Virus record (IMG/VR): IMGVR_UViG_3300037847_007805
Coordinates: 15,410 to 79,409 of that record
Length of the DNA: 64,000 nucleotides
Direction: 5' to 3' (one strand)
Source of the DNA: a virus
Positions 1 to 64,000 of the stretch are shown piece by piece. The notes below the pieces were generated by a model. That model was not told the origin of the DNA. It did no database searches and worked only from the letters and a program-made list of their open reading frames with translations. The translations under genes were made by a program, and so were the position numbers. Position 1 is the stretch's first letter; each line of letters begins with the position of its first letter.

Positions 1-41
1 ATTTCTGCGTTCCAAAAAAATAACCAAGGTAAAATTACTTA

Positions 42-1589
42 ATGAATAGAACCAATTACATATACTATTCTTTTGACCCCGTTAAAGATATAATGGCGGG
101 TATGAAAACTGTTGAAGATAGAAATTTAGAAAGATGGACAACTCTAAGAAAAATTCAAGCAGATAATTCAAAACAATGGGAAGATACTAACTTTTCAGGA
201 AGAAAAATTGGAAGTAAGGATTCTGTAGAAAAACAATTTGACCTTGAAGATGGTCTTTCAAAATTTATAAGCACTCGACTTTTAAAACAACTTGAAGATG
301 CTTATGATACTGTTTTATCTGAAGTGGATTTGGGCGGTAATATACTTCCAAGCAGAATAAAATTTTCTTCTAAACCCATGGGTATTTTTGACTTTGGTCA
401 AGCATCAAAAGGTTTAATTAGACCTGTAGAGTTTTTTTCTACTGTAGACAATAAAATAATAAACCCTAAAGTGGTCAATAAAGAAACTAAAGGTGGTGAA
501 AATTTATTTTATTACTTGAAAAAAACAGAAAAGATTTATGTTCAAAGAAGGCAAGAGGGTACAACTAAAATGGTTGATAATTGTCCTGAATTGGATATAA
601 AACAAAATAATAAACTAAAACTATTTTTACCTTACAGGGGAAATGAAATAGTAAATGAATGTAAAGGATTTAGATTGAGGTACACCTCTACGAACCCCAA
701 AGTTTATGCATATAGAGAAAAATTAGGTGGGGGAACAACTCCGTATGTTGATTTATATATAGCGATGGGGGGAGTATATGACCAAAACCCTGAATCAATG
801 TCTATTAGAAGCGTACCTAACTTACTTTTAGCAAGAACTCTTGAAAACGCAGGAGTTAAAGTAAGAATTTTTGGTTTGTGGAGTACGGGAAATAGGAATG
901 ATATTTTCTCAATCGCTTTGCTTATAAAAAATTATGGTGAATCAGTATCTACAAACCAATTAGCTATTTTATGTGCTGATACAAGGTTTTACAGATATTG
1001 GCTTTCTATTTCAGCTAAAGGTATGATATATGATAAATTTGGTGTAGAAAAACCTGTCTTTGAAGGTACGGGTACTTTGAGAACTGAAGATATAAATGAT
1101 TATATAATGCCAAGATTGAGAAATTTCACATTGTATAATATACAAGACGGAAAATTTCCTTCACAGCTTGTAAATAAACGACTAATAGTATTTGTTCCTC
1201 TTGATGCAGATTCAGACGATAAAATTGATAGTGAAGAAGTAAGAAAACAAATTAAAGAAACTTATACAAAATTTGTAGATTATATATGTTTAGAGTTTTC
1301 GATTAACCCTGCTAAAGTAATTAAAGATATTCGAGTAAGACAGAATGAAGAAGGAATGAGTGCGAGTGAAACAAAAAGATATTTAAGAGAAGCTATTGCA
1401 AACGTATATAAAACAACAAGAGAATATAAGGGTAGTGATTTAGAATTGACAGATTCTGAAAAAATAGAACAAGCTGATAATATATTAGATAAAGAAAATC
1501 AATATATATTAGATACTCAAGATGGATATGAAGATACTGAAAAGAGTAGGGAAAAATTATTTGAAATTATAAACAAAACAATAAAATGA
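42..1589 (+). CDS. Putative vWA-like protein of the type partnered with MoxR/CobS AAA ATPases
   Basis: VDLYIAMGG...LARTLENAGVKVRIFG resembles phage vWA-like strand-helix-strand segments; MIDAS motif degenerate. Confidence 0.4.
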   Translation: MNRTNYIYYSFDPVKDIMAGMKTVEDRNLERWTTLRKIQADNSKQWEDTNFSGRKIGSKDSVEKQFDLEDGLSKFISTRLLKQLEDAYDTVLSEVDLGGNILPSRIKFSSKPMGIFDFGQASKGLIRPVEFFSTVDNKIINPKVVNKETKGGENLFYYLKKTEKIYVQRRQEGTTKMVDNCPELDIKQNNKLKLFLPYRGNEIVNECKGFRLRYTSTNPKVYAYREKLGGGTTPYVDLYIAMGGVYDQNPESMSIRSVPNLLLARTLENAGVKVRIFGLWSTGNRNDIFSIALLIKNYGESVSTNQLAILCADTRFYRYWLSISAKGMIYDKFGVEKPVFEGTGTLRTEDINDYIMPRLRNFTLYNIQDGKFPSQLVNKRLIVFVPLDADSDDKIDSEEVRKQIKETYTKFVDYICLEFSINPAKVIKDIRVRQNEEGMSASETKRYLREAIANVYKTTREYKGSDLELTDSEKIEQADNILDKENQYILDTQDGYEDTEKSREKLFEIINKTIK

Positions 1590-2449
1590 TAGGATTAGAT
1601 GGATTAGCATATATTGATAAAGAAATTAACCCTGTAATTGTTGTCGGTTTAGTTGATTTTATAGATAAGAAGTATTTAGTTCTAAATACTCCACCTCTTA
1701 ATGGCGAATTTGGGAGTTATTTTTCTGAAACATATAATAATATAGATTCGATTATGAGGGCTTGTGAATTGTCTGTATTATCACAAGAGGAAATAATTAG
1801 AAGGGACGATAATTCTTCTATTGTATGGGGTACAAGGTCAAATGAATTAGATTTAGGCGATATTGTTTTTTATAATTTTAAAAAATATACGGTTATAGGA
1901 CGGGTCTTAAACACCTATGCTCAACTTAATATACAAACTCCTGTTTTATTTAGTATGGACAGAATGTTTGAGGAATATAAAAATTTATTGTATTCAAAGT
2001 ATTCAGATGATGAGATACTAAATATAATTAACGATAAGCTAAAAGGGGGGGAATACAAAGATGATTTTGTATTGCCTTTTACTAATTCTGAAGATGAAAA
2101 CTCTTGGGGTGAAAAAATCAAATTAGTTAAAAATTATAATAGGGAAGCCTATTCAAAAATTATTCAAAATTTAAATGATAGATATTTTGAATTTGAAGAA
2201 AAAAGGCAAACTAAGGATTTTTTAAAGGACTTTTTATTAACTCGACAAGATGAAAAATTAGAAATTTTAGCAGATAGAAAGCCTGAATTTTATGAATCGT
2301 TTGTGAGGCTTATCAACGTAGTAAACAACAAAATATATAGTCAAGAAAAAGGAATGGCTCAAGTCGAACCTGAAATTCTTGATTTTGAAAAAATGATGGA
2401 AGAAGAATTAGATTTTGAATCATTAATGGAAGAACAACTTGGGGAATAA
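1586..2449 (+). CDS. Hypothetical protein
   Basis: 287-aa ORF, ATGA overlap with upstream gene, acidic C-terminus. Confidence 0.6.
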   Translation: MIGLDGLAYIDKEINPVIVVGLVDFIDKKYLVLNTPPLNGEFGSYFSETYNNIDSIMRACELSVLSQEEIIRRDDNSSIVWGTRSNELDLGDIVFYNFKKYTVIGRVLNTYAQLNIQTPVLFSMDRMFEEYKNLLYSKYSDDEILNIINDKLKGGEYKDDFVLPFTNSEDENSWGEKIKLVKNYNREAYSKIIQNLNDRYFEFEEKRQTKDFLKDFLLTRQDEKLEILADRKPEFYESFVRLINVVNNKIYSQEKGMAQVEPEILDFEKMMEEELDFESLMEEQLGE

Positions 2450-2479
2450 TTAGATATAAATAAAATTAAATTTAAAAAA

Positions 2480-5400
2480 ATGAGTGCAAAAGCAAAATAC
2501 GAAAGTTTAGATAGAAGTAAATTGGACAAAGGGGTTCTAAAACTTCTCGATGTTATGAAGAAAAAAACAGACAACTTTGAAAACAAAGAAGTTGTAAAAG
2601 CATCTAAAGTAGAAGGTGCTTTGGATAAGCTGATAGCTAAATATCCTGATGCTGTTAAAAAGTCAAAGCCAAAAGCTAAAGCCAAGCCAAAAGCAAAGGC
2701 GAAAGCAAAAGCTAAATCTACAGGTTCTCCTAAAAAAGAAACTGTAATGACTGTGGCTAAAAGAATTAGAAAGGACGGAGAAAAATGGCAAGATGCACTC
2801 AAAAGAGCCAAAGCAGAAATGGGTAAAGAAACCAAAAAATCTAAATCTGCTGTTGAATCTGAAATGGATAAATTAAAGAAACTAATTGCCGAAGATAGTG
2901 TTCTAAAAGGATTTCAAAAATCTGACTTACAAAGAGATTCTGTAAGAAAAGCTAAACCAAGAGGAAAAAGAAAATCTACTACCAAAGGTGAAACTACTAA
3001 TCAATATGGTACATTCAAAAATAAAGTTGGTAGACCTTATTGGGAAAGCAGAGAAAATCGTTCTGATAGATATGCACCAAAATATCCTGCTAACAAACCA
3101 TTTTTAGAAGATGGTGGAGTAATTGTAGGTGGTTCAACAGTTCTTAGAAACAATGCCGATATAATGGATTTAGGAATTGCTAATTCTGATGCTGTATTTA
3201 AGCACGGTGGGGCAATACATAAAATGAGAAAAGAAAAAGATATTGACATTTACGAAGAACAAATGAAACATGGTGGTAAAACGCATGGTTCAGATTGTGG
3301 CTGTAAAACCTGTATGGAAAAAGGTGGTATGGTTGAGTATGCTATTTTAGAAGATTATGATGGGAATGACATAGAAAAAATGAAGTTTCCAAAACCAATA
3401 ATTGAAAGTGAAGTAGTAGAGCCAATGGGTTATTCATTAGCTGATATTGAGGAAGATGAAGATGGAGTTCTTTATGCAAGATTTCAGCAAGATGATGAAT
3501 TTGCTAAAGGTGGAAGAATGAAGCAAGGTTACAATGACCGATTAGACGAAAGTTTAGGTATGCGTGATGGTGTCGAACCTATGATGATGCAATCTTACAA
3601 AGACCGTAGAGATGAATCCAAAGGAATGGAAAAAGCTATGGGTCGTAGAGCATATCAATCGGTTGGCACAATGGATAAAATGGGTCATGGTGGTATGATG
3701 CAAGGTTACAACGATAGATTAGATGAAAGTTTAGGTATGCGTGATGGTGTCGAACCTATGATGATGCAATCTTACAAAGACCGTAGAGATGAATCCAAAG
3801 GAATGGAAAAAGCTATGGGTCGTAGAGCATATCAATCTGTGGGTACTATGGACAAAATGGGCATGGGTGGATATTTATTAGCGGGTGGCACAGGTGCTTA
3901 TTTAGGTGCTAAATATCCTGATAAAGTAAAAAAAGTAACTGACCCGTTAGATAAAGCTGTTGAAGATATAAATAGAAACTTAAGAAATAGATATGAAGAT
4001 GGCGGACTTGTAGTAGGTGGCTCAACAGTCCTAAGAGATAACGGAGATATTATGCCCTTGGGAACTGCTAATGCCGATGCAGTATTTCAGACAGGTGGAG
4101 TTACAGCCCAAACTGTTGTAAACCCAAATGAAGCGATGGCTGATTTACAAAGCACTTATGGTTTTGATGATGTTTATGCTAAAGGTGGGAAGATAAAAAT
4201 TAGGAATGGCAAGGTAGTAAAAACCGATATAATTCACGAAAAGGAATCGTTAGGTTTGCCATTTCGAATTGTTTATTCTAAATTTTTAAGAGCAAATGAT
4301 ATTTCTGAATCATCTTTGTCATTGGCAGATTCACTTGAACTTGAAACTATTGCGTTAAATGAGTGGGAAAAAAGTAATAAAACCTACGCTAAAGGGGGTT
4401 ATATTGTTGAATGGTATGAAAATGACCAAAATAATTTTGAATACTTTGATAGCAACGAACTTAATGAGGCAAAGGACTTCTATAAATTTATTAAAGACGA
4501 AAAATTCTATTACGAGAAACCTAAAGTGGTTTTAACTTCAAGAAGTGATGGAGAAGTATTAATGGGTAAAAAATTTGCTAAAGGTGGTAAAATTGATGTA
4601 AGTAATTATAAAATCAATTATTTTGAAACTGAAAGCGATAGAGATAGTGGCGAATCTCAACAATTTGATTCTTTTGAAACTGATTATGATGCTTTCATAA
4701 ATGATGCAAGACGTTTATATAAAAGAGATGGAATGGAAGCTGTTGAGGTTTTAAACGAAAAAGGAGAAACAGTCGTAATTTTTGATAATGACACTCCCGA
4801 TGGAGAATTTTATATGACTAAACCTTCCAAAAAATCTTCTAAATTAGAAGTTGGAGAATTTCAAGTAGGCAAAAGGGTAGGATTTATAAATACTCCACAC
4901 GATGAAAGAGTTGGTGAAATTGTGGGAGAAGAACAGAATGGTAAATACCCTGTTAAATTAAAAAGCAAAATACACCAAGGATTTGAAGATAGAAAAGGTG
5001 AGCCAAAACTCATAAAAAGAGAGAACTTAATTAGATTATATAGTAGATGGGACGAAAGGGAAGAATTGGAGAAAAAATTTGATAGCGAAATGAAAAGAAT
5101 TTCACCTAAACAAATAGATAGGATTAAAAAAGAGTATGAAAAATATGAAGATATGCTCTCTCCTAAAAGGGATAATCCCGAATTTCAGGAATTTTTTGTC
5201 AGAGAATCCCAAAAAATATCCATGGCTAAAGGTGGGAAGATTGATAATATGATAGGTAAAAAAGTTAAAGTTGATTTCAGAAAAGAGGTAGGCAAAATAA
5301 TAAATATAGAAAATGATGATGTTACTGTTTTTTATCCTGAATTGGGATTTTCAGAAGTATTAGATGCTAAAGCAGTAGAAATTGTTTTTTTACCAAATAA

Positions 5401-6595
5401 ATTCGCTAAAGGTGGGGAGATTGATGGATTTACTATGAGCATGGTCAAATCAAGTGGAGATGTTACAAAAGTTGAAACCGAAGATGCTAAAATCAAAATG
5501 GCTAAAGGTGGTATAGTAAAAAACCAAGATGAAAACCATTTATTGCGAACTGCAATAGGTTATTCAATAAGTAAAGGTAATCTTGATAAAGAAGATAGAA
5601 AAAAATTAACTGAAATATACAATAGGTTAGTTAGTTCAAAATTTCATTATGCTAAAGGTGGTAAAGTTGATGACTTAGGAAACCCAACAGACCCAAAAGT
5701 CATTTCACAAATGGAAAAATTTATAAAAGAAAAAATGCCTAAATTGGATAAGGATAGATTTTTTACAGATGGAATGAAAAGAAAAGAAGCAAAAAGAATG
5801 TTCTATGAAAAATATGGTTATGGTGCTTATAACCCAAGGTTTTCAATTTTTGAAAAAGGTGGAAGGACAATGTATGATGCACCACCAAGTAAAATAGGTA
5901 AAGTGAAATTTTCTTTAGCAAAGGGTAGAGATTTTGACATAATTGTTCCTGAAGGTAAATTCAGGATTTTACGAATCCCCCCTTTTGATTTACCAACAGA
6001 AGTTGTCGATATGAATAAAGGAAAAAATTTCCAAAAAACTCCCGTAAATGATAGTAAAATTGCTCAAAAATATCAAAAAGAAATTCAAGAGTATTTAAAT
6101 ATGGATAGTACAAGATTTGAAAAAGGTGGTAAAATAGGATTTGAAGCATTGTCAAAAAAAGTTGCTAAAAGATATGTTGGCAAAAAAGTTCCTAAAAAAT
6201 TCCAAAATCAATATGGTAAAACATATAGTCCTGCCGAAGCAAAAGAAGTTGGAGATAAAGTAGCAGGTGCAGTATACAGAATGCAACAGGCTAAAAAAAT
6301 GGCTAAAGGTGGTAAAACACAAGGGTACAATGATAAACTTGATGAAAGTTTAGGAAACACCAAAGGGAAGCGTTCTACTAAAGAGCAAAACTATAAAGAC
6401 CGCAGAAATGAATCCGAAGCAATGGAGAAAAAGGGCGGTAAAAGAAAGTATGCCCGTGTGAAAACAATGGATAAAGGTTCAAGAAAAAAGAAGCCAAATA
6501 GCTTTTTTGCTGTTGTAAAAAGAAAGCAGAAAAAAGGAGAGGCTTGGCAAGATGCTATTCAAAGAGTAAAAAAAGAAATGAAAATGAATAAATAA
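2480..6595 (+). CDS. Large Lys-rich modular protein punctuated by [FMYL]xxGG motifs; candidate core/cargo polyprotein
   Basis: About 19 motifs such as FAKGG, MAKGG, YAKGG, FEKGG separate unrelated modules; basic termini share GE[KA]WQDA. Confidence 0.6.
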   Translation: MSAKAKYESLDRSKLDKGVLKLLDVMKKKTDNFENKEVVKASKVEGALDKLIAKYPDAVKKSKPKAKAKPKAKAKAKAKSTGSPKKETVMTVAKRIRKDGEKWQDALKRAKAEMGKETKKSKSAVESEMDKLKKLIAEDSVLKGFQKSDLQRDSVRKAKPRGKRKSTTKGETTNQYGTFKNKVGRPYWESRENRSDRYAPKYPANKPFLEDGGVIVGGSTVLRNNADIMDLGIANSDAVFKHGGAIHKMRKEKDIDIYEEQMKHGGKTHGSDCGCKTCMEKGGMVEYAILEDYDGNDIEKMKFPKPIIESEVVEPMGYSLADIEEDEDGVLYARFQQDDEFAKGGRMKQGYNDRLDESLGMRDGVEPMMMQSYKDRRDESKGMEKAMGRRAYQSVGTMDKMGHGGMMQGYNDRLDESLGMRDGVEPMMMQSYKDRRDESKGMEKAMGRRAYQSVGTMDKMGMGGYLLAGGTGAYLGAKYPDKVKKVTDPLDKAVEDINRNLRNRYEDGGLVVGGSTVLRDNGDIMPLGTANADAVFQTGGVTAQTVVNPNEAMADLQSTYGFDDVYAKGGKIKIRNGKVVKTDIIHEKESLGLPFRIVYSKFLRANDISESSLSLADSLELETIALNEWEKSNKTYAKGGYIVEWYENDQNNFEYFDSNELNEAKDFYKFIKDEKFYYEKPKVVLTSRSDGEVLMGKKFAKGGKIDVSNYKINYFETESDRDSGESQQFDSFETDYDAFINDARRLYKRDGMEAVEVLNEKGETVVIFDNDTPDGEFYMTKPSKKSSKLEVGEFQVGKRVGFINTPHDERVGEIVGEEQNGKYPVKLKSKIHQGFEDRKGEPKLIKRENLIRLYSRWDEREELEKKFDSEMKRISPKQIDRIKKEYEKYEDMLSPKRDNPEFQEFFVRESQKISMAKGGKIDNMIGKKVKVDFRKEVGKIINIENDDVTVFYPELGFSEVLDAKAVEIVFLPNKFAKGGEIDGFTMSMVKSSGDVTKVETEDAKIKMAKGGIVKNQDENHLLRTAIGYSISKGNLDKEDRKKLTEIYNRLVSSKFHYAKGGKVDDLGNPTDPKVISQMEKFIKEKMPKLDKDRFFTDGMKRKEAKRMFYEKYGYGAYNPRFSIFEKGGRTMYDAPPSKIGKVKFSLAKGRDFDIIVPEGKFRILRIPPFDLPTEVVDMNKGKNFQKTPVNDSKIAQKYQKEIQEYLNMDSTRFEKGGKIGFEALSKKVAKRYVGKKVPKKFQNQYGKTYSPAEAKEVGDKVAGAVYRMQQAKKMAKGGKTQGYNDKLDESLGNTKGKRSTKEQNYKDRRNESEAMEKKGGKRKYARVKTMDKGSRKKKPNSFFAVVKRKQKKGEAWQDAIQRVKKEMKMNK
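3524..3870 (+). repeat. Tandem 177-bp (59-aa) duplication within the 1371-aa ORF
   Basis: QGYNDRLDESLGMRDGVEPMMMQSYKDRRDESKGMEKAMGRRAYQSVGTMDKMG occurs twice; divergent third copy near 6320. Confidence 0.9.
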
Positions 6596-7032
6596 TGAGA
6601 AAAATTTTACTTGGCGGTGCTTTTATTATTGGCGGTTACTTTATTATTAAGAAATTGATGGCTAAAGATATTGAATTAAAAAAAGCAGAACTTGAATATG
6701 TACCTTATGAGCATGAGTGGGATTTAGAATCTCGAGAAAAATTATATGAACATTTAAAAGTTGTTCAGAGCAACGCTGAAAACAACACACATCATTTATC
6801 GAGAATAGATATTGAAAAAGGATTTACTCCTGAAGTAGTTGAAAAATTTAAAGAAACAGATATTTATAAACAGCTAAGTAAGTTTAAACCATATCAAATT
6901 GATACTACAGCTATTGAAAACTTAGGTAAAAATGAAGGTCAAATTCCAAGTTTTGGGTTTAGTCAAGAACAGCTAAATGCATTACTTGAAAATTATAGAG
7001 CAGGTACTCCAATCCTTCCAAGTTATGATTAA
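6595..7032 (+). CDS. Membrane protein with N-terminal anchor
   Basis: MRKILLGGAFIIGGYFIIKK hydrophobic helix flanked by Lys. Confidence 0.65.
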   Translation: MRKILLGGAFIIGGYFIIKKLMAKDIELKKAELEYVPYEHEWDLESREKLYEHLKVVQSNAENNTHHLSRIDIEKGFTPEVVEKFKETDIYKQLSKFKPYQIDTTAIENLGKNEGQIPSFGFSQEQLNALLENYRAGTPILPSYD

Positions 7033-7558
7033 AAAAAACTACATATTTGGTGGTCTTGCTGTTTTGGGTGGATTAATTTTTATTATAAGTTTTAGAAAAA
7101 AACAAAAGCAAAATCAAATGGTCGAATCGGTTTTACCAAAAACTGATTTTGAGTGTCCCTATAATAAATATACAGACCCTGAATATATAGCTGAAAAAGA
7201 AAAAAGAAGAAAAGAGTATATTAAAAACAACCCTTTAGCAGAATTATTTGGAGAATCATTTGCTGATAAAGAGTTTAAATATAATAGCCCATATTTCGAC
7301 CCTAATTTAGATTGTACTGCTGAAGAAAGATTAAAGTTTAAAAAAAGTTTTGATGATAGCATTAATAGGCTAAAAGAAGTTGCTACTAAAGGATTAGTAA
7401 AACCTTTACATTCACCACAAACATCAATTATGTTAGCAAAAAAATTTGGTAAAGCTGAACTTGGTACAGCCTATGACCCAAATAAAAATTATGAAAGAAG
7501 CTGTGGAACAGAACAATGTTGGGTTTGGGACGGTAAAAAATGGATAAAAGAAAATTAG
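7025..7558 (+). CDS. Membrane protein with N-terminal anchor
   Basis: Start moved to ATG 7025; YIFGGLAVLGGLIFIISFRKK. Confidence 0.65.
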   Translation: MIKKNYIFGGLAVLGGLIFIISFRKKQKQNQMVESVLPKTDFECPYNKYTDPEYIAEKEKRRKEYIKNNPLAELFGESFADKEFKYNSPYFDPNLDCTAEERLKFKKSFDDSINRLKEVATKGLVKPLHSPQTSIMLAKKFGKAELGTAYDPNKNYERSCGTEQCWVWDGKKWIKEN

Positions 7559-7562
7559 AATT

Positions 7563-8285
7563 ATGAAAAAAGAAACACTTTATTATTTAGGGGGTTTGAT
7601 TGTAACCCTTGGTGGGATTTTCATTTTTACTTCACTAAAGAAAAAAGACGATTCTATTGATGGTGTTACCACAAAAGATAATTTTTGGAAAAAAGTTTTA
7701 TACGGAGTAATTTCTGTAGAAAACGGATTTAACACACCGTGTGATAATATATGGAGTAGAGGCTGTACAGGAAAAAGATATACTGATGTTTTGCATTTAG
7801 ATAGTGGAACTATAGGCATTGCACATTTTGCTTCAGGTGGACTTAAAAAGGTTTATCAGGCTATGGACACAGAAAAGTATTTTGGTCGTTCTGAAAAAGA
7901 AATGATTGATAATTACGCATCAAGAACAAGTGGTGCATCTGATAATCAATGGTGGATAGATGGATTTAAAAGATGGGTCAATAATCCAAAACATAATAAA
8001 ATTCAAGATAGATTATTTAAAGATTCAAGACAAGAAGCAGTAAATGATGCAAAGAAAAATGGTTGGACAACTGATAGAGAATTTGCTATAGCTGTAGGGG
8101 TTAGTAACTCTTATGGAAATTCAGGATTTAGAAATCATGCCGAAAAATATAATTGGAATGCAGAAGATATTTTAGATGCTTATGTTTACAAATTTAGTAA
8201 TGATTTTAGTAATCACAAGAATAAAAGAAAAAAGCAAATCAATAAATGGTTTCCTAAAAATAAACAAGTTAAAATAAACTTATAA
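7563..8285 (+). CDS. Membrane-anchored lysozyme-like peptidoglycan hydrolase (putative)
   Basis: N-terminal TM; SVENG (candidate catalytic Glu) followed by LDSGTIGIAHFASGGL, resembling lysozyme-fold beta-hairpin motifs. Confidence 0.5.
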   Translation: MKKETLYYLGGLIVTLGGIFIFTSLKKKDDSIDGVTTKDNFWKKVLYGVISVENGFNTPCDNIWSRGCTGKRYTDVLHLDSGTIGIAHFASGGLKKVYQAMDTEKYFGRSEKEMIDNYASRTSGASDNQWWIDGFKRWVNNPKHNKIQDRLFKDSRQEAVNDAKKNGWTTDREFAIAVGVSNSYGNSGFRNHAEKYNWNAEDILDAYVYKFSNDFSNHKNKRKKQINKWFPKNKQVKINL

Positions 8286-8563
8286 TGAAAAAAATTTTAA
8301 TTGGGGGTTCTGTTATTACATTAGGTTTTTTATTTTATAAATTTTTTACTAAAAAAAATAAAGATATTGATTTAGAAAAAGTGGAAATTAAAACAGCCGA
8401 ACTTTCAGAACAAGAAAAAAAGAGTTTAAAGAAAAAGGAAGATTTATATAGAATGTATGTTAAAGATGATTCAGCAGGATTCAGACCTAACCAAGGTGAA
8501 ATTTCTATGGATATGTTAAATAATTATATGTATCATTTGAATCAAAAAAATAAAAAAAGATAA
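8285..8563 (+). CDS. Small membrane protein with N-terminal anchor
   Basis: MKKILIGGSVITLGFLFYKFFTKK. Confidence 0.65.
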   Translation: MKKILIGGSVITLGFLFYKFFTKKNKDIDLEKVEIKTAELSEQEKKSLKKKEDLYRMYVKDDSAGFRPNQGEISMDMLNNYMYHLNQKNKKR

Positions 8564-8598
8564 TTTTAAAAAAAATTATTATTAAATAAAATAATATA

Positions 8599-8606
8599 TA
8601 TATTTG
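8599..8606 (+). promoter_or_regulatory. Bacteroidota-type -7 promoter element
   Basis: TATATTTG matches TAnnTTTG, in an intergenic gap upstream of 8640. Confidence 0.6.
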
Positions 8607-8639
8607 TAATTCACTTATAATTTTTATACTTTTTACTTT

Positions 8640-9152
8640 ATGGACACAATTTTAACATTAGAGGGAGAGATTGGTAGAGAAAATCTTTCCACTCAAGGGA
8701 AAAAAAGAATTACTACTTATCACAATTTAAAAAAACAAGTAGCTAATTTAGAAAAAGCATATCAAGGGGCTGATGAAAAAGAAAAAGAAAACTATGGCTC
8801 TGAATTAGATAGTGCTACTGATTATCTAAATAATTTTAGAAAAGCAACTATTGATTTTCTACAAGATGAATTAGATGATTTAAAAGCAAAGCAAAAAGCC
8901 AAAGAAGAAAAACTTAGGCTGAAAAAAGAAAGGGAAGAAAAGGCAAAAGCTGATGCGGAAGCAAAAGCGAAAGAGGAAAAGGAAAAGCAAAAAGCTGAAT
9001 CAAATGATAACCCTACTGATATTGACAATCTTGCAAAGCCACCTAAAGAAGATGACGATTCTGACAAAAGTTCAGGAATAACAAGCATTTTATTTGGTGG
9101 GTTGGTTTTAGTAGCTACACTTGGTGCAGTTAATTATTTTAGAAATAGATAA
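8640..9152 (+). CDS. Coiled-coil protein with C-terminal membrane anchor
   Basis: KE-rich coil; ILFGGLVLVATLGAVNYFRNR. Confidence 0.65.
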   Translation: MDTILTLEGEIGRENLSTQGKKRITTYHNLKKQVANLEKAYQGADEKEKENYGSELDSATDYLNNFRKATIDFLQDELDDLKAKQKAKEEKLRLKKEREEKAKADAEAKAKEEKEKQKAESNDNPTDIDNLAKPPKEDDDSDKSSGITSILFGGLVLVATLGAVNYFRNR

Positions 9153-9155
9153 TAG

Positions 9156-9575
9156 ATGAAAAGAAGCGGTAGAAAGAGTAAGGCTCAAACTCCTGCACCC
9201 CGTAAAGACAGAATAAAAGGTTCAAAAACCAATGTCAAAGGTAGTGCTAAAAGTCGAACCTCTGCTCGTTCTATCAAATTTTCTGATTCAACTTTAAACT
9301 CTATAAAATCAAAACTAAAAGAATACAATGCTAAAAATCCAAATAAAAAAATTTCCCTACCAACTGCAAAAGCTGTTGTTAGAAGGGGAATGGGTGCATA
9401 TTCTACATCTTACAGACCCACGATAAGGGGTGGTAAACCAAATAGTAGGAATGCATGGGGTCTTTCAAGGTTGTATGCTTTTATGAGAAAAAAAAGTCGT
9501 TCTGAATCCGCAAAAGGAGTTGTTCCAAAAAGAGCAATTAAAAAATCTTATGTTCAAGATAATGATTTATTATAA
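9156..9575 (+). CDS. Basic protein, DUF5824-like (recalled similarity)
   Basis: AVVRRGMGAYSTSYRP...AWGLSRLYAF pattern. Confidence 0.45.
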   Translation: MKRSGRKSKAQTPAPRKDRIKGSKTNVKGSAKSRTSARSIKFSDSTLNSIKSKLKEYNAKNPNKKISLPTAKAVVRRGMGAYSTSYRPTIRGGKPNSRNAWGLSRLYAFMRKKSRSESAKGVVPKRAIKKSYVQDNDLL

Positions 9576-9868
9576 TGGGTTACAGAATTACAGATTATAC
9601 AAAACAACAAGCTAAAAAACTTGGTGTTGAAGTAAAGCCTTCTAAAACGAAAGGTAAAAAAATAGATGTCTTTAAAAAAGGCAAAAAAGTTGCTTCTGTA
9701 GGTGCTATAGGATATAAAGATTTTCCTACTTACTCAAAACTTGAAAAAAAAGGTATATATGAAAAAGGGTATGCTAATAAAAGAAGGAAACTTTACAAAA
9801 TAAGACACAAAAAAGACAGGAATGTTAAAGGTAGTGCAGGTTACTACGCAGATAAATTATTATGGTAA
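9575..9868 (+). CDS. Basic protein, DUF5754-like (recalled similarity)
   Basis: KKIDV...GAIGYKDF...RRKLYKIRH...GYYADKLLW pattern. Confidence 0.5.
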   Translation: MGYRITDYTKQQAKKLGVEVKPSKTKGKKIDVFKKGKKVASVGAIGYKDFPTYSKLEKKGIYEKGYANKRRKLYKIRHKKDRNVKGSAGYYADKLLW

Positions 9869-10233
9869 ATCTATCAAATACAGTTCCACCACTAATTCAC
9901 AAGTGGTCAAAAGCTATCAGCTTGATGAATCCAAAATTAATGGCGGATTTTTATTGTGAAAACGCTGTCTTAGTAGGCACTTACAGTCAGCCTTATGAAA
10001 TCGGCAAAAAACAAATTTTAAAATACTTTGAAGATTTTTTGAATAATGATAGTATGACTTGTGTTATTAACGAGCAAACTTGTCAAAAAATAGGAAATTT
10101 ATGTGTTTCAAGTGGAGTTTACACTTTTACAATAAATGGAGAAAGTATTGAAGCGAGATTTAGTTTTGTTTGTATTCCAAGAAACGGTCAAATGAAAATT
10201 TTAAACCATCATTCGTCTGTTTATGAAAGATAG
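9862..10233 (+). CDS. NTF2/SnoaL-like (CaMKII association domain-like, DUF4440) protein
   Basis: YCENAVL...I.KYFEDF...SGVYTF...ARFSF...KILNHHSS. Confidence 0.7.
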   Translation: MVNLSNTVPPLIHKWSKAISLMNPKLMADFYCENAVLVGTYSQPYEIGKKQILKYFEDFLNNDSMTCVINEQTCQKIGNLCVSSGVYTFTINGESIEARFSFVCIPRNGQMKILNHHSSVYER

Positions 10234-10432
10234 TCAGATAGTAGCGTTATCAACTTTCGTATTATTTACGGGAGAAGCATACGGTCATTATTTAATTGCA
10301 AAAAATGAGGGCAAAGAAAAGTTTACTTTTTATTTCCCTGAATTTGATACAACAGTAAAAAATTTAATGTTAGTTGGTGCTTTTTCTTTGGCTAATGGAT
10401 TTATAGTATCACAAGTAAAAAAACTTTTATAA
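10223..10432 (+). CDS. Small membrane protein
   Basis: Two hydrophobic segments in 69 aa. Confidence 0.55.
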   Translation: MKDSQIVALSTFVLFTGEAYGHYLIAKNEGKEKFTFYFPEFDTTVKNLMLVGAFSLANGFIVSQVKKLL

Positions 10433-10575
10433 TGGTATATAGAGAATCAGGAGAAGAATCAAAAAAAGAAAAAATACATAAAAACCTTTTGCTTGTTTTT
10501 ACAGCAGTAGGTATAATTAGTTTTAGTTTAGGTGCGTTAGTAAATTACCATACATTAAAAAAAATCAATAAATAA
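10432..10575 (+). CDS. Small membrane protein (47 aa, not in ORF track)
   Basis: MVYRESGEESKKEKIHKNLLLVFTAVGIISFSLGALVNYHTLKKINK; TAATG overlaps at both ends. Confidence 0.6.
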   Translation: MVYRESGEESKKEKIHKNLLLVFTAVGIISFSLGALVNYHTLKKINK

Positions 10576-10964
10576 TGATTTCAATTTCAGGTAATATACA
10601 AAACACTTTGGGTGAGCCATTAATGGGGGCAAATGTTTATGCAGATACCTTAAGTGGTAAACAAGGGGGAATATCCGATTTTGATGGAGATTTTAAAATA
10701 AATTTTGACCAAGAATTATCATCTCCTATAACAATTTCTTATATGGGCTATAAGAGTGAAACCTTCAGCCCTGAACAATTACAAAATTCACAGGTAACCC
10801 TTGAAGAAAACATTGAAGAATTAGATGCGGTATTTATTAGTAACAAAAAACCTAAAAGCAAAAAAAAGTTAGAAAAAAACAAACTTATAGGAATTATTAG
10901 CATAGGTGCAGGTCTTTTAGCCTTGGGAATAATCCTTGTAAATATAAATAGAAATGGAAAATAA
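10575..10964 (+). CDS. CarboxypepD_reg-like (SusC N-terminal) domain protein with C-terminal anchor
   Basis: GEPLMGANV...SDFDGDF.I...ISYMGY...L.E....LDAV.I. Confidence 0.8.
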   Translation: MISISGNIQNTLGEPLMGANVYADTLSGKQGGISDFDGDFKINFDQELSSPITISYMGYKSETFSPEQLQNSQVTLEENIEELDAVFISNKKPKSKKKLEKNKLIGIISIGAGLLALGIILVNINRNGK

Positions 10965-11286
10965 ACCTACAAATCAAACAGCAGAAACTACAGGGGCTGA
11001 AGCAGTAGCCTCTCAAGATACAGCAGGGGCAGTAGATAGTACAAGCCCTTCGCCATCTAATTTTGAAGAAGGTGGTGAATTAAAAGCAGGTGGGGAATAC
11101 TCACTTGTATATTATTTGACATTTGCATTATTACTTTCTGCATCAGCTTATAGTATTTATTATCATAGACAGGCATTAAACAAATTAATGGACGATGATA
11201 ATGATGAACTAAAAAGAGAAGTGCGTGAAGTAAAATCTAATCTTAAAAAATTAATGGGCAACAAGTATGAAATTATCACTAAATAA
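10954..11286 (+). CDS. Membrane protein with an FEEGG motif before the TM helix
   Basis: Low-complexity N-terminus, NFEEGGELKAGG, TM helix, short coil. Confidence 0.6.
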   Translation: MENKPTNQTAETTGAEAVASQDTAGAVDSTSPSPSNFEEGGELKAGGEYSLVYYLTFALLLSASAYSIYYHRQALNKLMDDDNDELKREVREVKSNLKKLMGNKYEIITK

Positions 11287-11917
11287 TATAACATACGGAA
11301 ATCCTAATTCATCTCACAAGAAGGCTTTATCAAAAACCTGTCTTGTGGATTCTTTATTTGAGGAACTAACAAAATTTCCATTTCCTGAAAATGAAAGCGA
11401 TACTACAAAACAAGAACTAAATGAACTTGTAGATTACTTAGAAGATATGGACATTGTAGATAATGAAAAAATTAGAAAAAGATACATTTTCTACGATAGA
11501 AACCTATTTCAAGCAATCATAAATACTTTCAGAACTGATAAAGTAGATATAAAACAACTTATAAACGATATTGATAATGACATAACAGGTTTAATAGTAA
11601 AATTAAAATACTTTTACCAAAGACCAAGACCTTATCAACTTGCCAATTATTACAAACTAAAACTTTTTCCAATAAATACAAAATCGGGACATTCACCGTC
11701 TTATCCAAGCGGACACACTACACAGGCTTATGTAATTTTAACAATTTTAGGAAATCTTGTGCCTGAATACTATCAAAAAACAAAAAAAATGATAGAAGAT
11801 GTTGCGTATAGCAGATGCTATATGGGTGTCCATTATCAAACTGATAATGATTTTGCGTTTCTTGTAGCACAAAAGATTTTAAAACAACCTGAATTTGTTG
11901 AAAAATATGGAATTTGA
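11267..11917 (+). CDS. PAP2/vanadium-haloperoxidase superfamily phosphatase
   Basis: KxxxxRxRP, SYPSGH and SRxxxGVHYxxD motifs. Confidence 0.85.
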   Translation: MKLSLNNITYGNPNSSHKKALSKTCLVDSLFEELTKFPFPENESDTTKQELNELVDYLEDMDIVDNEKIRKRYIFYDRNLFQAIINTFRTDKVDIKQLINDIDNDITGLIVKLKYFYQRPRPYQLANYYKLKLFPINTKSGHSPSYPSGHTTQAYVILTILGNLVPEYYQKTKKMIEDVAYSRCYMGVHYQTDNDFAFLVAQKILKQPEFVEKYGI

Positions 11918-12314
11918 AAACATTACTTTTCCTGTTTGTCCTTTTCCAAAACCGAGAATGACACAAAGAGATAGGTGGAAAAAAAGACCTGTTGTAGTCA
12001 AATATCATATTTACAAAGATAGCATGAAGCACTATGCAAATGAATTTAATTATTGTGTAGATGAGGATTTATCTTTGACATTTATAATGCCCTTTCCTAA
12101 ATCTTACTCAAAAAAGAAAAAAAATGAATTAAGAGGAAAACCACATAGGTTAAGACCTGATTTAGACAATCTACTAAAAGCATTCAAAGATGCTCTTTGT
12201 CAAGAAGATTCATATATACACACTTATAGTAGTATTCAAAAAATATGGGGAGATGATGGAAAAATCATAGTAAAGAAACTTAAACTTGAAGAAAATGACA
12301 CTACTCCCGAATAG
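11907..12314 (+). CDS. rusA: RusA-family Holliday junction resolvase
   Basis: PKPRMT...RPDLDNLLKAFKDAL...EDS. Confidence 0.85.
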   Translation: MEFENITFPVCPFPKPRMTQRDRWKKRPVVVKYHIYKDSMKHYANEFNYCVDEDLSLTFIMPFPKSYSKKKKNELRGKPHRLRPDLDNLLKAFKDALCQEDSYIHTYSSIQKIWGDDGKIIVKKLKLEENDTTPE

Positions 12315-12891
12315 CAATAAATCAAAACACGAAGATTTATTTATTGAATTTTCATATTTCACAAGAGATTATGGAACAAATGCTTTATTGCATAATTTAA
12401 AAATTCTAAACGATTCTTCAGGCTACCTTGAAAACCAATCCTCACAAGAAGAAATTTTGACACATGAATTGGGTCTTGCTTTTTCAGAATATGGCATAAA
12501 TTTTATTTCACTTTTTTTTCAAACAAATCGAACTAAAATGCTTAATTTTGAATACAGCGAAAACTCGGCATTAAATGACAAGGTTTTTGAAATTATTTGT
12601 AGGGTTTTTAAAACTACCAAGGATTCAATCTTAGACAAGTTTGATAGAGATGGAGTAAGAGTTTATGCAAGTGGTTCGCTATTTAAATTGTTATTAGATA
12701 CTTGTGGATATAGTGTAAAAGAGGTAATGTTGCTCACAGGAAAGCCAAGAAGCATAATTAGTAGACACAAAAACATAATCAGCAATTTAGACCATAAACA
12801 CATATTTGATAAAAAGATTATCAAAAAATTTATAGAATCTAAAAAACAATTAATTAAATATATTTTAAATGAGTACAAGCAAGAAAACTAA
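12295..12891 (+). CDS. Hypothetical protein with possible C-terminal HTH
   Basis: GYSVKEVMLLTGKPRSIISRH helix-turn-helix-like segment. Confidence 0.45.
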   Translation: MTLLPNSNKSKHEDLFIEFSYFTRDYGTNALLHNLKILNDSSGYLENQSSQEEILTHELGLAFSEYGINFISLFFQTNRTKMLNFEYSENSALNDKVFEIICRVFKTTKDSILDKFDRDGVRVYASGSLFKLLLDTCGYSVKEVMLLTGKPRSIISRHKNIISNLDHKHIFDKKIIKKFIESKKQLIKYILNEYKQEN

Positions 12892-13843
12892 TGACGAAGC
12901 AGAAGAAGTAGAGTTTGAAGAAGTCGGCTCTTTTGATGCTAACCCTGATTTTTCTCCTTTTGACGAACCTGTTAAAGAAAGAGATTATACTAAGCCAAAC
13001 ATAGATGCTTCACAAATTGAAGGTGAATTAGAAGAACCTACATTTGAAGCACCAAGTTTTTCTGATTTTGAAGAAGAAGAAGAACCCAAACCATTTAATC
13101 CAAGTTACAATGAATTAGGTAATAAGGAAAAACAAATGGGTGCGGAAATGATTGCAGACGTTGTAGTAGACGGATATGCTCGTTTGAAAAAAGGTATGGG
13201 TAGCCTTTCCACTATTTCAGAAAATAAATTAGAAAGAGAATTTGCTGAAGGAAATATCAACCCTAATTTACAATTACCTATAGATGAATATGGAAATACT
13301 GCATCTATTAGAGAATTTGTAAAAGAGTTTAATGAAACAAGTAAAGAAGCGTTTGATACTCCTCAAGATTTTAAAGAAAAAGTAAAGCCACCTCTTATTA
13401 GAGTATTCAAAAAAAGAGGTGTAGGAATGACTGATGAACAGTTATTACTTTACTATTTTGGAACTGACTTTGCTACAGCAGGTATTACCGCATTTGGTCT
13501 TAAAAAATCAGCAGATGGGATTTTGAAACAATTAAGAGAACAAACTGATTTAATGCGTTCTCCCGCAAGTCCACCACCCCCACCTTCTAATCAATCATCA
13601 ACAGATGTTTCGGAAAGTGAAAGTGAGTTTGAAGAACCTGAAGAAGTTTTTGAGGTACAGCCCGATATAGTAGCACCAAAGAAACAGTCGAACTCAAACT
13701 TTAGTTCAGAGCAAGAAGTTCCTGAAAATATGCCTTCTTTTGGCGACCCTGCTATTTTGAAGGAGATTGATAAGATTGCTTCACAAGAGAACTTAGATTC
13801 AAAACCCAAACGAAAAAGGGGTAGACCTAAAAAGAAAAAATAG
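12869..13843 (+). CDS. Acidic protein upstream of the packaging ATPase, with a C-terminal AT-hook-like motif
   Basis: Acidic termini, hydrophobic LLLYYFGTDFATAGITAFGL, terminal KRKRGRPKKKK. Confidence 0.6.
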   Translation: MSTSKKTNDEAEEVEFEEVGSFDANPDFSPFDEPVKERDYTKPNIDASQIEGELEEPTFEAPSFSDFEEEEEPKPFNPSYNELGNKEKQMGAEMIADVVVDGYARLKKGMGSLSTISENKLEREFAEGNINPNLQLPIDEYGNTASIREFVKEFNETSKEAFDTPQDFKEKVKPPLIRVFKKRGVGMTDEQLLLYYFGTDFATAGITAFGLKKSADGILKQLREQTDLMRSPASPPPPPSNQSSTDVSESESEFEEPEEVFEVQPDIVAPKKQSNSNFSSEQEVPENMPSFGDPAILKEIDKIASQENLDSKPKRKRGRPKKKK

Positions 13844-13997
13844 GCATTATGTTTACCAAGGAAACAAATACATTAACTAACCTGTTTTTACGGGGAATTA
13901 GTTTAACAACTCCGTGTGTTACTTATACATACATAACTTTAGATAATCAAACATTTGTTTGTATAGATGAAAAATACACGATAAAATATCATACAAT

Positions 13998-14810
13998 ATG
14001 AGAGAGCCAAAATTAGGAGTAGCTGTAGGGAAAAAAGGTGTAGGGAAAACTTACACTACTGATAAGGTAATACAAAGCTATGTTCAAGGTAACCCGAGCA
14101 AAGGTGTAAAACCAAGACGAGCATTAATACTTGATGTAAATGATGAATTTGAACATATAAAAGCCTTACGAGTAAAAGACGTTATGAAGTTTTCTGTCCA
14201 CCCTACCGTAGAAGCAAGAAGAATACGACCATTTATGGAAGATGGTCAAAAAATGACCATAAGAGAAATTCAAGAAACTTTATTTGAAATCTTAAGACAC
14301 TATAGAGGCGGTTTACTTTTGATAGAGGATATAAACAGATATATTTCAGACCAACTACCAAATGACGTTGTGGGTGCTATATGTACAAACAGACACTCTG
14401 ACACAGATATAATTCTTCATTTTCAATCTATTGGAAGGGTAACTACAAAAATTTGGCAGAACCTAAATTGGTTAAGATTTCATAAAAACACCGATTCTGT
14501 AGATAGACACAAACACAAATTTGAAGATAAATTTGAATATCTTAAAATAGCAGAAATTTTAGTAAACCATAAATACTATAATGGCGATGAAAGATATTTT
14601 TTATATGTAGATGTTGATAGTGAGAAGATATTAGGAAACGTATCAAAAAAAGATTTAGATTTTGCTATCGAGGAATACATTTCTAAGTATTATAAAAAAA
14701 TTGTTACTCCACTTTTAAATCAAGTTGGCATGGACGGAAAAAAGAAATATACACCCGAATCAGCCATCAAAGAGATTAAATCCAAGATTTACAAGAATTT
14801 TAGTAAATAA
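13998..14810 (+). CDS. A32/FtsK-HerA-type genome packaging ATPase
   Basis: Walker A GKKGVGKT, Walker B LLLIED, Arg finger NRH and sensor ILHFQS; 270 aa with no nuclease domain. Confidence 0.8.
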   Translation: MREPKLGVAVGKKGVGKTYTTDKVIQSYVQGNPSKGVKPRRALILDVNDEFEHIKALRVKDVMKFSVHPTVEARRIRPFMEDGQKMTIREIQETLFEILRHYRGGLLLIEDINRYISDQLPNDVVGAICTNRHSDTDIILHFQSIGRVTTKIWQNLNWLRFHKNTDSVDRHKHKFEDKFEYLKIAEILVNHKYYNGDERYFLYVDVDSEKILGNVSKKDLDFAIEEYISKYYKKIVTPLLNQVGMDGKKKYTPESAIKEIKSKIYKNFSK

Positions 14811-14876
14811 ATGCAATTATCCTTTTTATTTGCAGATAATTTTATTTATTAAAATAAAAATTATTATAAAAGACAA

Positions 14877-14884
14877 TATATTTG
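14877..14884 (+). promoter_or_regulatory. Bacteroidota-type -7 promoter element upstream of the capsid operon
   Basis: Intergenic TATATTTG. Confidence 0.6.
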
Positions 14885-14947
14885 AAGCGTAGATAGTTCT
14901 GTAACTGTTTACGCTAATTTATTTATTAACTTTTATATCATTCTGTA

Positions 14948-15076
14948 ATGAATACCAAAGTGCTTATGGAGTTTGGTAAGTCCGTTTTAACTGTCGTTGT
15001 AGGAGTAGCTGTATATAATGCAGTAAAACCTATGCTCGATAAGGCAAAATTGTCTGCACCAAGTTCTGACGAATAG
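14948..15076 (+). CDS. 42-aa membrane protein immediately upstream of the capsid candidate (not in ORF track)
   Basis: MNTKVLMEFGKSVLTVVVGVAVYNAVKPMLDKAKLSAPSSDE. Confidence 0.65.
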   Translation: MNTKVLMEFGKSVLTVVVGVAVYNAVKPMLDKAKLSAPSSDE

Positions 15077-15127
15077 TCAAACGAAATTTTAAAAATTATT
15101 TATTAACCTTATTTTAAATTATTTATC

Positions 15128-15820
15128 ATGTCAAATGTACGCAGATATTTAGCAAATGCACAGAGAATGGCAAACGAATCTTTCTCTAATGCAGATGGTT
15201 TCATTGATGATGATTTGTCTTTCACAGGCGAAGATTTTTTCAGTGCTAATGGAGTAGGCGGTGGTTCAGCACCAACTTCTCAACCATATATTGTTACTGT
15301 AACTTCTACATCAGGAAGTGCTGTATCAAACTTTAAGGTGCTTGGTTCTTACGAGTATCTTAACAATTCAGGTTTCACCGCAGGTGGCGACCTTGTAATT
15401 GGTTCAATCACTATTTCAAGTGGAATTTCAGGTATCACATACCGTGAAATGTTGTACCAATTTATGAACAATCCGTATAGTGTAGGACTTACTTATGTAC
15501 AGTCAGCTACAGCTAATCAGATTTTGGAAACTATTTCTGTTAATACAAGAGATGCTAACGGTAATGAAGCACAAAAAACACTTGTGCCAACAATCGACCC
15601 GTATCAGCAACAATCTACAGTATTAGCTATGAAATATGCTTACCGAATTGATGGTTTCACAAAACTAATCATTCGTCAGATTTTAGCTAACGCTACTGTT
15701 AAATTGTACTTCTACCCATCTGACAACATTAACCTTGCAAGAGGTCTTGCAGGACAAAATGTTTCTCGTCAGTACGGAAACCCAGGCATTGTAAAAGCAC
15801 AAACTATCAAATTAACATAA
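15128..15820 (+). CDS. Candidate major capsid protein, probably single jelly-roll
   Basis: Beta-rich and soluble; follows the packaging ATPase; flanked by a promoter element and a strong terminator; frequent TTC/AAC/CGT codons suggest high expression. Confidence 0.6.
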   Translation: MSNVRRYLANAQRMANESFSNADGFIDDDLSFTGEDFFSANGVGGGSAPTSQPYIVTVTSTSGSAVSNFKVLGSYEYLNNSGFTAGGDLVIGSITISSGISGITYREMLYQFMNNPYSVGLTYVQSATANQILETISVNTRDANGNEAQKTLVPTIDPYQQQSTVLAMKYAYRIDGFTKLIIRQILANATVKLYFYPSDNINLARGLAGQNVSRQYGNPGIVKAQTIKLT

Positions 15821-15860
15821 TTAGATAGTTAATGCTTAACAATAGTATTGGATAATTAAC

Positions 15861-15896
15861 AAGGGGCGGATTGATTTATTCAACTTGCCCCTTTTT
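15861..15896 (+). terminator. Intrinsic terminator after the capsid candidate
   Basis: AAGGGGC...GCCCCTT stem running into a T tract. Confidence 0.8.
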
Positions 15897-15910
15897 AAAA
15901 TTTAAAAACT

Positions 15911-16276
15911 ATGGACGTATATAATTATGTAGCAGGTGCATCACCAATTAAAGCACAGGGTATTATAAACAGCTTTGGATATAAAGTCGTAGATAAAAAC
16001 GATATGGGTGGAAACCTTAAGTCGCTTGTGGCAAAAGAGGGAGAACCCGCACTTAAAATGATATTAGAATCACACCCTGATAAAGATGTGATTTTAGAAC
16101 TTTACGGAACTTCTGAAGGGGAGTGTAAAACCTGTAGAGATTCACAAATTATAGAAAAATTTTTAAACGCAAGTGGTAAAGAGCAAAGCGAGGCTAAAAA
16201 AAGTGATAATAACTTTTCATTAGTTTTCCTTGCAGGTATTTTGGCATTATCATTTGCAATCATTTCAAAAAAATAA
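15911..16276 (+). CDS. Virion membrane protein with C-terminal anchor and FLNASG motif
   Basis: Helical N-domain; FSLVFLAGILALSFAIISKK. Confidence 0.65.
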   Translation: MDVYNYVAGASPIKAQGIINSFGYKVVDKNDMGGNLKSLVAKEGEPALKMILESHPDKDVILELYGTSEGECKTCRDSQIIEKFLNASGKEQSEAKKSDNNFSLVFLAGILALSFAIISKK

Positions 16277-16279
16277 AAA

Positions 16280-16951
16280 ATGGCTCGATTTAACAAATTA
16301 GGACAAGCTATTGGTATTGCCATTTCAAAAGATGAGCAGGGAATAAGAAATTTGCTTCAAAGAAACGGTGTATCAACAGCTAACATAAAAACTAAAAACC
16401 AACTTGCAGATGTTTTTGTAGAATCACTTGTCGCATCTAAAGGTTTGGCTCAAGATTTTTCAAACTATGTAAAATCTAAAGATAATGTAAACTTCATGTA
16501 TAATAATGCAGGTGGAATGTATAACAACATGACATTAGAAATGTCATCTTTTGCAAGTGTTGTTGGTGATGGAGTGCCTGATGCTTATAATATGACGGGA
16601 GATGAATCAAATACTAACATTTGGTCGCCTTCAGGAACAAGCACTTCAGTAAATGCTGATGGCGAAAATGAAGAAGAAAAGAAAAAAGGTGGATTTTTTG
16701 AAGGAATAACCTTAAAAGAAATACTTAATCAAGCTAAAGATATTTACTTAGCTGATAAAAATGATTCAATCGCAAGACAAGAAACAGAACAAATAAAGAC
16801 AATAGCTAACACGCAAATCAATAACGATAATTTTTCACCTAACAGAACTTCTCCTGAAAAAAAATCAAACACAGGACTATATATTTTCCTTGGTGTTTTA
16901 GGATTAGCAGTCGTTGGTGGGGTTATTTATTTCGTATCAAAAAAGAAATAA
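16280..16951 (+). CDS. Virion membrane protein with C-terminal anchor and YNNAGG motif
   Basis: DEQGIRNLLQRNG domain shared with neighbours; LGVLGLAVVGGVIYFVSKKK. Confidence 0.7.
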   Translation: MARFNKLGQAIGIAISKDEQGIRNLLQRNGVSTANIKTKNQLADVFVESLVASKGLAQDFSNYVKSKDNVNFMYNNAGGMYNNMTLEMSSFASVVGDGVPDAYNMTGDESNTNIWSPSGTSTSVNADGENEEEKKKGGFFEGITLKEILNQAKDIYLADKNDSIARQETEQIKTIANTQINNDNFSPNRTSPEKKSNTGLYIFLGVLGLAVVGGVIYFVSKKK

Positions 16952-16952
16952 T

Positions 16953-17552
16953 ATGGCAACACAAGACCAATTACGTCAATTAGGAAATGCTGTAGGATTT
17001 TTGTCAGTAGCTGATATTCAAGGGCTTTCTAACCTTTTAGCTAAATATGGCAATATGCCTGATAACATTTCTTATCAAAGTTTGAATAAAGCAACAATAG
17101 AATCTTTATCAAACCGAAATTTTTACCAAGAATTTTTAAGATTAGTTTCTGCTAATGTAAAAGAGGTTGCTCAAATTAACCAATTCAGCAATGTAGCAGG
17201 TGATACGGTTGCAACTACCCCTGCAACCACTCCCGCTTCAACGGGTTCAGGCTTTTTTTCAGGGTTTAACTTAAACACTCTAATCGGTCTTGGAACTACT
17301 ATTTACGCAACTGAATCAGCAGGAAAACAACAAGACAGGCTGTTAAATGCTCAAGCTAATCAACAAGCACAGCAAAACCAAGATACGATTATGGCAGGTC
17401 AATTAGCTTTAGAAACCGAAAAATTAAAACTTGCTCAAATTCAGGCGGGTGGTGGACAAGGCGGTGCTAACAACACTATGCTATATGTAGGATTAGGTAT
17501 ATTAGGATTACTTGTAGTTGGTGGAGTTATTTACGCAGTAGCTAAAAAATAA
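16953..17552 (+). CDS. Paralog of 16280 protein with FSNVAG motif
   Basis: LGNAVG...DIQGLSNLLAKYG; GILGLLVVGGVIYAVAKK; start moved to ATG 16953. Confidence 0.7.
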   Translation: MATQDQLRQLGNAVGFLSVADIQGLSNLLAKYGNMPDNISYQSLNKATIESLSNRNFYQEFLRLVSANVKEVAQINQFSNVAGDTVATTPATTPASTGSGFFSGFNLNTLIGLGTTIYATESAGKQQDRLLNAQANQQAQQNQDTIMAGQLALETEKLKLAQIQAGGGQGGANNTMLYVGLGILGLLVVGGVIYAVAKK

Positions 17553-17555
17553 TAT

Positions 17556-17783
17556 ATGAAAAGTCCAAAAGAGATAGTTGAAGATGTTTCTTCAATGACC
17601 GATGAAAAGAAAAGAAAAGCATTTATGGTAAAAGCACAGTCAAGTGTGCATGGTGCTTTTTGGGGTGGTGCTTTTGGTCTTATGTTCGCTTTTTATAAAG
17701 GCAAAAATAAATATACAAGTGCCTTATTAGGTGCGGGTATTGGTGCGTTAGTGTCGAACCTTTTAACCGTTGAAAAAAAATAA
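17556..17783 (+). CDS. Glycine-zipper two-TM membrane protein
   Basis: GAFWGGAFG and LLGAGIGALV. Confidence 0.65.
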   Translation: MKSPKEIVEDVSSMTDEKKRKAFMVKAQSSVHGAFWGGAFGLMFAFYKGKNKYTSALLGAGIGALVSNLLTVEKK

Positions 17784-17787
17784 AATT

Positions 17788-18060
17788 ATGATAAATCCCG
17801 AAAGAAAGTATACGTTTGGCGACCCCAAGAATAAAAGTCAATTTTTTATAGATAATAATGTGACAATTTTACCTGTTAGGGGTGATAGAATGACAAAAGA
17901 GGAACAAAAAGCTAAAATAGAAGAAGAAAAAATAAAATTACAGGCAAGTCAAGATGAAAAGAAAATAAAGGAAAAAATCAAAAGAAATAAAAATGTTCTT
18001 ATATATGTGGCTGTAGCAGTAGCAGGTTTCTTTGCTTATAAAAAATTATTTAAAAAATAA
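17788..18060 (+). CDS. Small protein with C-terminal anchor
   Basis: VLIYVAVAVAGFFAYKKLFKK. Confidence 0.65.
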   Translation: MINPERKYTFGDPKNKSQFFIDNNVTILPVRGDRMTKEEQKAKIEEEKIKLQASQDEKKIKEKIKRNKNVLIYVAVAVAGFFAYKKLFKK

Positions 18061-18403
18061 AGTTATGAGAAAAATGAGTAAGGAAGCACAATTAGAACGC
18101 TTAAGAAAAAAATTAGCAGAATTTGAGGCTATCATGCAAAAAGGCGGTAAAGTTCAAGGTACTGTTGATAGTTTAAGAAAACAAATTGCTGTTTTAGAAC
18201 AAGCAACTTCAAAAAGCGACAAAAACATTGACTTAAGCAATTTAAAACCTGTCGGTGGTTCTGACACAGAAAAAGAAGTTTTTGAAATGCAAAGACAAGA
18301 ATTTGAAAAGGAAAAAAAGAAAGAAAAAAATAAAAAAATTCTTTTATACGTTGCCCTTGCAGTAGCAGGTTTCTTTGCTTATAAAAAATTATTTAAAAAA
18401 TAA
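18016..18403 (+). repeat. Identical 45-bp direct repeat (18016-18060 and 18359-18403) encoding the membrane-anchor end of two genes
   Basis: gcagtagcaggtttctttgcttataaaaaattatttaaaaaataa occurs twice. Confidence 0.9.
18065..18403 (+). CDS. Coiled-coil protein with C-terminal anchor
   Basis: ILLYVALAVAGFFAYKKLFKK. Confidence 0.65.
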   Translation: MRKMSKEAQLERLRKKLAEFEAIMQKGGKVQGTVDSLRKQIAVLEQATSKSDKNIDLSNLKPVGGSDTEKEVFEMQRQEFEKEKKKEKNKKILLYVALAVAGFFAYKKLFKK

Positions 18404-18829
18404 ATGATGCATCATTCAGATTACATGGAAGATTTTAACAATGCTATGGGTGGAAATTATAATTTCGGACTACATGGTTTTAAGCCTTCAAAAGGTAGTT
18501 TACTAAATACTTCTGTATTGGATAAAAAATTACGAGGAATTAGTGATAGTAGTGAATTGAAATCTGATGTCCAACCATCTGAAGAAGAATTACAAATGCA
18601 AGAAAAATATATGCAAGAGTTGATAGATGCAAATAAAAAATATCGTGCTACTTTAATTGGTGGTAGGATAGGAAGTTCTTTGGGCTTCATTGTAGCTTTA
18701 GGCTACGCTTTTAAAGTAAAGTCAGGATTTTGGAAAGGTTGGGGTTATACAATCTTGGGAAGCATGGCTTTAGGTGGATTAGGGGCAGGAGTAGGTTTTG
18801 CTATTGATTCATCAAAGAAGAATAATTAA
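18404..18829 (+). CDS. Two-TM glycine-rich membrane protein with FNNAMG motif
   Basis: GGRIGSSLG...KSGFWKGWGY...GGLGAGVG. Confidence 0.65.
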   Translation: MMHHSDYMEDFNNAMGGNYNFGLHGFKPSKGSLLNTSVLDKKLRGISDSSELKSDVQPSEEELQMQEKYMQELIDANKKYRATLIGGRIGSSLGFIVALGYAFKVKSGFWKGWGYTILGSMALGGLGAGVGFAIDSSKKNN

Positions 18830-18857
18830 TATATGTTAAACTTTAAATTTTAAAACT

Positions 18858-18977
18858 ATGAAATTAGATGTTAAATCTTTAGTAGGAGTAGCAGTATCAG
18901 TTGCTGTACTTTATGTAACCGTATATTACGGTGGACAAGCGTGGAAGCGTTCTCAAGAAGGTGAGAAACTATTATAA
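18858..18977 (+). CDS. 39-aa membrane protein (not in ORF track)
   Basis: MKLDVKSLVGVAVSVAVLYVTVYYGGQAWKRSQEGEKLL. Confidence 0.6.
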   Translation: MKLDVKSLVGVAVSVAVLYVTVYYGGQAWKRSQEGEKLL

Positions 18978-18980
18978 TAA

Positions 18981-19082
18981 ATGAAACAAAGAACTTTAAT
19001 AGGATTTTTTTTAGTTGTTGCAGGGATTGGGGGTCTATCTTATGTTTACAATCGTTACATAAAGGACGATTCTCAATCGTAG
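18981..19082 (+). CDS. 33-aa membrane protein (not in ORF track)
   Basis: MKQRTLIGFFLVVAGIGGLSYVYNRYIKDDSQS. Confidence 0.55.
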   Translation: MKQRTLIGFFLVVAGIGGLSYVYNRYIKDDSQS

Positions 19083-19097
19083 CAATGTTATTATAAT

Positions 19098-19361
19098 ATG
19101 GAAAAGTCAGCAAATCAATTATGGAGAGAAAGCGGTACTTCATTATCTTTTAAAGATTGGATTCAAAGAGAGAAAGATAAAGGTGTACAAATAAAAAACA
19201 AACTCCTTGAAAATGTTGTCGATTCGTTTAAAGAAACTGACGAACAAGACACAATAGATACAACAAGGTTTGCCTTTGGAATACCAAAATGGGTAGTTTA
19301 TACAGGTGTTTCAATTTTAACCTTTGCTGTTGTATATAAACTTTACAAAGCCAAAAAATGA
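19098..19361 (+). CDS. Small protein with C-terminal anchor
   Basis: GIPKWVVYTGVSILTFAVVYKLYKAKK. Confidence 0.65.
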   Translation: MEKSANQLWRESGTSLSFKDWIQREKDKGVQIKNKLLENVVDSFKETDEQDTIDTTRFAFGIPKWVVYTGVSILTFAVVYKLYKAKK

Positions 19362-20146
19362 ATTTAAGGATTAATACCCGATATGAAGAACTATCCTTGG
19401 CTATATATGTACAAACACTTGCACCCTGCAAAATCAGGATAAAAGTTTTTGATGCAGAACAGCCTAAAACTGTTTTTACCGACAGGTATAAAACCGTAAA
19501 AGGAAAAGAGGTTTTTTATGTCAGAATGCCCTTAACTTCAAGCAAGGTAATTGTAAGCATATACAACGAAGCTGTTGGAAATAAAAGGAAAGGCGAAGAT
19601 AGTAGCTTTATTGTTACAGAGGTCAAAAAACTTCCGTTGCAAAAAAGAACAGATGTTGGCGATATAAAAGATTATACCGTTTCAGCTTTTGTAGATTTTG
19701 CACAAAGGTTTTCATTTAATGCCTCGTATTTAGACGACAATAAAACTTATCAGAGCCAAAGCGGAGAGTTTTTGATAGAGTATTTACCAAATATAGTTAG
19801 TTCAAAAACAGGGAAAAAAATGAAAACCCCTGCTCGAATTTCCAAAGTAAATGGTAGAATACAAGTATCAAAAGAAGCGTTTGACACATATACTGTACCT
19901 ATGCGTATGGCTATATTGTTACACGAATTTTCCCACTTTTATTTAAATGATAATATGGACGATGAGGTTGAAGCTGACCTTAATGGTCTTTTAATCTATT
20001 TAGGCTTGGGCTATCCAAGGATAGAAGGTTATCAGGCTTTTTTAGAGGTGTTTCAAGAAAGTCCATCACAACAGAACAGAAACCGTTATGATATTATAAA
20101 TAAATTCATAAGGGATTTTGAGAATAATAAAATGGTAATGAATTAA
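19358..20146 (+). CDS. Zincin metalloprotease (HExxH); candidate maturation protease
   Basis: ILLHEFSHF followed by DEVEAD third-ligand motif; located in the structural block. Confidence 0.7.
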   Translation: MNLRINTRYEELSLAIYVQTLAPCKIRIKVFDAEQPKTVFTDRYKTVKGKEVFYVRMPLTSSKVIVSIYNEAVGNKRKGEDSSFIVTEVKKLPLQKRTDVGDIKDYTVSAFVDFAQRFSFNASYLDDNKTYQSQSGEFLIEYLPNIVSSKTGKKMKTPARISKVNGRIQVSKEAFDTYTVPMRMAILLHEFSHFYLNDNMDDEVEADLNGLLIYLGLGYPRIEGYQAFLEVFQESPSQQNRNRYDIINKFIRDFENNKMVMN

Positions 20147-20157
20147 AAAAATTAAAC

Positions 20158-20295
20158 ATGGCAAAGAAAATGAACGCATATATGAAAGCACTACAAAAAG
20201 CAAGAAAAAGCGGTGCAAGTAGTTTTAAGTACAATGGCAAAACATACAAGAAAGCTAAGACCAAAACAGGTATGGTAATTTATAAAGCAAGATAA
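20158..20295 (+). CDS. 45-aa basic protein (not in ORF track), possible DNA-condensing core protein
   Basis: MAKKMNAYMKALQKARKSGASSFKYNGKTYKKAKTKTGMVIYKAR. Confidence 0.6.
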   Translation: MAKKMNAYMKALQKARKSGASSFKYNGKTYKKAKTKTGMVIYKAR

Positions 20296-20296
20296 A

Positions 20297-20554
20297 ATGA
20301 AAAATAGTACAATTATAACCTTGTTAGCAGGTTTAAGCCTTTTCTTGTTGTTTGAAAAATATGGTAAAAAGAAAAAAGGTTGCGGTTGCAAAGGAAAAGA
20401 GGACAGTCAAGTCGAACCTTCGGATTCTGATGATGTTGATTGTCAAGAAGCAGTCGATATGATTATGGCAGAAAGAATGAAAACAATGAAAATGTCCCAA
20501 GAGGCTTTTGCAAAAATGAGAGAAGAAGAATTAGAAAAATGTAAAAACTCATAA
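20297..20554 (+). CDS. Membrane protein with N-terminal anchor
   Basis: TM helix then KKKKGCGC. Confidence 0.6.
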   Translation: MKNSTIITLLAGLSLFLLFEKYGKKKKGCGCKGKEDSQVEPSDSDDVDCQEAVDMIMAERMKTMKMSQEAFAKMREEELEKCKNS

Positions 20555-20557
20555 ATT

Positions 20558-20998
20558 ATGTCTTTACAGTCAGTTAAAATCTTGCCAACAAAAAACAGTT
20601 CCGACCAAGAATGGCTATCGTGGTACTTAGATTTAAAAAACCTTATAGGTACTAAAAAAGCTAACAGAATTTTTACAATGCTTTGGAATAATGAAGATGG
20701 GTATAATTCTGATGCAAACTCCGTGTATTTACGAGATGAAATGGAAGGTTACGGAGTAGAGATAGCAGGTGGAGTTATTGGTGATGTAGCTGATTTCTTT
20801 TCTACTGCTAAAGGTTACTTTGGTGGATTTTTTACAGCAGGAAAATGGATTGGTATTGTATTGGCAGGTGTGGTTGTTGTTTCTGTAGGTGGATTACTAT
20901 TACAGATAGCTTTCAAACCATCAGTAAGACAAGAAGCTGTAAAAATTGGCACAGCAATAGGTACAAGAGGAATGTCTGAACTCCCCGCAAAAAAATAA
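20558..20998 (+). CDS. Membrane protein
   Basis: WIGIVLAGVVVVSVGGLLLQI TM helix. Confidence 0.6.
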   Translation: MSLQSVKILPTKNSSDQEWLSWYLDLKNLIGTKKANRIFTMLWNNEDGYNSDANSVYLRDEMEGYGVEIAGGVIGDVADFFSTAKGYFGGFFTAGKWIGIVLAGVVVVSVGGLLLQIAFKPSVRQEAVKIGTAIGTRGMSELPAKK

Positions 20999-21004
20999 TT
21001 AAGA

Positions 21005-21484
21005 ATGACGAGGCAACAAAAAATAATAGTTTATGCAAGTGTAAGTGCTTTAAGCATTGGCTATCTGTCTTATAAAGCTATTAGAAGAAATCAAATTTAT
21101 AACGAATTGATTGGTGTAATAGAAAAAACAGGTGGTGGATATAATAAGAGTAAAAATGAAAGTGCATTAAAAGGTACTCTACACCCCATAATAGAAAGTC
21201 AAAACTATGATAAGGGTATAATTATTTTACAACCTGATGAAGTAAAAAACAGAGCAGAAGCATTATTTAGTGCTATAGATGGGGCAGGAACAGATGAAGA
21301 AAAAATTGCTTCTGTTATTACGATGTTCAATGATAAATTTGCTTTATCACAGGTTGCATCTTTTTATAGAGCAAAATATAATGAAACTCTTTATGATGCA
21401 CTAAAGGGAGATTTGAATAATAGCGATTTTGAGTATTATGTAACGGAAAACATGGCAAAATTGCCTGAAGTAAGATTTGTTTAA
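21005..21484 (+). CDS. Membrane-anchored single annexin-repeat protein
   Basis: AEALFSAIDGAGTDEEKI...Y...Y.ETL.DALKGDL matches the annexin GxGTDE repeat. Confidence 0.75.
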   Translation: MTRQQKIIVYASVSALSIGYLSYKAIRRNQIYNELIGVIEKTGGGYNKSKNESALKGTLHPIIESQNYDKGIIILQPDEVKNRAEALFSAIDGAGTDEEKIASVITMFNDKFALSQVASFYRAKYNETLYDALKGDLNNSDFEYYVTENMAKLPEVRFV

Positions 21485-21494
21485 AAAAAAAGCT

Positions 21495-22007
21495 ATGAAT
21501 AAAAACACAAAAACACTTTTATATGTATTAGGCGGAGTAGTAGTTTCCGTAGTAGGAGTATTTGCTTATACGCTTTTAAAAAACAGAAAATCTGCTAATA
21601 TAACAGATTTGAATATAGACGAAGTAATAAAAGAAGAAAGCCAAAATACAGGAACGCAAAATAATGAAGTAGCGGATAATGAAGCTATATTGGGACAAGC
21701 TATTCCTTCAAGAGAAAGTTTCCCATTACAAATTGGTATGTATGGAAAAAATGTTCATGTAATGCAACAAGCCTTAAAAGAATTAGGAAATTATAGTGGA
21801 AAAATAGATGGTAAATATGGGGCATTAACAGACGAAGCGTTAGATAAAGGCGGTTCAAGGTATAATGGAAGTATGTGTGGTAATTGGCTCGTAGGGGCTT
21901 GTGAAGTAACAATGTCAGGATTTAACAGATTGATGGCTGATGCAAAAAGAGAAAAAGGGTTTGATAAAGATTTGGCATTGATAGAAGCCCAAAAAATGTA
22001 TTTGTAA
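21495..22007 (+). CDS. Membrane-anchored peptidoglycan-binding domain (PG_binding_1) protein
   Basis: FPLQIGMYGKNV..MQQAL..LG.YSGKIDGKYG.LT..AL. Confidence 0.8.
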   Translation: MNKNTKTLLYVLGGVVVSVVGVFAYTLLKNRKSANITDLNIDEVIKEESQNTGTQNNEVADNEAILGQAIPSRESFPLQIGMYGKNVHVMQQALKELGNYSGKIDGKYGALTDEALDKGGSRYNGSMCGNWLVGACEVTMSGFNRLMADAKREKGFDKDLALIEAQKMYL

Positions 22008-22026
22008 CTTATTTAAATGGTTTTAT

Positions 22027-22431
22027 ATGAGTTACAGTTCATATTTGAAAGGAAAGGCACAAGCAAATCAAGATTTAAGGAATAAATATCTTGCAACAAA
22101 GAGTTGTCCTGATGCCTTAAAAAATAGAGATGAATTACAATTTGTAGTTTCTGACCTTACAAAAAAAGCAATAAATAGTGATTATTGGCGAGGCTATTCT
22201 GATGCACACGCACAAAGGCTCAAAGATGTTTCGGCATATTACAATTTTGGTGATTGCGACAATTATTTTAATCGCTATAAGGTTGATAAGTTGGGCAAAA
22301 TAGTAGATAAAAAAAATACAAAAGCCCAAGAATTAATTAATGCACAAACCAAAAAACAAAATAGGCTTGTCTTATTTGTTGGATTTGCAGTTATGTTAGT
22401 TGGAACAATAATTATTTTAAAAAGAAAATAG
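22027..22431 (+). CDS. Helical protein with C-terminal anchor; paralog of 22434
   Basis: C..D...SDLTKK...C pattern; terminal TM plus KRK. Confidence 0.6.
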   Translation: MSYSSYLKGKAQANQDLRNKYLATKSCPDALKNRDELQFVVSDLTKKAINSDYWRGYSDAHAQRLKDVSAYYNFGDCDNYFNRYKVDKLGKIVDKKNTKAQELINAQTKKQNRLVLFVGFAVMLVGTIIILKRK

Positions 22432-22433
22432 TT

Positions 22434-22868
22434 ATGAAAAAGCTAATAGATAAAATTAAAAATATACAGCAAAATAGGTCAGATGCTGAAAATTCTGCTA
22501 CAAACATTAATAATTTAGGTATAAACAAGACAAACACCTTTACTATTTGTGCAGATTTAGACCAAAAAATTACTCGGTACGATGTGCTTATTGCAGACCT
22601 TACAAAAAAAAATGTAAAGGGTAAATCATACGGAGATTTAATAAAAAAATATAGTTCTGAAAGATTAGAACTACAAAAAAGATTTACACGATTATCGTGT
22701 TTAGAAGAAATAGAATTTCAAAAGTTAGAAGAATCTGCTGACATTTTAGACACGCAGTTTTCTCAAGCTGAAATAGATATTCTTGAGAAATCAAGAAAAG
22801 AACAAAATAAACTGTATTTCATTGGTGCAGGAGTTTTATTATTAGGTGCATATATAATTATTAGATAA
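22434..22868 (+). CDS. Helical protein with C-terminal anchor; paralog of 22027
   Basis: CADL...ADLTKK...C pattern; terminal TM. Confidence 0.6.
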   Translation: MKKLIDKIKNIQQNRSDAENSATNINNLGINKTNTFTICADLDQKITRYDVLIADLTKKNVKGKSYGDLIKKYSSERLELQKRFTRLSCLEEIEFQKLEESADILDTQFSQAEIDILEKSRKEQNKLYFIGAGVLLLGAYIIIR

Positions 22869-23080
22869 TGAAAAGAGAATATAATTATAGGGGTATTTAT
22901 GATAAAGATGAAGTCGGAAGAATAAACGACTTACTTGGTACGCAAAGAGAACTGTTTATAGAAGAAGAAAAAAAACAGCTTCCAACACAACAAAAAGTTC
23001 AAAAATACTTTTTGATTGCGATGGGAGTTTCATTAATTATTGTATTAACTAAAGTTTTATCAAATGGAAAACGCAAATAA
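22868..23080 (+). CDS. Small protein with C-terminal anchor
   Basis: YFLIAMGVSLIIVLTKVL. Confidence 0.6.
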   Translation: MKREYNYRGIYDKDEVGRINDLLGTQRELFIEEEKKQLPTQQKVQKYFLIAMGVSLIIVLTKVLSNGKRK

Positions 23081-23372
23081 CATTTTAAATCCACCTCAAA
23101 ATAATAATTGGGAAGAAAATGACAATTTCGCATCTAATACACTTGCTAAGGGCGAAGGTATCGTAAAAGACATCGTAGATGGTGCTAAAGATACTTTTAA
23201 TCTTGCTGTAGAAGAAGCAAAAACTGTAGCACCTGATGTAGTTGATGTTTTTGAAGAATCATCAGACAGGTTGAATGCAGAGCCAAGAATTATAAAGGCT
23301 GTACCTAACAACTATTTGGTTTATGGAGTTGTATTGTTAGCATCTTATATTATTGTCAAGAAGGTGCTGTAA
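23064..23372 (+). CDS. Small protein with C-terminal anchor
   Basis: YLVYGVVLLASYIIVKKVL. Confidence 0.6.
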   Translation: MENANNILNPPQNNNWEENDNFASNTLAKGEGIVKDIVDGAKDTFNLAVEEAKTVAPDVVDVFEESSDRLNAEPRIIKAVPNNYLVYGVVLLASYIIVKKVL

Positions 23373-23935
23373 TGAGAAAACTGTTTTTTTACGGTGGTAT
23401 TGGTATTATAGGTTACGCTTTTTATTCATATTTTAAAAAGCAATATAACCTTGCGGTAAACTATACCTATCGTTTAAAAGACATCAATGTCCTTGAACTA
23501 ACAAAAGAAAAAGCAACCTTAGATTGTACAGTAGAAATTAAAAATAAATCCTCTTTTCAAGTAGAAATAAGAGGCTGGGATTTAGTTTTTAAATACAAGG
23601 GTGTTGAATTTGCTGACACAAAAAGCAATGAAAGATTTGCAATACCACCTGATTCAGTATTTTCTGTAAGTGCAGTTGGAGATTTAGATTTTACTAATTA
23701 CAAAAGTGTTTTGTACCCCGCAGTTTTAGATATACTGTCAAGAAAACCGATTGACGTTCAAGTTGATGGAAAGCTATTTGTAACTTTCATGGGAATAAAT
23801 AGAACAATTAATTTTAGTGATGAAGAATTTAGATATTCAGATGATATTATTGAAGAAGTTGGTTTAGGTAAAAAATATGATAAAACTTTAGCAAAAATCC
23901 AAGATATATTCGGTAAAATTGGAGTAAAAGTTTAA
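23372..23935 (+). CDS. LEA_2/WHy-domain membrane protein
   Basis: N-terminal TM; VEIKNKSSFQVEI...FKYKGVEF...IPPDS pattern. Confidence 0.65.
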   Translation: MRKLFFYGGIGIIGYAFYSYFKKQYNLAVNYTYRLKDINVLELTKEKATLDCTVEIKNKSSFQVEIRGWDLVFKYKGVEFADTKSNERFAIPPDSVFSVSAVGDLDFTNYKSVLYPAVLDILSRKPIDVQVDGKLFVTFMGINRTINFSDEEFRYSDDIIEEVGLGKKYDKTLAKIQDIFGKIGVKV

Positions 23936-23965
23936 TTTTACAAAATAAGAAACATTTAAAAAGAC

Positions 23966-24361
23966 ATGATACAGCAGATTACGAGTAAAATTATGCTTGG
24001 TGGTATTTGTAAATATGCAAATATATATCAAGATGAAGAAAAAAATGTTCAGATAAGAGTGTCTAAAAATGGAGAAGATTCATTGAATTATGAAATGTGT
24101 CAAAATTGGCAACCAAAAGAATCGGTAACTTTTAAAGACATACTTAATAAAAAAATAGACATTCTTGGTTATGAGCAACTGTCTACTCCTTTTTTGCTTA
24201 AGTCATTAAACTTATATCAAAAAGAGTTTGAGGCAGAAAATGAAACATTGAGCATATTTCTCTTTAACAGAAATGATAAAGTGGGATTAGCTGTTTTTGA
24301 AGATAAGAAAAATTTAAAATTATTAACTCTATCAAAACATTTTGAGCAATTAGGATTATAA
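23966..24361 (+). CDS. Hypothetical protein
   Basis: 131-aa ORF in operon. Confidence 0.6.
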   Translation: MIQQITSKIMLGGICKYANIYQDEEKNVQIRVSKNGEDSLNYEMCQNWQPKESVTFKDILNKKIDILGYEQLSTPFLLKSLNLYQKEFEAENETLSIFLFNRNDKVGLAVFEDKKNLKLLTLSKHFEQLGL

Positions 24362-24640
24362 ATGGCTACTACAAGAAGAAAGACCGTGAGTGTGAGCAAC
24401 GCTGATATTAATTGGATTAAAGACCAATTACTTGAACAGCACACAGTTTTGATGAAACTTAACCAAACTATAATTGGGGATAAAGAGTACGGTCAAAAAG
24501 GTCTTGTCGAGCAAGTAAATGACCATAGAAGGTACATTCTTAAAGACCAAAATCTCAAAGCTAAATTTGTGGGCGGTACAACTGTAGTAGGTGTTGTATG
24601 GACTTTATTGCTCAAGTTTTGGGATAAAATTTTTGCTTAA
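24362..24640 (+). CDS. Coiled-coil protein with C-terminal TM
   Basis: IIGDKEYGQKGLVEQV; terminal hydrophobic helix. Confidence 0.55.
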   Translation: MATTRRKTVSVSNADINWIKDQLLEQHTVLMKLNQTIIGDKEYGQKGLVEQVNDHRRYILKDQNLKAKFVGGTTVVGVVWTLLLKFWDKIFA

Positions 24641-24643
24641 AAT

Positions 24644-27600
24644 ATGAGCATTCAGGTATCTTTAGCCAACGATATTAAAGTCGTTCAGGGCAATGGTTTA
24701 GCTATCTTTTTAGATAGTGATACAAACCTTTTAACCCTGAAAGATACTAATGGGTGTGTTCAAGCCCTCGACAGTTATATATTACAAGAGGGGATTACTG
24801 AAATTATAGCGGGTTGTTGTATAACAGGTGGTGGCACATCTGCAATAGTTACAATTAATCACGCAGACACTTCTTCATTAGATGGCGATTATGGTGCTAC
24901 AGGTTCTCAAAATGGCTGTTACATCAAATCTGTTACAGTTGATGGTCTTGGACATTTAACAGGTGTAACAAGTGCTAATTTTGATACAAGATATTTAGGA
25001 ATTTGTGCTTGTGCTTGTGATTCAGCTTCGTTAAACGCTTTAGACCCTGATTACTATTTAAACTTTTGTAATTTTTTCAATGTCCCACCATTAGGAGATA
25101 TAACTGATGTTGTTGCAGGAGATGGTTTAGGCGGTGGTGGTTGTTGTGGTTGTATTACTTTATGTAACACAGATAAAGGTTCAGACCAAGCAATTATAAA
25201 AAGAATTGCAGATAATTCTTCAACAGTATTTACAGCTTCCACCAATAATGATTTGTTTTGTATTGTTGGAACAGGGGCTATAAGCACATCTATAAGTGGA
25301 GATACTTTAACAATATCTTCTTCAACTGTTGCTAATAATTGTCAAATTGAGGTTTCGGCAGGTACAGGTTTAAGTGGTGGTGGCTGTTTTAACTTAAATC
25401 AAAGTTCTAATTGTACACTTACTATTAATAACTGCGATAGAGGTTCACAGCAAAATATATTTAAAAACATTGCTGTATCAGGACAAAATACAATTATTGC
25501 AGGTTCAAATACAGCCACATTAACTTTAGTTGAGGGTGCTAACATTGATATTACTACTTGTACTACTGATGGTTCGGTAACAATAAGCAGTACACAGTCA
25601 GCCCCAAATAATTGTCAAATACAAATTACAGGCGGAGATGGGCTTGGGGGAAGTGCAACCTTTACTTTAAATCAAGCAACAAATGGTAGTTTCTCACTTT
25701 GTAATACAGACAAAGGTTCTGACCAATGCTTTTTTCAAAACATTGCGGTTGTTGGTTCATGCACGATAACAGCAGACAGTAATGCCGACACCGTTTGTTT
25801 ATCAGCAGGAACAGGAATTACTCTAACCTCTGACAGTTCTCAAGATTTAATTACGATAGGTACTACAGCTACAGGCTGTACAGGAACAGTAACCGAAGTA
25901 TGTGTACAAAGTGGCACAACAGGTTCTGATTTTAATGTTTCGGGTAGCCCGATTACAACTTCAGGAACAATTACTTTAAACTTGCCCATAGCAAGTGCGA
26001 CCAAAACAGGTAAATTATCATGCACAGATTGGGCAACATTTAATAGTAAAACGTCATGCACAGGAACAGTAACAAGCGTAGGGTTCTGCACAGCAGAAGG
26101 GGGAACAGATGTCAATGTATCAGGAAGTCCGATAACGTCAAGCGGGGACATAACATTGAACATACCGATTGCAAGTGCAACAAAAACAGGTAAATTATCA
26201 TCAACTGATTGGAGTGATTTTGATGCAAAAGTAGATGATGTAACAGCAGGTTCAGGTATTGCGGTAAGTGGAACTGATACTATTGAAGTAACAAATACTG
26301 ACAAAGGTTCAGACCAATGTATATTTAAAACATTTGCAGTTTCAGGACAAAATGATATTGTAGCTGATTCAAATAGCGACACGCTTACTTTTGCAGGTTC
26401 AGGTATTGCAATTACAACTGATGATGCTACAGACACCATTACATTCACCGTTACTGATGCAGGTGGTACGGTTACAGAGATTTGTGGTGCAGTAGGAACA
26501 ACGGGAACAGATTTTAATGTTTCAGGAAGTCCAATCACGACAAGTGGAACTCTAACCTTTAACCTTCCTGATGCGAGTGCAACCTCAAGAGGTGCATTAA
26601 CAAGTACAGATTGGAGTACATTTAATTCTAAAACAACTTGCACGGGTACAGTAACAAGTGTCCAAATTGGTGGGGGAGAAGGAATTGTAGCCACAGGAAC
26701 TAATCCTGTTACAACAAGTGGTACTATAAATCTTGCAGTTTGCCTTAATGAATTAACAACAACAACAGATAATGATTGCGGTTGTTATTTTGCTGTAGTA
26801 GATTCTTCAGGTGTACAAAGTAAACTTTGTAAATCAAACATAAATAATTCAGGATTCAACAATGATGCGGGATATACAACCTGTACAGGAACTGTATCGA
26901 GTGTAGGATTGTCAGCAGGAACAGGAATATCTGTTTCAGGAAGCCCCGTTACGGGAAGCGGAACTATGACGGTTACAAATACTGACCGTGGTTCTTCTCA
27001 ATGCATTTTTAAATGTGTGGCTGTTTCAGGACAAACAACAATAGAAGCTGATAGCAATGCCGATACATTAACCTTTGCAGAGGGAACGGGTATTACTATA
27101 ACAACTGATGATTCAACAGATACTATTACGATTTCAAATGAAGGTGCAGACGGAACAGTTACTTGTATAAATTTTGCTACAGATGAATCGGGTACTAATG
27201 TAGGGGTGTCAGGTGTTCCGATTACAACAAGCGGAACAATAACTTTATCTATACCTGAAGCAAGTGCTACTTCTACAGGTAAACTTACTGCAACTGATTG
27301 GAGTACATTCAACTCTAAAACCACTTGTACGGGTACTGTAACAAGTGTTGGTCTTACAACGGGAACAACAGGGACAGATGTAAATGTTTCAGGAAGCCCC
27401 GTTACAGGAAGTGGTAATATAACTTTAAATATACCTACTGCAAGTGCTACAAAGAGAGGTGCATTATCCTCTACTGATTGGAGTACATTTAACTCCAAAA
27501 CTACTTGTACAGGTACAGTAACAAGCGTGGGTCTTGCTACTGATGAAACGGGAACAGACGTAGCTGTATCGGGAAGCCCTGTAACGGGAAGTGGAGATAT

Positions 27601-30600
27601 AACGCTTTCTATTCCTGTGGCAAGTGCAACTAAAACAGGTAAATTATCAAATACAGATTGGACTACATTTAATTCTAAAACAACCTGTACAGGAACTGTA
27701 ACAAGTGTTTCAGGCGGGGCAGGTTTAACGGGAACTGTAACAACTTCAGGCTCTATTTGTGTTGATTATGCAGGTGCAGATAATATAATTTTAGCAAGTC
27801 CTTGTACAGCTACAGGCACATTAGATGTCGATGACTTTATTATGATAAATAATTGTAACACAAATAATGTTACAAAATCAGCTATATCTAATTTACCTTT
27901 CTCAAATTGTTCAGGAACTGTTACAAGCGTAGGTTTAACCACAGGAACAACAGGTACTGATGTAAATGTATCGGGAAGTCCTGTAACGGGTAGTGGGGAC
28001 ATTACCTTAAATATACCCGATGCAAGTGCAACCTCAAGGGGTGCTTTAACAAGTACAGATTGGTCTACATTTAATTCAAAAACGACTTGTGTTGGTACGG
28101 TTACAAGCGTAGGTATTACAAGTGGTGGTGGATTAAGTGTTTCAGGTAGCCCTATAACTACAAATGGAGATATAACTGTTACAAATACAGATAAAGGTTC
28201 TGACCAATGCATATTCAAAACTTTTGCAGTTTCAGGTCAAGATGATATTGTAGCCGATTCTAATAGTGATACTGTTACTTTTGCAGGTTCAGGTATTGCG
28301 ATTACAACCGATAATACTACAGATACAATAACATTTACAGTTACCGATGCAGGTGGTACGGTTACAGAGATTTGTGGTGCGGTTGGAACTTCAGGAAGTG
28401 ATTTTAACGTAACAGGAAGTCCAATAACGACAAGCGGAACTCTAACCTTTAACCTTCCGACAGCGAGTGCAACAAAACGAGGTGCTTTATCAAGTTCAGA
28501 TTGGACTTCATTTAATTCTAAAGTAGACGATGTAACCGCAGGTGCAGGTATAAGTGTAACAGGTTCGGGTACTAAAACCGTTACAAATACAACCTGCATA
28601 TTTAAAAATATAGCTTCAACAGGTCAATCCACTTTAGTTGCAGACAGCTTGACTGATACGGTAAATATAGAATCAGGAACAGGGATTTCTATAACTACAG
28701 ATGATACTACTGACACCTTAACTATAGCAAACACACTTAGTGTATCTGATTGTACAATCTGTATTCAAGCAGGTTCAGGTCTTGGTGGTGGTGGAGATTT
28801 TACCTTAAATCAAAGTTCAGGTGAAACTGTAACTTTAACAAATGCTGACAAGGGTTCTTCCCAATGCATTTTCAAAAATATAGCTGTTTCAGGTCAAAAC
28901 ACAATTTCAGCAGACAGCAATGCCGACACACTTACTTTTGCAGGTTCGGGTATAGCAATTACAACTGATGATAGTACAGACACGGTTACGTTTACAGTAA
29001 CAGATGCAGGTGGTACAGTAACCTGTATAAATGCAGTTGCTTGTAATACAGGTTCAGATATTTCTGTTACAGGAGTTCCAATTACCACAAGTGGAGAAAT
29101 ATGTATTAACATACCGACAGCAAGTGCAACTAAACGAGGTGCTTTATCATCTACAGATTGGTCTACATTCAATAGCAAAACAGATTGTACGGGTACAGTT
29201 ACAAGCGTATCGGGTGGAGTAGGTCTTACAGGAACAGTAACAAGTTCAGGAAATATAAATGTAGATTACTTAGGTACAGACAATATAATTTTATCAGCTA
29301 CAAATTGTGAAGGTGCTTCAGCTTCTTCAGGATTTACATTACTATTAAATGATGATTCCACTTGTAATGTCGGAAGATATGAATTAAGTGATTTACCATT
29401 TTCAAATTGTGGTGGAACTGTTACAAGCGTAGGTTTAACAACTAACGAATCAGGAACAGATGTTTCAGTATCGAACAGTCCAATTACAAGTAGCGGGGAT
29501 ATTACCCTATCAATACCGATTGCAAATGCGACCAAAACAGGTAAATTATCTAATACAGATTGGAGTACATTTAACGCAAAAACTACTTGTGTTGGAACAG
29601 TAACAAGTGTAGGAATTACAAGTGGCGGGGGCTTAAGTGTATCAGGTAGTCCGATTACAACAAACGGTGATATAACCGTAACAAATACAGATAAAGGGTC
29701 TGACCAATGTATATTTAAAAATATAATAGTTTCGGGTCAAGACACTATATCTGCCGAAATAAATGATGATAGCTTAACCCTTATTGCGGGTACAAATATG
29801 TCTATCTCAACAAATTGCACTTTAGATTCAATAACCTTTGCTTCGACAGGAACAACTTGCACAGGAACAGTTACAAGTGTTGGGCTTACAGCAGGTACAG
29901 GAATATCTGTTTCAGGAAGTCCAATTACAAGTAGTGGCTCTATTACAGTTTGTAATACTGATAAAGGTTCAGACCAATGCATATTTAAAACTTTTGCGGT
30001 TTCAGGTCAAGATGATATTGTTGCTGATTCAAATAGTGATACTCTTACTTTGGTAGGTTCAGGAATTGCAATCACAACTGATGACACAACCGATACAATT
30101 ACTTTTACTGTAACTGATGCAGGTGGAACTGTAACTTGTGTTTGTACTACAGCACCTTTAACAGGGGGTAATTTTTCTACTACGGGTACAATAGGTATTA
30201 CCGAAGCAGATTCAACAACAGATGGTTATTTATCATCTACAGATTGGAATACATTTAACGATAAAACCGATTGTACAGGAACTGTTACAAGCGTTGGACT
30301 TACAGCAGGTTCAGGTATTTCTGTTTCAGGAAGCCCTATAACAGGAAGTGGGTCTATAACTGTTACGAACTCTGACAAAGGTTCTGACCAATGTATGTTT
30401 AAGTGTATTGCTGTAGCGGGACAAGATACTATTGTAGCTGATAGTAACACCGATACTCTTACAGTTGTCGGTGGAAATAATATATCAGTTTTAACAAATG
30501 CCACAAGTGATACTCTAACTATTTGTACTATATCTACATCATGCACAGGTACTGTTACGAGTGTTGGTCTTTGTACGGGTACTGCGGGTTCAGATGTAAA

Positions 30601-33600
30601 TGTTACAGGCACACCTGTTACAAGTAGTGGTAACATAACTTTAAATGTTCCAACAGCGAGTGCAACGAAACGAGGTGCTTTATCTTCTACAGATTGGTCT
30701 ACTTTTAATAGTAAAACTGATTGTGTAGGAACTGTTACAAGTGTAGGTTTAACAGCAGGTACGGGAATATCTGTATCAGGAAGCCCTGTAACAAGTAGTG
30801 GCTCAATAACTGTATGTAATACTGACAAAGGTTCTTCGCAATGTATTTTCAAATCTATCGCAGTATCAGGACAAAATACTATTACAGCAGATAGCAATGC
30901 CGACACACTTACATTTGCAGGTTCAGGTATAGCTATTACGACTGACGATAGTACCGATACTGTAACATTTACAGTAACTGATGCGGGTGGAACTGTTACA
31001 GAGGTTTGTGCAGTTACAGGAACATCGGGTACAGATTTTAATATAGGTGGAAGTCCAATTACTACAAACGGAACTCTAACCTTCAATCTCCCTGTTGCTT
31101 CGGCTTCAGCTACAGGTAAATTATCTTCAACTGATTGGAATACATTTAATAATAAAACTGATTGCACGGGAACGGTTACAAGCGTTTCAGGTAGCAATGG
31201 ATTATGTGGAAGTGTTACAACTTCAGGAAGTATTTGTGTAGATTATGCAGGAGTTGATAACATAATTTTATCAGCAACAGACGTAACGGGTAATACTATA
31301 GGTTCAACCGATAAATTACTTATTTCTTGTCAAACTAATGGTAATGTTGGTTATTATTGTGTATCTGATTTACCATTTTCAAATTGTACAGGTACTGTTA
31401 CAAGTGTAGGATTAACAGCAGGTTCGGGTATTTCCGTTTCAGGTAGCCCTATAACGGGTAGTGGCTCAATGACTGTTACTAACTCTGATAGAGGTTCTTC
31501 TCAATGTATCTTTAAAACTTTTGCTGTATCAGGACAAAACGATATTGTAGCTGATTCAAATAGCGACACAGTAACTTTAGTAGGTTCAGGTATTGCAATA
31601 ACTACAGACGATTCTACAGATACAATAACATTTACTGTTACAGATGCAGGGGGTACGGTAACAAGTGTAGGATTGTGTACAGGAACTACAGGTACAGATA
31701 TAAATGTTTCAAATACACCTATTACTACAAGTGGTAATATAACTTTAAACGTACCAACCGCAAGTGCATCAAATCGTGGTGCTTTATCAAGTACAGATTG
31801 GAGTACATTTAACGACAAACTTGATGATGTTACCGCAGGTGTAGGTATATCCATTTCAGGTTCAGGAAATAAAACTATATGCAATAGTGATAGAGGTTCT
31901 GCACAATGTATATTTAAAAAGGTGGCAGTTTCAGGACAAGCTACAATTCAAGCTGACACAAATGATGACACGCTTACTTTTGCAGAAGGTACAGGCATTA
32001 CAATTACAACAAATGATACAACCGATACTGTTACGATAAGTAGTTCAATCGTTGGTGATATTACTTGCGTGGGTGCAGGTGCAGGACTAACGGGTGGGGG
32101 TAGCACAGGTGATGTAACATTATGCGTAGATTATGGTAGTACAGGTCTGATTGCAGATGCAACTTGTGTTGGTTCAGTAAGTAGTTCAGATTTCTTATTA
32201 GTAGGTTTAGCCGATAGTAGTTCAGGAGAAACAAGAAAAATTGAAATAGTTGATTTCTTCTCTTGTGTCGGTGGAGATATAACAGGAGTAACAGGCTCGG
32301 GTGGACTATGTGGTGGTGGAACTTCAGGTGCTGTAACTGTTTGTGTAGATTATGAGGGTGCTGACAACATTATTTGTACAGCTTCTTCATGTGAAGGCAC
32401 AGCTATAGGAACAGGTGATGCAATAATTGTTAATGAAGATGCATCAGATTGTGTTAGACGACATTTAGTAAGTGATTTACCATTTTCAAATTGTACAGGT
32501 ACTGTTACAAGTGTAGGTTTGACCGCAGGTTCAGGAATTTCGGTTTCAGGAAGTCCAATAACGGGTAGTGGTTCAATGACTGTTACTAACTCTGACAGGG
32601 GTTCTTCACAATGTATTTTCAAAACTATAGCCGTATCAGGTCAAAGTGATATAGTCGCAGATACAAATAGCGATACTTTAACATTTGCAGAGGGAACTAA
32701 TGTTACAATAACCACAAACGCTACAAGTGATACTCTTACTATTTCTTCATCTGCAACAACTTGTACAGGAACTGTAACAAGTGTAGGTCTTACAACGGGT
32801 ACAACAGGGACAGATGTAAATGTTTCAGGAAGTCCAATTACAGGAAGTGGTGATATTACTTTAAATATACCTACTGCAAGTGCATCAAATCGTGGTGCTT
32901 TATCATCTACAGATTGGTCTACATTCAATGATAAAACTGATTGCTTAGGAACTGTTACAAGTGTAGGTTTAACAGCAGGTACGGGAATATCAGTTTCAGG
33001 AAGCCCTATTACAAGTAGCGGGTCAATGACTGTTACGAACTCTGATAGAGGTTCTTCACAATGCATATTTAAAACGATTGCTGTTTCAGGACAAAGTGAT
33101 ATTGTAGCAGATACAAATAGTGATACACTTACATTTGTTGGTTCGGGTGTTACAATTACTACAGATGCATCAACCGATACAGTTACTTTCACAGCTACAC
33201 AGGGAGATATTACAGGTGTTACAGGAACAAGTGGTCTTTGCGGTGGTGGAACAGTAGGAGATGTTTCAGTATGTGTAGATTATGCAGGTACAGATAACAT
33301 TATTGCTTGTTCCCCTTGTACAGCAACGGGTACACTTTCTACAAGTGATTGTATTATGATTAGTAACAATGCTACTAACAATGTTACTAAAGCAACAATA
33401 GGTTTATTACCATTCTCAAATTGTCAAGGTGATATAACAAACGTAACAGCTACTTGTGGATTGTGTGGCGGTGGTGCTTCAGGTAGTGTATCAGTTTGTG
33501 TTGATTATTGTGGAAGTGATAATATAATTTTAGCCTCACCATATCCTGCGTTTGTAATCAATTCAAGTGATAAAATTCTTACTACAAACACTTCTAATTG

Positions 33601-35962
33601 TTGTGTTTATCAAACAGAATTATCCTGTTTACCTTTTTCAAATTGTTCAGGAACAGTTACAAGTGTTTCAGCGAATGCAGGGACAGGAATAAACATAACG
33701 GGAGATACAACAATTACAACAAGTGGTGCATTTACTGTTTGTAATACTGACAGAGGTTCTTCTCAATGTATTTTTAAAACCATAGCTGTTTCAGGACAAA
33801 GTGATATAGTAGCAGATACAAATAGTGATACACTAACTTTTGTTGGTTCAGGTGTTACAATCACTACTGATGCCTCTACTGATACGGTTACATTTACAGC
33901 AACGCAGGGAGATATAACAGGTGTAACAGGTTCAGGCGGTCTTTGTGGTGGTGGCACAAGTGGTGCAGTTACAGTTTGTGCTGATTATGAAGGAAGCGAT
34001 AATATAATTTTAGCTACTCCATCTTGTTCAGGTGGTACTGTTAGTTTAAGTGATAAAATCATTACAACAAGCACTTCGGGTTCTCAGGCAGTTTGTCAAA
34101 CACCTTTATCGGATTTACCTTTTACTAATTGTTCAGGAGATATTACTTGTGTAGGTACAGGTGCAGGACTAACGGGTGGGGGTAGCACAGGTGCTGTAAC
34201 TGTTTGTGTTGATTATTTAGGTTCAGATTCAGTAGTAATGTCTGCACCTTCAGGAACAGGAACTATAGCACCTGATGATTTCTTACTTATTGGTAGAGAT
34301 AGTTCAGAATCAGGAAATTCTGATAGATTCCCAATAGAAGATGTGCCATTAAGTTGTTTTTGCAATGATAGTGGATTTACAAGCTGTACGGGAGATATTA
34401 ATACTGTAGGTGCAGGTGCAGGACTAACAGGTGGTGGTGCTTCAGGTAGTGTTGCACTTTGTGTTGATTATGCAGGTACTGATAACATTATTGCTTGTTC
34501 CCCTTGTACAGCAACGGGTACACTTTCTACAAGTGATTGCATAATGATTAGTAATAATGCTACTAACAATGTTACTAAGGCATCAATAAGTTTATTACCT
34601 TTTACTAATTGTTCAGGAGATATTACTTGTGTAGGTACAGGTGCAGGATTAACAGGTGGTGGTACTTCAGGAAATGTTACGGTTTGTGTAGATTATAGTT
34701 CTTCGGGTCTTATTGCAGATGCACCTATAGGTAGTGGTTCACCTGATTCAGATGATTACGTCTTAATTGGTAAAGATTCCACAGGTAGTGGTGAAACTGT
34801 TTCTTATCAGCTTACAGATTTGCCATTCAATCAAACCAATGCAACAGTTTGTTGCGTAAATCTTGTAAATGGGGGTGGAATGACAATTTCAGGAAGTCCA
34901 ATAACAACAAGTGGTTCTATAAGTTTAACAAATTCTGACCGTGGTTCAAATCAATGTATATTTAAGAATATAGCTGTTTCAGGACAAAGTACCATAGTTG
35001 CAGATTCAAACAATGACACTCTTACTTTTGCAGGTGGAACAAATGTTACTATAACTACAGATGCCTCAACGGACACAGTAACAATAAGTGCAAATGATTC
35101 TTGCACAGGGGACGTTAGTAGATGTGGAAGCATCACTTGTAACGATATAGCTTTATGGTGTAATAATACGGGGATTTATTCTTGTAATTGTTTTACTTAT
35201 TGCCCTACAACTTGTTCATTATTTGTTCATGGTGGAAGCGGTGGTGTTTTTGCTACTCCTGATAAAAACTGTCCATCTTATTCTTTTATTGGTGATACAG
35301 ACACAGGTGTTGTAAATTCAGGTGGAAGTGCTAATCAAGTTGGTTTCATGACAGGGAGTAAAAATGCACTAACTGTTACAAGTGGACAACAGCTAAAACT
35401 TGATTGCTATTGTGCAACTATGACAAGTTCATTAGGTTGTTCTATAGACCCTGACCAACAAAACTACTATCCGTGTAATGGCACAATAGCAGAAATAGGA
35501 GTAGATAGATGCGGAAATGTTGCAAGAGGATTTCAAGAAGCAACATGGAAATTTACACTTGCTCAATTAAATGCAGGGTTTGGTGGAAGTGGTCAAACAC
35601 TTTTACAATCAGCAGGTGCAGGAAAATTTGTGGTGATTCAGGAATCTACCTTTATGGGTGAATTTAATGCTGATTTTAGTAGTGCAAATAATAATATAGA
35701 AATAAGACAAGGAAATCAAAATAATTCAAATGCAACCGTTTCAATTTTACCCGCAACTCAACTTAACTTAATGGCTACTAATATAGCTACAAATGGAAAC
35801 TTTGGTATTTATAGTAGAAATGTACCTCAAGTTGGAAGGATATTCAAAGCTAATACACCTACTACAATACACTTAGTTAATAGTAATAACTTTCCATCAG
35901 GTCTTACAGCAGTATATATAAAATTAAGATATAGGGTTTATGACCAAACAAATTACATATAA
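24644..35962 (+). CDS. Giant Cys/Thr/Ser/Gly-rich repetitive fibre or spike protein (3772 aa)
   Basis: Many copies of CTGTVTSVG...SGSPITxSG, ASATxxGxLSSTDWSTFNxK, QCIFKxIAVSGQxxIxADxNxDTLT and VCVDYxGxDNII. Confidence 0.8.
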   Translation: MSIQVSLANDIKVVQGNGLAIFLDSDTNLLTLKDTNGCVQALDSYILQEGITEIIAGCCITGGGTSAIVTINHADTSSLDGDYGATGSQNGCYIKSVTVDGLGHLTGVTSANFDTRYLGICACACDSASLNALDPDYYLNFCNFFNVPPLGDITDVVAGDGLGGGGCCGCITLCNTDKGSDQAIIKRIADNSSTVFTASTNNDLFCIVGTGAISTSISGDTLTISSSTVANNCQIEVSAGTGLSGGGCFNLNQSSNCTLTINNCDRGSQQNIFKNIAVSGQNTIIAGSNTATLTLVEGANIDITTCTTDGSVTISSTQSAPNNCQIQITGGDGLGGSATFTLNQATNGSFSLCNTDKGSDQCFFQNIAVVGSCTITADSNADTVCLSAGTGITLTSDSSQDLITIGTTATGCTGTVTEVCVQSGTTGSDFNVSGSPITTSGTITLNLPIASATKTGKLSCTDWATFNSKTSCTGTVTSVGFCTAEGGTDVNVSGSPITSSGDITLNIPIASATKTGKLSSTDWSDFDAKVDDVTAGSGIAVSGTDTIEVTNTDKGSDQCIFKTFAVSGQNDIVADSNSDTLTFAGSGIAITTDDATDTITFTVTDAGGTVTEICGAVGTTGTDFNVSGSPITTSGTLTFNLPDASATSRGALTSTDWSTFNSKTTCTGTVTSVQIGGGEGIVATGTNPVTTSGTINLAVCLNELTTTTDNDCGCYFAVVDSSGVQSKLCKSNINNSGFNNDAGYTTCTGTVSSVGLSAGTGISVSGSPVTGSGTMTVTNTDRGSSQCIFKCVAVSGQTTIEADSNADTLTFAEGTGITITTDDSTDTITISNEGADGTVTCINFATDESGTNVGVSGVPITTSGTITLSIPEASATSTGKLTATDWSTFNSKTTCTGTVTSVGLTTGTTGTDVNVSGSPVTGSGNITLNIPTASATKRGALSSTDWSTFNSKTTCTGTVTSVGLATDETGTDVAVSGSPVTGSGDITLSIPVASATKTGKLSNTDWTTFNSKTTCTGTVTSVSGGAGLTGTVTTSGSICVDYAGADNIILASPCTATGTLDVDDFIMINNCNTNNVTKSAISNLPFSNCSGTVTSVGLTTGTTGTDVNVSGSPVTGSGDITLNIPDASATSRGALTSTDWSTFNSKTTCVGTVTSVGITSGGGLSVSGSPITTNGDITVTNTDKGSDQCIFKTFAVSGQDDIVADSNSDTVTFAGSGIAITTDNTTDTITFTVTDAGGTVTEICGAVGTSGSDFNVTGSPITTSGTLTFNLPTASATKRGALSSSDWTSFNSKVDDVTAGAGISVTGSGTKTVTNTTCIFKNIASTGQSTLVADSLTDTVNIESGTGISITTDDTTDTLTIANTLSVSDCTICIQAGSGLGGGGDFTLNQSSGETVTLTNADKGSSQCIFKNIAVSGQNTISADSNADTLTFAGSGIAITTDDSTDTVTFTVTDAGGTVTCINAVACNTGSDISVTGVPITTSGEICINIPTASATKRGALSSTDWSTFNSKTDCTGTVTSVSGGVGLTGTVTSSGNINVDYLGTDNIILSATNCEGASASSGFTLLLNDDSTCNVGRYELSDLPFSNCGGTVTSVGLTTNESGTDVSVSNSPITSSGDITLSIPIANATKTGKLSNTDWSTFNAKTTCVGTVTSVGITSGGGLSVSGSPITTNGDITVTNTDKGSDQCIFKNIIVSGQDTISAEINDDSLTLIAGTNMSISTNCTLDSITFASTGTTCTGTVTSVGLTAGTGISVSGSPITSSGSITVCNTDKGSDQCIFKTFAVSGQDDIVADSNSDTLTLVGSGIAITTDDTTDTITFTVTDAGGTVTCVCTTAPLTGGNFSTTGTIGITEADSTTDGYLSSTDWNTFNDKTDCTGTVTSVGLTAGSGISVSGSPITGSGSITVTNSDKGSDQCMFKCIAVAGQDTIVADSNTDTLTVVGGNNISVLTNATSDTLTICTISTSCTGTVTSVGLCTGTAGSDVNVTGTPVTSSGNITLNVPTASATKRGALSSTDWSTFNSKTDCVGTVTSVGLTAGTGISVSGSPVTSSGSITVCNTDKGSSQCIFKSIAVSGQNTITADSNADTLTFAGSGIAITTDDSTDTVTFTVTDAGGTVTEVCAVTGTSGTDFNIGGSPITTNGTLTFNLPVASASATGKLSSTDWNTFNNKTDCTGTVTSVSGSNGLCGSVTTSGSICVDYAGVDNIILSATDVTGNTIGSTDKLLISCQTNGNVGYYCVSDLPFSNCTGTVTSVGLTAGSGISVSGSPITGSGSMTVTNSDRGSSQCIFKTFAVSGQNDIVADSNSDTVTLVGSGIAITTDDSTDTITFTVTDAGGTVTSVGLCTGTTGTDINVSNTPITTSGNITLNVPTASASNRGALSSTDWSTFNDKLDDVTAGVGISISGSGNKTICNSDRGSAQCIFKKVAVSGQATIQADTNDDTLTFAEGTGITITTNDTTDTVTISSSIVGDITCVGAGAGLTGGGSTGDVTLCVDYGSTGLIADATCVGSVSSSDFLLVGLADSSSGETRKIEIVDFFSCVGGDITGVTGSGGLCGGGTSGAVTVCVDYEGADNIICTASSCEGTAIGTGDAIIVNEDASDCVRRHLVSDLPFSNCTGTVTSVGLTAGSGISVSGSPITGSGSMTVTNSDRGSSQCIFKTIAVSGQSDIVADTNSDTLTFAEGTNVTITTNATSDTLTISSSATTCTGTVTSVGLTTGTTGTDVNVSGSPITGSGDITLNIPTASASNRGALSSTDWSTFNDKTDCLGTVTSVGLTAGTGISVSGSPITSSGSMTVTNSDRGSSQCIFKTIAVSGQSDIVADTNSDTLTFVGSGVTITTDASTDTVTFTATQGDITGVTGTSGLCGGGTVGDVSVCVDYAGTDNIIACSPCTATGTLSTSDCIMISNNATNNVTKATIGLLPFSNCQGDITNVTATCGLCGGGASGSVSVCVDYCGSDNIILASPYPAFVINSSDKILTTNTSNCCVYQTELSCLPFSNCSGTVTSVSANAGTGINITGDTTITTSGAFTVCNTDRGSSQCIFKTIAVSGQSDIVADTNSDTLTFVGSGVTITTDASTDTVTFTATQGDITGVTGSGGLCGGGTSGAVTVCADYEGSDNIILATPSCSGGTVSLSDKIITTSTSGSQAVCQTPLSDLPFTNCSGDITCVGTGAGLTGGGSTGAVTVCVDYLGSDSVVMSAPSGTGTIAPDDFLLIGRDSSESGNSDRFPIEDVPLSCFCNDSGFTSCTGDINTVGAGAGLTGGGASGSVALCVDYAGTDNIIACSPCTATGTLSTSDCIMISNNATNNVTKASISLLPFTNCSGDITCVGTGAGLTGGGTSGNVTVCVDYSSSGLIADAPIGSGSPDSDDYVLIGKDSTGSGETVSYQLTDLPFNQTNATVCCVNLVNGGGMTISGSPITTSGSISLTNSDRGSNQCIFKNIAVSGQSTIVADSNNDTLTFAGGTNVTITTDASTDTVTISANDSCTGDVSRCGSITCNDIALWCNNTGIYSCNCFTYCPTTCSLFVHGGSGGVFATPDKNCPSYSFIGDTDTGVVNSGGSANQVGFMTGSKNALTVTSGQQLKLDCYCATMTSSLGCSIDPDQQNYYPCNGTIAEIGVDRCGNVARGFQEATWKFTLAQLNAGFGGSGQTLLQSAGAGKFVVIQESTFMGEFNADFSSANNNIEIRQGNQNNSNATVSILPATQLNLMATNIATNGNFGIYSRNVPQVGRIFKANTPTTIHLVNSNNFPSGLTAVYIKLRYRVYDQTNYI

Positions 35963-36050
35963 AAACTATTTTTTTTATTTATTATAATAAAAATTTTCTT
36001 AAATTGTGCATCTCTAAAAAGACATCAGAAACTAATTAAAAATTCAAAAT

Positions 36051-36500
36051 ATGATTTATTGGTTCACAGGACAACCTGCTCATGGTAAAACTACCCTTGC
36101 AAGAAAACTAATGAAATATCACAAAGATATTTATGATAACAAAATCAAAAGCATATCTATTGATGGCGATGATTTAAGAGAAGTTTTTAATAACAAAGAT
36201 TACAGCGAAAAAGGAAGAAGGAAAAACATAAAATTAGCACAAGATTTGGCTCTGTTTATGCATCATAAGGGTTACGATGTATATGTTTCTTTGGTAACTC
36301 CATTTATAGATATGAGAGAAGATTTCAAACAATTAATGAAATCTGAAATTAAAGAATTTTACGTTTACTGTAGTAAAGAAAGGGAAAGAGAAATGTATAA
36401 AGTAAAAGATTATCAGCCACCAAAAGATAACTTTACTTTGATTGATACTACTGAAGATAGTATAGAAAAATCTCTTTTTAAAATTTTACAAAATATATGA
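36051..36500 (+). CDS. cysC: Adenylyl-sulfate (APS) kinase
   Basis: IYWFTGQPAHGKTTLA, IDGDDLR, DYSEKGRRKNI. Confidence 0.8.
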   Translation: MIYWFTGQPAHGKTTLARKLMKYHKDIYDNKIKSISIDGDDLREVFNNKDYSEKGRRKNIKLAQDLALFMHHKGYDVYVSLVTPFIDMREDFKQLMKSEIKEFYVYCSKEREREMYKVKDYQPPKDNFTLIDTTEDSIEKSLFKILQNI

Positions 36501-37375
36501 ATATAATACTAAACATTCAAGGCGGTCTTGGTAAAAACATTTTAGCAACAGCTTTGGTAAAAGGAATTAAAAAAAGATACCCCAACTCCTTTCTAATCGT
36601 TATTAGTGGTTATCCTGATGTGTTTTTAAATAATCCGTCTGTCAGCAAATGTTTAAGGCATGACCAACAGGTAGGCATTTATAATAAATACATAAAAAAT
36701 CACGACACAAAATTTTTCATAATTGACCCTTACATGACGAGTGATTTTCAAAATGGAAAAGGACATTTGTTACGAATTTGGTTTGAATTGTGTGGTCTAA
36801 ACTATAAGGGTGAGCAACCTCAATTTTTTCTTTCTAAAGTCGAAAAACAGTATTATAAAACAGCATATCCAATAACAAAACCAATTTTAGCTATTCAACC
36901 TAATGGTGGGGCTAAAAATCAGGGTATGTATTATAATTGGGCAAGAGATATTCCTGAAGTTATTACTACAAAAATTATAAATAAATTTAAAAACGATTAT
37001 CAGATTGTTCATATAAAACGTCAAGACCAAATGTCGTTTACAAACACTACACAGGCTTTAGACAGTTTTAGAAGCATTGCATATTTAATATCCATATCTG
37101 AAAAGTGTTTGTTTATTGATAGTTTTGCACAGCACTTGGCTAAAGCAGTAAATAAAAAAGCTGTTGTGCTTTGGTCAGCAACAGAGCCTGAAATGTTTGG
37201 CTACGATTCACATATAAACATTAAAGCAAATAAATACACAAAAGAACCACAATACAATCATGGACACTATAAGCCTTTTGAACTTGTTGAGCCAATAGAA
37301 AAATGTCCTTATCAAGATTTATCTGAAATTTTTGATTATAATTTAGTTTATAACAAACTTTATTCGTATAATTAG
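36497..37375 (+). CDS. GT-B glycosyltransferase, GT9-like
   Basis: GGLGKNI at N-terminus; FIDSFAQHLAKA..KKAVVLW...FGY. Confidence 0.7.
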   Translation: MNIILNIQGGLGKNILATALVKGIKKRYPNSFLIVISGYPDVFLNNPSVSKCLRHDQQVGIYNKYIKNHDTKFFIIDPYMTSDFQNGKGHLLRIWFELCGLNYKGEQPQFFLSKVEKQYYKTAYPITKPILAIQPNGGAKNQGMYYNWARDIPEVITTKIINKFKNDYQIVHIKRQDQMSFTNTTQALDSFRSIAYLISISEKCLFIDSFAQHLAKAVNKKAVVLWSATEPEMFGYDSHINIKANKYTKEPQYNHGHYKPFELVEPIEKCPYQDLSEIFDYNLVYNKLYSYN

Positions 37376-37377
37376 TT

Positions 37378-37385
37378 TATTTTTG
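37378..37385 (+). promoter_or_regulatory. Bacteroidota-type -7 promoter element
   Basis: TATTTTTG in the gap before 37415. Confidence 0.45.
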
Positions 37386-37414
37386 TATTAGTTTTATAAA
37401 ATAATTTTAATATC

Positions 37415-37726
37415 ATGGCAAAAAAGATTCAAGAAACACAAAAAATTGAAAAAGAAGAACTTAAGGAGTTACAAGAATTAGTAGGTGCTACTACTGATGC
37501 AAACAACAGGATTGCACAACTTTGTCTTAACAAAGAAAGAACTTTTAGAAATCTTCAAAAGGAGTTTGATGAGAGCATGGAACTTATTGAACTTCAAATA
37601 AAAGAAGCTAATGAAAAGCAAGTTGAATTTGTTAAAGAATTAGACAGCAAGTACGGTCAGGGCAAAAGCTATGACCTATCCACAGGGGAAATAAAAGATG
37701 TGGAGAAAAAAGATGAAAGTAATTGA
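37415..37726 (+). CDS. Coiled-coil protein, possible fibre chaperone
   Basis: ELDSKYG...DLSTGEI terminal motif of the kind seen next to phage fibre genes. Confidence 0.5.
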   Translation: MAKKIQETQKIEKEELKELQELVGATTDANNRIAQLCLNKERTFRNLQKEFDESMELIELQIKEANEKQVEFVKELDSKYGQGKSYDLSTGEIKDVEKKDESN

Positions 37727-38249
37727 CCCTGCTGATAAAGTAATACAAAACGTAATTTTTGAGAAACCCGAAGTCGTAGTAAAGATTTTGAGGGATAGCG
37801 GTGTGTCTGTATCTAACAGACCTACTCTTGATGAAATTACTGAAAAAACATTTGTAGAGGTTTACGATAAGCAGAACAAAGAGTTTGCTAAAAAGTTTGA
37901 TAGCTTAATCAAAACGGGTGAGTACAACAATGCTGTAGGTATTGTTCTAACTATTGCTTCAGGTATCTTTTCGGGTATCATGGGTTCAAGACAAGCAAGA
38001 AAGCAAAGGGCAACTATGGAAAGAATTGCTGTTGCTCAATTAGAAAATGATAAATTACTTGCCCAAGACCAAAACAGAATTTACGGAGAAACCGAAAGAA
38101 CTAAAATTTTAGCAAGTAGCTTACTCGATTATAGAGGTAAACTACAAGATGCTTCCACAGAAAGACAAAAAAATGTTTATTATTACTTGATTGCCCTTGG
38201 ATTAGGAATATCAATTATTTATGGTACAAACTTATTATTAGCTGACTAA
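37713..38249 (+). CDS. Virion membrane protein of the 16280 family with YNNAVG motif
   Basis: PEVVVKILRDSG domain, EYNNAVG followed by a hydrophobic helix, C-terminal TM. Confidence 0.65.
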   Translation: MKVIDPADKVIQNVIFEKPEVVVKILRDSGVSVSNRPTLDEITEKTFVEVYDKQNKEFAKKFDSLIKTGEYNNAVGIVLTIASGIFSGIMGSRQARKQRATMERIAVAQLENDKLLAQDQNRIYGETERTKILASSLLDYRGKLQDASTERQKNVYYYLIALGLGISIIYGTNLLLAD

Positions 38250-38590
38250 TGGCAAAGCAAGGTGGATTTGACGTAGGTAATTTAGCGGGTACTTTAATTA
38301 GTACCTTTATTGGTATTGGCTTTGCTAAAAATGATGCTAAAAAACAGCGACAGCTTCAAGAAAAGATAGCAAATATGTCGCTTGAAAATCAACAAGCAAT
38401 CGCTAATAGATTAGCAGAGGCACAAACAAACATTGAAAAACAAAGAATAGCTTTTCAAATTTTAGCACTTGAAAACAACGCTAATTTAGTAAGAGAATTA
38501 GAGGGAGAAAAAAATAAATCATTAATTGTTCTTGGTGTTGGTGCTATCGCACTTGCAGTTGTTATAGTTTTAGCAAAATTTAAAAAGTAG
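38249..38590 (+). CDS. Membrane protein (hydrophobic helix, coil, C-terminal anchor)
   Basis: Resembles the C-terminal half of the 37713 and 16953 proteins. Confidence 0.65.
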   Translation: MAKQGGFDVGNLAGTLISTFIGIGFAKNDAKKQRQLQEKIANMSLENQQAIANRLAEAQTNIEKQRIAFQILALENNANLVRELEGEKNKSLIVLGVGAIALAVVIVLAKFKK

Positions 38591-38595
38591 ATATT

Positions 38596-38802
38596 ATGAG
38601 CCAAAGAGTAGGAGATTTTGGAAGTGAACTTATGAGTTGTGGAAACGATAGTGAAATTAAAAAATATGGTTCAGAACAAGCGTGTAGGGAAGCAAAACTA
38701 TTTCCAAATAAAAAGAAATCTGAAAAGGTAAGTAAACAATATCTTATGTATGGTCTTATAGCAGTAGCGGGATATTTCGCATACAAAAAATTTAAAAAAT
38801 AA
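38596..38802 (+). CDS. Small protein with C-terminal anchor
   Basis: IAVAGYFAYKKFKK, same anchor type as 17788 and 18065. Confidence 0.65.
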   Translation: MSQRVGDFGSELMSCGNDSEIKKYGSEQACREAKLFPNKKKSEKVSKQYLMYGLIAVAGYFAYKKFKK

Positions 38803-39146
38803 TGGACGGGCAAACTAAAAAACTTTTAATAGTAGTTGGAATAGCTGTATTAGTTCTATGGGTTACGAAACCAAAAAACAATATGGTAGATTCAATGAGA
38901 AAAGGTGGTTCTAAAAAATTAGATGCACCTAAAACTTTAGATTCAAAACTTGCTCAAGAACAGCATGAAGGTACAGTTGGTATTCAAGCGATGCGAAGTG
39001 CAATAGCAAATGGAGAAACGAAAAAAGAACTTGACAAACTAAATAGAATGCTTTTGAATGAAAATGGCATCAAAGTTTATGTAATGTCAAATGGTAAATT
39101 GTGTGCGAGAAACAGAAAGGGTAAAACAGTTGCAAAAGAAAAATAA
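38802..39146 (+). CDS. Membrane protein with N-terminal anchor
   Basis: KKLLIVVGIAVLVLWVTKPK. Confidence 0.65.
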   Translation: MDGQTKKLLIVVGIAVLVLWVTKPKNNMVDSMRKGGSKKLDAPKTLDSKLAQEQHEGTVGIQAMRSAIANGETKKELDKLNRMLLNENGIKVYVMSNGKLCARNRKGKTVAKEK

Positions 39147-39149
39147 TTT

Positions 39150-39692
39150 ATGGGAGTATATTCACCATCAACAACATCTTTTCCTAACGGGGTGGTTACT
39201 ATAGAAAGTGAAGATGACACTTTGTATAGCACCATTCAAGAAGCTGTTGCAGGTTCTCATAACTACCAAATCAATGAAATTTACCTAAAAGCAAACGACA
39301 TATCCCAAATCCTACAGCCGATTACTTTTCAAAAGTATGATTCAAATGGAGATATTCTTGAGGATAAAAGAGTTCCCACAGTAGACCCATTTTCATTTCA
39401 ACCTTCTATAAAAATAAATTTTAAAAACAAGGATTATATTTTAGATGGTCGCTTAGAAATAGATTATACAGTCAAAGGTGGAGAAGAAGTTTATTTCTAT
39501 TTAGATACGACTGTGTTAGACAATGGTGCATTACTTGGCGATGATAAAAGTATGCCGAAAGATTTTTTGAAAACATATAATTTTTTCCAAGATTACGGAA
39601 AAGAAATAGAAATTGATTTTAGTTATGACGAAAGGGCAATACCTGAATGCACAGACCAAGAGGCGAGTGATTTCAGGACTGAAAACAGGTGA
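39150..39692 (+). CDS. Paralog of the candidate capsid protein (second or minor capsid protein)
   Basis: QILQPI...DSNG...VPTVDP...YILDG aligns with QILETI...DANG...VPTIDP...YRIDG of 15128. Confidence 0.65.
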   Translation: MGVYSPSTTSFPNGVVTIESEDDTLYSTIQEAVAGSHNYQINEIYLKANDISQILQPITFQKYDSNGDILEDKRVPTVDPFSFQPSIKINFKNKDYILDGRLEIDYTVKGGEEVYFYLDTTVLDNGALLGDDKSMPKDFLKTYNFFQDYGKEIEIDFSYDERAIPECTDQEASDFRTENR

Positions 39693-40077
39693 TTTAGTTA
39701 AACTTCGTTCAGAATACATTTTTTTGCCTTTTGTATTTCACTATGGAATCATAAGTTTAGAAGATGGTAAAATATATATTTACCACTCAATTACCGACAA
39801 AGAAAATAAACATGGTGGTAATTTAGTAAGAGAAGATTTTGAGCAAGTAATAAAAGGTAGAGAAATTTTAGCTGTAGAAAGTTTAGATATAAAAAAAGAA
39901 AATTTTTATAATACCTTAGATAAATTACAAAAAAGAAAATATGATGTGTTTACAAATAACTGTGAGCATTTTGTTAATTTTATAAAAGAAAAAAGATTTG
40001 TTTCAAATCAACTTAAAACTTGGGGTTTAGCAGTTTCCCTTGGGATAGTTGTATATTTATTTATTAAGAAAAAATGA
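39625..40077 (+). CDS. LRAT/H-rev107-like permuted NlpC/P60 enzyme with C-terminal anchor
   Basis: GDLV...FHYGI...IYH...YDVFTNNCEHFV. Confidence 0.8.
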   Translation: MTKGQYLNAQTKRRVISGLKTGDLVKLRSEYIFLPFVFHYGIISLEDGKIYIYHSITDKENKHGGNLVREDFEQVIKGREILAVESLDIKKENFYNTLDKLQKRKYDVFTNNCEHFVNFIKEKRFVSNQLKTWGLAVSLGIVVYLFIKKK

Positions 40078-41549
40078 GTTACAAAGAAGCCATAAGTTTA
40101 AAACTAACAAATAACACTTCTATTGACCAACCCATTGGAATACTTGGGGGGCAATCTTCTACATATCAAAACTCAAATAATAACATTTTAGTTGAGTGGG
40201 ATTTAGCAGGTGAAACTTTTTCTGCCACAACTGTTACTCTTGATACTACTGTGCCTGTTACGGTAGATTTGCCTTCTCAAAACATACAGGGAGTAGTAGA
40301 AGCGTTAAATACAACAGATAAAGCTATCTTTACTACTTCAGGAACAAAAGTTTATGCAACATCTTTAAGAGATAGTAGTGTTCAATCCGCAGATATAAGT
40401 GTTGGTACAAGTGGAACATATTTAGCAAAGGTTTTAGGAACAACTGCCGATAGTGTTAATTTTACTCAATTTTCTCCGTCATCTGTAATTAGTGCATTTG
40501 AAAGTGCCACAACAAATACAGGAACAACTTTATACATAGACCCAAGTGATACAATTACTGTAGGGACACAGCTTTATGATGATTCTTTTGGAAATACCGC
40601 ATCAACAGTAACGCAGTTTGCAACTCAAGGACTTGGCTCTAACCCAAATGTGCTTACTATTCATAATGGAATTATAACAGAAGTAACTCCCCGAGGTAAC
40701 TTAACTAATAATTTTTCGAGGGATATAACTGCGATGCCTAATTTTAATAAATCTACAGTTTTTACAGGAACTACGGGGCAGACGGGTAAATTCATAAAAC
40801 AATGGGTGCTTTCAACAAATGGTAAATATGTATTTGCCATTGAAGATAATGCTGTAATTTACAGATGGACATTTACAACCGCATGGGATTTTTCGACATT
40901 TGATAATACTTCAACTACCTCGCTTGACTTAACAGGTCTTGATGGTTCTGTAGGCACTCAAAAAGGATTGGCTATAAACCCCATTGGAAATAAATTATAT
41001 TTTTATGATAATGGTAATGGTGGCTATAGAAGTGTTAGTTTAAGCACTCCGTTTGATTTATCAACTGCTACGTTAGATAGTTTTACAGCTAACGTAAGTA
41101 CAGCAAGACAAATTTGTTGGAATAATGATGGCACATCTTTAGTGGGTATTGATAAAACTGCGGGTATTAATATAAGTGCTTATTCAACACCTTTTGATTT
41201 ATCTTCATATCAATCTAATCAGAATGAGCCGACTATGACAACCTACATAAACCCCTCAAAAAGTAATGCATCATGTGAGAGTTTAATTATTTCGCCTGAT
41301 GGGACTAAATGGTATGTACTGTTTTTCGCTGTTGGTACTCCGAATGAATTTGAAACCATACAGGTAGATATTAGTAGTTATAGCGATATAACAACACTAA
41401 ACCAAACAGACAACAATAGGCAATTCGATGGAATATCAGAGGTTACAAATGGCTTGTGGTGGAATGAAAATCAAACTGAATTATTTTTCCACCAATCAGC
41501 AAATGGTGGTGATAATGATATTTATAGAGTTGATTTCCCTGCACCTTAA
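40074..41549 (+). CDS. Putative spike or vertex protein with C-terminal beta-propeller
   Basis: Repeats WDFST, PFDLST, PFDLSS with NPIGNKLY and SPDGTKWY blades; Thr-rich N-terminal half. Confidence 0.55.
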   Translation: MSYKEAISLKLTNNTSIDQPIGILGGQSSTYQNSNNNILVEWDLAGETFSATTVTLDTTVPVTVDLPSQNIQGVVEALNTTDKAIFTTSGTKVYATSLRDSSVQSADISVGTSGTYLAKVLGTTADSVNFTQFSPSSVISAFESATTNTGTTLYIDPSDTITVGTQLYDDSFGNTASTVTQFATQGLGSNPNVLTIHNGIITEVTPRGNLTNNFSRDITAMPNFNKSTVFTGTTGQTGKFIKQWVLSTNGKYVFAIEDNAVIYRWTFTTAWDFSTFDNTSTTSLDLTGLDGSVGTQKGLAINPIGNKLYFYDNGNGGYRSVSLSTPFDLSTATLDSFTANVSTARQICWNNDGTSLVGIDKTAGINISAYSTPFDLSSYQSNQNEPTMTTYINPSKSNASCESLIISPDGTKWYVLFFAVGTPNEFETIQVDISSYSDITTLNQTDNNRQFDGISEVTNGLWWNENQTELFFHQSANGGDNDIYRVDFPAP

Positions 41550-42349
41550 AATTCATCATCTATATCCAACGATTTGGTAAGGTTAGAATATAATGGGTTT
41601 TTACCAACCATTTTCCCTCTAATAAGATTTACGTTGTCAGATTCATCAACAACTATATAATCGCCACCCTCAACATGGTCATCATAAGAAATGGCTTTTT
41701 GTAACTTTAAATCTTCTTTTGGCAGGGTTTTACTTAATTGTTTTAGGACTATTTTTTTTACAGTCCAATACTGTGGGTCTTTAGTATCATTAAAATATAA
41801 ATGATTTGGAGTTTTTTGCATTTTAATAATTTGAGAAATTTCTGTTTTAGACATCACTTTAAATACAATATCGTCATCATTTAGCTTTACACAAGCATAA
41901 ATGTATTTTATATTTTCAGCTTTTTTTACAGCTTTTTCGGAAGGTATGTGGGTTAGCTTCGGGTTAATTCCTAATTCGTACTCGAAGTCATCACCCTCAA
42001 AAACTACCTCTGTCCAAACTTTTTTTATCTTATTGCTACGATATAATAAAGTGATAAGCCCCTTGTAACCAATTATAGGGTTTATGGAGTTTTTAAAAGG
42101 TATGAAGAAAAACTCACCAACCAACTCACTTGGATTTAACCCTAACTCGGCACAATGCAAAATAGATGCAAATAATGATGCAGGATTTTTTTGAAATGCT
42201 GATTGAAGCTGTGGACTTCTTTTCAGTTCCGTTATCATAATCTGCTTGAATTTCGCAGGACTTATTGGACTATCCTCAAGAAGTTCAGTAAAGTTTTTCT
42301 TTTCATATTTTTCTATTGTGTTTTGAAAATTTGTTATAAGTTCTTTCAT
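41546..42349 (-). CDS. recT: RecT-family ssDNA annealing recombinase
   Basis: AELGLNP...FFIPF...IIGYKGLI.L..RS...V.EGDDFEYELG...KKIVLKQL.K.LP. Confidence 0.9.
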   Translation of the reverse strand: MKELITNFQNTIEKYEKKNFTELLEDSPISPAKFKQIMITELKRSPQLQSAFQKNPASLFASILHCAELGLNPSELVGEFFFIPFKNSINPIIGYKGLITLLYRSNKIKKVWTEVVFEGDDFEYELGINPKLTHIPSEKAVKKAENIKYIYACVKLNDDDIVFKVMSKTEISQIIKMQKTPNHLYFNDTKDPQYWTVKKIVLKQLSKTLPKEDLKLQKAISYDDHVEGGDYIVVDESDNVNLIRGKMVGKNPLYSNLTKSLDIDDEF

Positions 42350-42361
42350 CTTTAGTTTTTG

Positions 42362-42586
42362 TTACGTTAATTTTTCATGTTCAAGTCGTATAGCATCAGA
42401 GATTTTTTTGTTTTTCTTTTTTATTTCTCTGTCTATTCGATTTATTTCTTTAAATAACTTTTCTCCGTCCATTATAGGTAAAGGAGTTTTAATCAAAAAA
42501 TTTTTAAGAGATTTTTTATATCTCTCTAAGGCGATTATTTTTAATTCGTGTCTAAACACTTTGGCACTTGCTTTTTCTAAATACAT
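42362..42586 (-). CDS. Hypothetical protein
   Basis: 74-aa ORF in operon. Confidence 0.5.
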   Translation of the reverse strand: MYLEKASAKVFRHELKIIALERYKKSLKNFLIKTPLPIMDGEKLFKEINRIDREIKKKNKKISDAIRLEHEKLT

Positions 42587-42588
42587 AA

Positions 42589-43383
42589 TTAATAATATAC
42601 TGTATCAATTAAGGGTAATCGAGTAGCATATTCACAATCCTCAAACAAAGGACATTGTGTGCAGTTTTTAAGGCTTGGTTTGGCTTTAAAAATCTTATCT
42701 AACGGATTACTATTGATTTGGTTATATACGAAGGCTACGTTGTTCTTATGAAGTTCTAATGTGGATTCATCAATAACTTGTTTTATGATTTTTGCTTGTT
42801 TTGGGTTTGATTGTGAAAAAACAAAGTAATAAAAGTCAAAATCTTCAGGTTCATGATTTAAACAATCTTTTGCCAACAGGGTGTATTGAACCCCCTGTAT
42901 CATTAATTTATGCTTTTCTGTTAATGAGTTTGTTTCCCAACCCCTTTCGTCCCATTTGTTATCTATAAGACCACTATATTTTAAATCTATGAAGCAGAAC
43001 CTATCGTTCCATTTTGCATAAATATCTGCAATCCCATTCATTTGTTCATTTTTCAATGAAAGCCCTACGTCAATAATTTCTATTCCATATTCTTTTACAA
43101 TATCTTTAAAGTAAGAAGCACTATCTTCTGCCCTTTGAAAAGGTGCAGACAATTTTTCACGGGCTGTTCCTTTATAGCTTATTTTAGGTTCAGGAACTTT
43201 TCCGTTTCTTGGTAAAGCCCCTGTGCATTTATATTCAAAATAGTTACCTAAGTCCATAGCTTCACTACTTGGAAACTCTACACCCTCAAAATACTTTGCT
43301 TTTATTTGTAAACCACAAACATCTACGAAATCAGATTTATAATCTGAAAAATCTTTTAAAAATGATTGGCTTATTCTATGCAT
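42589..43383 (-). CDS. PD-(D/E)xK exonuclease, Cas4/RecE-like partner of RecT
   Basis: GIADI...FIDLKY...QxxxY; N-terminal Cys plus C-terminal CxxCPxxxxC. Confidence 0.75.
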   Translation of the reverse strand: MHRISQSFLKDFSDYKSDFVDVCGLQIKAKYFEGVEFPSSEAMDLGNYFEYKCTGALPRNGKVPEPKISYKGTAREKLSAPFQRAEDSASYFKDIVKEYGIEIIDVGLSLKNEQMNGIADIYAKWNDRFCFIDLKYSGLIDNKWDERGWETNSLTEKHKLMIQGVQYTLLAKDCLNHEPEDFDFYYFVFSQSNPKQAKIIKQVIDESTLELHKNNVAFVYNQINSNPLDKIFKAKPSLKNCTQCPLFEDCEYATRLPLIDTVYY

Positions 43384-43681
43384 TATTTATTTTTTTAAAT
43401 TCATTTTCTTCAATCCAACCATCTGAAGTTACATCTGTTCCAACCCAAATGTGATTTTTACCATGTCTTTTTCTTTCTGAAACTCCTTTTACAGGCATTT
43501 CAATCCTTACATCTTCAAGAGTTCTCAAGTCAAGAACATCTGTTTTATTTGCCAATTCGTTTAACATATTATCTGCTTCATCTTTTGAGTATGCTTCCAT
43601 AATCACAGGTTTTGGGTTACCCATAAAGTAATACTTATAGAATTTCACTTTTGGTTTTGACCAATCCTTCATATTTCTCAT
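43376..43681 (-). CDS. Hypothetical protein
   Basis: 101-aa ORF in operon. Confidence 0.55.
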   Translation of the reverse strand: MRNMKDWSKPKVKFYKYYFMGNPKPVIMEAYSKDEADNMLNELANKTDVLDLRTLEDVRIEMPVKGVSERKRHGKNHIWVGTDVTSDGWIEENEFKKINNA

Positions 43682-43868
43682 TTAATTGATTATATAAAAC
43701 GTAGGTGAGGATTCCTGTTTCTCTAAATTTATCATCGCCTGATGTTTTAATGTGAAAATTATAGAAATTTTCAATTAAACGAACCAAACCCTCGTAATGT
43801 TCATTGCAATTACGATTTGAACGAATTATTGCAGATATTTTCTCAAAGTGTTGTACAAGTTGTTCCAT
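43635..43868 (-). CDS. Hypothetical protein
   Basis: 77-aa ORF. Confidence 0.5.
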   Translation of the reverse strand: MEQLVQHFEKISAIIRSNRNCNEHYEGLVRLIENFYNFHIKTSGDDKFRETGILTYVLYNQLNEKYEGLVKTKSEIL

Positions 43869-43928
43869 TTCGTGTTAATTTTGATTTACCCTGTATTGTG
43901 TCTAATTAGGGTAATTAGTTTCTTGGAT

Positions 43929-43959
43929 AGCGGGTCGCTTTATGCGACCTGCTTTTTTT
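43929..43959 (+). terminator. GC-rich hairpin with T tract (terminator-like, + orientation)
   Basis: AGCGGGTCGC-TTTAT-GCGACCTGCT-TTTTTT, intergenic. Confidence 0.55.
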
Positions 43960-44356
43960 ATACACATAGTTTATATTTATTTTCATAGTATTTTTTAATT
44001 CCATAAGACAGTAAAACCTTTTTCATAAGTAAAAACAAAAACTCTTTATCTTGTTTTTTTAAATCCATAAAAGTTTCTTTTACAATATCATCTTCAGATT
44101 GTTTGATTCCATAATAAAGTAATTCCATTAAAAACTCTGAAATTACTATTTCCTTTATAGGAAGTTCCTCTGTCAGTTGCTCGGTAATCATTATGTCCTT
44201 AAAAAAGTGCATAAAATTACTATCCTTTAATAGACCATCTACCATAACAGCAGTATTCCTGTCCTCTTTCCTGTGTGCTATATCAAGCAAAGATTCAGTA
44301 GCCCTGTCATCTATCTGCTGAAAAAATACATTCCAATCTTTCTGTGTTATCATCAA
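43958..44356 (-). CDS. Hypothetical protein
   Basis: 132-aa ORF. Confidence 0.55.
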   Translation of the reverse strand: MMITQKDWNVFFQQIDDRATESLLDIAHRKEDRNTAVMVDGLLKDSNFMHFFKDIMITEQLTEELPIKEIVISEFLMELLYYGIKQSEDDIVKETFMDLKKQDKEFLFLLMKKVLLSYGIKKYYENKYKLCV

Positions 44357-44682
44357 AAATCCTTAAAGGCAAATGGTTTGCCTAAAGAATTATTTTTGCA
44401 GTAAGTTAAGAGTGCATTATAGTATTTTAAAGCATCTAAACGATTTTTCGCAACAACTTTCCCATAGAAAAACCAATAGTAATTACCATCGTTATCTAAT
44501 ACTCCAAATTTATAGTTTGTTTTTGAATTAAGAAAGAAATTTTCGTCAATTATGCTTAAAACAGCCATAGGATAGCCCCTTTCGACAAATTCGTTATACT
44601 CAAATTTGTGGGACAATTCTTCTTCAGTAAATGGTATGATTTTAAATTCCACTTCTGTCTTTATTTTAATTACACATGGCAA
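44353..44682 (-). CDS. Hypothetical protein (start uncertain)
   Basis: The TTG start overlaps a promoter-like element. Confidence 0.45.
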   Translation of the reverse strand: MPCVIKIKTEVEFKIIPFTEEELSHKFEYNEFVERGYPMAVLSIIDENFFLNSKTNYKFGVLDNDGNYYWFFYGKVVAKNRLDALKYYNALLTYCKNNSLGKPFAFKDF

Positions 44683-44687
44683 ATATA
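44680..44687 (-). promoter_or_regulatory. Bacteroidota-type -7 promoter element
   Basis: TATATTTG on the minus strand. Confidence 0.5.
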
Positions 44688-44753
44688 TAAAAAATTATTT
44701 TCTACAACAAAAATTATTTTACAAAATAAAATTATTATATAAAATAAAAATAT

Positions 44754-45461
44754 CTAATCTACTAACTGCTTGAATAACATATCTTTAGAGGTAAAGTATG
44801 CTGTAACTTTTTCTACGTTTTCAGGAGTATCTCTGTAATAAATACAGTCAGTTTTCCAACAATCAAAGTCATCACCAAGTAAAACAGAGCATTCGTACAT
44901 TAGCTGATAACAAAAATATCTTATGTATTTATAAATCATTCTTTTGTTTTCATCACCTTCATCAATACAAACCCTTTCTCCCATGTATTTACCATCAAAA
45001 CGGGTAAAATGTTTTTTCCTACCTAAAACAGATAAAGTTGCCAATCTAAGGGCTTTAGACGGGCTTTTAAGACCTTTTTCATAAGTATCTTCACTTATTA
45101 TTCCTTTAATCATAGCTATTCTCCAATAAGCATGGTCGAGGTCAGTTCCTGTAACTTTGCCTTTATTGTGGTCGAAATCAAGATTATATTTAGTTACTTC
45201 GTGTTTAGGTGGTAATGCAATCTTTTTTCTTCCTTTCAACCATTTAGTTACATCTCTATTGACACTTTTAAACATAAATAAATAGTTGCGAGGGAAATTT
45301 TTTGAGTGAGGAAAGTAAAACATTGTATTCTCAAAAATAATTTGAGTGGATTCAGATGTTTTTTTTAAGAAGAATTTTGTGTTTTTATTTTTTAAAGTCC
45401 TAATTAATCTATTAGGATTTGAAAACATCATTTTAGTTATTTCATAGTTAAATGAACTCAT
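44754..45461 (-). CDS. Minimal family-B DNA polymerase palm-like protein (no exonuclease domain)
   Basis: Motif A-like GTDLDHAYW, motif B-like KALRLATLSVLG, motif C-like WKTDCIYY. Confidence 0.5.
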   Translation of the reverse strand: MSSFNYEITKMMFSNPNRLIRTLKNKNTKFFLKKTSESTQIIFENTMFYFPHSKNFPRNYLFMFKSVNRDVTKWLKGRKKIALPPKHEVTKYNLDFDHNKGKVTGTDLDHAYWRIAMIKGIISEDTYEKGLKSPSKALRLATLSVLGRKKHFTRFDGKYMGERVCIDEGDENKRMIYKYIRYFCYQLMYECSVLLGDDFDCWKTDCIYYRDTPENVEKVTAYFTSKDMLFKQLVD

Positions 45462-45476
45462 TGTGTCTAATAAGTT

Positions 45477-46361
45477 TTATATTATTCCCCCTTCATCAAA
45501 CATTTCTTCTATTTCTTTTACAGCTTTTCTGTATTCAGCTTTTGTTTTAAGACCAAGTTTAAATTCTTCTAACAGTATTTCTTTTGCTCTATTTTTATCT
45601 GCAAGTGGGGTTCTTTGCCTTGTAGGTTTTTTAACAGTTTCTTTTTTTGATTTCGTTGGTCTTTTTTGTGTTTTTGCTTTTTTTAATCTTTCTCTTTTAG
45701 TTTGCTTTTTCTTTGATTGAACTTTTTTGATACGTTCTACCCTTCCTGTATCTTCTACAGGCACTTCTCTTTCCTGTGCAACTTGACCTTCTTCATCTAA
45801 AAGTTTTGTTCCATCAGATAAAACAAAATCAATAAAATAAGAACAGTTTGAGCCATCATCTTTTTTGTTTGGAACAACTTTTATAATTCCTTCAAACACA
45901 AGTCCACTTTTGTTATCTACAAATTGTCTTATGTTTTCTACAATAGGCTGAACCTCTATTTCGATATTTATGTTTTGAACTTGGTCAATTCTTGTTCTGC
46001 CAAATTCTGAACCCCCATTTACTCTGACTTGAACATTTTGTGGAAGCCCTTGTAGTGTATTTTCTATTTCCCACCACTCTAAAGAAATTATATCAGCTTT
46101 ATTTACAGCGAAAACAGAAAAACAAGGAGAAACTTTTTTTGGTGCTGTTAAGCCTAATGCTAATTCAACCTCTTTTTTAATATCAGCAACTTTGACTTGG
46201 TTTACTGACTTTCCTTTAAATTTAGGATATACATTAGCCGAAGTCCATTTTTGGATTTCATTCCATTTTTCGGGTCTACCCTGCTTCTCAAATTCTTTTT
46301 TGACTTGCTTTGCACACTTGTTAAACAATCGCAAACCATTATTTTTGGGTAATTTCGGCAT
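45477..46361 (-). CDS. Basic hypothetical protein ending in FDEGGII
   Basis: Lys-rich C-terminal region; terminal FxxGG motif. Confidence 0.6.
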   Translation of the reverse strand: MPKLPKNNGLRLFNKCAKQVKKEFEKQGRPEKWNEIQKWTSANVYPKFKGKSVNQVKVADIKKEVELALGLTAPKKVSPCFSVFAVNKADIISLEWWEIENTLQGLPQNVQVRVNGGSEFGRTRIDQVQNINIEIEVQPIVENIRQFVDNKSGLVFEGIIKVVPNKKDDGSNCSYFIDFVLSDGTKLLDEEGQVAQEREVPVEDTGRVERIKKVQSKKKQTKRERLKKAKTQKRPTKSKKETVKKPTRQRTPLADKNRAKEILLEEFKLGLKTKAEYRKAVKEIEEMFDEGGII

Positions 46362-46469
46362 TTTTACCTTTAAGTATTAGGATTTAATAAAAGATTATCG
46401 TTATTTTGTTTTTCCAACGCAAGTTCCATTCATCATCGTTGGTTTTTGATTACACATAAAAGCCACTTG

Positions 46470-46757
46470 TTAATCCTCAATAGGTGGCTTTTTATATTTC
46501 TTTATTGATGATTTAGAAACCCCAAAATACTTCACAGCTTCATTGATAGAATTATCTTTACAAAACTGATAAATTTTTTCGGCAGTATCACTATCAATTC
46601 GGTTATTTTTAAACCCAATATCGGTTAAATCGTGCTTTTTGCAATGATAGTTTATTGTGCTTTTAGCACACTCTAATTCTTTGGCTATTTCATTGTAGGT
46701 TTTACCTTCCTCTCGAAGCGATAAAATCGCATTTTTTATTTGTCGTGGTCTTGCCAT
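46470..46757 (-). CDS. Double HTH DNA-binding protein
   Basis: GKTYNEIAKELECAKSTINYH and SINEAVKYFGVSKSSI. Confidence 0.75.
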   Translation of the reverse strand: MARPRQIKNAILSLREEGKTYNEIAKELECAKSTINYHCKKHDLTDIGFKNNRIDSDTAEKIYQFCKDNSINEAVKYFGVSKSSIKKYKKPPIED

Positions 46758-46870
46758 ATTTTGAATTTTTTAAGTTTCTTTAAAAGTTGGACTAAAGTAC
46801 GACTTTTTATAAAAGAGGCAAAAAAAAATAGACAAAAAATCTATTTTAATTTTTAGTATGTAACAAAAAT

Positions 46871-47392
46871 TTATGCTCTTTTTATGTTTTTGTGAACGTA
46901 TTTAGGATTTATTGCTTTTCCATCTACTAATACTTCATAATGTAGATGGTCGCCCATAGAATTTCCTTTCATTGGGTCATTATATCCACCACCTGATAAT
47001 CCTATAACTTGACCCTTTGTAACCTTATCACCTTTTTTTACAAAAAACTTTTTTAAATGGCAATACTTAGTTGATAAACCGTCTTTATGATTTAATTGAA
47101 TAAATCCACCGCAACCATTCGGCTCTGTGTTTTTAGCGTACTTAACTACTGCATCTGCTACTGCATATACATTGCTTCCTGATTTTGCTCTTAAATCCCA
47201 ACCATTATGCATTCTTCCCCATCTCCAACCATAAGGGCTTGTTATAGCAGTATTGTTGATAGGCGGAAGGTCTATGGCATTAGCATCTCCATATTTTAAA
47301 TCATCTCTTATTCTTTTAAAAACAAGGGGAATACTTACTAAACCAACAGCTATACCAATTCCATAAATTACAAATGGATATTTTTTAAGCAT
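46871..47392 (-). CDS. Membrane-anchored M23 peptidoglycan endopeptidase
   Basis: HNGWD, YCHL, HLHYEV motifs; N-terminal TM. Confidence 0.9.
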   Translation of the reverse strand: MLKKYPFVIYGIGIAVGLVSIPLVFKRIRDDLKYGDANAIDLPPINNTAITSPYGWRWGRMHNGWDLRAKSGSNVYAVADAVVKYAKNTEPNGCGGFIQLNHKDGLSTKYCHLKKFFVKKGDKVTKGQVIGLSGGGYNDPMKGNSMGDHLHYEVLVDGKAINPKYVHKNIKRA

Positions 47393-47838
47393 TAGTCAAA
47401 TTTTCCTTTGATAAATAAATTATAGTATTCTTCAGTAACTTGTCCTTTTACAGCATCAGGATAGAAATTTTTAAAATTTTGCCAACTTTTATCATCTCCG
47501 TCAAAGCCCATCTGCTCATTAAGAACTGCATTTTCAGTTAAGTTTCCAAATTTTCCATCAACAGCCAAACCATAAGAACCCGCATCATTCAAAAATTTCT
47601 GTAATGCTTTTACTTTATCCCCACCGCTTCCTTTTCTAAGTGGAAACCCTTTATCTGTATATTTGCTTGTTACAACAGAACTTACTTCATCGGGAAGATT
47701 TACTATTGTTTCTTTTACATCGGTTACAGCTTCACCAAAACTTGTTGGCTTTTTTCTAAGTAAGCTAAAAACTAAATAACCAACTCCTGCTGTGGCAACC
47801 CCGCCTAATGTTATGAAAATTATTTTTTTTGTGTTCAT
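47392..47838 (-). CDS. Membrane-anchored peptidoglycan-binding domain protein
   Basis: FPLRKGSGGDKVKALQKFL...LAVDGKFGNLTENAV. Confidence 0.85.
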   Translation of the reverse strand: MNTKKIIFITLGGVATAGVGYLVFSLLRKKPTSFGEAVTDVKETIVNLPDEVSSVVTSKYTDKGFPLRKGSGGDKVKALQKFLNDAGSYGLAVDGKFGNLTENAVLNEQMGFDGDDKSWQNFKNFYPDAVKGQVTEEYYNLFIKGKFD

Positions 47839-47848
47839 TTTGAGTAAT

Positions 47849-48319
47849 TTATGATGTTAATATGTTAGAGGATTTTACAAAAGTATCGCCCACTTTTTTA
47901 TATCCTAAATTATTTATTTTTTGTTCCACTTCGTCTAAATCGTTTTTTAACGAAACTAATTTTTTATAAAATATCACCCGTCCAAATCCTGTTGGCACTT
48001 GACCTGTTTTAACAAAATTTTCAAATGCAACTCTATTACGAATATCTCTATTCATCAAAGGATTATTTCGTGTTTTGTCAATTTCTTTTTTATATATTTT
48101 ATTAATTTCTTCATATTGGTCAAGAAAAAACTGTGCTTCTTCTTTTGTAGTGTCTTTTACAACGCTTGAAGAATCTAATACGTTATCTTTTGGTGTAGAA
48201 GCTACTGAATCATCTACAACTGATTGTTGCTCTAATACATTATTCTTTTTTCTAAAGAACATGAAATATGCTAAAACACCTGTAATTGCTAAACCCGATA
48301 CTAAGTATATTTTTTTCAT
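47849..48319 (-). CDS. N-anchored membrane protein; paralog of 48324
   Basis: DTTKEEAQF...LGYKKVGDTFVK. Confidence 0.65.
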   Translation of the reverse strand: MKKIYLVSGLAITGVLAYFMFFRKKNNVLEQQSVVDDSVASTPKDNVLDSSSVVKDTTKEEAQFFLDQYEEINKIYKKEIDKTRNNPLMNRDIRNRVAFENFVKTGQVPTGFGRVIFYKKLVSLKNDLDEVEQKINNLGYKKVGDTFVKSSNILTS

Positions 48320-48323
48320 AGTT

Positions 48324-48815
48324 TTATCCTAATACTGTTCCTGCTTTTACAAATCTATTTCCAACCTGAACCCAACCTAATCTTGCAATTTTATCTAAAA
48401 GAGGCTGTATTTCTTCTCTCCTCATTTTCTCTGCTTTCTTTTTTTTGTTAGCAATAATAGTCATATTACTACAAGTCCTTCCCCTACAATTTTTATTTGT
48501 AGCAAGAGCATCGGCTTGTTCGATTAAATCTTTTACTTGTTTTATTAAAAACTGTGCTTCTTCTACTGATGTATCTTGCGTATAAAAATTTGATAACGGG
48601 TCTTTTTTGACAGTAGTTTGAACTGAAGAACCATCTTTTTCTTGCCTAACTATAGTTGCACCTAAAAAACTTTGTTCAGGTTTTGATGGCGGGGAATCGG
48701 GTATTGGTGGTTGCATAGGCATTGTAGATGCTTGTTGAGGCTTTCTTTTTAGAAAAAAGTAACCCAAAACTCCTACAGTTCCTAATAATCCAATAAGTAA
48801 TAATTTGTTTTTCAT
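48324..48815 (-). CDS. N-anchored membrane protein; paralog of 47849
   Basis: DTSVEEAQF...LGWVQVGNRFVK. Confidence 0.65.
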   Translation of the reverse strand: MKNKLLLIGLLGTVGVLGYFFLKRKPQQASTMPMQPPIPDSPPSKPEQSFLGATIVRQEKDGSSVQTTVKKDPLSNFYTQDTSVEEAQFLIKQVKDLIEQADALATNKNCRGRTCSNMTIIANKKKKAEKMRREEIQPLLDKIARLGWVQVGNRFVKAGTVLG

Positions 48816-49348
48816 TTTCTTTTTCTTAAATAGTATATAGTAGCACCTATTATTATTGCTAATAGGAAAAATCTACGTCTTTTCTTTTTGTCAGGATTAT
48901 AACGCTTATCTAAATTTACAGGACTGTCGTAGTTTAGTGCAAAAAAATGGTCATGCTTAATTTTTTCTGCTTCTTTGTCGAGTTTTTCTACTTTTATATC
49001 ATCAATCTCCACAACAGGTTTTATCACCTTATTGATAAGGTCGAAATTACCCTCTTTTTTTTCTGTTGTTTTTTTAGGTGGAACAAAACCAACTTCAGTA
49101 CCAAGCCTAACAAAACGACCTTTACCAAAAGGAACAGGAAATCTACTATCTTGTTTGATGCCCCCTACAGCATATACTCTATCTACTACTGATTCTTTTC
49201 CGTTTCTGCCAATGACTACTTTGTCGTAAACTTGCATTTTTACATCTTGACCTTTTTTAAACAAAGGCTCTTTACTTGATGCAAAATATATATCTTGAAG
49301 CATTACACCATCTTGTTCTGCGACATATTTGTATTTTATTGAACTCAT
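48812..49348 (-). CDS. Protein with C-terminal anchor
   Basis: RRRFFLLAIIIGATIYYLRKRK. Confidence 0.65.
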   Translation of the reverse strand: MSSIKYKYVAEQDGVMLQDIYFASSKEPLFKKGQDVKMQVYDKVVIGRNGKESVVDRVYAVGGIKQDSRFPVPFGKGRFVRLGTEVGFVPPKKTTEKKEGNFDLINKVIKPVVEIDDIKVEKLDKEAEKIKHDHFFALNYDSPVNLDKRYNPDKKKRRRFFLLAIIIGATIYYLRKRK

Positions 49349-49479
49349 TTACTCATAAATTTTTCAGGTTCTAAATCTTTACTCATACTTGTATATAACC
49401 AATAAAGACCATAAAACATTAAACCTAAAACAACATAGGTTTTTACTTTTTCCTTTAATTTTTCTTTTTTATCCCTCAT
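49345..49479 (-). CDS. 44-aa membrane protein (not in ORF track)
   Basis: MRDKKEKLKEKVKTYVVLGLMFYGLYWLY...; ATGA overlaps. Confidence 0.5.
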   Translation of the reverse strand: MRDKKEKLKEKVKTYVVLGLMFYGLYWLYTSMSKDLEPEKFMSK

Positions 49480-49567
49480 ACAGGATATTTTTTACAATCT
49501 AAAGTACACCACCCAAAACAAAATCTTTTGAAAGTAATCTTATAAACTAATCTGCAAAATAATTTTT

Positions 49568-49708
49568 TCATTTTCTTCTACCTTGACCGTTATACGCTTT
49601 TTTGTAATTCTTGCTTTTTTTTACTTTTGATGATTTACTTTTAGCGTGTACTCCTTTTCTTTTTTTCTTGTGTTTTTTTAAATAGTTTCCTATGATTAAT
49701 CGTGCCAT
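49568..49708 (-). CDS. 46-aa highly basic protein (not in ORF track)
   Basis: MARLIIGNYLKKHKKKRKGVHAKSKSSKVKKSKNYKKAYNGQGRRK. Confidence 0.6.
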   Translation of the reverse strand: MARLIIGNYLKKHKKKRKGVHAKSKSSKVKKSKNYKKAYNGQGRRK

Positions 49709-49840
49709 TTATTCTGTTTCTTTTCTATAATTAAAAATTTTATACTTGTCCTTGATAACGTCCCAAATAACAACTGCTGTAAGCGATGCTACAACACCTG
49801 TCATAAAATCTTGGGCATTAAGTTTTTTTAAAAAATTCAT
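49709..49840 (-). CDS. 43-aa membrane protein (not in ORF track)
   Basis: MNFLKKLNAQDFMTGVVASLTAVVIWDVIKDKYK... Confidence 0.55.
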   Translation of the reverse strand: MNFLKKLNAQDFMTGVVASLTAVVIWDVIKDKYKIFNYRKETE

Positions 49841-50197
49841 TTATTTTTTGTAATTAAAATTGTTTCCTGCGATTGCTAATTTCTCTATAACCTCTGATTG
49901 ATAATCTCGAAGCATTTTTTCGACTTTATCTTTTTCAAGGGCTAAATTTTCAAGCTGTTTTTCTAAAGATTCGTTTTTTGCTCTTAGTGATTCAACTTCT
50001 TCAGGATTTTTACCTATAAAGGTATAAATTACTACTGACAAACTACCCACAAGCATACCAACAATTACTTTAAAAATATCATTGTTTGTTTCGGGTATCT
50101 CAAAAAAAGCTAAAAATAAAAGCAAAGCCATTACCAACAAAAATACTGTTGCTGAACCTAAATAACCTCTTAATTCTTTATCTGTAAATACTCTCAT
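49841..50197 (-). CDS. Two-TM protein with C-terminal coiled coil (holin-like, tentative)
   Basis: Two TM helices followed by a heptad-rich tail. Confidence 0.5.
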   Translation of the reverse strand: MRVFTDKELRGYLGSATVFLLVMALLLFLAFFEIPETNNDIFKVIVGMLVGSLSVVIYTFIGKNPEEVESLRAKNESLEKQLENLALEKDKVEKMLRDYQSEVIEKLAIAGNNFNYKK

Positions 50198-50201
50198 AAT
50201 T

Positions 50202-51383
50202 TTATAATCTTAAATTTAAACCTATTGAACTATTATAAACTTCAGAATCCCAAAACTTTGTGTATTCACCTTCTATGAATAAACCCAAAGATTTTGTAAG
50301 ATTCCAACCTGTTATAAGACCGACCTGCCAATCGTCCCATTGACGACCATCTTCTTCTATATTATAATTTTCTATTTCCCATGAATTTCTATGAAGATAA
50401 GTGTATCTCTCATCTCCCTGTATATATTTATGATGTGGTAAAATATAGTTTGCGTAAGTGTGAAACCAAAACTTGTTTTTGTAAACATAGTAATCAAAAC
50501 CTACGATGGGTGCTATCTCACCAAAAGAATCTAATTCGTCCCAAATTTCATTATTATACCTGTTCATCAGTTCTCCAAAAATCCTATCTCTAAAATCCTC
50601 ATCGGTGTAAGCCACTATAGTCCCTTCTGAATCTTGCCATAGATAATTAAATATCTCTGATGTAGTACCATCTGAATTATATATTGTAGAGGTATATGGA
50701 GAATCTGAATATCCGTATTGATAACCTAAACTATACCAAGGGTTCACGGGAAATCCATCTTCATTAGTTTCATTTAACCAAAGAGAAATTGGATTATATC
50801 CAAAACTTTTTTCATGTGTTCTATAAATAGCACCAACAGAAATAGAAAAGTTTTTACCGATAGGTAATCTAAATCTTAACTCTGCACTTGAGTATTCAAA
50901 ATCTATATTACCTTCTTGACGAAGTTCTACTTTAGCTATGTGATGTTTACCTGTATGTCTTACAAAAACTCTATGATTTGTAAAGACATCTGACCTTTGT
51001 CTTTCTTTTTCCCAATGAAATAAATACTCAAGACCTTTGACTGCTGAAGTGGGAGAAGATAAAGCTACTTGGTTTTCGTTACCATCATAATAATTTCTTG
51101 CTTTTATTTCATAGTCAAATCTTGCTATCCTTCTAATACCAAATCCTACTCTATAGTCAAACTCATGGTAAATAGTGTTGTCTACTATTTCAGGAACTGC
51201 ATAAAGATTATCAGGATTGGTTCTAACAAAATACTGTGGTCTTTGTGTTCTATAAGGTGTTTTAACATCTCCTGCTACATAAATAGTGGAGTATTTAAAA
51301 ACCTCATCGTAAACTTTTTTGAAGATTTGGGATTCAACAGAAAAGTATGAAAACAATAATATAATTAAAAAAAACTTTTTCAT
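50202..51383 (-). CDS. Secreted protein, probable outer-membrane beta-barrel
   Basis: Signal peptide MKKFFLIILLFSYFSVESQ; aromatic amphipathic strands; ends GLFIEGEY...SIGLNLRL. Confidence 0.55.
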   Translation of the reverse strand: MKKFFLIILLFSYFSVESQIFKKVYDEVFKYSTIYVAGDVKTPYRTQRPQYFVRTNPDNLYAVPEIVDNTIYHEFDYRVGFGIRRIARFDYEIKARNYYDGNENQVALSSPTSAVKGLEYLFHWEKERQRSDVFTNHRVFVRHTGKHHIAKVELRQEGNIDFEYSSAELRFRLPIGKNFSISVGAIYRTHEKSFGYNPISLWLNETNEDGFPVNPWYSLGYQYGYSDSPYTSTIYNSDGTTSEIFNYLWQDSEGTIVAYTDEDFRDRIFGELMNRYNNEIWDELDSFGEIAPIVGFDYYVYKNKFWFHTYANYILPHHKYIQGDERYTYLHRNSWEIENYNIEEDGRQWDDWQVGLITGWNLTKSLGLFIEGEYTKFWDSEVYNSSIGLNLRL

Positions 51384-51724
51384 TAAAATTTACTTTCGAT
51401 TATTTCTTCTATTTTTTGTCTTATCAATTTTTTAGAATTTTCAGGCAACGCTAATTTTATGCCACCATCAATCCTAAAATGTTCGTTTCCGTTATGGTAC
51501 ACTACTATTGTAGGAACATATTTTATTTTATCACTTTCAAATTTTTTATCATCTTTTCCCATGTAAAAAATATGGGTTTGATAATCTTTTTCAAATTCTG
51601 AAAGAGATAATTCTTTTTCTTTAACAAATGTTGCCGAGTATTGTACAATGCTAATTTTATCTTTGTATGCTTGAGAAAATCCAAAGTTTGGTAATAAAAT
51701 CAGTAAAATAATCAGCTTCTTCAT
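51383..51724 (-). CDS. Secreted thioredoxin-fold protein lacking CxxC
   Basis: Signal peptide; IKYVPTIVVYHNG.E..R cis-Pro motif. Confidence 0.6.
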   Translation of the reverse strand: MKKLIILLILLPNFGFSQAYKDKISIVQYSATFVKEKELSLSEFEKDYQTHIFYMGKDDKKFESDKIKYVPTIVVYHNGNEHFRIDGGIKLALPENSKKLIRQKIEEIIESKF

Positions 51725-52011
51725 CTTATTTCATATAATCTTTCGTCCATTTTTTCTAACTGCTTTTTGATTTCAGCCATATCTTCTTTTATAATGCCTA
51801 CGTCTTTTTCCACCTGTTCAATGGACGTTCTCACCAATTCATCTTTATATTGAAATTCAATTTTAGATATTTCAGGTTTTGGTTCTTCCATTGCTCTATC
51901 TATTTTAGATTCCAAAGTAAAATATGTAAAAGATACACTTACAACTACACCAATAATTATTGCTATAGTTTTTAAATCAAAAGTGAGTTTAGTATTTTCT
52001 CCTATTTCCAT
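51721..52011 (-). CDS. TM plus coiled-coil protein
   Basis: IAIIIGVVVSVSFTYF followed by a coil. Confidence 0.6.
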   Translation of the reverse strand: MEIGENTKLTFDLKTIAIIIGVVVSVSFTYFTLESKIDRAMEEPKPEISKIEFQYKDELVRTSIEQVEKDVGIIKEDMAEIKKQLEKMDERLYEIR

Positions 52012-52013
52012 TT

Positions 52014-52490
52014 CTATAGTTTAGCATATATTGATTCGGCTACTTGCATTCTTTTTGGACTAATAACAGCAGGTCTTTCAAAATACTTTGCAAAATTATA
52101 AGCTGACTGATATGGTGTTTTTGCTTCTATCAGTTTTTGATATGCCTTTTTTTCAGTATTTTTTAATTCCCAATCCAAATAATCAAGCTGACCTTGAAAA
52201 GTATTTGGGTCTTTGTTGTTTTCTTTAGCCCAAGCATTAAGCCTTTGCCATCTCGTTTTGTGCCATTGTGCCAATCCAAAAGAAGTACCGTTGTCGCCAA
52301 CAGCTAAAGGATTATAGGAAGATTCAACAAAAATGTTTCCTGCAATCCCTGAAGAATTAGCTTTGCTATAGCCTAAAGACATTAAGTATTTAGCAATGCC
52401 TACTCCATCTTTTGATAAAACAGTTTCTTTTACTTTAAAAAACAAAAAAGCACTTGCACTTAATCCTATTAAAAATGGAATTAAATACAT
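52014..52490 (-). CDS. Membrane-anchored phage tail-type lysozyme (Phage_lysozyme2)
   Basis: GIAGNIFVES...GLAQW...QLDYLDWEL...FERP. Confidence 0.85.
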   Translation of the reverse strand: MYLIPFLIGLSASAFLFFKVKETVLSKDGVGIAKYLMSLGYSKANSSGIAGNIFVESSYNPLAVGDNGTSFGLAQWHKTRWQRLNAWAKENNKDPNTFQGQLDYLDWELKNTEKKAYQKLIEAKTPYQSAYNFAKYFERPAVISPKRMQVAESIYAKL

Positions 52491-52706
52491 CTATAGTGCT
52501 ATTGTTTGACGAGATGTTCTAACCTTAACCTTCATGTTGCCAAGTTCTGCATTTGGCATTTGTACATCAGTATCAGGTATATCTTCAGTTGGTATGGTTT
52601 CAGCACCATCTACCGTCATCTCATTTATTTTTTTTTTTGAATACTTCTTATATAATAAATAAGAAGCACCAATCAAAAGTCCATATATGATAAATGAATT
52701 TTTCAT
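52491..52706 (-). CDS. Small N-anchored membrane protein
   Basis: FIIYGLLIGASYLLYKKYSKKK. Confidence 0.65.
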   Translation of the reverse strand: MKNSFIIYGLLIGASYLLYKKYSKKKINEMTVDGAETIPTEDIPDTDVQMPNAELGNMKVKVRTSRQTIAL

Positions 52707-52717
52707 TATTATATTTT

Positions 52718-53596
52718 TTATCTTCTACTTCCTTTACCAATTCTCCTTGTAGGTGGCTTAAATGTACTTCTACTTCCTTTGCCAATTCTTGCGACAGCAG
52801 GTCTTGTACTATCTATTCTTGGAATAGTAAAAGTTTTTGTATCTCCTGCATCTAAAACGGGTGGTGCTAATTCAGGTTTAGCAGGTTTATATGGTTTAGT
52901 TGGTATTGGTTTTGGTTTGCTAACAGGTTTTGGTTTGCTAACAGGTTTTGGGGGTTTAGGTGGATTAGGCATTCCTATTGGTTTTCCTCGTCTATCTGTT
53001 GGTCTGCTTCCCCCATAAAAATCTTCTCTATCATCAAATCTGCCCCTTGGGTCGCCAAATTGTACAACTTTTGGTTTTTTTGGTTGATTAGGTGAATAAG
53101 GGTCATAAAAATCTCTTTGGTCTACAAAACTTGGCATTACAGACAATACAGGCTCAACTGTTGGTGCAGGTGGAGTTCTTGGCTCATCAATCTCTACGAC
53201 AGCGTTTCCTTCGGCTATTGGAGTAATTACTTTTGCAGGGGGTGGAGTTTTTTTAGCAGGTGGTTTAGGCATTGCATCTCTTGGGACATCATCACCAAAA
53301 AAATCTTCTTTACCTCTTGGGTCGCCAAACTTAGGTGGTTTTTCATCTTTTGGTTTTTTTATTAATACTGATGAAACAGGTTTTGCTTCCTTATTCATTG
53401 GTGGTAAATCTTTAATTTTATTTACTAAATTTTTTACCTTAGAAGGTTTAGCAGGTTTTACATCTGTAACAGGTATTTTTGGTTTTGGTTCAGCTTCACT
53501 TAAATCCAATTCAGCAGGTTGCATTTTTTTTCTTGAACGCATATAAAAATATATGGCAAGACCACCCAATGCCCCATATAGCAATGTCTTTCTCAT
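52718..53596 (-). CDS. N-anchored Pro/Lys-rich extended protein
   Basis: Start moved to ATG 53596; FGDPRG..EDF twice, KPVSKP twice, RIGKGSR twice. Confidence 0.65.
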   Translation of the reverse strand: MRKTLLYGALGGLAIYFYMRSRKKMQPAELDLSEAEPKPKIPVTDVKPAKPSKVKNLVNKIKDLPPMNKEAKPVSSVLIKKPKDEKPPKFGDPRGKEDFFGDDVPRDAMPKPPAKKTPPPAKVITPIAEGNAVVEIDEPRTPPAPTVEPVLSVMPSFVDQRDFYDPYSPNQPKKPKVVQFGDPRGRFDDREDFYGGSRPTDRRGKPIGMPNPPKPPKPVSKPKPVSKPKPIPTKPYKPAKPELAPPVLDAGDTKTFTIPRIDSTRPAVARIGKGSRSTFKPPTRRIGKGSRR

Positions 53597-53623
53597 AATT
53601 TTATTTTTAAAAATAATATATTT

Positions 53624-53631
53624 CAAAAATA
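53624..53631 (-). promoter_or_regulatory. Bacteroidota-type -7 promoter element
   Basis: TATTTTTG on the minus strand upstream of 53596. Confidence 0.45.
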
Positions 53632-53721
53632 TAAATATCTAAAGATTAAAATTATGGTTACGACATATTTATTCGCAAAAAGAAAGTGTTTTTGATTTTA
53701 TAAGTATTTTTTTTTTGGAAA

Positions 53722-54393
53722 TTACAGATTGTAGCCAATTAATTTTTCAGTTTTCAAATCAATTTTATTTATTATGTCGTCTACAGAAAAAATTTGATTT
53801 GTTTTTCCTTCAATATATTCAGCACATTCTTTCTTATAAGTTGTTATATTTTGTATTTCAGGATTTACTTGTAATAAATGAAATTTTTGTGATATAACTT
53901 GCAGAGTATTTTCTAATTCATTTTTTAAATCTTCATATTTTATGAAATGGTAATTCTGAACTGAAAATGGCATAGTATTAAATAAAAATTCTGCTTTTGT
54001 TTTCCGTAATTCAAAAATGTTATTGTAGGGTCTGTTTTTTTCTATAAGGTGATAACTTTCGGGAATATCTTTTCCAAAGTCATGTTTGTTTTCTGTATCG
54101 CCACTATCATAAATAGACCATATTTTTTCATTCAAAAAACTTTCTTTATCTTTTTTGGCACTATATACTACATGATGTGGCTGATTCCAAAAAGAGTTTA
54201 ACCAATCTAAAGGGTGTCTTACAATTCCTAAAAACAAAGTTTCGTTTGAAGCTGATAAATTAGCATAGCCAAAATAGTGTTTCCAACCATAATCCCAAGT
54301 TACAGGAATACCAAAATTTTTTTCAATTAGAAGTTCTAAATAATTAGTTCCTGTACACCTCTCTCCGTAAATTGTAAAATTTTTAATTTTCAT
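53722..54393 (-). CDS. Sulfotransferase-like protein
   Basis: IYGERCTGTNYL (PSB-loop-like), IVRHPLDWL.S, IKYEDL. Confidence 0.65.
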   Translation of the reverse strand: MKIKNFTIYGERCTGTNYLELLIEKNFGIPVTWDYGWKHYFGYANLSASNETLFLGIVRHPLDWLNSFWNQPHHVVYSAKKDKESFLNEKIWSIYDSGDTENKHDFGKDIPESYHLIEKNRPYNNIFELRKTKAEFLFNTMPFSVQNYHFIKYEDLKNELENTLQVISQKFHLLQVNPEIQNITTYKKECAEYIEGKTNQIFSVDDIINKIDLKTEKLIGYNL

Positions 54394-55060
54394 AATTCCA
54401 AAAATTAGTAAATGTGTCAATCTCCTGCCCAAACGCTTCTCTAAAATAAGATATTTCGTAAGGGTTCAGTTCAGTTCTCCAAGAATGAACTTTACCACTT
54501 CTAAAAGCATTTTTTAAAGGTAATATATTTTTATGTAATACCTTATCTTTCAAATCATTAACAAAAGATTGTGTATAAGGAATTTCTAAAAAGTCATATA
54601 GTTTTGAAACTGATTCATTAAAATTATTTACAACATCTTGAAATCGTATATTGTATGAATAATTATAATTTCTAATTTGATAAATTTCTTGTAGATATTT
54701 TTTGACTTCATCTTTAGTTCTTTCGTTGCTATATTCTGTCCAAGTAACTTTTCTTAAGGAGTTGGCTGTAGCCAAAGGAAATCTATCTACAATAATTTTT
54801 TTACAATTAGGAAAATCATTTACAATTTCCCTGTGATGTAAAGTATGTATTGGAGTTTTTTCAAAAACTAATTTATTAGGATTATTGTTTATGTGTTTTT
54901 GTATTTCACTCTTAGGAGAACTTGAATTGACGTAAAGTCCTGATTCAGAAGTAGTATTATCTTTTCTAATAGCAAATGTATTTTGAGCATGATATAAAAT
55001 AGACCAAACTAAAGTAGTTCCACCTCTCGGAAGCCCAAATACAAAAGCTATATTACTCAT
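54383..55060 (-). CDS. PAPS-dependent sulfotransferase
   Basis: FVFGLPRGGTTL, EKTP.H, R.P....NS, IRFQDV, FRSGKVHSW. Confidence 0.8.
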   Translation of the reverse strand: MSNIAFVFGLPRGGTTLVWSILYHAQNTFAIRKDNTTSESGLYVNSSSPKSEIQKHINNNPNKLVFEKTPIHTLHHREIVNDFPNCKKIIVDRFPLATANSLRKVTWTEYSNERTKDEVKKYLQEIYQIRNYNYSYNIRFQDVVNNFNESVSKLYDFLEIPYTQSFVNDLKDKVLHKNILPLKNAFRSGKVHSWRTELNPYEISYFREAFGQEIDTFTNFWNYEN

Positions 55061-55794
55061 AACATTTTTGTTATAAGGTTAGTATCATCAGTTTGTTTCC
55101 AAGTAATTAAATCGGTGTTAAAATCTGATTTATCATGTACAGCTTTTCCCTTTCTTTTTTTCCATTTTTCAGAGATAAGCTGACCGTTATTTACTTCGTA
55201 AAGATGATTAGCGTAGTAGTCGCAAGTTTTCTCCCATTCTTCTACAGAAACAGCTTTCCCATAGTGCTTGACTTTACCTAAAGTAAATTCTTTTTTATTT
55301 GGTATAAATGGCTCACGGTGTGGGAAATTTAAGCCCATTTCAGGACGAAACAATGTAATTATTTCTCTATACTCTATTCCACAGTATTCTCTTTCTAAAA
55401 AATGCTTATTTACATCGTTAGGAGTAATGTAAAAATCAAAGAACCTGCATCTAATAGCATTTGCATTGATACCATATAGCCATATTTTATCAAAATCTAT
55501 AAACTCATCAGCATCAAAATAATAAACCCAATCAGGTTTATACCTTAAACACGCTTGATAGATTTCATTTCTTTGAGTACCTTCTAATTCAAGCCTTTTT
55601 TTTGGGTCTGATTCCCATTTTTTATTTTCTATAATTGTTCTGACTTTTGGGCTATGTTTACAAACTTCTACTGTTTTATCCGTAGAGCAATCATCGTAAA
55701 CTAAAATATCAGAACAAAAATTACTAAGATGTTTCAGCGTATGACCGATAACATTTTCTTCATTTCTTATTCTTGTTATACCTACTATATTCAT
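55057..55794 (-). CDS. GT2-family glycosyltransferase
   Basis: RIRNEE, VYDDCSTDKT, WVYYFDADE. Confidence 0.85.
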   Translation of the reverse strand: MNIVGITRIRNEENVIGHTLKHLSNFCSDILVYDDCSTDKTVEVCKHSPKVRTIIENKKWESDPKKRLELEGTQRNEIYQACLRYKPDWVYYFDADEFIDFDKIWLYGINANAIRCRFFDFYITPNDVNKHFLEREYCGIEYREIITLFRPEMGLNFPHREPFIPNKKEFTLGKVKHYGKAVSVEEWEKTCDYYANHLYEVNNGQLISEKWKKRKGKAVHDKSDFNTDLITWKQTDDTNLITKML

Positions 55795-55795
55795 T

Positions 55796-56443
55796 TTATT
55801 TGTGTGCTAATACAAAATACTCTAAATATCCATTGGGTTTGTAATTACCATTTTCACCATACCCAACAAGATTTCCTTCAGTTATATCTATCTTACTATA
55901 TCCCGTGCTTTGAAAAAGATTTTGTAGTTCTTGTTTTTCATAAAGGTTTACAAATTGAGTTTCTTTATAGTACAAATTTGGTTTTTGAGGAAACTGAATA
56001 AAAACCTTTCCATTGTCATTTAGACACTCGTGTAAATTTTTTAGAATTGGTGTGTGGTATTTTTTATCATTATGTTGAAATACCATAATACTATAAATAA
56101 AATCAAAGTAATTTATGTCTTGAATAAGTGTAAGACCATCTGAATAATGAGTTTTAATATCAGAATTATTTATATTTCGTAAAAACTTTAAACTTGCATC
56201 AGCCCCATGTAGTTCATCAGCTTTTAAATGTTTTAAAATTCTTGCAACCCCACAGCCAAATTCAAGAACTTTAATTTTTTTTGCTTCAAATTCAAAATCA
56301 ATAATATCTTGAATCAATTTAGCTTGTTGTTCTCCTTCGTTATTAAACTGTTCATCAGTCCTTTTAGGTAAAATAAAATCTTTCCAATTATCTTCAGCTT
56401 CGATATTTTTCCATGTGTCTTTTATAAAGTTGTCTTGTATCAT
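55796..56443 (-). CDS. Class I SAM-dependent methyltransferase
   Basis: VLEFGCGVAR, GADAS, FDFIYS..VFQH, L.DNG. Confidence 0.85.
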   Translation of the reverse strand: MIQDNFIKDTWKNIEAEDNWKDFILPKRTDEQFNNEGEQQAKLIQDIIDFEFEAKKIKVLEFGCGVARILKHLKADELHGADASLKFLRNINNSDIKTHYSDGLTLIQDINYFDFIYSIMVFQHNDKKYHTPILKNLHECLNDNGKVFIQFPQKPNLYYKETQFVNLYEKQELQNLFQSTGYSKIDITEGNLVGYGENGNYKPNGYLEYFVLAHK

Positions 56444-56640
56444 TTCTTTTGTCTGTAAAATTTAAACCATGCTCTTTCATGAAGAAAATATAAAATCATT
56501 TTTGTTATTGCTTCTATACCACCAATAGCCATTCCTATTTTTACAGACCCTGTTACAAACCAAGATACTATCATCGTGTCTATTGTTCCTATTAATCTCC
56601 AAGAAAAAGTTTTTAATATGTGTCTTTTATAGCTTCCCAC
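56440..56640 (-). CDS. DUF2061 small membrane protein
   Basis: RHILKTFSWRLIGT.DT...K.ILYFLHERAW. Confidence 0.8.
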   Translation of the reverse strand: MGSYKRHILKTFSWRLIGTIDTMIVSWFVTGSVKIGMAIGGIEAITKMILYFLHERAWFKFYRQKK

Positions 56641-56977
56641 TTTCCCTTAATTTTTGTCTAATTTCAGTAGCTGATATATTCATAATTGTTCTTGGGGGAA
56701 AATGCTCAATAATTTCGTAACCAACACCTCTACCATAGTTTACACTTTCAATATCAGGTATAATAATTACTTTTACTTTTTTAGCATCAATCAATTCTTT
56801 TAAATCTTCTTCTATTTTTTTCTTAACGTCTTTAGGATTGTACGGGTTGCTATCGCTTTTATCGGTTTCTCTGACAGCTATACAAACATTTTTTCCCTCT
56901 TTTAATCTTTCGTTAATAAGCCAACGGTGTCCATCATGAAATGGTTGCCATCTTCCTATAAATAATGAGTATTTCAT
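56627..56977 (-). CDS. HxGH cytidylyl/adenylyltransferase-like protein
   Basis: FIGRWQPFHDGH, NPY, ISATEIR. Confidence 0.8.
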   Translation of the reverse strand: MKYSLFIGRWQPFHDGHRWLINERLKEGKNVCIAVRETDKSDSNPYNPKDVKKKIEEDLKELIDAKKVKVIIIPDIESVNYGRGVGYEIIEHFPPRTIMNISATEIRQKLRESGKL

Positions 56978-56979
56978 AG

Positions 56980-57918
56980 TTATTCAATTATGGTTAAGTA
57001 ATCATCAGCGATTTTTTTACTATCGCAAAAAGTTTTTATTACTACTCTATTTACTTCACAGTTTTTAAGAGAGTATTTATTTATTTCATCAACTATATTT
57101 TCTTTCGTGGGTTTATTTTTTAAGTATCTACCACTACAATTATTTTTTACAAAGTAGCCAAAATTCTCGGCATTTACTAATCCGTCCATATAGGAATTGC
57201 TCATGTACCCTCTGCTATCTGCAACAATTACATTTTTACACATTGACATTGCTTCGTAACAGCCACGACCAAGAGAAAAAACTAAATCAGCATTTTTTAA
57301 ATTTTCTCTAATATCATAAGTTGGATTGGTATGTTTATTGTTTTTGTTAAAATTAAACCCAAAATCAAAACAGATTTCAGAAATCAATTTATTAAACTCA
57401 TCATTTTGTGATAATGAATATACGTTTTCAATAGACGAGTTGCTTGTGGTGTGGTAAAAATACTTAGTGTCTACAGGGTTAAGTATATGATAAACTAATT
57501 TGTTTCCGTTTGTTTTGTTAAGTACGCTTTCCTGCACTTCTTCACTAATTGCAACATACTTAAGTTTATGCCAAAAAGAAGGAAACTCTAATTGTGAAAA
57601 AATGCCATGACATATTTGAAACAAGTTTTGGTCGTTAAATTTCAAATCTTTTCTGCTATAAACTTCCTTAACAAACCTATTTACGGTAGATTGATGAGAT
57701 AAAAAAACAGCATCAACTGTTGTATTAGTAGGCATTACATCTACATCTATGTTTAATTCTTTTTTTATCAAATCAGACATTTTGCCTTTTAGGGTGAAAT
57801 TACCAAGAAGAATATAAACATTATGTTTTAGTAATTTAAACTCTTTCGCAAGAGAAAATAAATGTTGTTCTGAACCCCCTAATTCGTGCAGATGATTACA
57901 GCCTAAAATTATATTCAT
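56980..57918 (-). CDS. GT-B (GT4-like) glycosyltransferase
   Basis: GGSE, ICHG, VAISEEV, NPVD, ADLVFSLGRGCYEAM. Confidence 0.7.
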   Translation of the reverse strand: MNIILGCNHLHELGGSEQHLFSLAKEFKLLKHNVYILLGNFTLKGKMSDLIKKELNIDVDVMPTNTTVDAVFLSHQSTVNRFVKEVYSRKDLKFNDQNLFQICHGIFSQLEFPSFWHKLKYVAISEEVQESVLNKTNGNKLVYHILNPVDTKYFYHTTSNSSIENVYSLSQNDEFNKLISEICFDFGFNFNKNNKHTNPTYDIRENLKNADLVFSLGRGCYEAMSMCKNVIVADSRGYMSNSYMDGLVNAENFGYFVKNNCSGRYLKNKPTKENIVDEINKYSLKNCEVNRVVIKTFCDSKKIADDYLTIIE

Positions 57919-58211
57919 TACTTTGTAACAAGTTTAAATTCAGCTACTTCTTCAAGTTTTTGCTGTAATTTTTGTATTCTTTTCTTATCTTCTAAAGACA
58001 GTCGAGGTTTGCTTTTAATCTCAAGGATTTCTTTAAATATATCTGAAACTTTTTTCATTGAAAGGCTTGTATATTTTGGGGGTTATATTCTTTAATTTTT
58101 TTAAAATCGCAAGAAAGTTTGTAGCTACACACATTAGAATTAATAAGAACAACAGCTTCTTTAACTGAAATGTGTTGGTCTTTTAATAATCTTTCAACAA
58201 TTTTAATTTTA

Positions 58212-58502
58212 TCAATAGACATAAGATGTTATGATGACAGTTCCCTTGCCATTTTTAGAGGTAGTTTTGCTTTTAAAAGTATCAATATCCATTCCTTGCT
58301 TTTTTAATCTATATATAATAGAGGATAAGCGAGTTACTTCATATAACTCGTAGGCTTGTTTATTATTGATTGTAGTAAATTCTTGAAGATGCCTTCTAAC
58401 GCTATCAGTTTTATTGATACCGTCTTTTATTTCTAATCTAAAAGGTATTTTTTCTTTCTTTTTACAGTTAAATAACTTTAATAAAAATTCACAGATTGAC
58501 AT
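58212..58502 (-). CDS. Winged HTH protein
   Basis: HL...TI...AYELY.VTRLSSIIYRLKKQG.DI. Confidence 0.7.
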   Translation of the reverse strand: MSICEFLLKLFNCKKKEKIPFRLEIKDGINKTDSVRRHLQEFTTINNKQAYELYEVTRLSSIIYRLKKQGMDIDTFKSKTTSKNGKGTVIITSYVY

Positions 58503-58523
58503 AGTAAAAGTTTCTTATTCAAA

Positions 58524-58531
58524 CAAATATA
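58524..58531 (-). promoter_or_regulatory. Bacteroidota-type -7 promoter element
   Basis: Intergenic TATATTTG on the minus strand. Confidence 0.55.
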
Positions 58532-58537
58532 AAAAAA

Positions 58538-58780
58538 TTATTTTATAAAATAAGAAATATACCTATCGCATTTACAAGATGATTTAGCAGTTTTTTTCCA
58601 AAACATAAAACCATCTTCTGTAAGCAAAATTTGAGAAACTCCGCAGGATTTACAAGTTCTTCTGTGTAAATCGCTTAAGTAGAATAAACGATATTCTGTA
58701 ATTCTATCTATTAGAATATAAATAGTTATTAAAAAAATCAATAAAAGTAAGGGGATAAAATAAGTCCATTTTTCTATCAT
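58538..58780 (-). CDS. Small TM protein with Cys pairs
   Basis: N-terminal TM; CKSC and CKC. Confidence 0.5.
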   Translation of the reverse strand: MIEKWTYFIPLLLLIFLITIYILIDRITEYRLFYLSDLHRRTCKSCGVSQILLTEDGFMFWKKTAKSSCKCDRYISYFIK

Positions 58781-58800
58781 AAATTATAAATTAGTTAGAC

Positions 58801-58832
58801 AAAAAAAAACACGGAGAGCATTTCCCCGTGTC
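58801..58832 (-). terminator. Terminator-like hairpin
   Basis: ACACGG...CCGTGT stem followed by a T tract on the minus strand. Confidence 0.45.
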
Positions 58833-58854
58833 TAAAATTAGAACCTTGTATAAT

Positions 58855-58862
58855 CAAATATA
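58855..58862 (-). promoter_or_regulatory. Bacteroidota-type -7 promoter element
   Basis: Intergenic TATATTTG on the minus strand. Confidence 0.5.
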
Positions 58863-58878
58863 CAATTTTTTTTAAAAA

Positions 58879-59175
58879 TCAATCAAGTAAAACCATATAT
58901 GCTTTAGGATTATTGGCTCTAAACCAACCAACTCCCCTTCTTACATCTTCCCAATGTTGCTGTGCTTTAGGGTTCAAATCATCAGGATTTGCAGATTGCG
59001 TAAACTTTCTATCTAATTGTTCTGCAACGTAATTAGAACCCATAGTAAAGTCATAAATAGCAACTTCAAGTGGATTTAACTCTATTGATTCACCTGTATA
59101 AGGGTTTCTAACAACTTCATTAATCTTTCCAACCGTACCCTTAAACCAAGATGGTTTTTTGATTGTATTTTCCAT
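58879..59175 (-). CDS. Hypothetical phage protein
   Basis: NPYTGESIEL...YD...WFRANNPKAYMVLLD. Confidence 0.6.
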   Translation of the reverse strand: MENTIKKPSWFKGTVGKINEVVRNPYTGESIELNPLEVAIYDFTMGSNYVAEQLDRKFTQSANPDDLNPKAQQHWEDVRRGVGWFRANNPKAYMVLLD

Positions 59176-59570
59176 TATATATAGTATTTAAAATTTACAT
59201 TAGACATGATTTCATTGAAATCTTTTTTGCTTACTTTTAAAATATCCTCATAATCTTTCATAAACTTTTTACCAACAGTTCTTGCAGAGGAGTTATTAAG
59301 TTCAGGGTGTTTATTACGGATTGCTTTAATAAAAGTCATGTATGGAGTAAAATACTTCTTTTTACCTTTTATTTTAGTTTTACCACTTGACCTCTTAAAT
59401 TTAGTAATAGGGCTTGTGGTAATTTTATCTACAACATTTTTAGTTTTAGATTTTGTTGTATTAAGATTAGTTACAATAGATATGTAACGCTTGTCATTTT
59501 TAGTTTCTACTTTTAATTCAAAACCATTTAGAGATAATTTCTCTAAGATTTCAAGAAATTCTTGTGTCAT
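59175..59570 (-). CDS. Basic hypothetical protein
   Basis: 131-aa Lys-rich ORF. Confidence 0.55.
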   Translation of the reverse strand: MTQEFLEILEKLSLNGFELKVETKNDKRYISIVTNLNTTKSKTKNVVDKITTSPITKFKRSSGKTKIKGKKKYFTPYMTFIKAIRNKHPELNNSSARTVGKKFMKDYEDILKVSKKDFNEIMSNVNFKYYI

Positions 59571-59592
59571 AATTAGTGATTTAAAATTTATA

Positions 59593-59862
59593 TTAATTTT
59601 CTTGTAATTTTTCTAAAGTTAATTCTTCTAATTCCTGAAAAAAATCAGGGCTTAATAATTGACTGACTTCAACACCTTCCAACTTGACTGAATCAATTTG
59701 AATATCAGGTGGTTCAGGGGGTTCTCCAAGTGGGTCATTCCAAGTGGAAAAACTACCCCTGTGTCCTGCAATCCAACTTCCTTCTACATCAAGTTTAGAA
59801 TCAAATATGGAAACCTCTTGATAAAAACTATTCCAAGTGCTTAAATTACTTCCAAAAATCAT
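59593..59862 (-). CDS. Hypothetical acidic protein
   Basis: 89-aa ORF with PPEPP. Confidence 0.55.
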   Translation of the reverse strand: MIFGSNLSTWNSFYQEVSIFDSKLDVEGSWIAGHRGSFSTWNDPLGEPPEPPDIQIDSVKLEGVEVSQLLSPDFFQELEELTLEKLQEN

Positions 59863-60086
59863 TTTTCAAAGTAAATTTTATAATTAAACATCTGAAGTTT
59901 ATCAAGATTAGACATATTGTTCCAAAAAGAAGGCGATACATCTTCTATATGTACAGCCATACCATCGGACTTGTCTATTTTCCCATTTTTGTACTGTGGA
60001 TAGGTGAGTTCCGTTTTTGTGTCAAATACACAACCTACTGAATTTAAAGTAATTATCATTACTAACTTTTTTTGATTACTATTCAA
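59859..60086 (-). CDS. Hypothetical protein (start uncertain)
   Basis: The TTG start overlaps a promoter-like element; a downstream ATG (MIITL) is more likely. Confidence 0.5.
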   Translation of the reverse strand: MNSNQKKLVMIITLNSVGCVFDTKTELTYPQYKNGKIDKSDGMAVHIEDVSPSFWNNMSNLDKLQMFNYKIYFEK

Positions 60087-60091
60087 ATATA
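60084..60091 (-). promoter_or_regulatory. Bacteroidota-type -7 promoter element
   Basis: TTTTTGTATATTTG on the minus strand. Confidence 0.55.
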
Positions 60092-60134
60092 CAAAAAAAA
60101 GTTTAAAGTTCTACTTTATTTAGGTTTTTTTTTT

Positions 60135-60359
60135 TTAAATAGTCCACTTAAAGGTTATAATTAATATAAAAAGGCTGAATTGCCAAGTGTGTTCTACGGT
60201 GTTGTTATCAAGATAATCTTTATTATAATGTATTCCAAGCAAAAGTCCATAAACGGGAGTTACAATAACTTCCCCTTTTTTAAAACTTGTAAAATCAAAA
60301 ACAAAATAACAAATTATTAAACCTAAGATAGTAATAAAGAAAAATGATAAAAGGCTCAT
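60135..60359 (-). CDS. Small hydrophobic protein
   Basis: 74-aa ORF with hydrophobic ends. Confidence 0.5.
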   Translation of the reverse strand: MSLLSFFFITILGLIICYFVFDFTSFKKGEVIVTPVYGLLLGIHYNKDYLDNNTVEHTWQFSLFILIITFKWTI

Positions 60360-60361
60360 AA

Positions 60362-61576
60362 TTAAAATAAGTGAATGAATTTAGCTACTTGACCATGATT
60401 TGGATTATGTAAAAATCCCTCTACAGCTTTTGGATTATGCTGATAACCGTTTCGATGATGCCAACCATCTGTTCCTGATGGAGTTCTAAGAGATTCAACA
60501 GTTACACCTATATAATCTTTTAATACTTTATGATGTATATGATGAGTGTATATGTATCTATATTTTGTACAAGCCCATGATTCAGCACTTTCTTGAGCCA
60601 TAAGTAGAGGTAAATCTTTTTCTTTTGCACCGTCCCCATGAGTAGATGCAATCAAATTTTTACCATATTGATAATACTTTCTATGTGATATACTACAATC
60701 AAAAGTAATGTTCTTGTTTCTCCTAAACCAAGTTTCAATAGTTTGTGCTAAGAAAAAACCATGTGTGTAATCATGATTAGAAGGATTATAAACAAAATGT
60801 ACATCAGCTACAGTAAGTAACATTTCTAATACATCAACGTACAATCTTCTTGCTATAAGAAAATTAGTAAACCACATTCCATCAGTATCTTGTGGAGTTC
60901 CACTTGTAGTTTGTCTTTTCGGTGTATCAATGTGCAAAATATCATTCCCTGCTATGAAAAGAATTTTATTTATTTCATAACCTCTTGACTTACTTATAAT
61001 GCCTTGTACACCCTCTAAAACTCTTTTTACAGCAATCTGACTATTATAATCTTCTCCTGTTTCAAATGAATCGCAAAGTTTTCCAATATGAACATCAGCA
61101 GGGTCAATAACTAAAAGGTGTGGGTCGATTAACTCTCTGCGTTTTAATTTAGGATATTTAGGAGAATAATTTTTCATCTCACTAATTATACGATTACCTA
61201 CTTCTTCATAGCTAATCTTTTTAGGTTTCATTTGTGCAGATATATGTTTTGATTTCCACCAATATATATTTGCATCAATAGGGTCGAAGCCTTCTTTCCG
61301 TGCTTCATCTACAAGAGGTTTATGATTAACTTCTAAATGAACCATTTTTTCACAATAAGTTTTTAATTCATTATAGAATGTAGAAAATTCTGTTTCTGTT
61401 AATTCACGAACATCAAGCCTACTTAATGTTTCTTGGGCTATTTTTTTAAAATTTCTCTTGTTTTTAGATTTCCTATAAAGGTTTAAGGAAATGTTGAAGG
61501 CTATAGTTTTATTAACTAAAGACCATACTGTATAATGTTTTGGGGCTTTCTCGTTTTTAGGTTGGAGTTGTGCCAT
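60362..61576 (-). CDS. Calcineurin-like metallophosphoesterase
   Basis: DVHIG, GNDILH.D, SNHD, THGD, HHIHH motifs. Confidence 0.75.
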   Translation of the reverse strand: MAQLQPKNEKAPKHYTVWSLVNKTIAFNISLNLYRKSKNKRNFKKIAQETLSRLDVRELTETEFSTFYNELKTYCEKMVHLEVNHKPLVDEARKEGFDPIDANIYWWKSKHISAQMKPKKISYEEVGNRIISEMKNYSPKYPKLKRRELIDPHLLVIDPADVHIGKLCDSFETGEDYNSQIAVKRVLEGVQGIISKSRGYEINKILFIAGNDILHIDTPKRQTTSGTPQDTDGMWFTNFLIARRLYVDVLEMLLTVADVHFVYNPSNHDYTHGFFLAQTIETWFRRNKNITFDCSISHRKYYQYGKNLIASTHGDGAKEKDLPLLMAQESAESWACTKYRYIYTHHIHHKVLKDYIGVTVESLRTPSGTDGWHHRNGYQHNPKAVEGFLHNPNHGQVAKFIHLF

Positions 61577-61678
61577 TTATTGAATTAGTATTGGTTTGTG
61601 TTCGACTAAATTACAGAAAAATTATTGAATAAAACAAAAAATACTATATCAAATGCCTATATTATTATTTTTACGAAT

Positions 61679-61713
61679 AAAAAAAACGCACCAAAAATAA
61701 ATTTGATGCGTTT
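61679..61713 (-). terminator. Terminator-like hairpin
   Basis: AAACGCA...TGCGTTT stem followed by a T tract on the minus strand. Confidence 0.45.
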
Positions 61714-61776
61714 AAAAAAAGTGATTAAACCAAATTAATGAAAAAATTAAACTACTCTAATAACTAAACAAAACAA

Positions 61777-62082
61777 TCACTCTTTATTTTTAATTTCTTC
61801 TTTACTTTTTTCGATTTCCTTCTGTAAATTCGCTAAAGACCGCCATGCGACCTTTGTTGAGTGTCTAATTCCATCAGTATCTATAGTTCCTGCATCAATC
61901 AAATGACGAGCCAAAGCATCTAAATCATCTGATGACTTACTCCTGTCCCAAGCTAAAGGCTTATCAGGGTTGTGTTGAACCTGACCTATCAAACTGCATT
62001 TTGCAATTTCCATGATAGCATCAGGAAAATACTTAAGAACTCCTGTAAAAACAGGTGCATTTTTTCTTTCCTTTGCTGTCAT
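61777..62082 (-). CDS. dATP/dGTP diphosphohydrolase-like (DUF5664) protein
   Basis: FPDAI.EIAK.S..G...H....W...DALARHL...H...VAWR.L. Confidence 0.65.
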   Translation of the reverse strand: MTAKERKNAPVFTGVLKYFPDAIMEIAKCSLIGQVQHNPDKPLAWDRSKSSDDLDALARHLIDAGTIDTDGIRHSTKVAWRSLANLQKEIEKSKEEIKNKE

Positions 62083-62362
62083 ACAGGTTCATAAATATCA
62101 CAACTCCCATCATCATTTAGAGGGGGGACTGCATAGTGATTTTGAGTTGCGGGGTCGGTTAATTCTAAATGTAAATTACAAGAATCTTTAACTTCACAAC
62201 CATCACCACTACATAAGATAACATTATCACTCATTGTAAATAATTTTATGTATTCCTTGATACGAATACTTGGTTAATACTTCATAAGTACAAGAATTAC
62301 ACCTAAATTTTTTTTGATATTGGTGTGAATCGTACTCACTATTACAAACATAGCAGGTATTT

Positions 62363-62587
62363 TTAATATCCACTATACTTACTATTTCTGTGTTCGTGTC
62401 TGCTTGTAAAGTAATTAAGTTTATCTACACAATGAGAAATCCATCTTTTATCAGGATAATTTCTTGTTACTTCTCTTTGAAGTTCCTGACACCAATGGTT
62501 TATCTTTGGTAAATAACCTTTTATCTTTTCTTGTTTTCTAAATTCATCGAAAGTTTCGTTTTCGATTGCATTTGGTAATTCTGCCAT
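62363..62587 (-). CDS. Hypothetical protein
   Basis: Start moved to ATG 62587, downstream of the promoter element. Confidence 0.55.
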   Translation of the reverse strand: MAELPNAIENETFDEFRKQEKIKGYLPKINHWCQELQREVTRNYPDKRWISHCVDKLNYFTSRHEHRNSKYSGY

Positions 62588-62615
62588 AGCTTCTTTTTTA
62601 AAACATTGATATACA

Positions 62616-62623
62616 CAAATATA
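62616..62623 (-). promoter_or_regulatory. Bacteroidota-type -7 promoter element
   Basis: TTTTTGTATATTTG on the minus strand. Confidence 0.55.
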
Positions 62624-62634
62624 CAAAAAAGTTT

Positions 62635-63207
62635 TTAGTTCGATATTTTAGGGTGTGTCATCATCTTTTTCATGAAGGATTTATAACCTAAATTTAAGTT
62701 AAAACCATACCACCTTGCAAATTCTATCCATGCAGGAATAACATCTACAGGGTGTTCAAGATTACTAACATTTTCAAAAAAACTATCATGCTCATTCATG
62801 TACATATTAAATTTTTTTTGATTATCTGAAAAAAGTGAATAACGAATGTTACTACTTCTATCACAAATTTTTACAACTGTAGCTTTCCAATCGGATTTAA
62901 TTCTTGGATAACCTTCTTTTTTTCTAACCTCTCTGCTAAACCCCTCTAAATCAGATACATTCCAAAGTATATTAAAAATTTCAGCACCAAATTCATTACA
63001 AATTTCTTTTTGTGTAGCATCTGTATCTTCTAATACATCGTGTAAAGCACAAGCGATTTGTATAGTTTCATCATAACCTAATCTTTGTGCAACACCTACT
63101 ACATCGTTTATATGAAACATATATGGTTTATCCCCATACATTTGATTGCCATGTTTTTTTTCACTAAAATCTAATGCTCTCTTTAGCTTCTCTTTTTCTA
63201 AACTCAT
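62635..63207 (-). CDS. HD-domain small alarmone hydrolase (RelA/SpoT HD, Mesh1-like)
   Basis: H.NQ....PY..H...V; ALHDVLEDT; VKICDR..N. Confidence 0.8.
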   Translation of the reverse strand: MSLEKEKLKRALDFSEKKHGNQMYGDKPYMFHINDVVGVAQRLGYDETIQIACALHDVLEDTDATQKEICNEFGAEIFNILWNVSDLEGFSREVRKKEGYPRIKSDWKATVVKICDRSSNIRYSLFSDNQKKFNMYMNEHDSFFENVSNLEHPVDVIPAWIEFARWYGFNLNLGYKSFMKKMMTHPKISN

Positions 63208-63397
63208 CTATTTCAATTTTTTCAAAATCTACTTTTCTAATTAAGAAAGACCCGTAGGGCATTTCATCTAATTCAATAATCCTTGGGTCTGAACCTCTTT
63301 CAGGATTTTCTAAAAGTTTTTTTGCTTTTTTATATGCTGATTCATCATCTTTTGCCCATATATCATAAGCAATACTAACTGTATATCTTGTACTCAT
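63164..63397 (-). CDS. Hypothetical protein
   Basis: 77-aa ORF. Confidence 0.55.
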   Translation of the reverse strand: MSTRYTVSIAYDIWAKDDESAYKKAKKLLENPERGSDPRIIELDEMPYGSFLIRKVDFEKIEIDEFRKREAKESIRF

Positions 63398-63936
63398 AAT
63401 TCAGTAATTTTTACAATTTCAATTTGTTCAGGGTCTACAACAACCTCTTTTTCACCTCTATCTTCAAAAACACTTAAGATGTCGCTTTTTTTAACTTTAG
63501 CTTCTATAAGAGTGGGCTTTCCCCCACCTTTTGAAAACCTTTTTGCAAACCATTCAGCTTGTTCTTTGTCATAAGTGAAGGATAGACCTATATTTTCTTC
63601 ATCTAACTCATCTTCTACTCTTACACCTCTATACAAGGTAACTTCGTCTGGAAAGTTGTTGTAAACCTCTAATTCTTCTTTATTCATCATAGATTGAGGA
63701 TTACCCCTGTCATAAAATAATTGAACTAAATCCCAATATCCATAAAAACCGCTTGAAGGAAACTCTGTTACAGTCCAAGAGAATTTAAGTAAGTCATAGA
63801 ATTTATCGTCATCATCTATCAAATAAGAATTTTCAGATAACCATTTTAATCTTTCTTGTTTAGGTAATAAAACTAAAACACTATCCCAATGTTTATCATC
63901 AATAGCTTCTTGAACTTTCTTTTGGATATAATTCAT
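63394..63936 (-). CDS. ADP-ribosyltransferase-fold protein (R-S-E type, putative)
   Basis: LYRG, GLSFT...A.WFA, EKEVVV. Confidence 0.55.
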   Translation of the reverse strand: MNYIQKKVQEAIDDKHWDSVLVLLPKQERLKWLSENSYLIDDDDKFYDLLKFSWTVTEFPSSGFYGYWDLVQLFYDRGNPQSMMNKEELEVYNNFPDEVTLYRGVRVEDELDEENIGLSFTYDKEQAEWFAKRFSKGGGKPTLIEAKVKKSDILSVFEDRGEKEVVVDPEQIEIVKITEL

Positions 63937-64000
63937 TCTAAATACATACCAATCACCAAATGTTTGTAGTTTTTTACGTTTCTTTTCACTAAAAGTTTTT

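Follow-up and report, generated by a model that had tools for sequence, protein, structure and literature searches.

Known Systems Related to the Locus

Adenain cuts the core and capsid precursors of adenovirus, and pS273R cuts pp220 and pp62 of ASFV. In phage T4, a capsid-targeting sequence is removed from the internal proteins and from Alt by the gp21 prohead protease. Polymorphic toxins carry demarcation motifs (VENN in CdiA, DPxGL in Rhs), and the Rhs motif is also a cleavage site.

The modular protein described here (P0001) shares features with each of these systems. The likeness to adenovirus and ASFV lies in a Gly-Gly motif with an upstream bulky residue at the module borders of virion-internal proteins (for P0001, a predicted location), in basic, putatively DNA-binding pieces, and in viruses that have an internal membrane or core; combinatorial cassette shuffling is found here only. 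The T4 internal proteins and Alt are effectors that are packaged in the head and injected with the DNA, as is predicted for the P0001 family; an ADP-ribosyltransferase is among them, and an incorporation signal at the N terminus and a maturation cleavage (here predicted) are further common features, but the T4 proteins are separate small proteins with LxE/IxE sites cut by a serine protease, and they form no multi-cassette chain with a standard seam. Polymorphic toxins resemble P0001 in having a short conserved motif at the border of an exchangeable module, which offers homology for cassette replacement. They are, however, secreted bacterial weapons with one variable C-terminal toxin, whereas about 20 borders are present here in a viral cargo.

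Polyvalent proteins (Iyer, Burroughs, Anand, de Souza, Aravind 2017; PMC5512222) are, like P0001, large proteins of the virion context; they contain many unrelated small domains, to which the modules of P0001 may correspond. Extreme architectural mosaicism is common to them and to the P0001 family, and for both a zincin-like metallopeptidase has been proposed as the processing enzyme. Such polyvalent cargo is an arsenal that enters the cell before any gene expression, and the diversification of these arsenals is poorly understood. The text of Iyer et al. does not mention a glycine or linker motif (PMC5512222), whereas every junction of P0001 relies on the same standard motif and on an 11-nt seam that is conserved. 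In further contrast to polyvalent proteins, the candidate zincin is encoded here by a separate gene and not as an embedded MPTase, there is no MuF/portal fusion, and the virus appears to be without tailed-phage hallmark genes.

The cargo of crAss-like phages (crAss001 gp45/C1; PMC10172136) is also comparable, as it consists of virion-stored, ejected proteins of Bacteroidota viruses, which P0001 is predicted to be as well, but the crAss lineage is tailed. A tblastn search of P0001 against 50,697 phage records gave no match at E ≤ 1e-3 and revealed no homology to the crAss gp45 family, and crAss001 gp45 contains 21 GG but only 4 hxxGG.

A Probable Polyvalent Cargo Protein in a Virion Gene Block

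The window, that is, the whole stretch of DNA that was analysed, comprises 64,000 nucleotides of IMG/VR record IMGVR_UViG_3300037847_007805 (positions 15,410 to 79,409). The source is an uncultured, aquatic and very abundant group of bacterial viruses. The virus is probably tailless and probably infects Bacteroidota. Features of the window are listed in Table 1.

Table 1. Features of the P0001 gene and of other genes discussed in the text (window coordinates).
Feature	Position	Strand	Description
P0001 gene, modular, putative polyvalent cargo protein	2480..6595	+	Intact ORF; 1371 aa, 156 kDa, pI 9.4
N-terminal module, aa 1-213	2480..3118	+	Net charge +32, Lys/Ala-rich run
Variable cassette region	3119..6130	+	19 motif-delimited modules, 5-216 aa; module-by-module BLAST, clustering, L003 mosaic
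Seam 11-mer GCTAAAGGTGG, eight in-frame copies	3503..6312	+	8 in window versus 0.01 expected
'QGYNDRLDESLG...' module, two tandem copies	3515..3871	+	59-60 aa, motif at each border; TRF
Conserved basic module, 61 aa	6131..6313	+	One per protein in 86 homologues
C-terminal module	6314..6592	+	Third QGYND-type copy and basic tail, net charge +19
Virion-block membrane protein, 110 aa	10954..11286	+	hxxGG = FEEGG; 30 orthologues compared
Stand-alone gluzincin metallopeptidase (candidate protease), 262 aa	19358..20146	+	N-terminal beta-sandwich and M48/minigluzincin-like catalytic domain
LRAT/PPPDE-like papain-fold protein, 150 aa	39625..40074		Membrane-anchored, NCEHF motif
M23 Gly-Gly-endopeptidase-family gene	46871..47392		

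P0001 itself has no match in Pfam, PHROG or PDB. Its relatives comprise 236 homologues at E ≤ 1e-3, many of them with RelA_SpoT or Zeta_toxin/AAA_33, and those sharing the end modules of P0001 carry RelA_SpoT, Zeta_toxin/AAA_33, PF18905 and PF10123. The product of the adjacent, paralogous-type upstream gene (1239 aa) contains ART-PolyVal (E 6.2e-8) and RelA_SpoT (E 1.5e-14) domains, with FEKGG between them. Since ART-PolyVal, RelA/SpoT and zeta-toxin domains occur in the relatives and in this neighbour, P0001 probably belongs to a family of polyvalent virion-cargo proteins. An embedded zincin-like MPTase or other peptidase, which many but not all polyvalent proteins have, was not recognized in P0001, which has no Pfam peptidase match and only 10 His.

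The gene belongs to a same-strand block that also contains candidates for the packaging ATPase and the capsid as well as a series of small membrane proteins, the virion or late-gene context in which polyvalent proteins are expected. The synteny of the block is conserved across up to 17 related loci and three complete genomes, and an AAA_5 ATPase and a DUF7192-like protein are conserved directly upstream of the cargo genes.

P0001 begins with a very basic anchor module, continues as a row of cassettes that can be exchanged, and ends in basic modules. The N-terminal module, which matched 107 subjects, takes the first position in 87 of the 87 homologues having it, and is a candidate DNA-binding or incorporation anchor. 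Most modules of the variable region are common to 3-12 homologues only, as judged by module-by-module BLAST. The 'QGYNDRLDESLG...' family is widespread, with 164 instances in 107 proteins after clustering. No joint motif is present behind the C-terminal module.

A Standard Motif at Module Borders

An earlier note on this DNA had divided P0001 into modules at about 19 [FMYL]xxGG motifs. The ORF is indeed intact and 1371 aa long, all 19 motifs that the note listed are present, and the modules that they delimit have the lengths given in Table 1. The pattern [FMYL]xxGG, also run as [FMYLIW]xxGG, gave 21 matches in P0001 versus about 2 expected, since it also catches LLAGG and LVVGG beyond the 19 strict motifs; in 5000 shuffles of the same protein the mean was 1.9 and the maximum 10, in agreement with the proposed enrichment. 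Some matches of this expression are non-joints, such as ILMGG within the Walker A of the zeta toxin. The internal duplications also begin and end at motifs as had been noticed, both the tandem repeat at 3518-3866 (TRF: period 177 bp, 2.0 copies, 93% matches) and a second pair (aa 214-244 and 515-540).

In the genome of 79.4 kb, copies of the strict motif cluster in P0001, which has 19, and in the 1239-aa polyvalent protein encoded upstream, which has 5; the same distribution was observed in two complete relatives. The joint consensus in more than 100 metagenomic homologues is K-[YFM]-A-K-G-G-[KE]-[ILVT], with about one joint per 75 residues. Over 2202 GG sites of the family, position −3 was a bulky Y/F/M/L in 73%, position −2 was Ala in 49%, position −1 was Lys in 51%, and position +2 was I/L/T/V in 72%.

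Cassette Exchange at a DNA Seam

In more than 100 homologues, joints and module borders fall together. When 121 proteins were cut at the motif, 443 module families were obtained, of near-constant lengths and highly shuffled order: one family is 28 aa long in 94 of 94 instances, and one was found with 61 different left and 30 different right neighbours. Ungapped homology breakpoints fell at −8 to +4 aa of a joint in 42-44% of cases, versus 16.5% for random positions.

Cassettes are inserted, deleted and re-ordered exactly at joints, even between genomes that are about 95% identical. The related genome L003 is 94.9% identical over 5.7 kb downstream, and its P0001 counterpart has a mosaic structure. 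Between the two genes, blastn gave 10 internal HSP ends, every one of which lies −17 to +5 nt from a joint in both genomes, for which the chance is about 3e-9, and one cassette occupies a different rank. The idea of a cassette-like, expandable cargo, which the note had put forward, was thus upheld by this homologue comparison, with modules gained, lost and moved exactly at motifs.

What the note had not foreseen is that conservation of the joint extends to synonymous positions and that the DNA breakpoints of cassette exchange lie there. The copies of the 11-mer GCTAAAGGTGG start at 3503, 4178, 4577, 5225, 5405, 5501, 5651 and 6302, all within the P0001 gene. Codon usage at 85 joints from 11 genes, checked against dipeptide controls, was biased towards GCT (76% versus 33%), AAA (100% versus 80%) and, for the first Gly, GGT (91% versus 47%), the second Gly being near background. 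The joint is therefore conserved at the nucleotide level as GCT AAA GGT GG, and so serves as a seam, a short stretch of homology at which cassettes are exchanged without loss of the reading frame. We consider this part of the explanation, cassettes exchanged at a DNA seam, to be very probable.

The rule at this locus is explicit: one short joint, conserved in DNA and protein, stands at every module border and is the site of exchange. Cutting in silico at the joint provides a parser for hundreds of unannotated module families, including candidate anti-defence effectors, and the joint is a natural design principle for in-frame domain shuffling.

Because the joint is a DNA seam and an exchange breakpoint, part of the conservation of A-K-G-G is accounted for without any cleavage. 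It is possible, although we hold it with some doubt, that the joint is a seam and a flexible Gly-Gly hinge only, in which case the DNA would let cassettes swap in frame and the chain would be delivered uncut. The flanking bulky and aliphatic residues would then be the last and first core residues of adjacent modules, and the uncut chain, like beads on a string, would be able to thread a narrow delivery conduit. The nucleotide-level conservation of the joint and the breakpoints located exactly there are consistent with this explanation, and the chain as a whole would be held on DNA by the basic anchor at either end. Cargo that is delivered uncut, and that partly unfolds, is also known from other systems, which argues against cleavage: N4 vRNAP, TraC1 and ArdC are delivered uncut (PMC5512222), and one crAss001 gp45 polypeptide was modelled across the portal (PMC10172136). 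However, a 7-8-residue consensus is unneeded for a hinge, the variant joints FEKGG, YEDGG, MGHGG and FQTGG retain hxxGG without the 11-mer, and many "modules" are only 17-36 aa long, too short for folding.

The Motif in a Virion-Block Membrane Protein

The same note had pointed to the motif in two other proteins, as FEEGG in the one encoded at 10954 and as FDEGGII at the end of the one encoded at 45477, and both were found. In the 10954 protein, a hypervariable Pro/Ala/Thr-rich leader precedes FEEGG and the membrane helix follows it. Among its 30 orthologues, GG is present in all 30 and hxxGG in 28, in the same column, 8-20 aa ahead of the helix. The retention of hxxGG in an unrelated membrane protein points to recognition at the protein level, as does its retention in the variant joints of P0001 that lack the 11-mer, and the 10954 protein is a candidate second substrate or recognition target. 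The position of hxxGG between leader and helix is the best indirect support for the putative cleavage. A hinge would not account for hxxGG at one fixed place in an unrelated, non-modular protein with a hypervariable leader.

Alternatively, the joint could be a repeated tag that is bound, but not cut, by a chaperone or another loading factor, or by a virion component, for example the inner capsid or membrane surface, so as to increase the number of contacts for cargo incorporation. The occurrence of the motif in two polyvalent proteins and one virion-block membrane protein, and the AAA_5 ATPase and DUF7192-like genes just upstream of the cargo genes, would fit with such a role. We nevertheless judge it improbable, since one invariant N-terminal module already resembles an incorporation signal and about 20 tags per chain would be unusual. 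Moreover, the AAA_5 gene matches a CobS-type phage family labelled "porphyrin biosynthesis", and the upstream synteny may therefore be unrelated to cargo loading.

A Conserved Metallopeptidase as Candidate Protease

The note had likened the joint to the sites of adenain and of the ASFV protease. The h-x-x-G-G pattern does resemble (M/I/L)xGG and LRGG-type sites, and the genome encodes an LRAT/PPPDE-like papain-fold protein (Pfam: LRAT E 2.1e-5, Peptidase_C97 E 1e-4), so that a clan-CE (adenain/Ulp1/pS273R-like) or other Gly-Gly cysteine protease, viral or host, might cut after Gly-Gly. This appears very improbable to us. The adenain consensus (M/I/L)-x-G-G has its bulky residue at P4, whereas in [YFM]-A-K-G-G it stands three before the first Gly and would be at P5 if the cut fell after GG, one position off. 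A six-frame Pfam search of the complete 79.4-kb genome returned neither Peptidase_C5 nor Peptidase_C48 at E ≤ 10, and no Cys/His protease was found in the three-genome core. The LRAT/PPPDE-like gene is missing from five of five relatives with motif-rich proteins, as is the M23 gene from five of five relatives. The assignment to the adenain/ASFV family was thus not supported, and in place of the Ulp1/adenain-like protease that the note had suggested looking for, the core encodes a zinc metalloprotease. The locus differs from adenovirus and ASFV in this respect also: the searches gave no clan-CE protease, a gluzincin is the candidate instead, and the virus infects bacteria. That no Gly-Gly-type protease was found in these searches is in turn consistent with an uncut, hinged chain.

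The zincin gene was found in five of five related records (52-60% identity), and no other protease-like gene is present in the core of about 30 genes that three complete genomes share. H189, E190, H193, E203 and D207 are the only invariant columns in 141 sequences (35-68% identity); HExxH is present in 140 of 140 representatives, and E203 and D207 correspond to the ExxxD of a "glutamate helix". An AF2 model (pLDDT 95.3) predicts a zincin catalytic fold. In VIA-align the Z scores were moderate, and the five best rows (8.6-6.2) were all M48 or minigluzincin structures: BepA (Z 8.6; 122 aa, rmsd 4.2), 3c37 (6.9), Ste24p (6.7), ZMPSTE24 (6.6) and proabylysin (6.2). Lower down, most other full-domain matches were also zinc-dependent hydrolases, and the best specific Foldseek rows were minigluzincins and BepA, with weak E-values.

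HExxH and ExxxD are shared with M48 peptidases (BepA, Ste24/ZMPSTE24, HtpX) and minigluzincins (proabylysin, projannalysin, selecase). Unlike these, the zincin is soluble, has an N-terminal beta-sandwich and only 9 residues from the second His to the Glu, and is encoded among the virion membrane-protein genes of a virus. Its Pfam scores were below the cut-offs for M56 (13.8 bits, cut-off 31) and M48 (12.4 bits, cut-off 20.3), and it represents a distinct unannotated family of at least 772 clusters at 50% identity. The described M48, M56 and minigluzincin enzymes are not known to be Gly-Gly-specific. The zincin is the only conserved candidate protease and may act on the motif, to which it is linked only by co-occurrence in the shared core genome. 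A conserved protease within the virion gene block is not explained by a hinge.

We favour the explanation that P0001 is a polyvalent virion-cargo protein whose cassettes are each welded by the standard joint, that the joint may double as an exposed recognition site at the protein level, and that the conserved virion-block gluzincin would cut the joints during particle maturation or after delivery. Cutting would free a mixture of small proteins and peptides that differs from strain to strain and in relatives includes effector enzymes, and the basic end modules would remain on DNA. The scissile bond would not necessarily follow Gly-Gly and could precede the bulky or the aliphatic residue. We give the full statement, with cassette cargo, seam and zincin cleavage at the joints, a little under an even chance; its cleavage part is tentative, with a probability approaching but not reaching one half. 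That a tailless, membrane-containing bacterial virus uses a zinc metalloprotease to dice a combinatorial polyprotein, the same 11-nt/5-aa seam being the recombination site of effector cassettes, is a possibility that we advance with reserve.

If the zincin does dice P0001 at its seams, the packaging, release and evolution of injected effectors and DNA-binding peptides would be plug-and-play. The Gly-Gly maturation of adenovirus and ASFV would then be the nearest functional analogue, with an unrelated enzyme, of a protease class other than in the eukaryotic Gly-Gly systems, in the same role. Cutting of the joints by a virion zincin would also mean that polyprotein-type maturation is described for the first time in a bacterial virus of such architecture. 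A second motif class, [FY]xN[AVL]xG, was observed in the capsid N-arm and in membrane proteins; it competes with the joint as a zincin target and, to that extent, speaks against cutting at the joints.

Modular organization of the candidate cargo protein

The ORF of the candidate cargo protein P0001 is intact, and its Lys-rich product (156 kDa, pI 9.4) contains the [FMYL]xxGG motif 21 times, compared with a mean of 1.9 and a maximum of 10 in 5000 shuffles of the same protein. The 19 motifs listed in the earlier note were all found. The duplications said to be bounded by motifs were also recovered, as a 177-bp tandem repeat and a pair of shorter segments (Table). Segments between motifs range from 5 to 216 aa. 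When a stricter motif was sought across the 79.4-kb record, 19 copies were counted in P0001, five in a 1239-aa protein encoded 4.6 kb upstream, and one each in a few small proteins of the virion block, and the same distribution was observed in two complete relatives.

Coordinates of the features discussed (window positions unless a locus is named)
Feature	Position	Strand	Size or residues
Four His-free proteins upstream of the cargo gene	42-2449; locus L001 13237-15500		
P0001, candidate cargo protein	2480-6595	+	1371 aa
Basic helix-like motif, two copies	2750-2830; 6500-6580		P0001 aa ~93-113; ~1345-1368
Tandem repeat in the P0001 gene	3518-3866		177 bp
Repeated pair in P0001			aa 214-244 / 515-540
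Largest P0001 module			aa 704-919
Basic protein of the virion block	9575-9865	+	97 aa
Membrane protein of the virion block	10954-11286	+	110 aa
[FY]xN[AVL]xG proteins	15128-18829; 37698-38246; orthologues in G002 and G004 (complete relatives)		
Zincin (candidate gluzincin metallopeptidase)	19358-20146	+	262 aa
Cys-rich repeat protein	24644-35962	+	3772 aa
LRAT/PPPDE-like protein	39625-40077	+	150 aa
M23 peptidase	46871-47392	-	

P0001, scanned together with five neighbours, had no match in Pfam or PHROG. Searches by phmmer against PDB sequences and by tblastn against 50,697 phage records were likewise negative, and the largest P0001 module had no match in the ESM Atlas. Metagenomic homologues were found for P0001 (n = 236). 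Most share about 5-10% of its length at about 70% identity, and thus have single modules in common; RelA_SpoT, Zeta_toxin/AAA_33 or other domains occur in many of them. A basic helix-like motif of about 20 aa, [RK]K.GE.WQDA[LI].R.K.E, occurs both within the N-terminal module of P0001 and at its very C-terminus, and was also observed at the C-termini of many homologues.

Some matches to the regular expression are not joints between modules, such as ILMGG in relatives, where it forms the strand preceding the zeta-toxin Walker A. The many L[TC]GGG repeats of the Cys-rich protein (152 Cys) match the loose expression and are unrelated to the cargo joint; only the C-terminal ~50 aa of this protein resemble a PHROG family, weakly, that of a tail-fibre connector.

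Joints delimit exchangeable cassettes

Nearly all homologues among the 120 matches listed carry between 8 and 25 motifs, at a density of about one in 75 residues, with the joint consensus K-[YFM]-A-K-G-G-[KE]-[ILVT] (2202 GG sites). When the modules of P0001 were searched singly, homologues began directly after Gly-Gly and stopped at the next motif. Splitting 121 proteins at the motif yielded 1922 segments in 443 families of near-fixed length (for example, 28 aa in 94/94). The architectures are mosaics: a basic module of ~218 aa came first in all 87 architectures having it, a 59-aa module was present once per protein, and a 59-63-aa 'QGYNDRLDESLG' module was present in one to four copies, usually last, with all modules between these constant ones being variable. 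A single family had up to 61 different left neighbours, and ungapped homology breakpoints fell between -8 and +4 aa from a joint in 42-44% of cases versus 16.5% for random positions.

The sharpest test of exchange was contig L003 from a related virus, in which the 5.7 kb downstream of the gene is 94.9% identical to the window and the gene copy itself is a patchwork relative to P0001. The 10 internal blastn HSP ends all lay on joints in both genomes (chance ~3e-9): starts were located 15-17 nt ahead of the last base of the joint, corresponding to the first codon of the motif, and ends at -1 to +5 nt from that base. The two genes differ by four or more replacements, insertions or deletions at the level of cassettes, and one cassette occupies a different rank. 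Since these ends all coincide with joints, the prediction of module gain and loss precisely at the motifs held, and joints delimit exchangeable cassettes.

The joint is conserved as DNA and as protein

Codon usage was analyzed at 85 [FMY]AKGG joints from 11 genes of different genomes. Ala was encoded by GCT in 76% of joints (33% in the background, p = 2e-14), Lys by AAA in 100% (80%, p = 2e-8), and the first Gly by GGT in 91% (47%, p = 4e-16), the second Gly codon being at background. In a dipeptide control outside joints, this bias was absent, except for a milder GGT preference in GG. The 11-mer GCTAAAGGTGG, the conserved DNA of the joint, occurs eight times in the 64-kb window, always in frame within the P0001 gene, where 0.01 occurrences were expected. 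Taken together, the codon bias, the 11-mer, and the breakpoints show that the joint serves as a seam of short homology by which cassette exchange stays in frame. Among the genes of this virus are those of a RecT-family annealing protein and of an exonuclease, which we infer to take part in this exchange.

Two translational roles were considered and dropped. For the 11-mer as an internal Shine-Dalgarno-like element, a core of this type was found upstream of only 5% of the 111 ORFs of the whole genome, whose upstream 20 nt are 49% A, a pattern resembling Bacteroidota-type translation initiation. Internal translation starts were rejected because Tyr and Phe are as frequent as Met at the bulky position.

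Variant joints (FEKGG, YEDGG, MGHGG, FKHGG, and FQTGG) keep the bulky-x-x-G-G pattern without the 11-mer, and differing codons preserve both the bulky residue and the aliphatic one found two positions past Gly-Gly. The pattern also recurs in the 110-aa membrane protein of the virion block, which is unrelated to P0001: among its orthologues, Gly-Gly was conserved in 30/30 and the whole hxxGG (a bulky residue, two variable positions, Gly-Gly) in 28/30, at a fixed site 8-20 residues before the membrane helix. The preceding leader is hypervariable and Pro/Ala/Thr-rich, and the site looks like a leader-peptide site. The variant joints, the differing codons, and this membrane protein all argue for the joint being a protein-level recognition site.

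Search for a protease acting at the joints

The Ulp1/adenain-like protease for which a search had been proposed did not come to light, as neither Peptidase_C5 nor C48 had a match in the 79.4-kb genome at E ≤ 10. Four consecutive proteins encoded directly upstream of P0001 (an acidic GE-repeat protein, an AAA_5 ATPase, a 515-aa protein, and a 287-aa protein) lack His entirely, and none can therefore be a Cys/His or zinc protease. The M23 peptidase and the LRAT/PPPDE-like protein were both rejected as the conserved enzyme because they are missing from 5/5 relatives. Weak C97 matches in relatives coincided with the AAA_5 ATPase, at its Walker A, and were spurious. Prp-type F|A cleavage was dropped for want of evidence.

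The M23 peptidase stands alone (E 3e-28), adjoins lysozyme and PG-binding genes, and probably acts in lysis or entry. The LRAT/PPPDE-like papain-fold protein, present in this genome only of six, combines an H-box/NCEHF motif with a membrane helix at its C-terminus; its Pfam matches were LRAT (E 2.1e-5, above the cut-off) and PPPDE/C97 (E 1e-4), and a possible role is that of a lipid-modifying or papain-fold enzyme in a membrane-containing virion.

Within the core of ~30 genes common to three complete genomes, a single gene is protease-like, that of the zincin, which is composed of an N-terminal beta-sandwich and a C-terminal domain. In the latter, H189, E190, H193, E203, and D207 are the sole invariant residues among 141 sequences (35-68% identity) and form the gluzincin HExxH + ExxxD signature. 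A first AF2 model based on six sequences had a pLDDT of 64, and fold searches caught only the beta-sandwich. Remodelled with 141 sequences, the C-terminal domain reached a pLDDT of 95.3 and was closest to BepA (Z 8.6), followed by the M48-like peptidase 3c37, Ste24, ZMPSTE24, and proabylysin; Foldseek agreed weakly. The family is unannotated and large, with more than 2600 clusters at 90% identity and at least 772 at 50%.

Cleavage or an uncut hinge

In the mechanism that we propose, the conserved zincin of the virion block would cut the P0001 chain at the joints. The length and specificity of the motif, its retention in the leader-TM membrane protein, the many modules of 17-36 aa, which are below folding size, and the location of a conserved protease among virion genes are all in favor of such cleavage. 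However, the motif is partly accounted for by the DNA seam, and M48-type enzymes are not known to be Gly-Gly-specific. Given the usual S1' preference of zincins, a gluzincin, if responsible, may cut beside the bulky or aliphatic residue of the joint and not after Gly-Gly.

Also against cleavage of the joints, the zincin may have another target. A second motif, [FY]xN[AVL]xG, was found in the N-arm of the capsid candidate (residue ~19 in 3/3 complete genomes) and in several membrane proteins, at 6-10 per genome versus ~3 expected, and these proteins are a candidate alternative substrate set. Moreover, several polyvalent or cargo proteins are delivered without cutting (PMC5512222, PMC10172136). 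Putative cleavage of the P0001 joints is thus a serious possibility that we stop short of calling probable; that the joint is an uncut hinge or seam is plausible too, if somewhat more doubtful.

Relation to known systems and genomic context

Polyvalent proteins combine multiple effectors, and their packaging and delivery together with the DNA has been predicted (Iyer et al. 2017, PMC5512222). Their hallmarks are found here in the upstream 1239-aa gene, in which Pfam ART-PolyVal and RelA_SpoT domains flank a FEKGG joint, and P0001 is of this kind by context and relatives. The P0001 family adds a new architectural rule, a single joint conserved as both protein and DNA, of which no description was found in literature on AKGG/phage, Gly-Gly/polyvalent proteins, or non-tailed marine Bacteroidota viruses; the dense motif was also absent from crAss001 gp45. 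The P0001 system may work like the adenain and pS273R systems to which it had been likened, but it is not a member of them, as their clan-CE protease was not found here and the motif spacing differs.

The 79.4-kb record, of which the window spans bases 15410-79409, is classed as linear in IMG/VR, with an estimated completeness of 100% (CheckV). A complete 68.8-kb relative (G002, locus L005/L037-L040) carries, by its classification, inverted terminal repeats; this suggests for the lineage a linear genome whose ends are replicated by protein priming or a similar mechanism. Among the matches listed (25 of 71 matched; 108 ORFs), no terminase, portal, or tailed-phage capsid PHROG family was present. 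Along with the inverted terminal repeats and the scarcity of Shine-Dalgarno-like cores, this would fit a tailless virus of Bacteroidota with a membrane.

A same-strand block is conserved in the order AAA_5 ATPase, 515-aa protein, 287-aa protein, cargo protein, small membrane proteins, 97-aa basic protein, and then ATPase and capsid candidates. The GE-repeat protein, AAA_5 ATPase, and 515-aa protein are kept upstream of the cargo gene in relatives; the match of the AAA_5 gene is to a CobS-type phage family ('porphyrin biosynthesis'), and similarity to DUF7192 clusters was seen for the 515-aa protein. The 97-aa basic protein, the most conserved small gene product of the block (60-78% identity, 17 related loci), gave in Pfam a weak match to DUF5754 (E 1.7e-4) and nothing else, and may serve in the virion as a core or DNA-binding component.

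Follow-up and report, generated by a model that had tools for sequence, protein, structure and literature searches.

The Locus and Its Genes

The window analysed here, 64,000 nucleotides (64 kb) of DNA, was taken from a marine virus record of 79.4 kb. The right contig end of the record falls within an ORF, so a little sequence may be absent. Gene order is kept in relatives of 72–135 kb, four of which are rated complete (72–102 kb), and the lineage has 28 core genes. The central part of the module and its upstream flank contain the following features:

9575–9868, plus strand: 97-aa very basic, K/R-rich protein encoded by a core gene; candidate DNA-condensing or core protein
11267–11917, plus strand: PAP2-family lipid phosphatase (Pfam PAP2, E 1.8e-12), core gene just upstream of the module
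12869–13843, plus strand: acidic core protein of 324 aa, of low complexity, its C-terminal tail basic (KPKRKRGRPKKKK)
13998–14810, plus strand: 270-aa FtsK-HerA-type ATPase, candidate genome-packaging motor (motifs, AF2 fold)
14877–14915, plus strand: Bacteroidota-type -7 box TATATTTG (14877–14884), then a hairpin, in a 137-bp gap before the next gene
14948–15076, plus strand: 42-aa single-pass membrane peptide (hydrophobic segment at residues 5–23), between the ATPase and the coat candidate
15128–15820, plus strand: 230-aa jelly-roll-type protein, major capsid protein candidate (AF2 fold)
15861–15897, plus strand: intrinsic terminator after the coat candidate (hairpin of -18.7 kcal/mol, z -5.75, then U5)

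The 97-aa basic protein is the product of the second most conserved core gene (61–69% identity in the four relatives), with a weak, sub-threshold match to DUF5754. The PAP2 gene occurs at 52 related loci and is shared by all four complete relatives, and its product could supply virion lipid. The 324-aa acidic protein, kept at 53 loci and in all relatives (41–51%), matches no family in Pfam or PHROG and is a candidate scaffold or packaging accessory. Its first position, 12869, had been given in the first-pass annotation as the start of the morphogenesis module; the ATPase itself is present, further downstream, and is followed as described by the 42-aa membrane peptide.

A promoter element had been attributed to the 230-aa gene. 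Such an element does exist, upstream of the 42-aa gene and not directly before 15128. It provides weak promoter evidence, since the window shows no enrichment of the TATATTTG motif (98 occurrences versus 115 expected). An RNA-library contig starting at 14889 is no more than a weak hint.

The Candidate Packaging ATPase

The 270-aa protein displays the motifs first noticed in it, namely Walker A (GKKGVGKT), Walker B (LLLIED), NRH at residues 131–133 and HFQ at residues 141–143, with no further domain and no nuclease. Among 39 homologues, R132, H133 and Q143 never vary and N131 hardly does. In an alignment with PRD1 P9, the Walker A stretches coincide, and so do N131-R132 and Q143.

The best PDB match of the AF2 model (pLDDT 85) is B204 of STIV2 (VIA Z 14.7, rmsd 3.1, 184 of the 204 residues), followed by DndH-C (14.2), HerA (12.9), VirB4 (12.3), TrwB (10.0) and FtsK (9.5). 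The margin over DndH-C is thus below 1 in VIA. It is wide in Foldseek, where the top 15 matches are all B204 (E 4.6e-8) and Zot comes at rank 16 (E 2e-4). No terminase appears among the best structural matches listed. By sequence, the signals are a weak AAA_22 match and a sub-threshold DUF87 match on an orthologue; the Zot profile does not match the ATPase, and in five genomes the Pfam Pox_A32 profile has no match with E values allowed up to 10. Since sequence profiles do not place the protein, its A32/B204/P9-type placement rests on fold and motifs, which are those of the small FtsK-HerA packaging ATPases and make it a candidate for a packaging role.

The structural matches to VirB4, TrwK and TrwB (Z 10–12.3) also bring in a plasmid-like or conjugative element, in which the ATPase would be the DNA translocase of a transfer apparatus made of small membrane proteins. 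There is also a gene for a polyvalent protein carrying ART and RelA/SpoT domains, of a kind known from both phages and conjugative elements. However, the ATPase is closest to the minimal B204 and lacks a predicted membrane segment, Pfam and PHROG scans yielded neither a relaxase nor a coupling-protein family, and many relatives are stored as virus records in IMG/VR. The record also encodes a phage-like gene set (an amidase with a peptidoglycan-binding domain, Phage_lysozyme2, Peptidase_M23, RecT, RusA and Phg_2220_C). A non-viral element looks very improbable, and the ATPase groups best with B204 rather than with VirB4, TraG or Zot.

The Coat Candidate and Its Paralogue

The 230-aa protein is encoded by the most conserved of the 28 core genes (73–79%) and has 1916 homologues, forming 664 clusters at 50% identity. 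Its AF2 model (pLDDT 87.7) consists of an N-terminal helix followed by an all-beta sandwich, in line with the beta-rich character first attributed to it, and the terminator ascribed to the gene is found just after it. An RNA-library contig spans 15160–15844, across the coat candidate.

Fold matches at Z 5–6 include the coats of picorna- and comoviruses, FLiP, phiCjT23, PBCV-1 and faustovirus, as well as the 124-aa chain O of PR772 (Z 5.8). These values are lower than the level which the tool calls specific, and carbohydrate-binding modules score equally, the best match of all being that of AlgX (Z 6.3). The jelly-roll-type sandwich that had been anticipated is thus retrieved, in a generic form and not as a coat-specific match. 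No sequence similarity to known coat families is detectable.

Self-association of the protein is predicted with a score of 0.84, against 0.07 for the best control. Of 30 solved pairs of one chain, 20 reach this mark, and of 23 single chains one does. The partner had a pLDDT of 68 or more, and the contact agreement between runs was at least 24%. The predicted interface is head-to-tail and runs through the invariant residues of the family. The protein is a candidate coat and may form capsomers.

A distant paralogue of 180 aa lies 23 kb away, close to a further core gene:

39150–39692, plus strand: 180-aa distant paralogue of the coat candidate (hhalign), vertex (penton) candidate
40074–41549, plus strand: Ser/Thr-rich core protein of 491 aa close to the paralogue, candidate for a spike

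The paralogue aligns with the 230-aa protein over 82 columns (hhalign probability 95.5%, E 1.5e-8) and is itself a core gene product (35–43%), as is the 491-aa protein (30–36%), which matches no Pfam or PHROG family. Some relatives carry tandem two-domain paralogues of the coat candidate.

The Membrane-Gene Array and Downstream Genes

Immediately after the terminator begins a long series of small genes, ending at a giant one:

15911–24640, plus strand: array of some 22 small genes; a membrane segment in about 18, mostly as a C-terminal anchor
19358–20146, plus strand: candidate zinc peptidase (HExxH motif, LLHEFSH) of 262 aa, a soluble core protein, in the array
21005–21484, plus strand: annexin-like protein, in the array
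21477–22007, plus strand: PG_binding_1 protein, in the array
23372–23935, plus strand: LEA_2 protein, in the array
24644–35962, plus strand: giant protein of 3772 aa, immediately downstream of the array; fibre or adhesin candidate

About 25 small, mostly membrane-anchored genes had been counted here; the array and its membrane bias hold, and the number comes down to about 22 ORFs. With a lenient rule, 18 of them contain a hydrophobic segment, which is C-terminal in 13. In the minus-strand module used for comparison, a segment is found in 14 of 45 ORFs and is C-terminal in one. A strict rule retains 14 of the 27 ORFs of the region. The array sequences diverge fast among relatives, and the membrane enrichment is nevertheless kept, five relatives having a segment in 17–21 of 19–24 ORFs.

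The 262-aa HExxH protein shows 59–61% identity in all relatives, without a family match in Pfam or PHROG. The 3772-aa protein has no Pfam match and was not found conserved in the four relatives, as expected of a host-recognition part. Further core proteins, of no assigned fold, are a DUF7192-like one of 515 aa and others of 294, 268 and 1371 aa.

Such a high load of membrane proteins would also suit an undescribed architecture, enveloped, pleomorphic or non-icosahedral, in which an FtsK-HerA ATPase and many membrane proteins accompany a 230-aa matrix, nucleocapsid or spike subunit. The fold match of the coat candidate is unspecific, the protein lacks detectable similarity to known coat families, and the open head-to-tail chain predicted for it fits rings but also filaments or lattices. 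On the other side, the small B204/A32-type ATPases of known viruses occur with jelly-roll icosahedral capsids, the gene order resembles that of PRD1, and a second, smaller paralogue is what would be expected of a vertex protein. This architecture is judged unlikely, while being the most serious of the competing explanations.

Search for Tailed-Phage Hallmarks

The first-pass annotation recognised no terminase, portal or HK97 gene in the window, and this now extends to the whole 79.4-kb record and to the four relatives rated complete, where the Terminase_6N, TerL_ATPase, Phage_capsid and Phage_portal profiles have no match. No terminase, portal or HK97 family was retrieved when the ORFs of at least 280 aa of the record were compared with Pfam, nor among ORFs scanned singly against PHROGs; for the remaining ORFs, none was present among the 25 best PHROG families listed. 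The same result was obtained with Pfam for the ten largest ORFs at the ends of a 132-kb relative. Three ORFs in the 79 kb have a Walker A motif, coding for the ATPase, an APS kinase and a MoxR AAA+ protein, and no P-loop protein of terminase size is present in the record. By profile search, the hallmark genes of tailed phages thus appear to be absent.

A tailed phage could still be imagined if its terminase, portal and HK97 coat were too divergent for profiles; the ATPase would then serve some other end, for example defence or DNA segregation, and the 230-aa protein would be a decoration, cement or fibre-tip protein. Such sandwiches are indeed known as phage cement or tail proteins, and those of Pam1, KHP40 and the tail chains of Pa223 and Kp7 match the 230-aa fold at Z 4.9–5.6. 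The ATPase has a weak match to a PHROG family labelled terminase large subunit (E 9e-7), the automatic taxonomy of related clusters is Uroviricota, and several core proteins of 268–515 aa have no assigned fold. Yet the core genes encode just two P-loop proteins, the 270-aa ATPase and the MoxR-type AAA+, the four hallmark profiles stay silent in the five complete genomes, and the ATPase folds like B204 and HerA. A decoration protein, moreover, is not normally encoded by the most conserved gene of a lineage. A divergent tailed phage seems rather improbable, somewhat more so than the undescribed architecture.

Comparison with Known Viruses

The closest counterparts of the ATPase are B204 of STIV and STIV2 (Turriviridae) and the A32-type ATPases of the PRD1–adenovirus lineage, which are likewise minimal single domains without a nuclease. 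Compared with B204, the identity is 15–18% and about 55 helical residues are added at the C-terminus; in addition, the STIV and STIV2 hosts are archaeal whereas the host here is bacterial.

PRD1 offers a parallel in gene order, with P9, gpi/P20, P3 and P22 corresponding to the ATPase, a small membrane peptide, the coat candidate and small membrane proteins. The 42-aa peptide occupies the position of gpi/P20, and the 180-aa paralogue can be likened to the penton P31. The differences lie in the coat, P3 being a double jelly roll of 395 aa and the candidate here a single sandwich of 230 aa, and in the genome, 15 kb in PRD1 versus 72–135 kb here. A protein-primed polymerase or a terminal protein, as in PRD1, was not detected here.

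Sphaerolipovirus-type viruses (P23-77, SH1 and HHIV-2; Helvetiavirae) have an internal membrane and paired single jelly-roll coats of about 170–290 aa, with an A32-type ATPase encoded next to them. Their coat pair is reminiscent of the 230-aa protein and its 180-aa paralogue, except that their coat genes are adjacent. These coats are not among the 50 best fold matches of the 230-aa protein, and the viruses infect Thermus and haloarchaea with genomes of 17–31 kb.

A further tailless phage with a membrane, Salisaeta icosahedral phage 1 (SSIP-1), has a comparatively large genome (43.8 kb), and its gp43, a structural protein of 2319 aa, is a giant to be compared with the 3772-aa protein here. Its genome is circular and half or less the size of those described here, and its proteins show no match to the coat and ATPase profiles beyond the Walker A stretch.

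Taken together, the region probably represents the morphogenesis module of a large dsDNA bacterial virus built not as a tailed phage but on the tailless internal-membrane plan of PRD1, PM2, STIV and the sphaerolipoviruses; the tailless shape and the internal membrane are predicted from the genes. The initial reading of a large tailless membrane virus is supported, not proven, by a packaging-type ATPase, a jelly-roll-type sandwich and many small membrane genes, with no tailed-phage hallmarks. Three findings had been named beforehand as refuting it: a terminase, portal or HK97 gene on the contig, a non-jelly-roll fold of the 230-aa protein, and an ATPase grouping with VirB4/TraG or Zot. All three were examined; none refuted the reading, and two gave weak outcomes. 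The claim of a genome above 64 kb is borne out by the 79.4-kb record and strengthened by the syntenic relatives, which reach 132–135 kb.

A Possible Assembly Pathway

On the tailless internal-membrane plan, the small array proteins would enter the host membrane, a patch of which would be enclosed by capsomers of the 230-aa protein, perhaps with the 324-aa acidic protein assisting as a scaffold. The vertices may be built from the 180-aa paralogue and the 491-aa protein. At one vertex the ATPase may dock, perhaps via the 42-aa peptide, as PRD1 P9 does via P20/P22, and may then drive the genome into the capsid. Penetration of the wall during entry may be aided by membrane proteins, the peptidoglycan-binding one among them.

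Implications

No publication on this virus lineage was found in a literature search. The host likely belongs to the Bacteroidota, judging from domain types and one MAG bin, other relatives being binned to unrelated taxa. If of the tailless type, a virus of about 80 kb would be several times the size of every described bacterial virus of that type. To our knowledge, a single jelly-roll coat on a genome of such size is without precedent, which counts against the reading.

More tentatively, and with the odds rather against it, the relatives could form a widespread, undescribed high-rank lineage of bacterial viruses, in which the tailless, membrane-containing plan with a jelly-roll coat and an A32-type ATPase is scaled to 72–135 kb, with a single jelly-roll coat family having no sequence kinship to known ones. 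If so, the tandem two-domain paralogues of some members would represent a fresh transition from single to double jelly roll, and the lineage would parallel, in bacteria, the genome-size growth known from large eukaryotic viruses belonging to the same realm.

Layout of the probable morphogenesis module

The virus of record G000, a single record of 79,409 bp of which the window covers bases 15410-79409, is probably a tailless, membrane-containing virus. Its G+C content in the window is about 30%, and its genes occupy the plus strand over the first 41.5 kb there and the minus strand after that. The right end of the record falls within an ORF, so that a little sequence may be missing, yet CheckV rates it as complete. 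The main features are listed below, "core" denoting the 28 genes common to five genomes rated complete.

Main features (window coordinates unless stated)
14093-15451 of stretch L001, MoxR/CobS-like AAA+ protein (AAA_5, E 1e-12), core; then 42-1589, plus, 515-aa protein with DUF7192 relatives, core
9575-9868, plus, 97-aa very basic protein, second most conserved core gene
11267-11917, plus, PAP2 lipid phosphatase, core
13998-14810, plus, 270-aa ATPase
14948-15076, plus, 42-aa membrane peptide
15128-15820, plus, 230-aa coat candidate
15861-15897, plus, strong terminator (-18.7 kcal/mol, z -5.75, then U5)
15911-24640, plus, array of small, mostly membrane genes
19358-20146, plus, soluble 262-aa protein with HExxH, core, within the array
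20158-20295, plus, 45-aa very basic protein
24644-35962, plus, 3772-aa ORF
36051-37375, plus, APS kinase and GT9-like glycosyltransferase, core
39150-39692, plus, 180-aa distant paralogue of the coat candidate in the genome (hhalign 95.5%), core

The first-pass annotation had the module begin at 12869. The features it named are present, with small corrections; position 12869 opens the gene of an acidic, low-complexity 324-aa protein whose tail is basic. The 42-aa peptide and then the 230-aa gene do follow the ATPase, and the terminator lies 3' of the 230-aa gene, as described. The promoter element attributed to the 230-aa gene exists, but sits ahead of the 42-aa gene: the sole promoter-type element there is TATATTTG at 14877-14884, which counts for little because the window shows no enrichment of this motif. 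A sigma-70 promoter scan gave 46 promoters for 49 expected, with no excess over chance.

The membrane-protein array is real, with about 22 ORFs rather than the 25 or so first counted. A hydrophobic segment is found in 18 of them, at the extreme C-terminus in 13 of these 18; in the minus-strand module taken for comparison, 14 of the 45 ORFs have such a segment, C-terminal in a single case. Annexin-like, PG_binding_1 and LEA_2 proteins are also encoded in the array. The 3772-aa ORF directly 3' of it, with no Pfam match and not conserved in four relatives, probably encodes a variable fibre or adhesin. With the ATPase first, then the membrane peptide, the coat candidate and the membrane proteins, the module follows the PRD1 plan, and the 230-aa gene occupies the exact place of the PRD1 coat gene.

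Six copies of the motif [FY]-x-N-[AVLF]-x-G are present in the proteome (15128-18829 and 37698-38249), where shuffles predict 2.1. Five of these copies lie in five consecutive genes, namely the coat-candidate leader and four membrane proteins, and the core HExxH protein is encoded nearby. The motif could serve as a signal for processing or docking.

The ATPase

The motifs initially read in the 270-aa protein are present (GKKGVGKT, LLLIED, NRH and HFQ), with no other domain attached. Sequence profiles are weakly informative: AAA_22 is weakly matched, a PHROG labelled terminase large subunit is matched at E 9e-7, Pox_A32 is not matched at all, and DUF87 stays below threshold when an orthologue is scanned. 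No match was obtained by tblastn of either the ATPase or the coat candidate against 50,697 phage records, and PDB sequence searches with the two family profiles returned chance-level matches only. When a shallow ATPase profile was aligned by hhalign to PRD1 P9, Walker A alone was paired (probability 7%).

The AlphaFold model (pLDDT 85) is more telling. Fold comparison by VIA, in line with the proposed affinity to FtsK-HerA packaging ATPases, puts B204, the NTPase that packages the STIV2 genome, at the top (Z 14.7, rmsd 3.1, 184/204 residues), a match to the STIV system, followed by DndH-C (14.2), HerA (12.9), VirB4 (12.3), TrwB (10.0) and FtsK (9.5). Since the margin of B204 over DndH-C in VIA is less than one Z unit, the placement relies mainly on Foldseek, where the top 15 matches are all B204 (E 4.6e-8) and the Zot N-domain comes next (2e-4), and on a match spanning nearly the whole of the small B204 chain. 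The alignment with PRD1 P9 pairs Walker A and N131-R132...Q143; R132, H133 and Q143 are invariant across 39 homologues, and N131 nearly so. Judged by its predicted structure, the protein is a minimal FtsK-HerA enzyme, similar in kind to those that package genomes in tailless internal-membrane viruses.

One main rival reading is a tailed phage whose hallmark genes escape detection, and we consider it improbable. No terminase appears among the best structural matches listed for the ATPase. The initial failure to recognise hallmark genes was borne out by Pfam, which found no terminase, portal or capsid family in any G000 ORF of at least 280 aa; the larger ORFs scanned individually against PHROGs gave no terminase, portal or capsid either, and an 80-ORF scan showed no tailed-phage hallmark among the 25 best families listed with either library. 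The Terminase_6N, TerL_ATPase, Phage_capsid and Phage_portal profiles match nothing in G000 and four complete-rated relatives (72-102 kb), in scans where the controls gave matches. Walker A motifs are confined to three ORFs of G000, encoding the ATPase, the APS kinase and the MoxR/CobS-like AAA+ protein.

The coat candidate

The 230-aa protein belongs to a family of 1916 proteins devoid of annotation (664 clusters at 50% identity). Over the five genomes no other of the 28 core proteins is as well conserved (73-79%, compared with 52-66% for the ATPase). Its model (pLDDT 87.7, core above 94) begins with a short helix at the N-terminus and ends in a beta sandwich; the linker between them (about residues 18-41) is of low confidence but still holds invariant residues. 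The fold matches are jelly rolls of many kinds (Z 5-6.3). They include viral coats (picorna- and comoviruses, grapevine fanleaf virus, PR772 chain O of 124 aa, PM2 P1, FLiP, phiCjT23, PBCV-1, EhV and faustovirus), along with carbohydrate-binding modules, TNF/C1q, nucleoplasmin and phage cement proteins. The predicted fold class is thus right for a coat protein, yet not diagnostic. It is here that an undescribed architecture built from the same parts has to be considered; we hold it unlikely, though less so than a tailed phage.

Three copies of the protein are predicted to bind one another, with a score of 0.84 versus 0.07 for the best control (partner pLDDT at least 68, runs sharing at least 24% of contacts); of the 30 solved pairs of one chain, 20 attain this mark, as does 1 of the 23 single chains. 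Only two of the three possible interfaces are predicted with confidence, joining the face 52-54, 78-83, 98-114 to the face 74-76, 141-146, 176-177. The model is thus a chain that runs head to tail and stays open, which would fit a true ring of more than three members, and both faces hold the invariant residues of the family.

The 230-aa and 180-aa jelly-roll pair recalls the coats of sphaerolipovirus-type viruses, which have a coat pair of such sizes. Sphaerolipovirus coats are absent among the 50 best fold matches of the 230-aa protein, which is no evidence against a relationship. The 114-aa and 491-aa genes close to the 180-aa paralogue are likewise core, and the three products may be vertex proteins, by analogy with PRD1 P31, P5 and P2. 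Some relatives encode intact tandem two-domain proteins of 397-411 aa (P0128, P0174; L068:10001-11194 in the 102-kb relative G003) and also keep the single-domain gene, 40 kb distant. A search of viral contigs with P0174 found nothing.

Its own terminator, conservation, PRD1-like position, predicted self-binding and paralogue all point to a coat role for the 230-aa protein. There is also a hint that the gene is well expressed: a contig over 15160-15844 has a word depth of 143 in RNA-library run X16 (3-17 for other pieces of the 10-kb stretch), and one over 15386-15868 reaches 14.6 in run X18 (2.7-9.8 elsewhere), although contig depth in such libraries, which may contain DNA, cannot rank genes.

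Other gene content

Phage-type genes of G000 encode an amidase that carries a peptidoglycan-binding domain, a Phg_2220_C protein, RecT, RusA, Phage_lysozyme2, Peptidase_M23, two DUF3127 proteins and a polyvalent protein of 1244 aa in which ART and RelA/SpoT domains are combined. Proteins of 515, 491, 268 and 1371 aa are among the core set, and an NCBIfam search of ten key proteins gave no matches. The MoxR/CobS-like AAA+ and 515-aa proteins may act as a pair of assembly chaperones, and the 97-aa and 45-aa basic proteins may condense DNA. Taken together, the APS kinase, the GT9-like glycosyltransferase, PAP2 and matches to sulfotransferase families within G000 suggest glycan and lipid modification.

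Lineage, host and genome ends

IMG/VR relatives reach 100-102 kb, and contigs carrying homologues 135 kb. The 132,486-bp contig G006:C9 (L075-L081), binned to a Sediminibacterium MAG, shows synteny over about 100 kb and an even G+C content of 32%, and represents a complete or almost complete genome of this lineage; in its extra ends a homing endonuclease, an exonuclease and small ORFs were recognised, but no structural genes. Near-identical DNA is present in marine metagenomes of several separate studies, and this recurrence and the coat homologue counts show that the lineage is common.

The host is probably in Bacteroidota: domains of the DUF3127 and CarboxypepD_reg types are typical of that phylum, and the -7 box of Bacteroidota type and a single MAG bin point to it as well. 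Binning is itself unreliable, since other relatives fall into bins as different as Pelagibacter, Planktophila and Bathyarchaeia. No terminal repeats were found in G000. The 72.5-kb relative G005 (L065/L066) has perfect 123-bp inverted repeats at both ends, with a Bacteroidota-type promoter-like sequence; these may be an assembly break rather than real linear ends, because the same sequence is internal in G000 (bases 295-344, 295 bp inside the left end).

Comparison with known viruses and implications

Known prokaryotic viruses with a jelly-roll coat and an A32-type ATPase are small. The largest membrane-containing tailless phage compared, SSIP-1, has 43.8 kb, and hhalign of the ATPase and coat profiles against all its larger proteins gave nothing beyond a Walker A stretch. 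For prokaryotic viruses of the double jelly-roll type, a metagenomic census of 2018 gave genome sizes of about 7-18 kb (PMC5894146). The full-text journals searched yielded no description of the present lineage; one may exist in other journals.

If the reading of a tailless, membrane-containing virus is true, a lineage of 72-135 kb would mean that the body plan of jelly-roll coat and A32-type ATPase is not confined to small genomes in bacteria, and automatic tools would be filing a common aquatic virus group as tailed phages. The lineage would then offer a bacterial system for studying membrane capture, packaging via a membrane vertex and jelly-roll duplication.

Follow-up and report, generated by a model that had tools for sequence, protein, structure and literature searches.

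Recurring motifs common to several structural proteins of viruses have mostly proved to be protease sites. In phage T4, short N-terminal capsid targeting leaders end in the gp21 cut site L/I-x-E, which is shared with the coat. To our knowledge, neither proteolytic maturation nor a shared assembly peptide code has been described in the tailless membrane-containing prokaryotic viruses (PRD1, PM2, SH1/P23-77 types), and we know of no maturation protease for a bacterial virus of the type considered here. In adenovirus, consensus sites recur in structural precursors, and AVP sites are found in pVI, pVIII, pIIIa, pVII, pTP and L1 52/55k; they are conserved across the genus, several or contiguous sites occur in some proteins, and the freed peptides have roles of their own (PMC4246237). 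In vaccinia virus, AG-X cleavage takes place in A17, a membrane protein that binds the jelly-roll scaffold D13 through its N-terminus (PMC4213562). The AG-X processing is done by I7, and the activity of a second protease, G1, is further required in core condensation (PMC4213562).

Here we describe a six-residue motif in the structural proteins encoded by a 64,000-nt stretch (hereafter, the window) of a 79-kb virus genome. The virus group is widespread, uncultured and aquatic: metagenomes from the sea, lakes and groundwater supplied the sequences of its coat family, and the phage collection yielded no cultured relative.

Occurrence and conservation of the motif

The strict motif, [FY]xN[AV]xG, was defined by a sequence-only reading of the window, and all six strict copies were found where that reading had placed them (Table 1). 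No strict copy beyond these six was found elsewhere in the 79-kb genome. All of them belong to the plus-strand structural module, and the other five frames of the window gave a single extra match, within a 17-codon stretch. The wider form of the motif is [ED]-x-[FYW]-x-[NSG]-[Ala or small hydrophobic]-x-G, position 4 being Ala or a hydrophobic residue in every case. Shuffling predicted 0.86 strict copies in the window against the six observed, a number reached in none of 2000 shuffles, and 0.096 in the 15128-18829 block against the five observed. Because the motif had been defined on the window itself, the counts in relatives serve as a test on other sequence. Among 976 ORFs from the window and 35 related loci, the motif occurred 125 times in the forward sequences and once in the reversed ones, and three matches remained with A, S or P in place of the last G. 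The DNA of the six copies is unlike at synonymous sites, indicating that the signal lies at the protein level.

Table 1. Motif copies and genes of the window discussed in the text.
Feature	Positions	Strand	Motif or size	Remark
Motif copy 1, coat arm	15182-15199	+	FSNADG, aa 19-24 of 15128 protein	straight after N-terminal helix
Degenerate second coat-arm copy	15236-15253	+	FFSANG, aa 37-42	
Motif copy in 15911 protein	16160-16177	+	FLNASG, aa 84-89	
Motif copy in 16280 protein	16499-16516	+	YNNAGG	
Variant motif in 16280 protein	16646-16663	+	SVNADG	
Motif copy in 16914 protein	17184-17201	+	FSNVAG	
Motif copy in 18404 protein	18434-18451	+	FNNAMG, aa 11-16	
Motif copy in 37698 protein	37923-37940	+	YNNAVG	
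Jelly-roll coat-protein candidate	15128..15820	+	230 aa	AlphaFold2, weak fold matches, homologs
Tail-anchored membrane protein	15911..16276	+	121 aa, FLNASG	34-ortholog alignment, AlphaFold2
Tail-anchored membrane protein	16280..16951	+	223 aa, YNNAGG and variant SVNADG	
Tail-anchored membrane protein	16914..17552	+	FSNVAG	
Membrane protein	18404..18829	+	141 aa, FNNAMG	
Tail-anchored protein	19098..19361	+	motif absent in window copy	stop overlaps start of HExxH gene
Conserved HExxH zincin-like protein, candidate protease	19358..20146	+		
Membrane protein	37698..38249	+	YNNAVG	motif directly abuts TM helix
Paralog-like protein	38249..38590	+		BLASTP to residues 91-170 of 37698 protein, E = 4e-4
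LRAT/PLAAT-like protein	39613..40077	+		Pfam LRAT 25.0 bits, cut-off 24.3

These counts, together with the alignments of the coat family and of the 15911 protein, bear out the sequence-only reading in that the motif is more frequent than background, is kept in relatives, and is shared by several membrane proteins with the coat N-terminal arm. As a conserved signal the motif is real, and stronger than could be known from the window alone. As in the maturation-protease site codes of the adenovirus, poxvirus and ASFV type, one short consensus recurs in different structural proteins (coat arm, 15911, 16280, 16914, 18404 and 19098 orthologs), further membrane proteins of relatives also carry it, and profile comparison gave no indication of homology between the 15911 and 16280 families.

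The Asn of the motif is invariant in the closest 35 genomes, N-A-S/T is frequent in the 15911 family, and the genome encodes glycosyltransferase-like proteins. These observations would suit a chemical role of the Asn, namely N-glycosylation by the viral glycosyltransferases, self-cleavage as in nodaviruses, or a Lys-Asn isopeptide bond. However, Asn is replaced by Gly or Ser at orthologous positions across whole clades (by Gly in the 15911 orthologs of one entire clade and in the coat protein of locus L073), and position 3 across the coat family is N in 31 cases, S in 20 and G in 9, which argues against all three. Moreover, most copies form no sequon, as the residue two after the Asn is D, G, V, M, E or N. 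The sequon N-x-S/T was rejected for this seldom-fitting position 5 and the lack of an invariant Asn, and Asn autoproteolysis of the nodavirus, tetravirus and reovirus mu1 kind for the lack of an invariant Asn at orthologous positions; Asn chemistry as a whole is hardly credible.

The coat arm and the membrane proteins that carry the motif

In the AlphaFold2 model of the 15128 protein, a helix (aa 3-17) is followed by an acidic, disordered arm (aa 18-50) and then by a beta-sandwich core (aa 51-200); the core is confident, residues 4-50 have pLDDT below 50, and the arm is left undocked on the protein's own core. Fold matches were weak, to the PR772/PRD1 penton and the phiCjT23, FLiP and PM2 capsid proteins at Z 5-6.5 (best Z: PR772 chain O 6.4, phiCjT23 5.7, FLiP 5.4, PM2 5.2, PRD1 5.1), the same Z as given by unrelated beta-sandwiches, and Foldseek returned no match below E = 1e-3. 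The coat family has 1916 homologs in 1042 clusters at 50% identity. The motif lies within the N-terminal arm in 63 of the 98 arm-bearing representatives, at a median residue of 19, and no enrichment was found in the jelly-roll body of the family. Copy 1 is kept at aa 16-22 in nearly all relatives. In an alignment of 40 coat proteins, whose identity to its first sequence is 21-32%, the Gly of this copy is among the 11 columns conserved at >=90%. At the site of the degenerate second copy, most relatives have F[FR]NAxG. Across the family the helix at aa 3-17 is strongly conserved too, and helix and motif form a fixed module on a spacer of variable length before the jelly roll.

Of the 98 representatives, 68 have a net acidic coat arm, and the arms are rich in aromatic residues. 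Such a composition could mean that the motif and its acidic flanks act as a sticker, which binds divalent cations or drives co-condensation of the coat and the membrane proteins, and the coat copy with its flank does resemble the familiar EF-hand/dockerin loop consensus at positions 3, 5, 6, 8 and 9. Against this, a calcium loop requires Asp at position 1, where the motif is aromatic, and the acidic pattern after the motif is absent from the other proteins, making the sticker very improbable. A calcium loop proper (DxDxDG, Asp at 1 and an acidic residue at 12) was rejected, since position 1 is F, Y or W and the downstream acids occur in the coat copy only.

The 15911 protein begins with a helical domain (aa 1-65) and a Cys-rich spacer; the motif (aa 84-89) and a linker then lead to a TM helix (aa 99-120) and a KK tail. 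Among 34 orthologs the motif N and G are 100% conserved and the majority fraction of the flanks is about 0.4, so that the motif forms a conserved island inside linkers differing in length and sequence. In its AlphaFold2 model, aa 1-65 have pLDDT above 90 and aa 84-99 about 45-50. The motif sites of both modelled proteins are thus in exposed, flexible segments with low pLDDT and flanks of variable length. The proposed location of the motif at junctions was found in both folded proteins, in the coat arm and between the helical domain and TM helix of the 15911 protein. The accompanying proposal, that membrane-active helices are exposed behind the motif, was not supported, the segment after it being usually a variable polar linker rather than a helix.

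Each of the two models shows a helix that stops immediately ahead of the motif (coat aa 3-17; 15911 aa 81-85), and the N, S or G found at position 3 and the G at position 6 are residues typically seen in turns and caps. The motif might accordingly be structural punctuation, a helix stop or tight turn for folding or spacing without any shared partner. A generic turn, however, needs no combination of an aromatic residue at position 1, an acidic one at -2 and a small hydrophobic one at 4, and neither tandem repetition nor confinement to a single gene module is expected of it; we consider this reading quite unlikely.

The other membrane proteins carry the motif less regularly. In the 16280 family it is optional, being degenerate or absent in about 8 of 20 orthologs, and the L014 ortholog has four copies with a 16-residue period. 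Locus L003, with a coat protein 100% identical to that of the window, has three adjacent copies in its counterpart of the 16914 protein. YNNAVG of the 37698 protein is lost in both orthologs seen (L068 and L082), and the earlier claim that the 38249 protein resembles only the post-motif half of this protein holds weakly by BLASTP. Orthologs of the 19098 protein in more distant genomes have F-x-N-A-D-G at about aa 40-45, and some small tail-anchored proteins have the motif at residues 4-11. One paralog family shares a leader (an N-terminal TM helix, a basic stretch and SEG-FFNAGG) followed by unrelated Cys-rich domains, and from its sequences looks like leader and cargo joined at a processing site. 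A TM helix with a KK tail is common in motif proteins; other copies follow N-terminal TM helices or belong to the coat protein, which is soluble. A C-terminal sorting signal (LPXTG, PEP-CTERM, GlyGly-CTERM) was rejected, as the motif lies from about 10 to more than 120 residues upstream of the TM helix.

Probable recognition and putative cutting of the motif

One common partner probably reads the motif, most likely a viral protease that would putatively cut there. The candidate is the 19358 protein, in which H189, E190, H193, E203, E205 and D207 are invariant among 20 sequences. It is 47-62% identical in 50 loci, ranks as the third best conserved protein of the structural module, and closes the membrane-protein block in every related locus reaching that position; in L090, where the coat is only 37% identical, it and the motif are both kept. 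Pfam gave only sub-threshold matches to SprT-like, M48 and M56 families (E about 0.015-0.034), no curated peptidase family scored above threshold, and no PDB sequence matched. The Cys enzyme numbered 39625 in the sequence-only reading, here the 39613 protein, had been proposed as another protease for the motif. This protein has an NCEHF motif and a C-terminal hydrophobic TM helix and is, judging from these features, probably a lipid enzyme of the LRAT/PLAAT type; no ortholog was found in L076 or L084, the two relatives with DNA extending past the 39150 ortholog, and it was rejected as the protease. A Gly-Gly or Ala-Gly site for a clan CE cysteine protease was likewise rejected: the motif differs, GG ends only some copies, and the Cys enzyme is LRAT-like.

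Putative cleavage at the motif by the HExxH protein is our leading reading, held tentatively. On this reading, disordered segments of the coat arm and the inner-membrane proteins would present the motif as a short linear recognition peptide, read by a single partner, likeliest the candidate metalloprotease 19358, during particle assembly. If this protein cuts there, the coat arm would lose its N-terminal helix and the membrane proteins would be split from their N-terminal helical domains or membrane-anchored leaders, in a maturation step akin to those of adenovirus and poxviruses. Accessible linkers and a conserved HExxH protein encoded in the same block are the pattern of maturation-protease sites in those viruses. 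We infer the recognition by the 19358 protein, any cutting and its position; our guess is a cut between motif positions 3 and 4. This guess rests on position 4, which invariably has Ala or a hydrophobic residue, the kind usual at P1', just after the cut, in zincin substrates. In giant cassette proteins encoded upstream, the genome also has a second candidate cut signal, [FYM]-[AE]-K-G-G followed by K or R, and the HExxH protein could just as well act on this one.

Counting against cleavage, the coat helix that would be lost (aa 3-17) is itself strongly conserved, and a cut at residues 4-11 would remove almost nothing. The tandem arrays, the Trp-x-x-Ala-Asp repeats of distant coat arms among them, look more like multivalent binding than like cut sites; for them, for the copies at residues 4-11 and for the conserved helix, a docking peptide is no worse an explanation than a cut site. 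Docking without cutting, in which the jelly-roll capsomers or an assembly factor would have a pocket that receives the motif, ranks close behind cleavage as a possible but doubtful reading. Motif-bearing membrane proteins would then tether the inner membrane, and the coat arm would use the same pocket on a neighbour. Extreme N-terminal copies in small tail-anchored proteins give a design of peptide, linker and anchor, tandem arrays and variable copy number suggest avidity, and the motif is gained and lost between orthologs as in evolving short linear motifs. The N, S or G at position 3 and the fixed G at position 6 suggest that a turn shape is required rather than a chemistry, the helix-motif module on its variable spacer agrees with a docking element, and the armless jelly-roll paralog 39150 could offer free pockets. 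On the other hand, the partner pocket is hypothetical, AlphaFold2 does not place the arm on the coat protein's own core, the conserved HExxH protein would be left without a known substrate, and the precedent of protease sites in known virus families favors cutting.

Cleavage and docking could also be successive. In the leading reading, motif peptides still uncut may fasten the coat lattice to the membrane in the way that A17 fastens D13 in vaccinia. In a full, modular tether-then-cut code of this large and abundant group of membrane-containing prokaryotic viruses, which we think unlikely, the coat arm and every membrane protein acquiring the 6-8-residue peptide would dock at one and the same site of the jelly-roll lattice, and a virion metalloprotease would release them. 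If true, it would be a maturation switch like that of poxvirus A17/D13, run by a zincin, in bacterial viruses. A short, easily mutated peptide is kept across a coat family of more than 1000 clusters, marking the coat and a changing set of membrane proteins. Whether a cut site or a capsid-membrane tether, the motif predicts which unannotated small proteins belong to the virion and points to exact residues for mutation, and with it recombinant proteins alone are enough to test how an uncultured group of viruses assembles.

Comparison with known systems

The motif is similar to the AVP sites of adenovirus in that a short consensus is present in several structural precursors of a dsDNA virus of the jelly-roll lineage. 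AVP, however, is a cysteine protease with Gly-based sites (IVGL-G, M-R-G-G), whereas the sequence here is aromatic-x-N/S/G-Ala-x-Gly and the HExxH protein is the sole conserved candidate; unlike adenovirus, this virus appears to have an inner membrane and a prokaryotic host, and its cleavage is putative. Within the same genome, the Gly-Gly seams of the polyvalent cassette proteins are comparable as conserved short peptides at module junctions with a suspected cut, but they have another sequence ([FYM]-[AE]-K-G-G and K/R) and lie in giant cassette proteins outside the coat and membrane-protein block. The capsid targeting sequences of T4 similarly combine a leader with a consensus cut site common to the coat, although T4 is a tailed phage with an HK97-fold coat, a serine protease and no membrane proteins, and its sequences are unrelated to the motif. 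Vaccinia A17, with a terminal peptide on a membrane protein and a short cut motif common to core proteins, is the best model for tethering followed by cutting. The motif and the protease class differ there, and D13 serves a eukaryotic virus as a transient double-jelly-roll scaffold; unlike in vaccinia, the coat protein itself carries the motif here, and both its binding and its cutting are putative.

Occurrence of the hexamer against background

A six-frame scan of the window recovered six copies of the strict hexamer [FY]-x-N-[AV]-x-G in genuine plus-strand ORFs, at all six of the positions reported in the sequence-only reading, and one further match was located inside a 17-codon stretch. No additional strict copy was found anywhere in the 79-kb genome (79,409 bp IMG/VR record, rated complete by CheckV, the window being its last 64 kb). 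The number expected in the window was 0.86, and none of 2000 per-protein shuffles reached six; in the 15128-18829 block, five copies were observed against 0.096 expected from shuffling. The codons differ among the six copies, which rules out a DNA-level signal and places the signal at the protein level.

Because the motif was defined on the window, its behaviour in other genomes is the real test. The window and the first 35 related loci together comprise 976 ORFs, in which the strict motif was found 125 times, compared with once in the reversed sequences, and only three matches remained when the final Gly was swapped for Ala, Ser or Pro. The shuffles together with the reversed-sequence control rule out chance or composition as the source of the motif. 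In a fibre-like protein, the repeats L-P-F-[ST]-N-C-x-G look like the motif with position 4 occupied by Cys, but they belong to a longer structural repeat, and scattered motif-like hexamers also occur in fibre-like proteins of relatives.

Matches to Pfam and PHROGs were missing for nearly all proteins, with no useful ones for the motif-bearing proteins, and neither the ATPase nor the coat protein had a relative in the phage collection searched.

Features of the window and of related loci (single numbers are gene starts; the block is the plus-strand gene block)
Feature	Position	Strand	Length	Remarks
Cassette protein	2480-6595		1371 aa	About 14 [FYM]-[AE]-K-G-G junctions; next residue K, R or another
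Acidic protein	1st of block	+	324 aa	
P-loop ATPase	2nd of block	+	270 aa	Weak AAA matches, terminase-like PHROG match
Membrane protein	3rd of block	+	42 aa	
Coat protein candidate	15128, 4th of block	+	230 aa	
Run of small proteins	after 15128	+		Most with C-terminal hydrophobic helix and Lys-Lys tail
HExxH protein	19358, end of block	+		
Very basic protein	20158-20295		45 aa	Many Lys, K-T-Y-K-K type sequence; 80% identity in four relatives
Fibre-like protein	ORF 24644-35962		3772 aa	Eight L-P-F-[ST]-N-C-x-G-[TD]-[VI]-T copies at 27899-34621
Jelly-roll paralog	39150-39692			Armless
LRAT-like protein	39613-40077			
Jelly-roll paralogs of relatives	L007:2784-3434; L026:3724-4302; L060:3676-5102			
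Repeat-containing protein of L014	L014:7273-8037			

The motif in the coat protein family

Thirty-five viral contigs were collected at a coat-protein identity of 71-81%, and the HExxH protein brought in 22 more loci at a coat-protein identity of 50-76%. The first copy of the motif is at residue 18-20 of the coat protein in nearly all genomes, and a second copy lies 18 residues downstream in most of them, the window having the degenerate FFSANG at this place. In an exhaustive profile search, the coat family comprised 1042 clusters at 50% identity. The relaxed motif was present in the arm, the N-terminal segment ahead of the jelly-roll core, in 63 of the 98 arm-bearing representatives (median position of the first copy, 19), compared with 5 for reversed arms and a mean of 5.3 for shuffled arms, and the jelly-roll bodies showed no enrichment (12 observed versus 10.4 in shuffles). 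Furthermore, in an alignment of 40 coat proteins sharing only 21-32% identity with its first sequence, the motif Gly was among 11 columns conserved to at least 90%. Conservation in homologs, on which the proposal of a common signal depended, was borne out in the coat family.

A metagenome scan recovered a single deep relative, contig L090 (coat protein 37% identical, 45% GC), and its coat protein has FSNADG and FGNADG at residues 17 and 39, respectively; the gene after the coat gene encodes a tail-anchored protein of the 15911 type (the membrane protein starting at 15911 in the window) with FSNACG. Neither of two distant family members, P0202 and P0260, turned up in the viral and genome collections, a low-complexity match being all that one further search gave, and two alignments aimed at the deep lineages proved too divergent for scanning.

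The AlphaFold2 model of the coat protein has a confident beta-sandwich core at residues 51-200 and an N-terminal helix at 3-17, and the pLDDT below 50 over residues 4-50 places both arm copies in a flexible arm. Comparison of the core with capsid or penton proteins of PR772/PRD1, phiCjT23, FLiP and PM2 gave Z scores of only 5-6.5, among unrelated sandwiches, so that gene position, abundance and conservation are the main grounds for calling it a coat protein. No match was found in a PDB sequence search.

Up to three kinds of jelly-roll paralog were observed per genome, namely those with a motif-bearing acidic arm, those without an arm and those with a basic amphipathic N-terminus, the last being common also in distant coat-family representatives. 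Locus L060 has two coat genes in tandem, both encoding FSNADG. The contig of family member P0003, which shares 94% identity with the 15128 protein, carries the NCBI label of a 'Candidatus Pelagibacter bacterium' MAG, and Pelagibacter as host would suit the GC content of the window (~30%); P0202 is located in a 'Candidatus Woesebacteria' MAG. The very basic protein encoded at 20158-20295 could be a DNA-condensing or arm-neutralising partner.

Sequence requirements and the motif in membrane proteins

In the 15911 family, the Asn and Gly of the motif were invariant among 30 distinct sequences, the spacer ahead of it varied from 23 to 46 residues, and 32 to 50 residues separated it from the C-terminus. 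In the eight motif columns the majority-residue fraction was 0.67, versus 0.38 and 0.41 in the flanks. In the AlphaFold2 model, residues 1-65 form a confident helical domain, the motif lies in a stretch of low confidence, and the chain ends in a terminal transmembrane (TM) helix; Foldseek found no fold match for the helical domain. Common descent of this domain and that of the 16280 membrane protein as the origin of the motif was rejected, since the profile comparison was not significant (1.2% probability). Most 15911 orthologs have a variable Cys cluster (C-x-C-x2-C type, at least four Cys) between the helical domain and the motif, which could be a metal site, and in L090 this cluster overlaps the motif.

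Small tail-anchored proteins have the motif at residues 4-11, and a paralog family whose members share a leader but not the Cys-rich C-terminal domain has it about 12 residues past an N-terminal TM helix. Tandem motifs were found in L014 (four copies with a 16-residue period) and L003 (three adjacent copies). The L014 copies arise by amplification of a 16-residue (48-nt) tandem repeat, and each is followed by an acidic x-F-Y-D-x-D-E-M, resembling the coat arm after its first copy. Among orthologs the motif is gained and lost: about 8 of the 20 members of the 16280 family lack it, the YNNAVG of the 37698 membrane protein is missing in its two orthologs, and F-x-N-A-D-G is present in distant orthologs of the 19098 membrane protein, which has no motif in the window. 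A C-terminal sorting signal of the sortase/exosortase type is ruled out by the variable distance to the TM helix and by the presence of the motif in a soluble protein.

A logo of non-redundant copies gave a longer form of the motif, [ED or G]-x-[FYW]-x-[N]-[A, less often V/M/L/F/S]-x-G, with no conservation downstream of the final Gly. One clade has F-x-G-A-D-G in the 15911 orthologs and in one of its coat proteins, and position 3 across the coat family was N in 31, S in 20 and G in 9 cases. Judged by these substitutions, the motif Asn is not essential, and they argue against Asn chemistry (glycosylation, Asn-driven self-cleavage or isopeptide formation), which was rejected as the least probable of the readings. 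As N, S and G are typical turn-forming residues, the pattern points to a requirement for shape. That the motif is purely a structural turn is improbable, and a role in cation binding or in a condensate is very improbable; a small share of the probability is assigned to none of the readings considered.

Candidate enzymes and proposed cleavage or docking

The Cys enzyme encoded at 39613, which had been suggested as the cleaving enzyme, passes the Pfam LRAT threshold and has an NCEHF motif and a C-terminal anchor, features typical of LRAT/PLAAT lipid enzymes. No match to it was found in L076 and L084, the only two relatives whose fetched DNA extends past the 39150 ortholog. On both grounds it was rejected as the motif protease; a membrane-containing virus that encodes its own phospholipid-modifying enzyme would be of interest in its own right.

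The other candidate, the zincin-like HExxH protein, has invariant H189, E190, H193, E203, E205 and D207, and ranks third in conservation within the module, behind the coat protein and the ATPase. The membrane-protein gene before it ends with a stop that overlaps the start of the HExxH gene, and every related locus extending far enough has the HExxH gene at the end of the block. The loci examined show that the motif next to an HExxH gene is general to the group. In L090, the one deep-lineage contig on which its co-occurrence with the motif was checked, a homolog (34% identical, E = 1.5e-53) is encoded at the end of the membrane-protein block. Pfam-type matches (SprT-like, M48, M56) were all sub-threshold, an ESM Atlas search gave only weak leads (DUF4344 and M48), a PDB sequence search gave no match, and no longer or fused forms were found.

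Taken together, the data show a short linear motif that is probably read by a common partner as the particle assembles. That the HExxH protein cleaves it, whether or not docking comes first, is the leading reading, with somewhat less than an even chance. The S1' pocket of a zincin holds the residue after the cut, and the enzyme would cut with the hydrophobic residue of position 4, which appears suited to this pocket, placed there. The Gly-Gly seam of the cassette protein, distinct in sequence from the motif, competes with it as a possible substrate of this enzyme. Among specific models, cleavage by this protein is the most economical; it would explain the presence of a core candidate-protease gene among the structural genes, the leader-motif-cargo paralogs and the agreement with the pattern of adenoviruses and poxviruses (PMC4246237, PMC4213562).

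Docking of the motif with no cleavage at all is only somewhat less likely than cleavage. The tandem arrays, the near-terminal copies, the turn-like residue pattern and the conserved module of helix and motif, whose distance from the N-terminus is fixed, agree with it as well as or better than with cleavage. The A17/D13 pair of vaccinia virus shows that docking and cutting are compatible.
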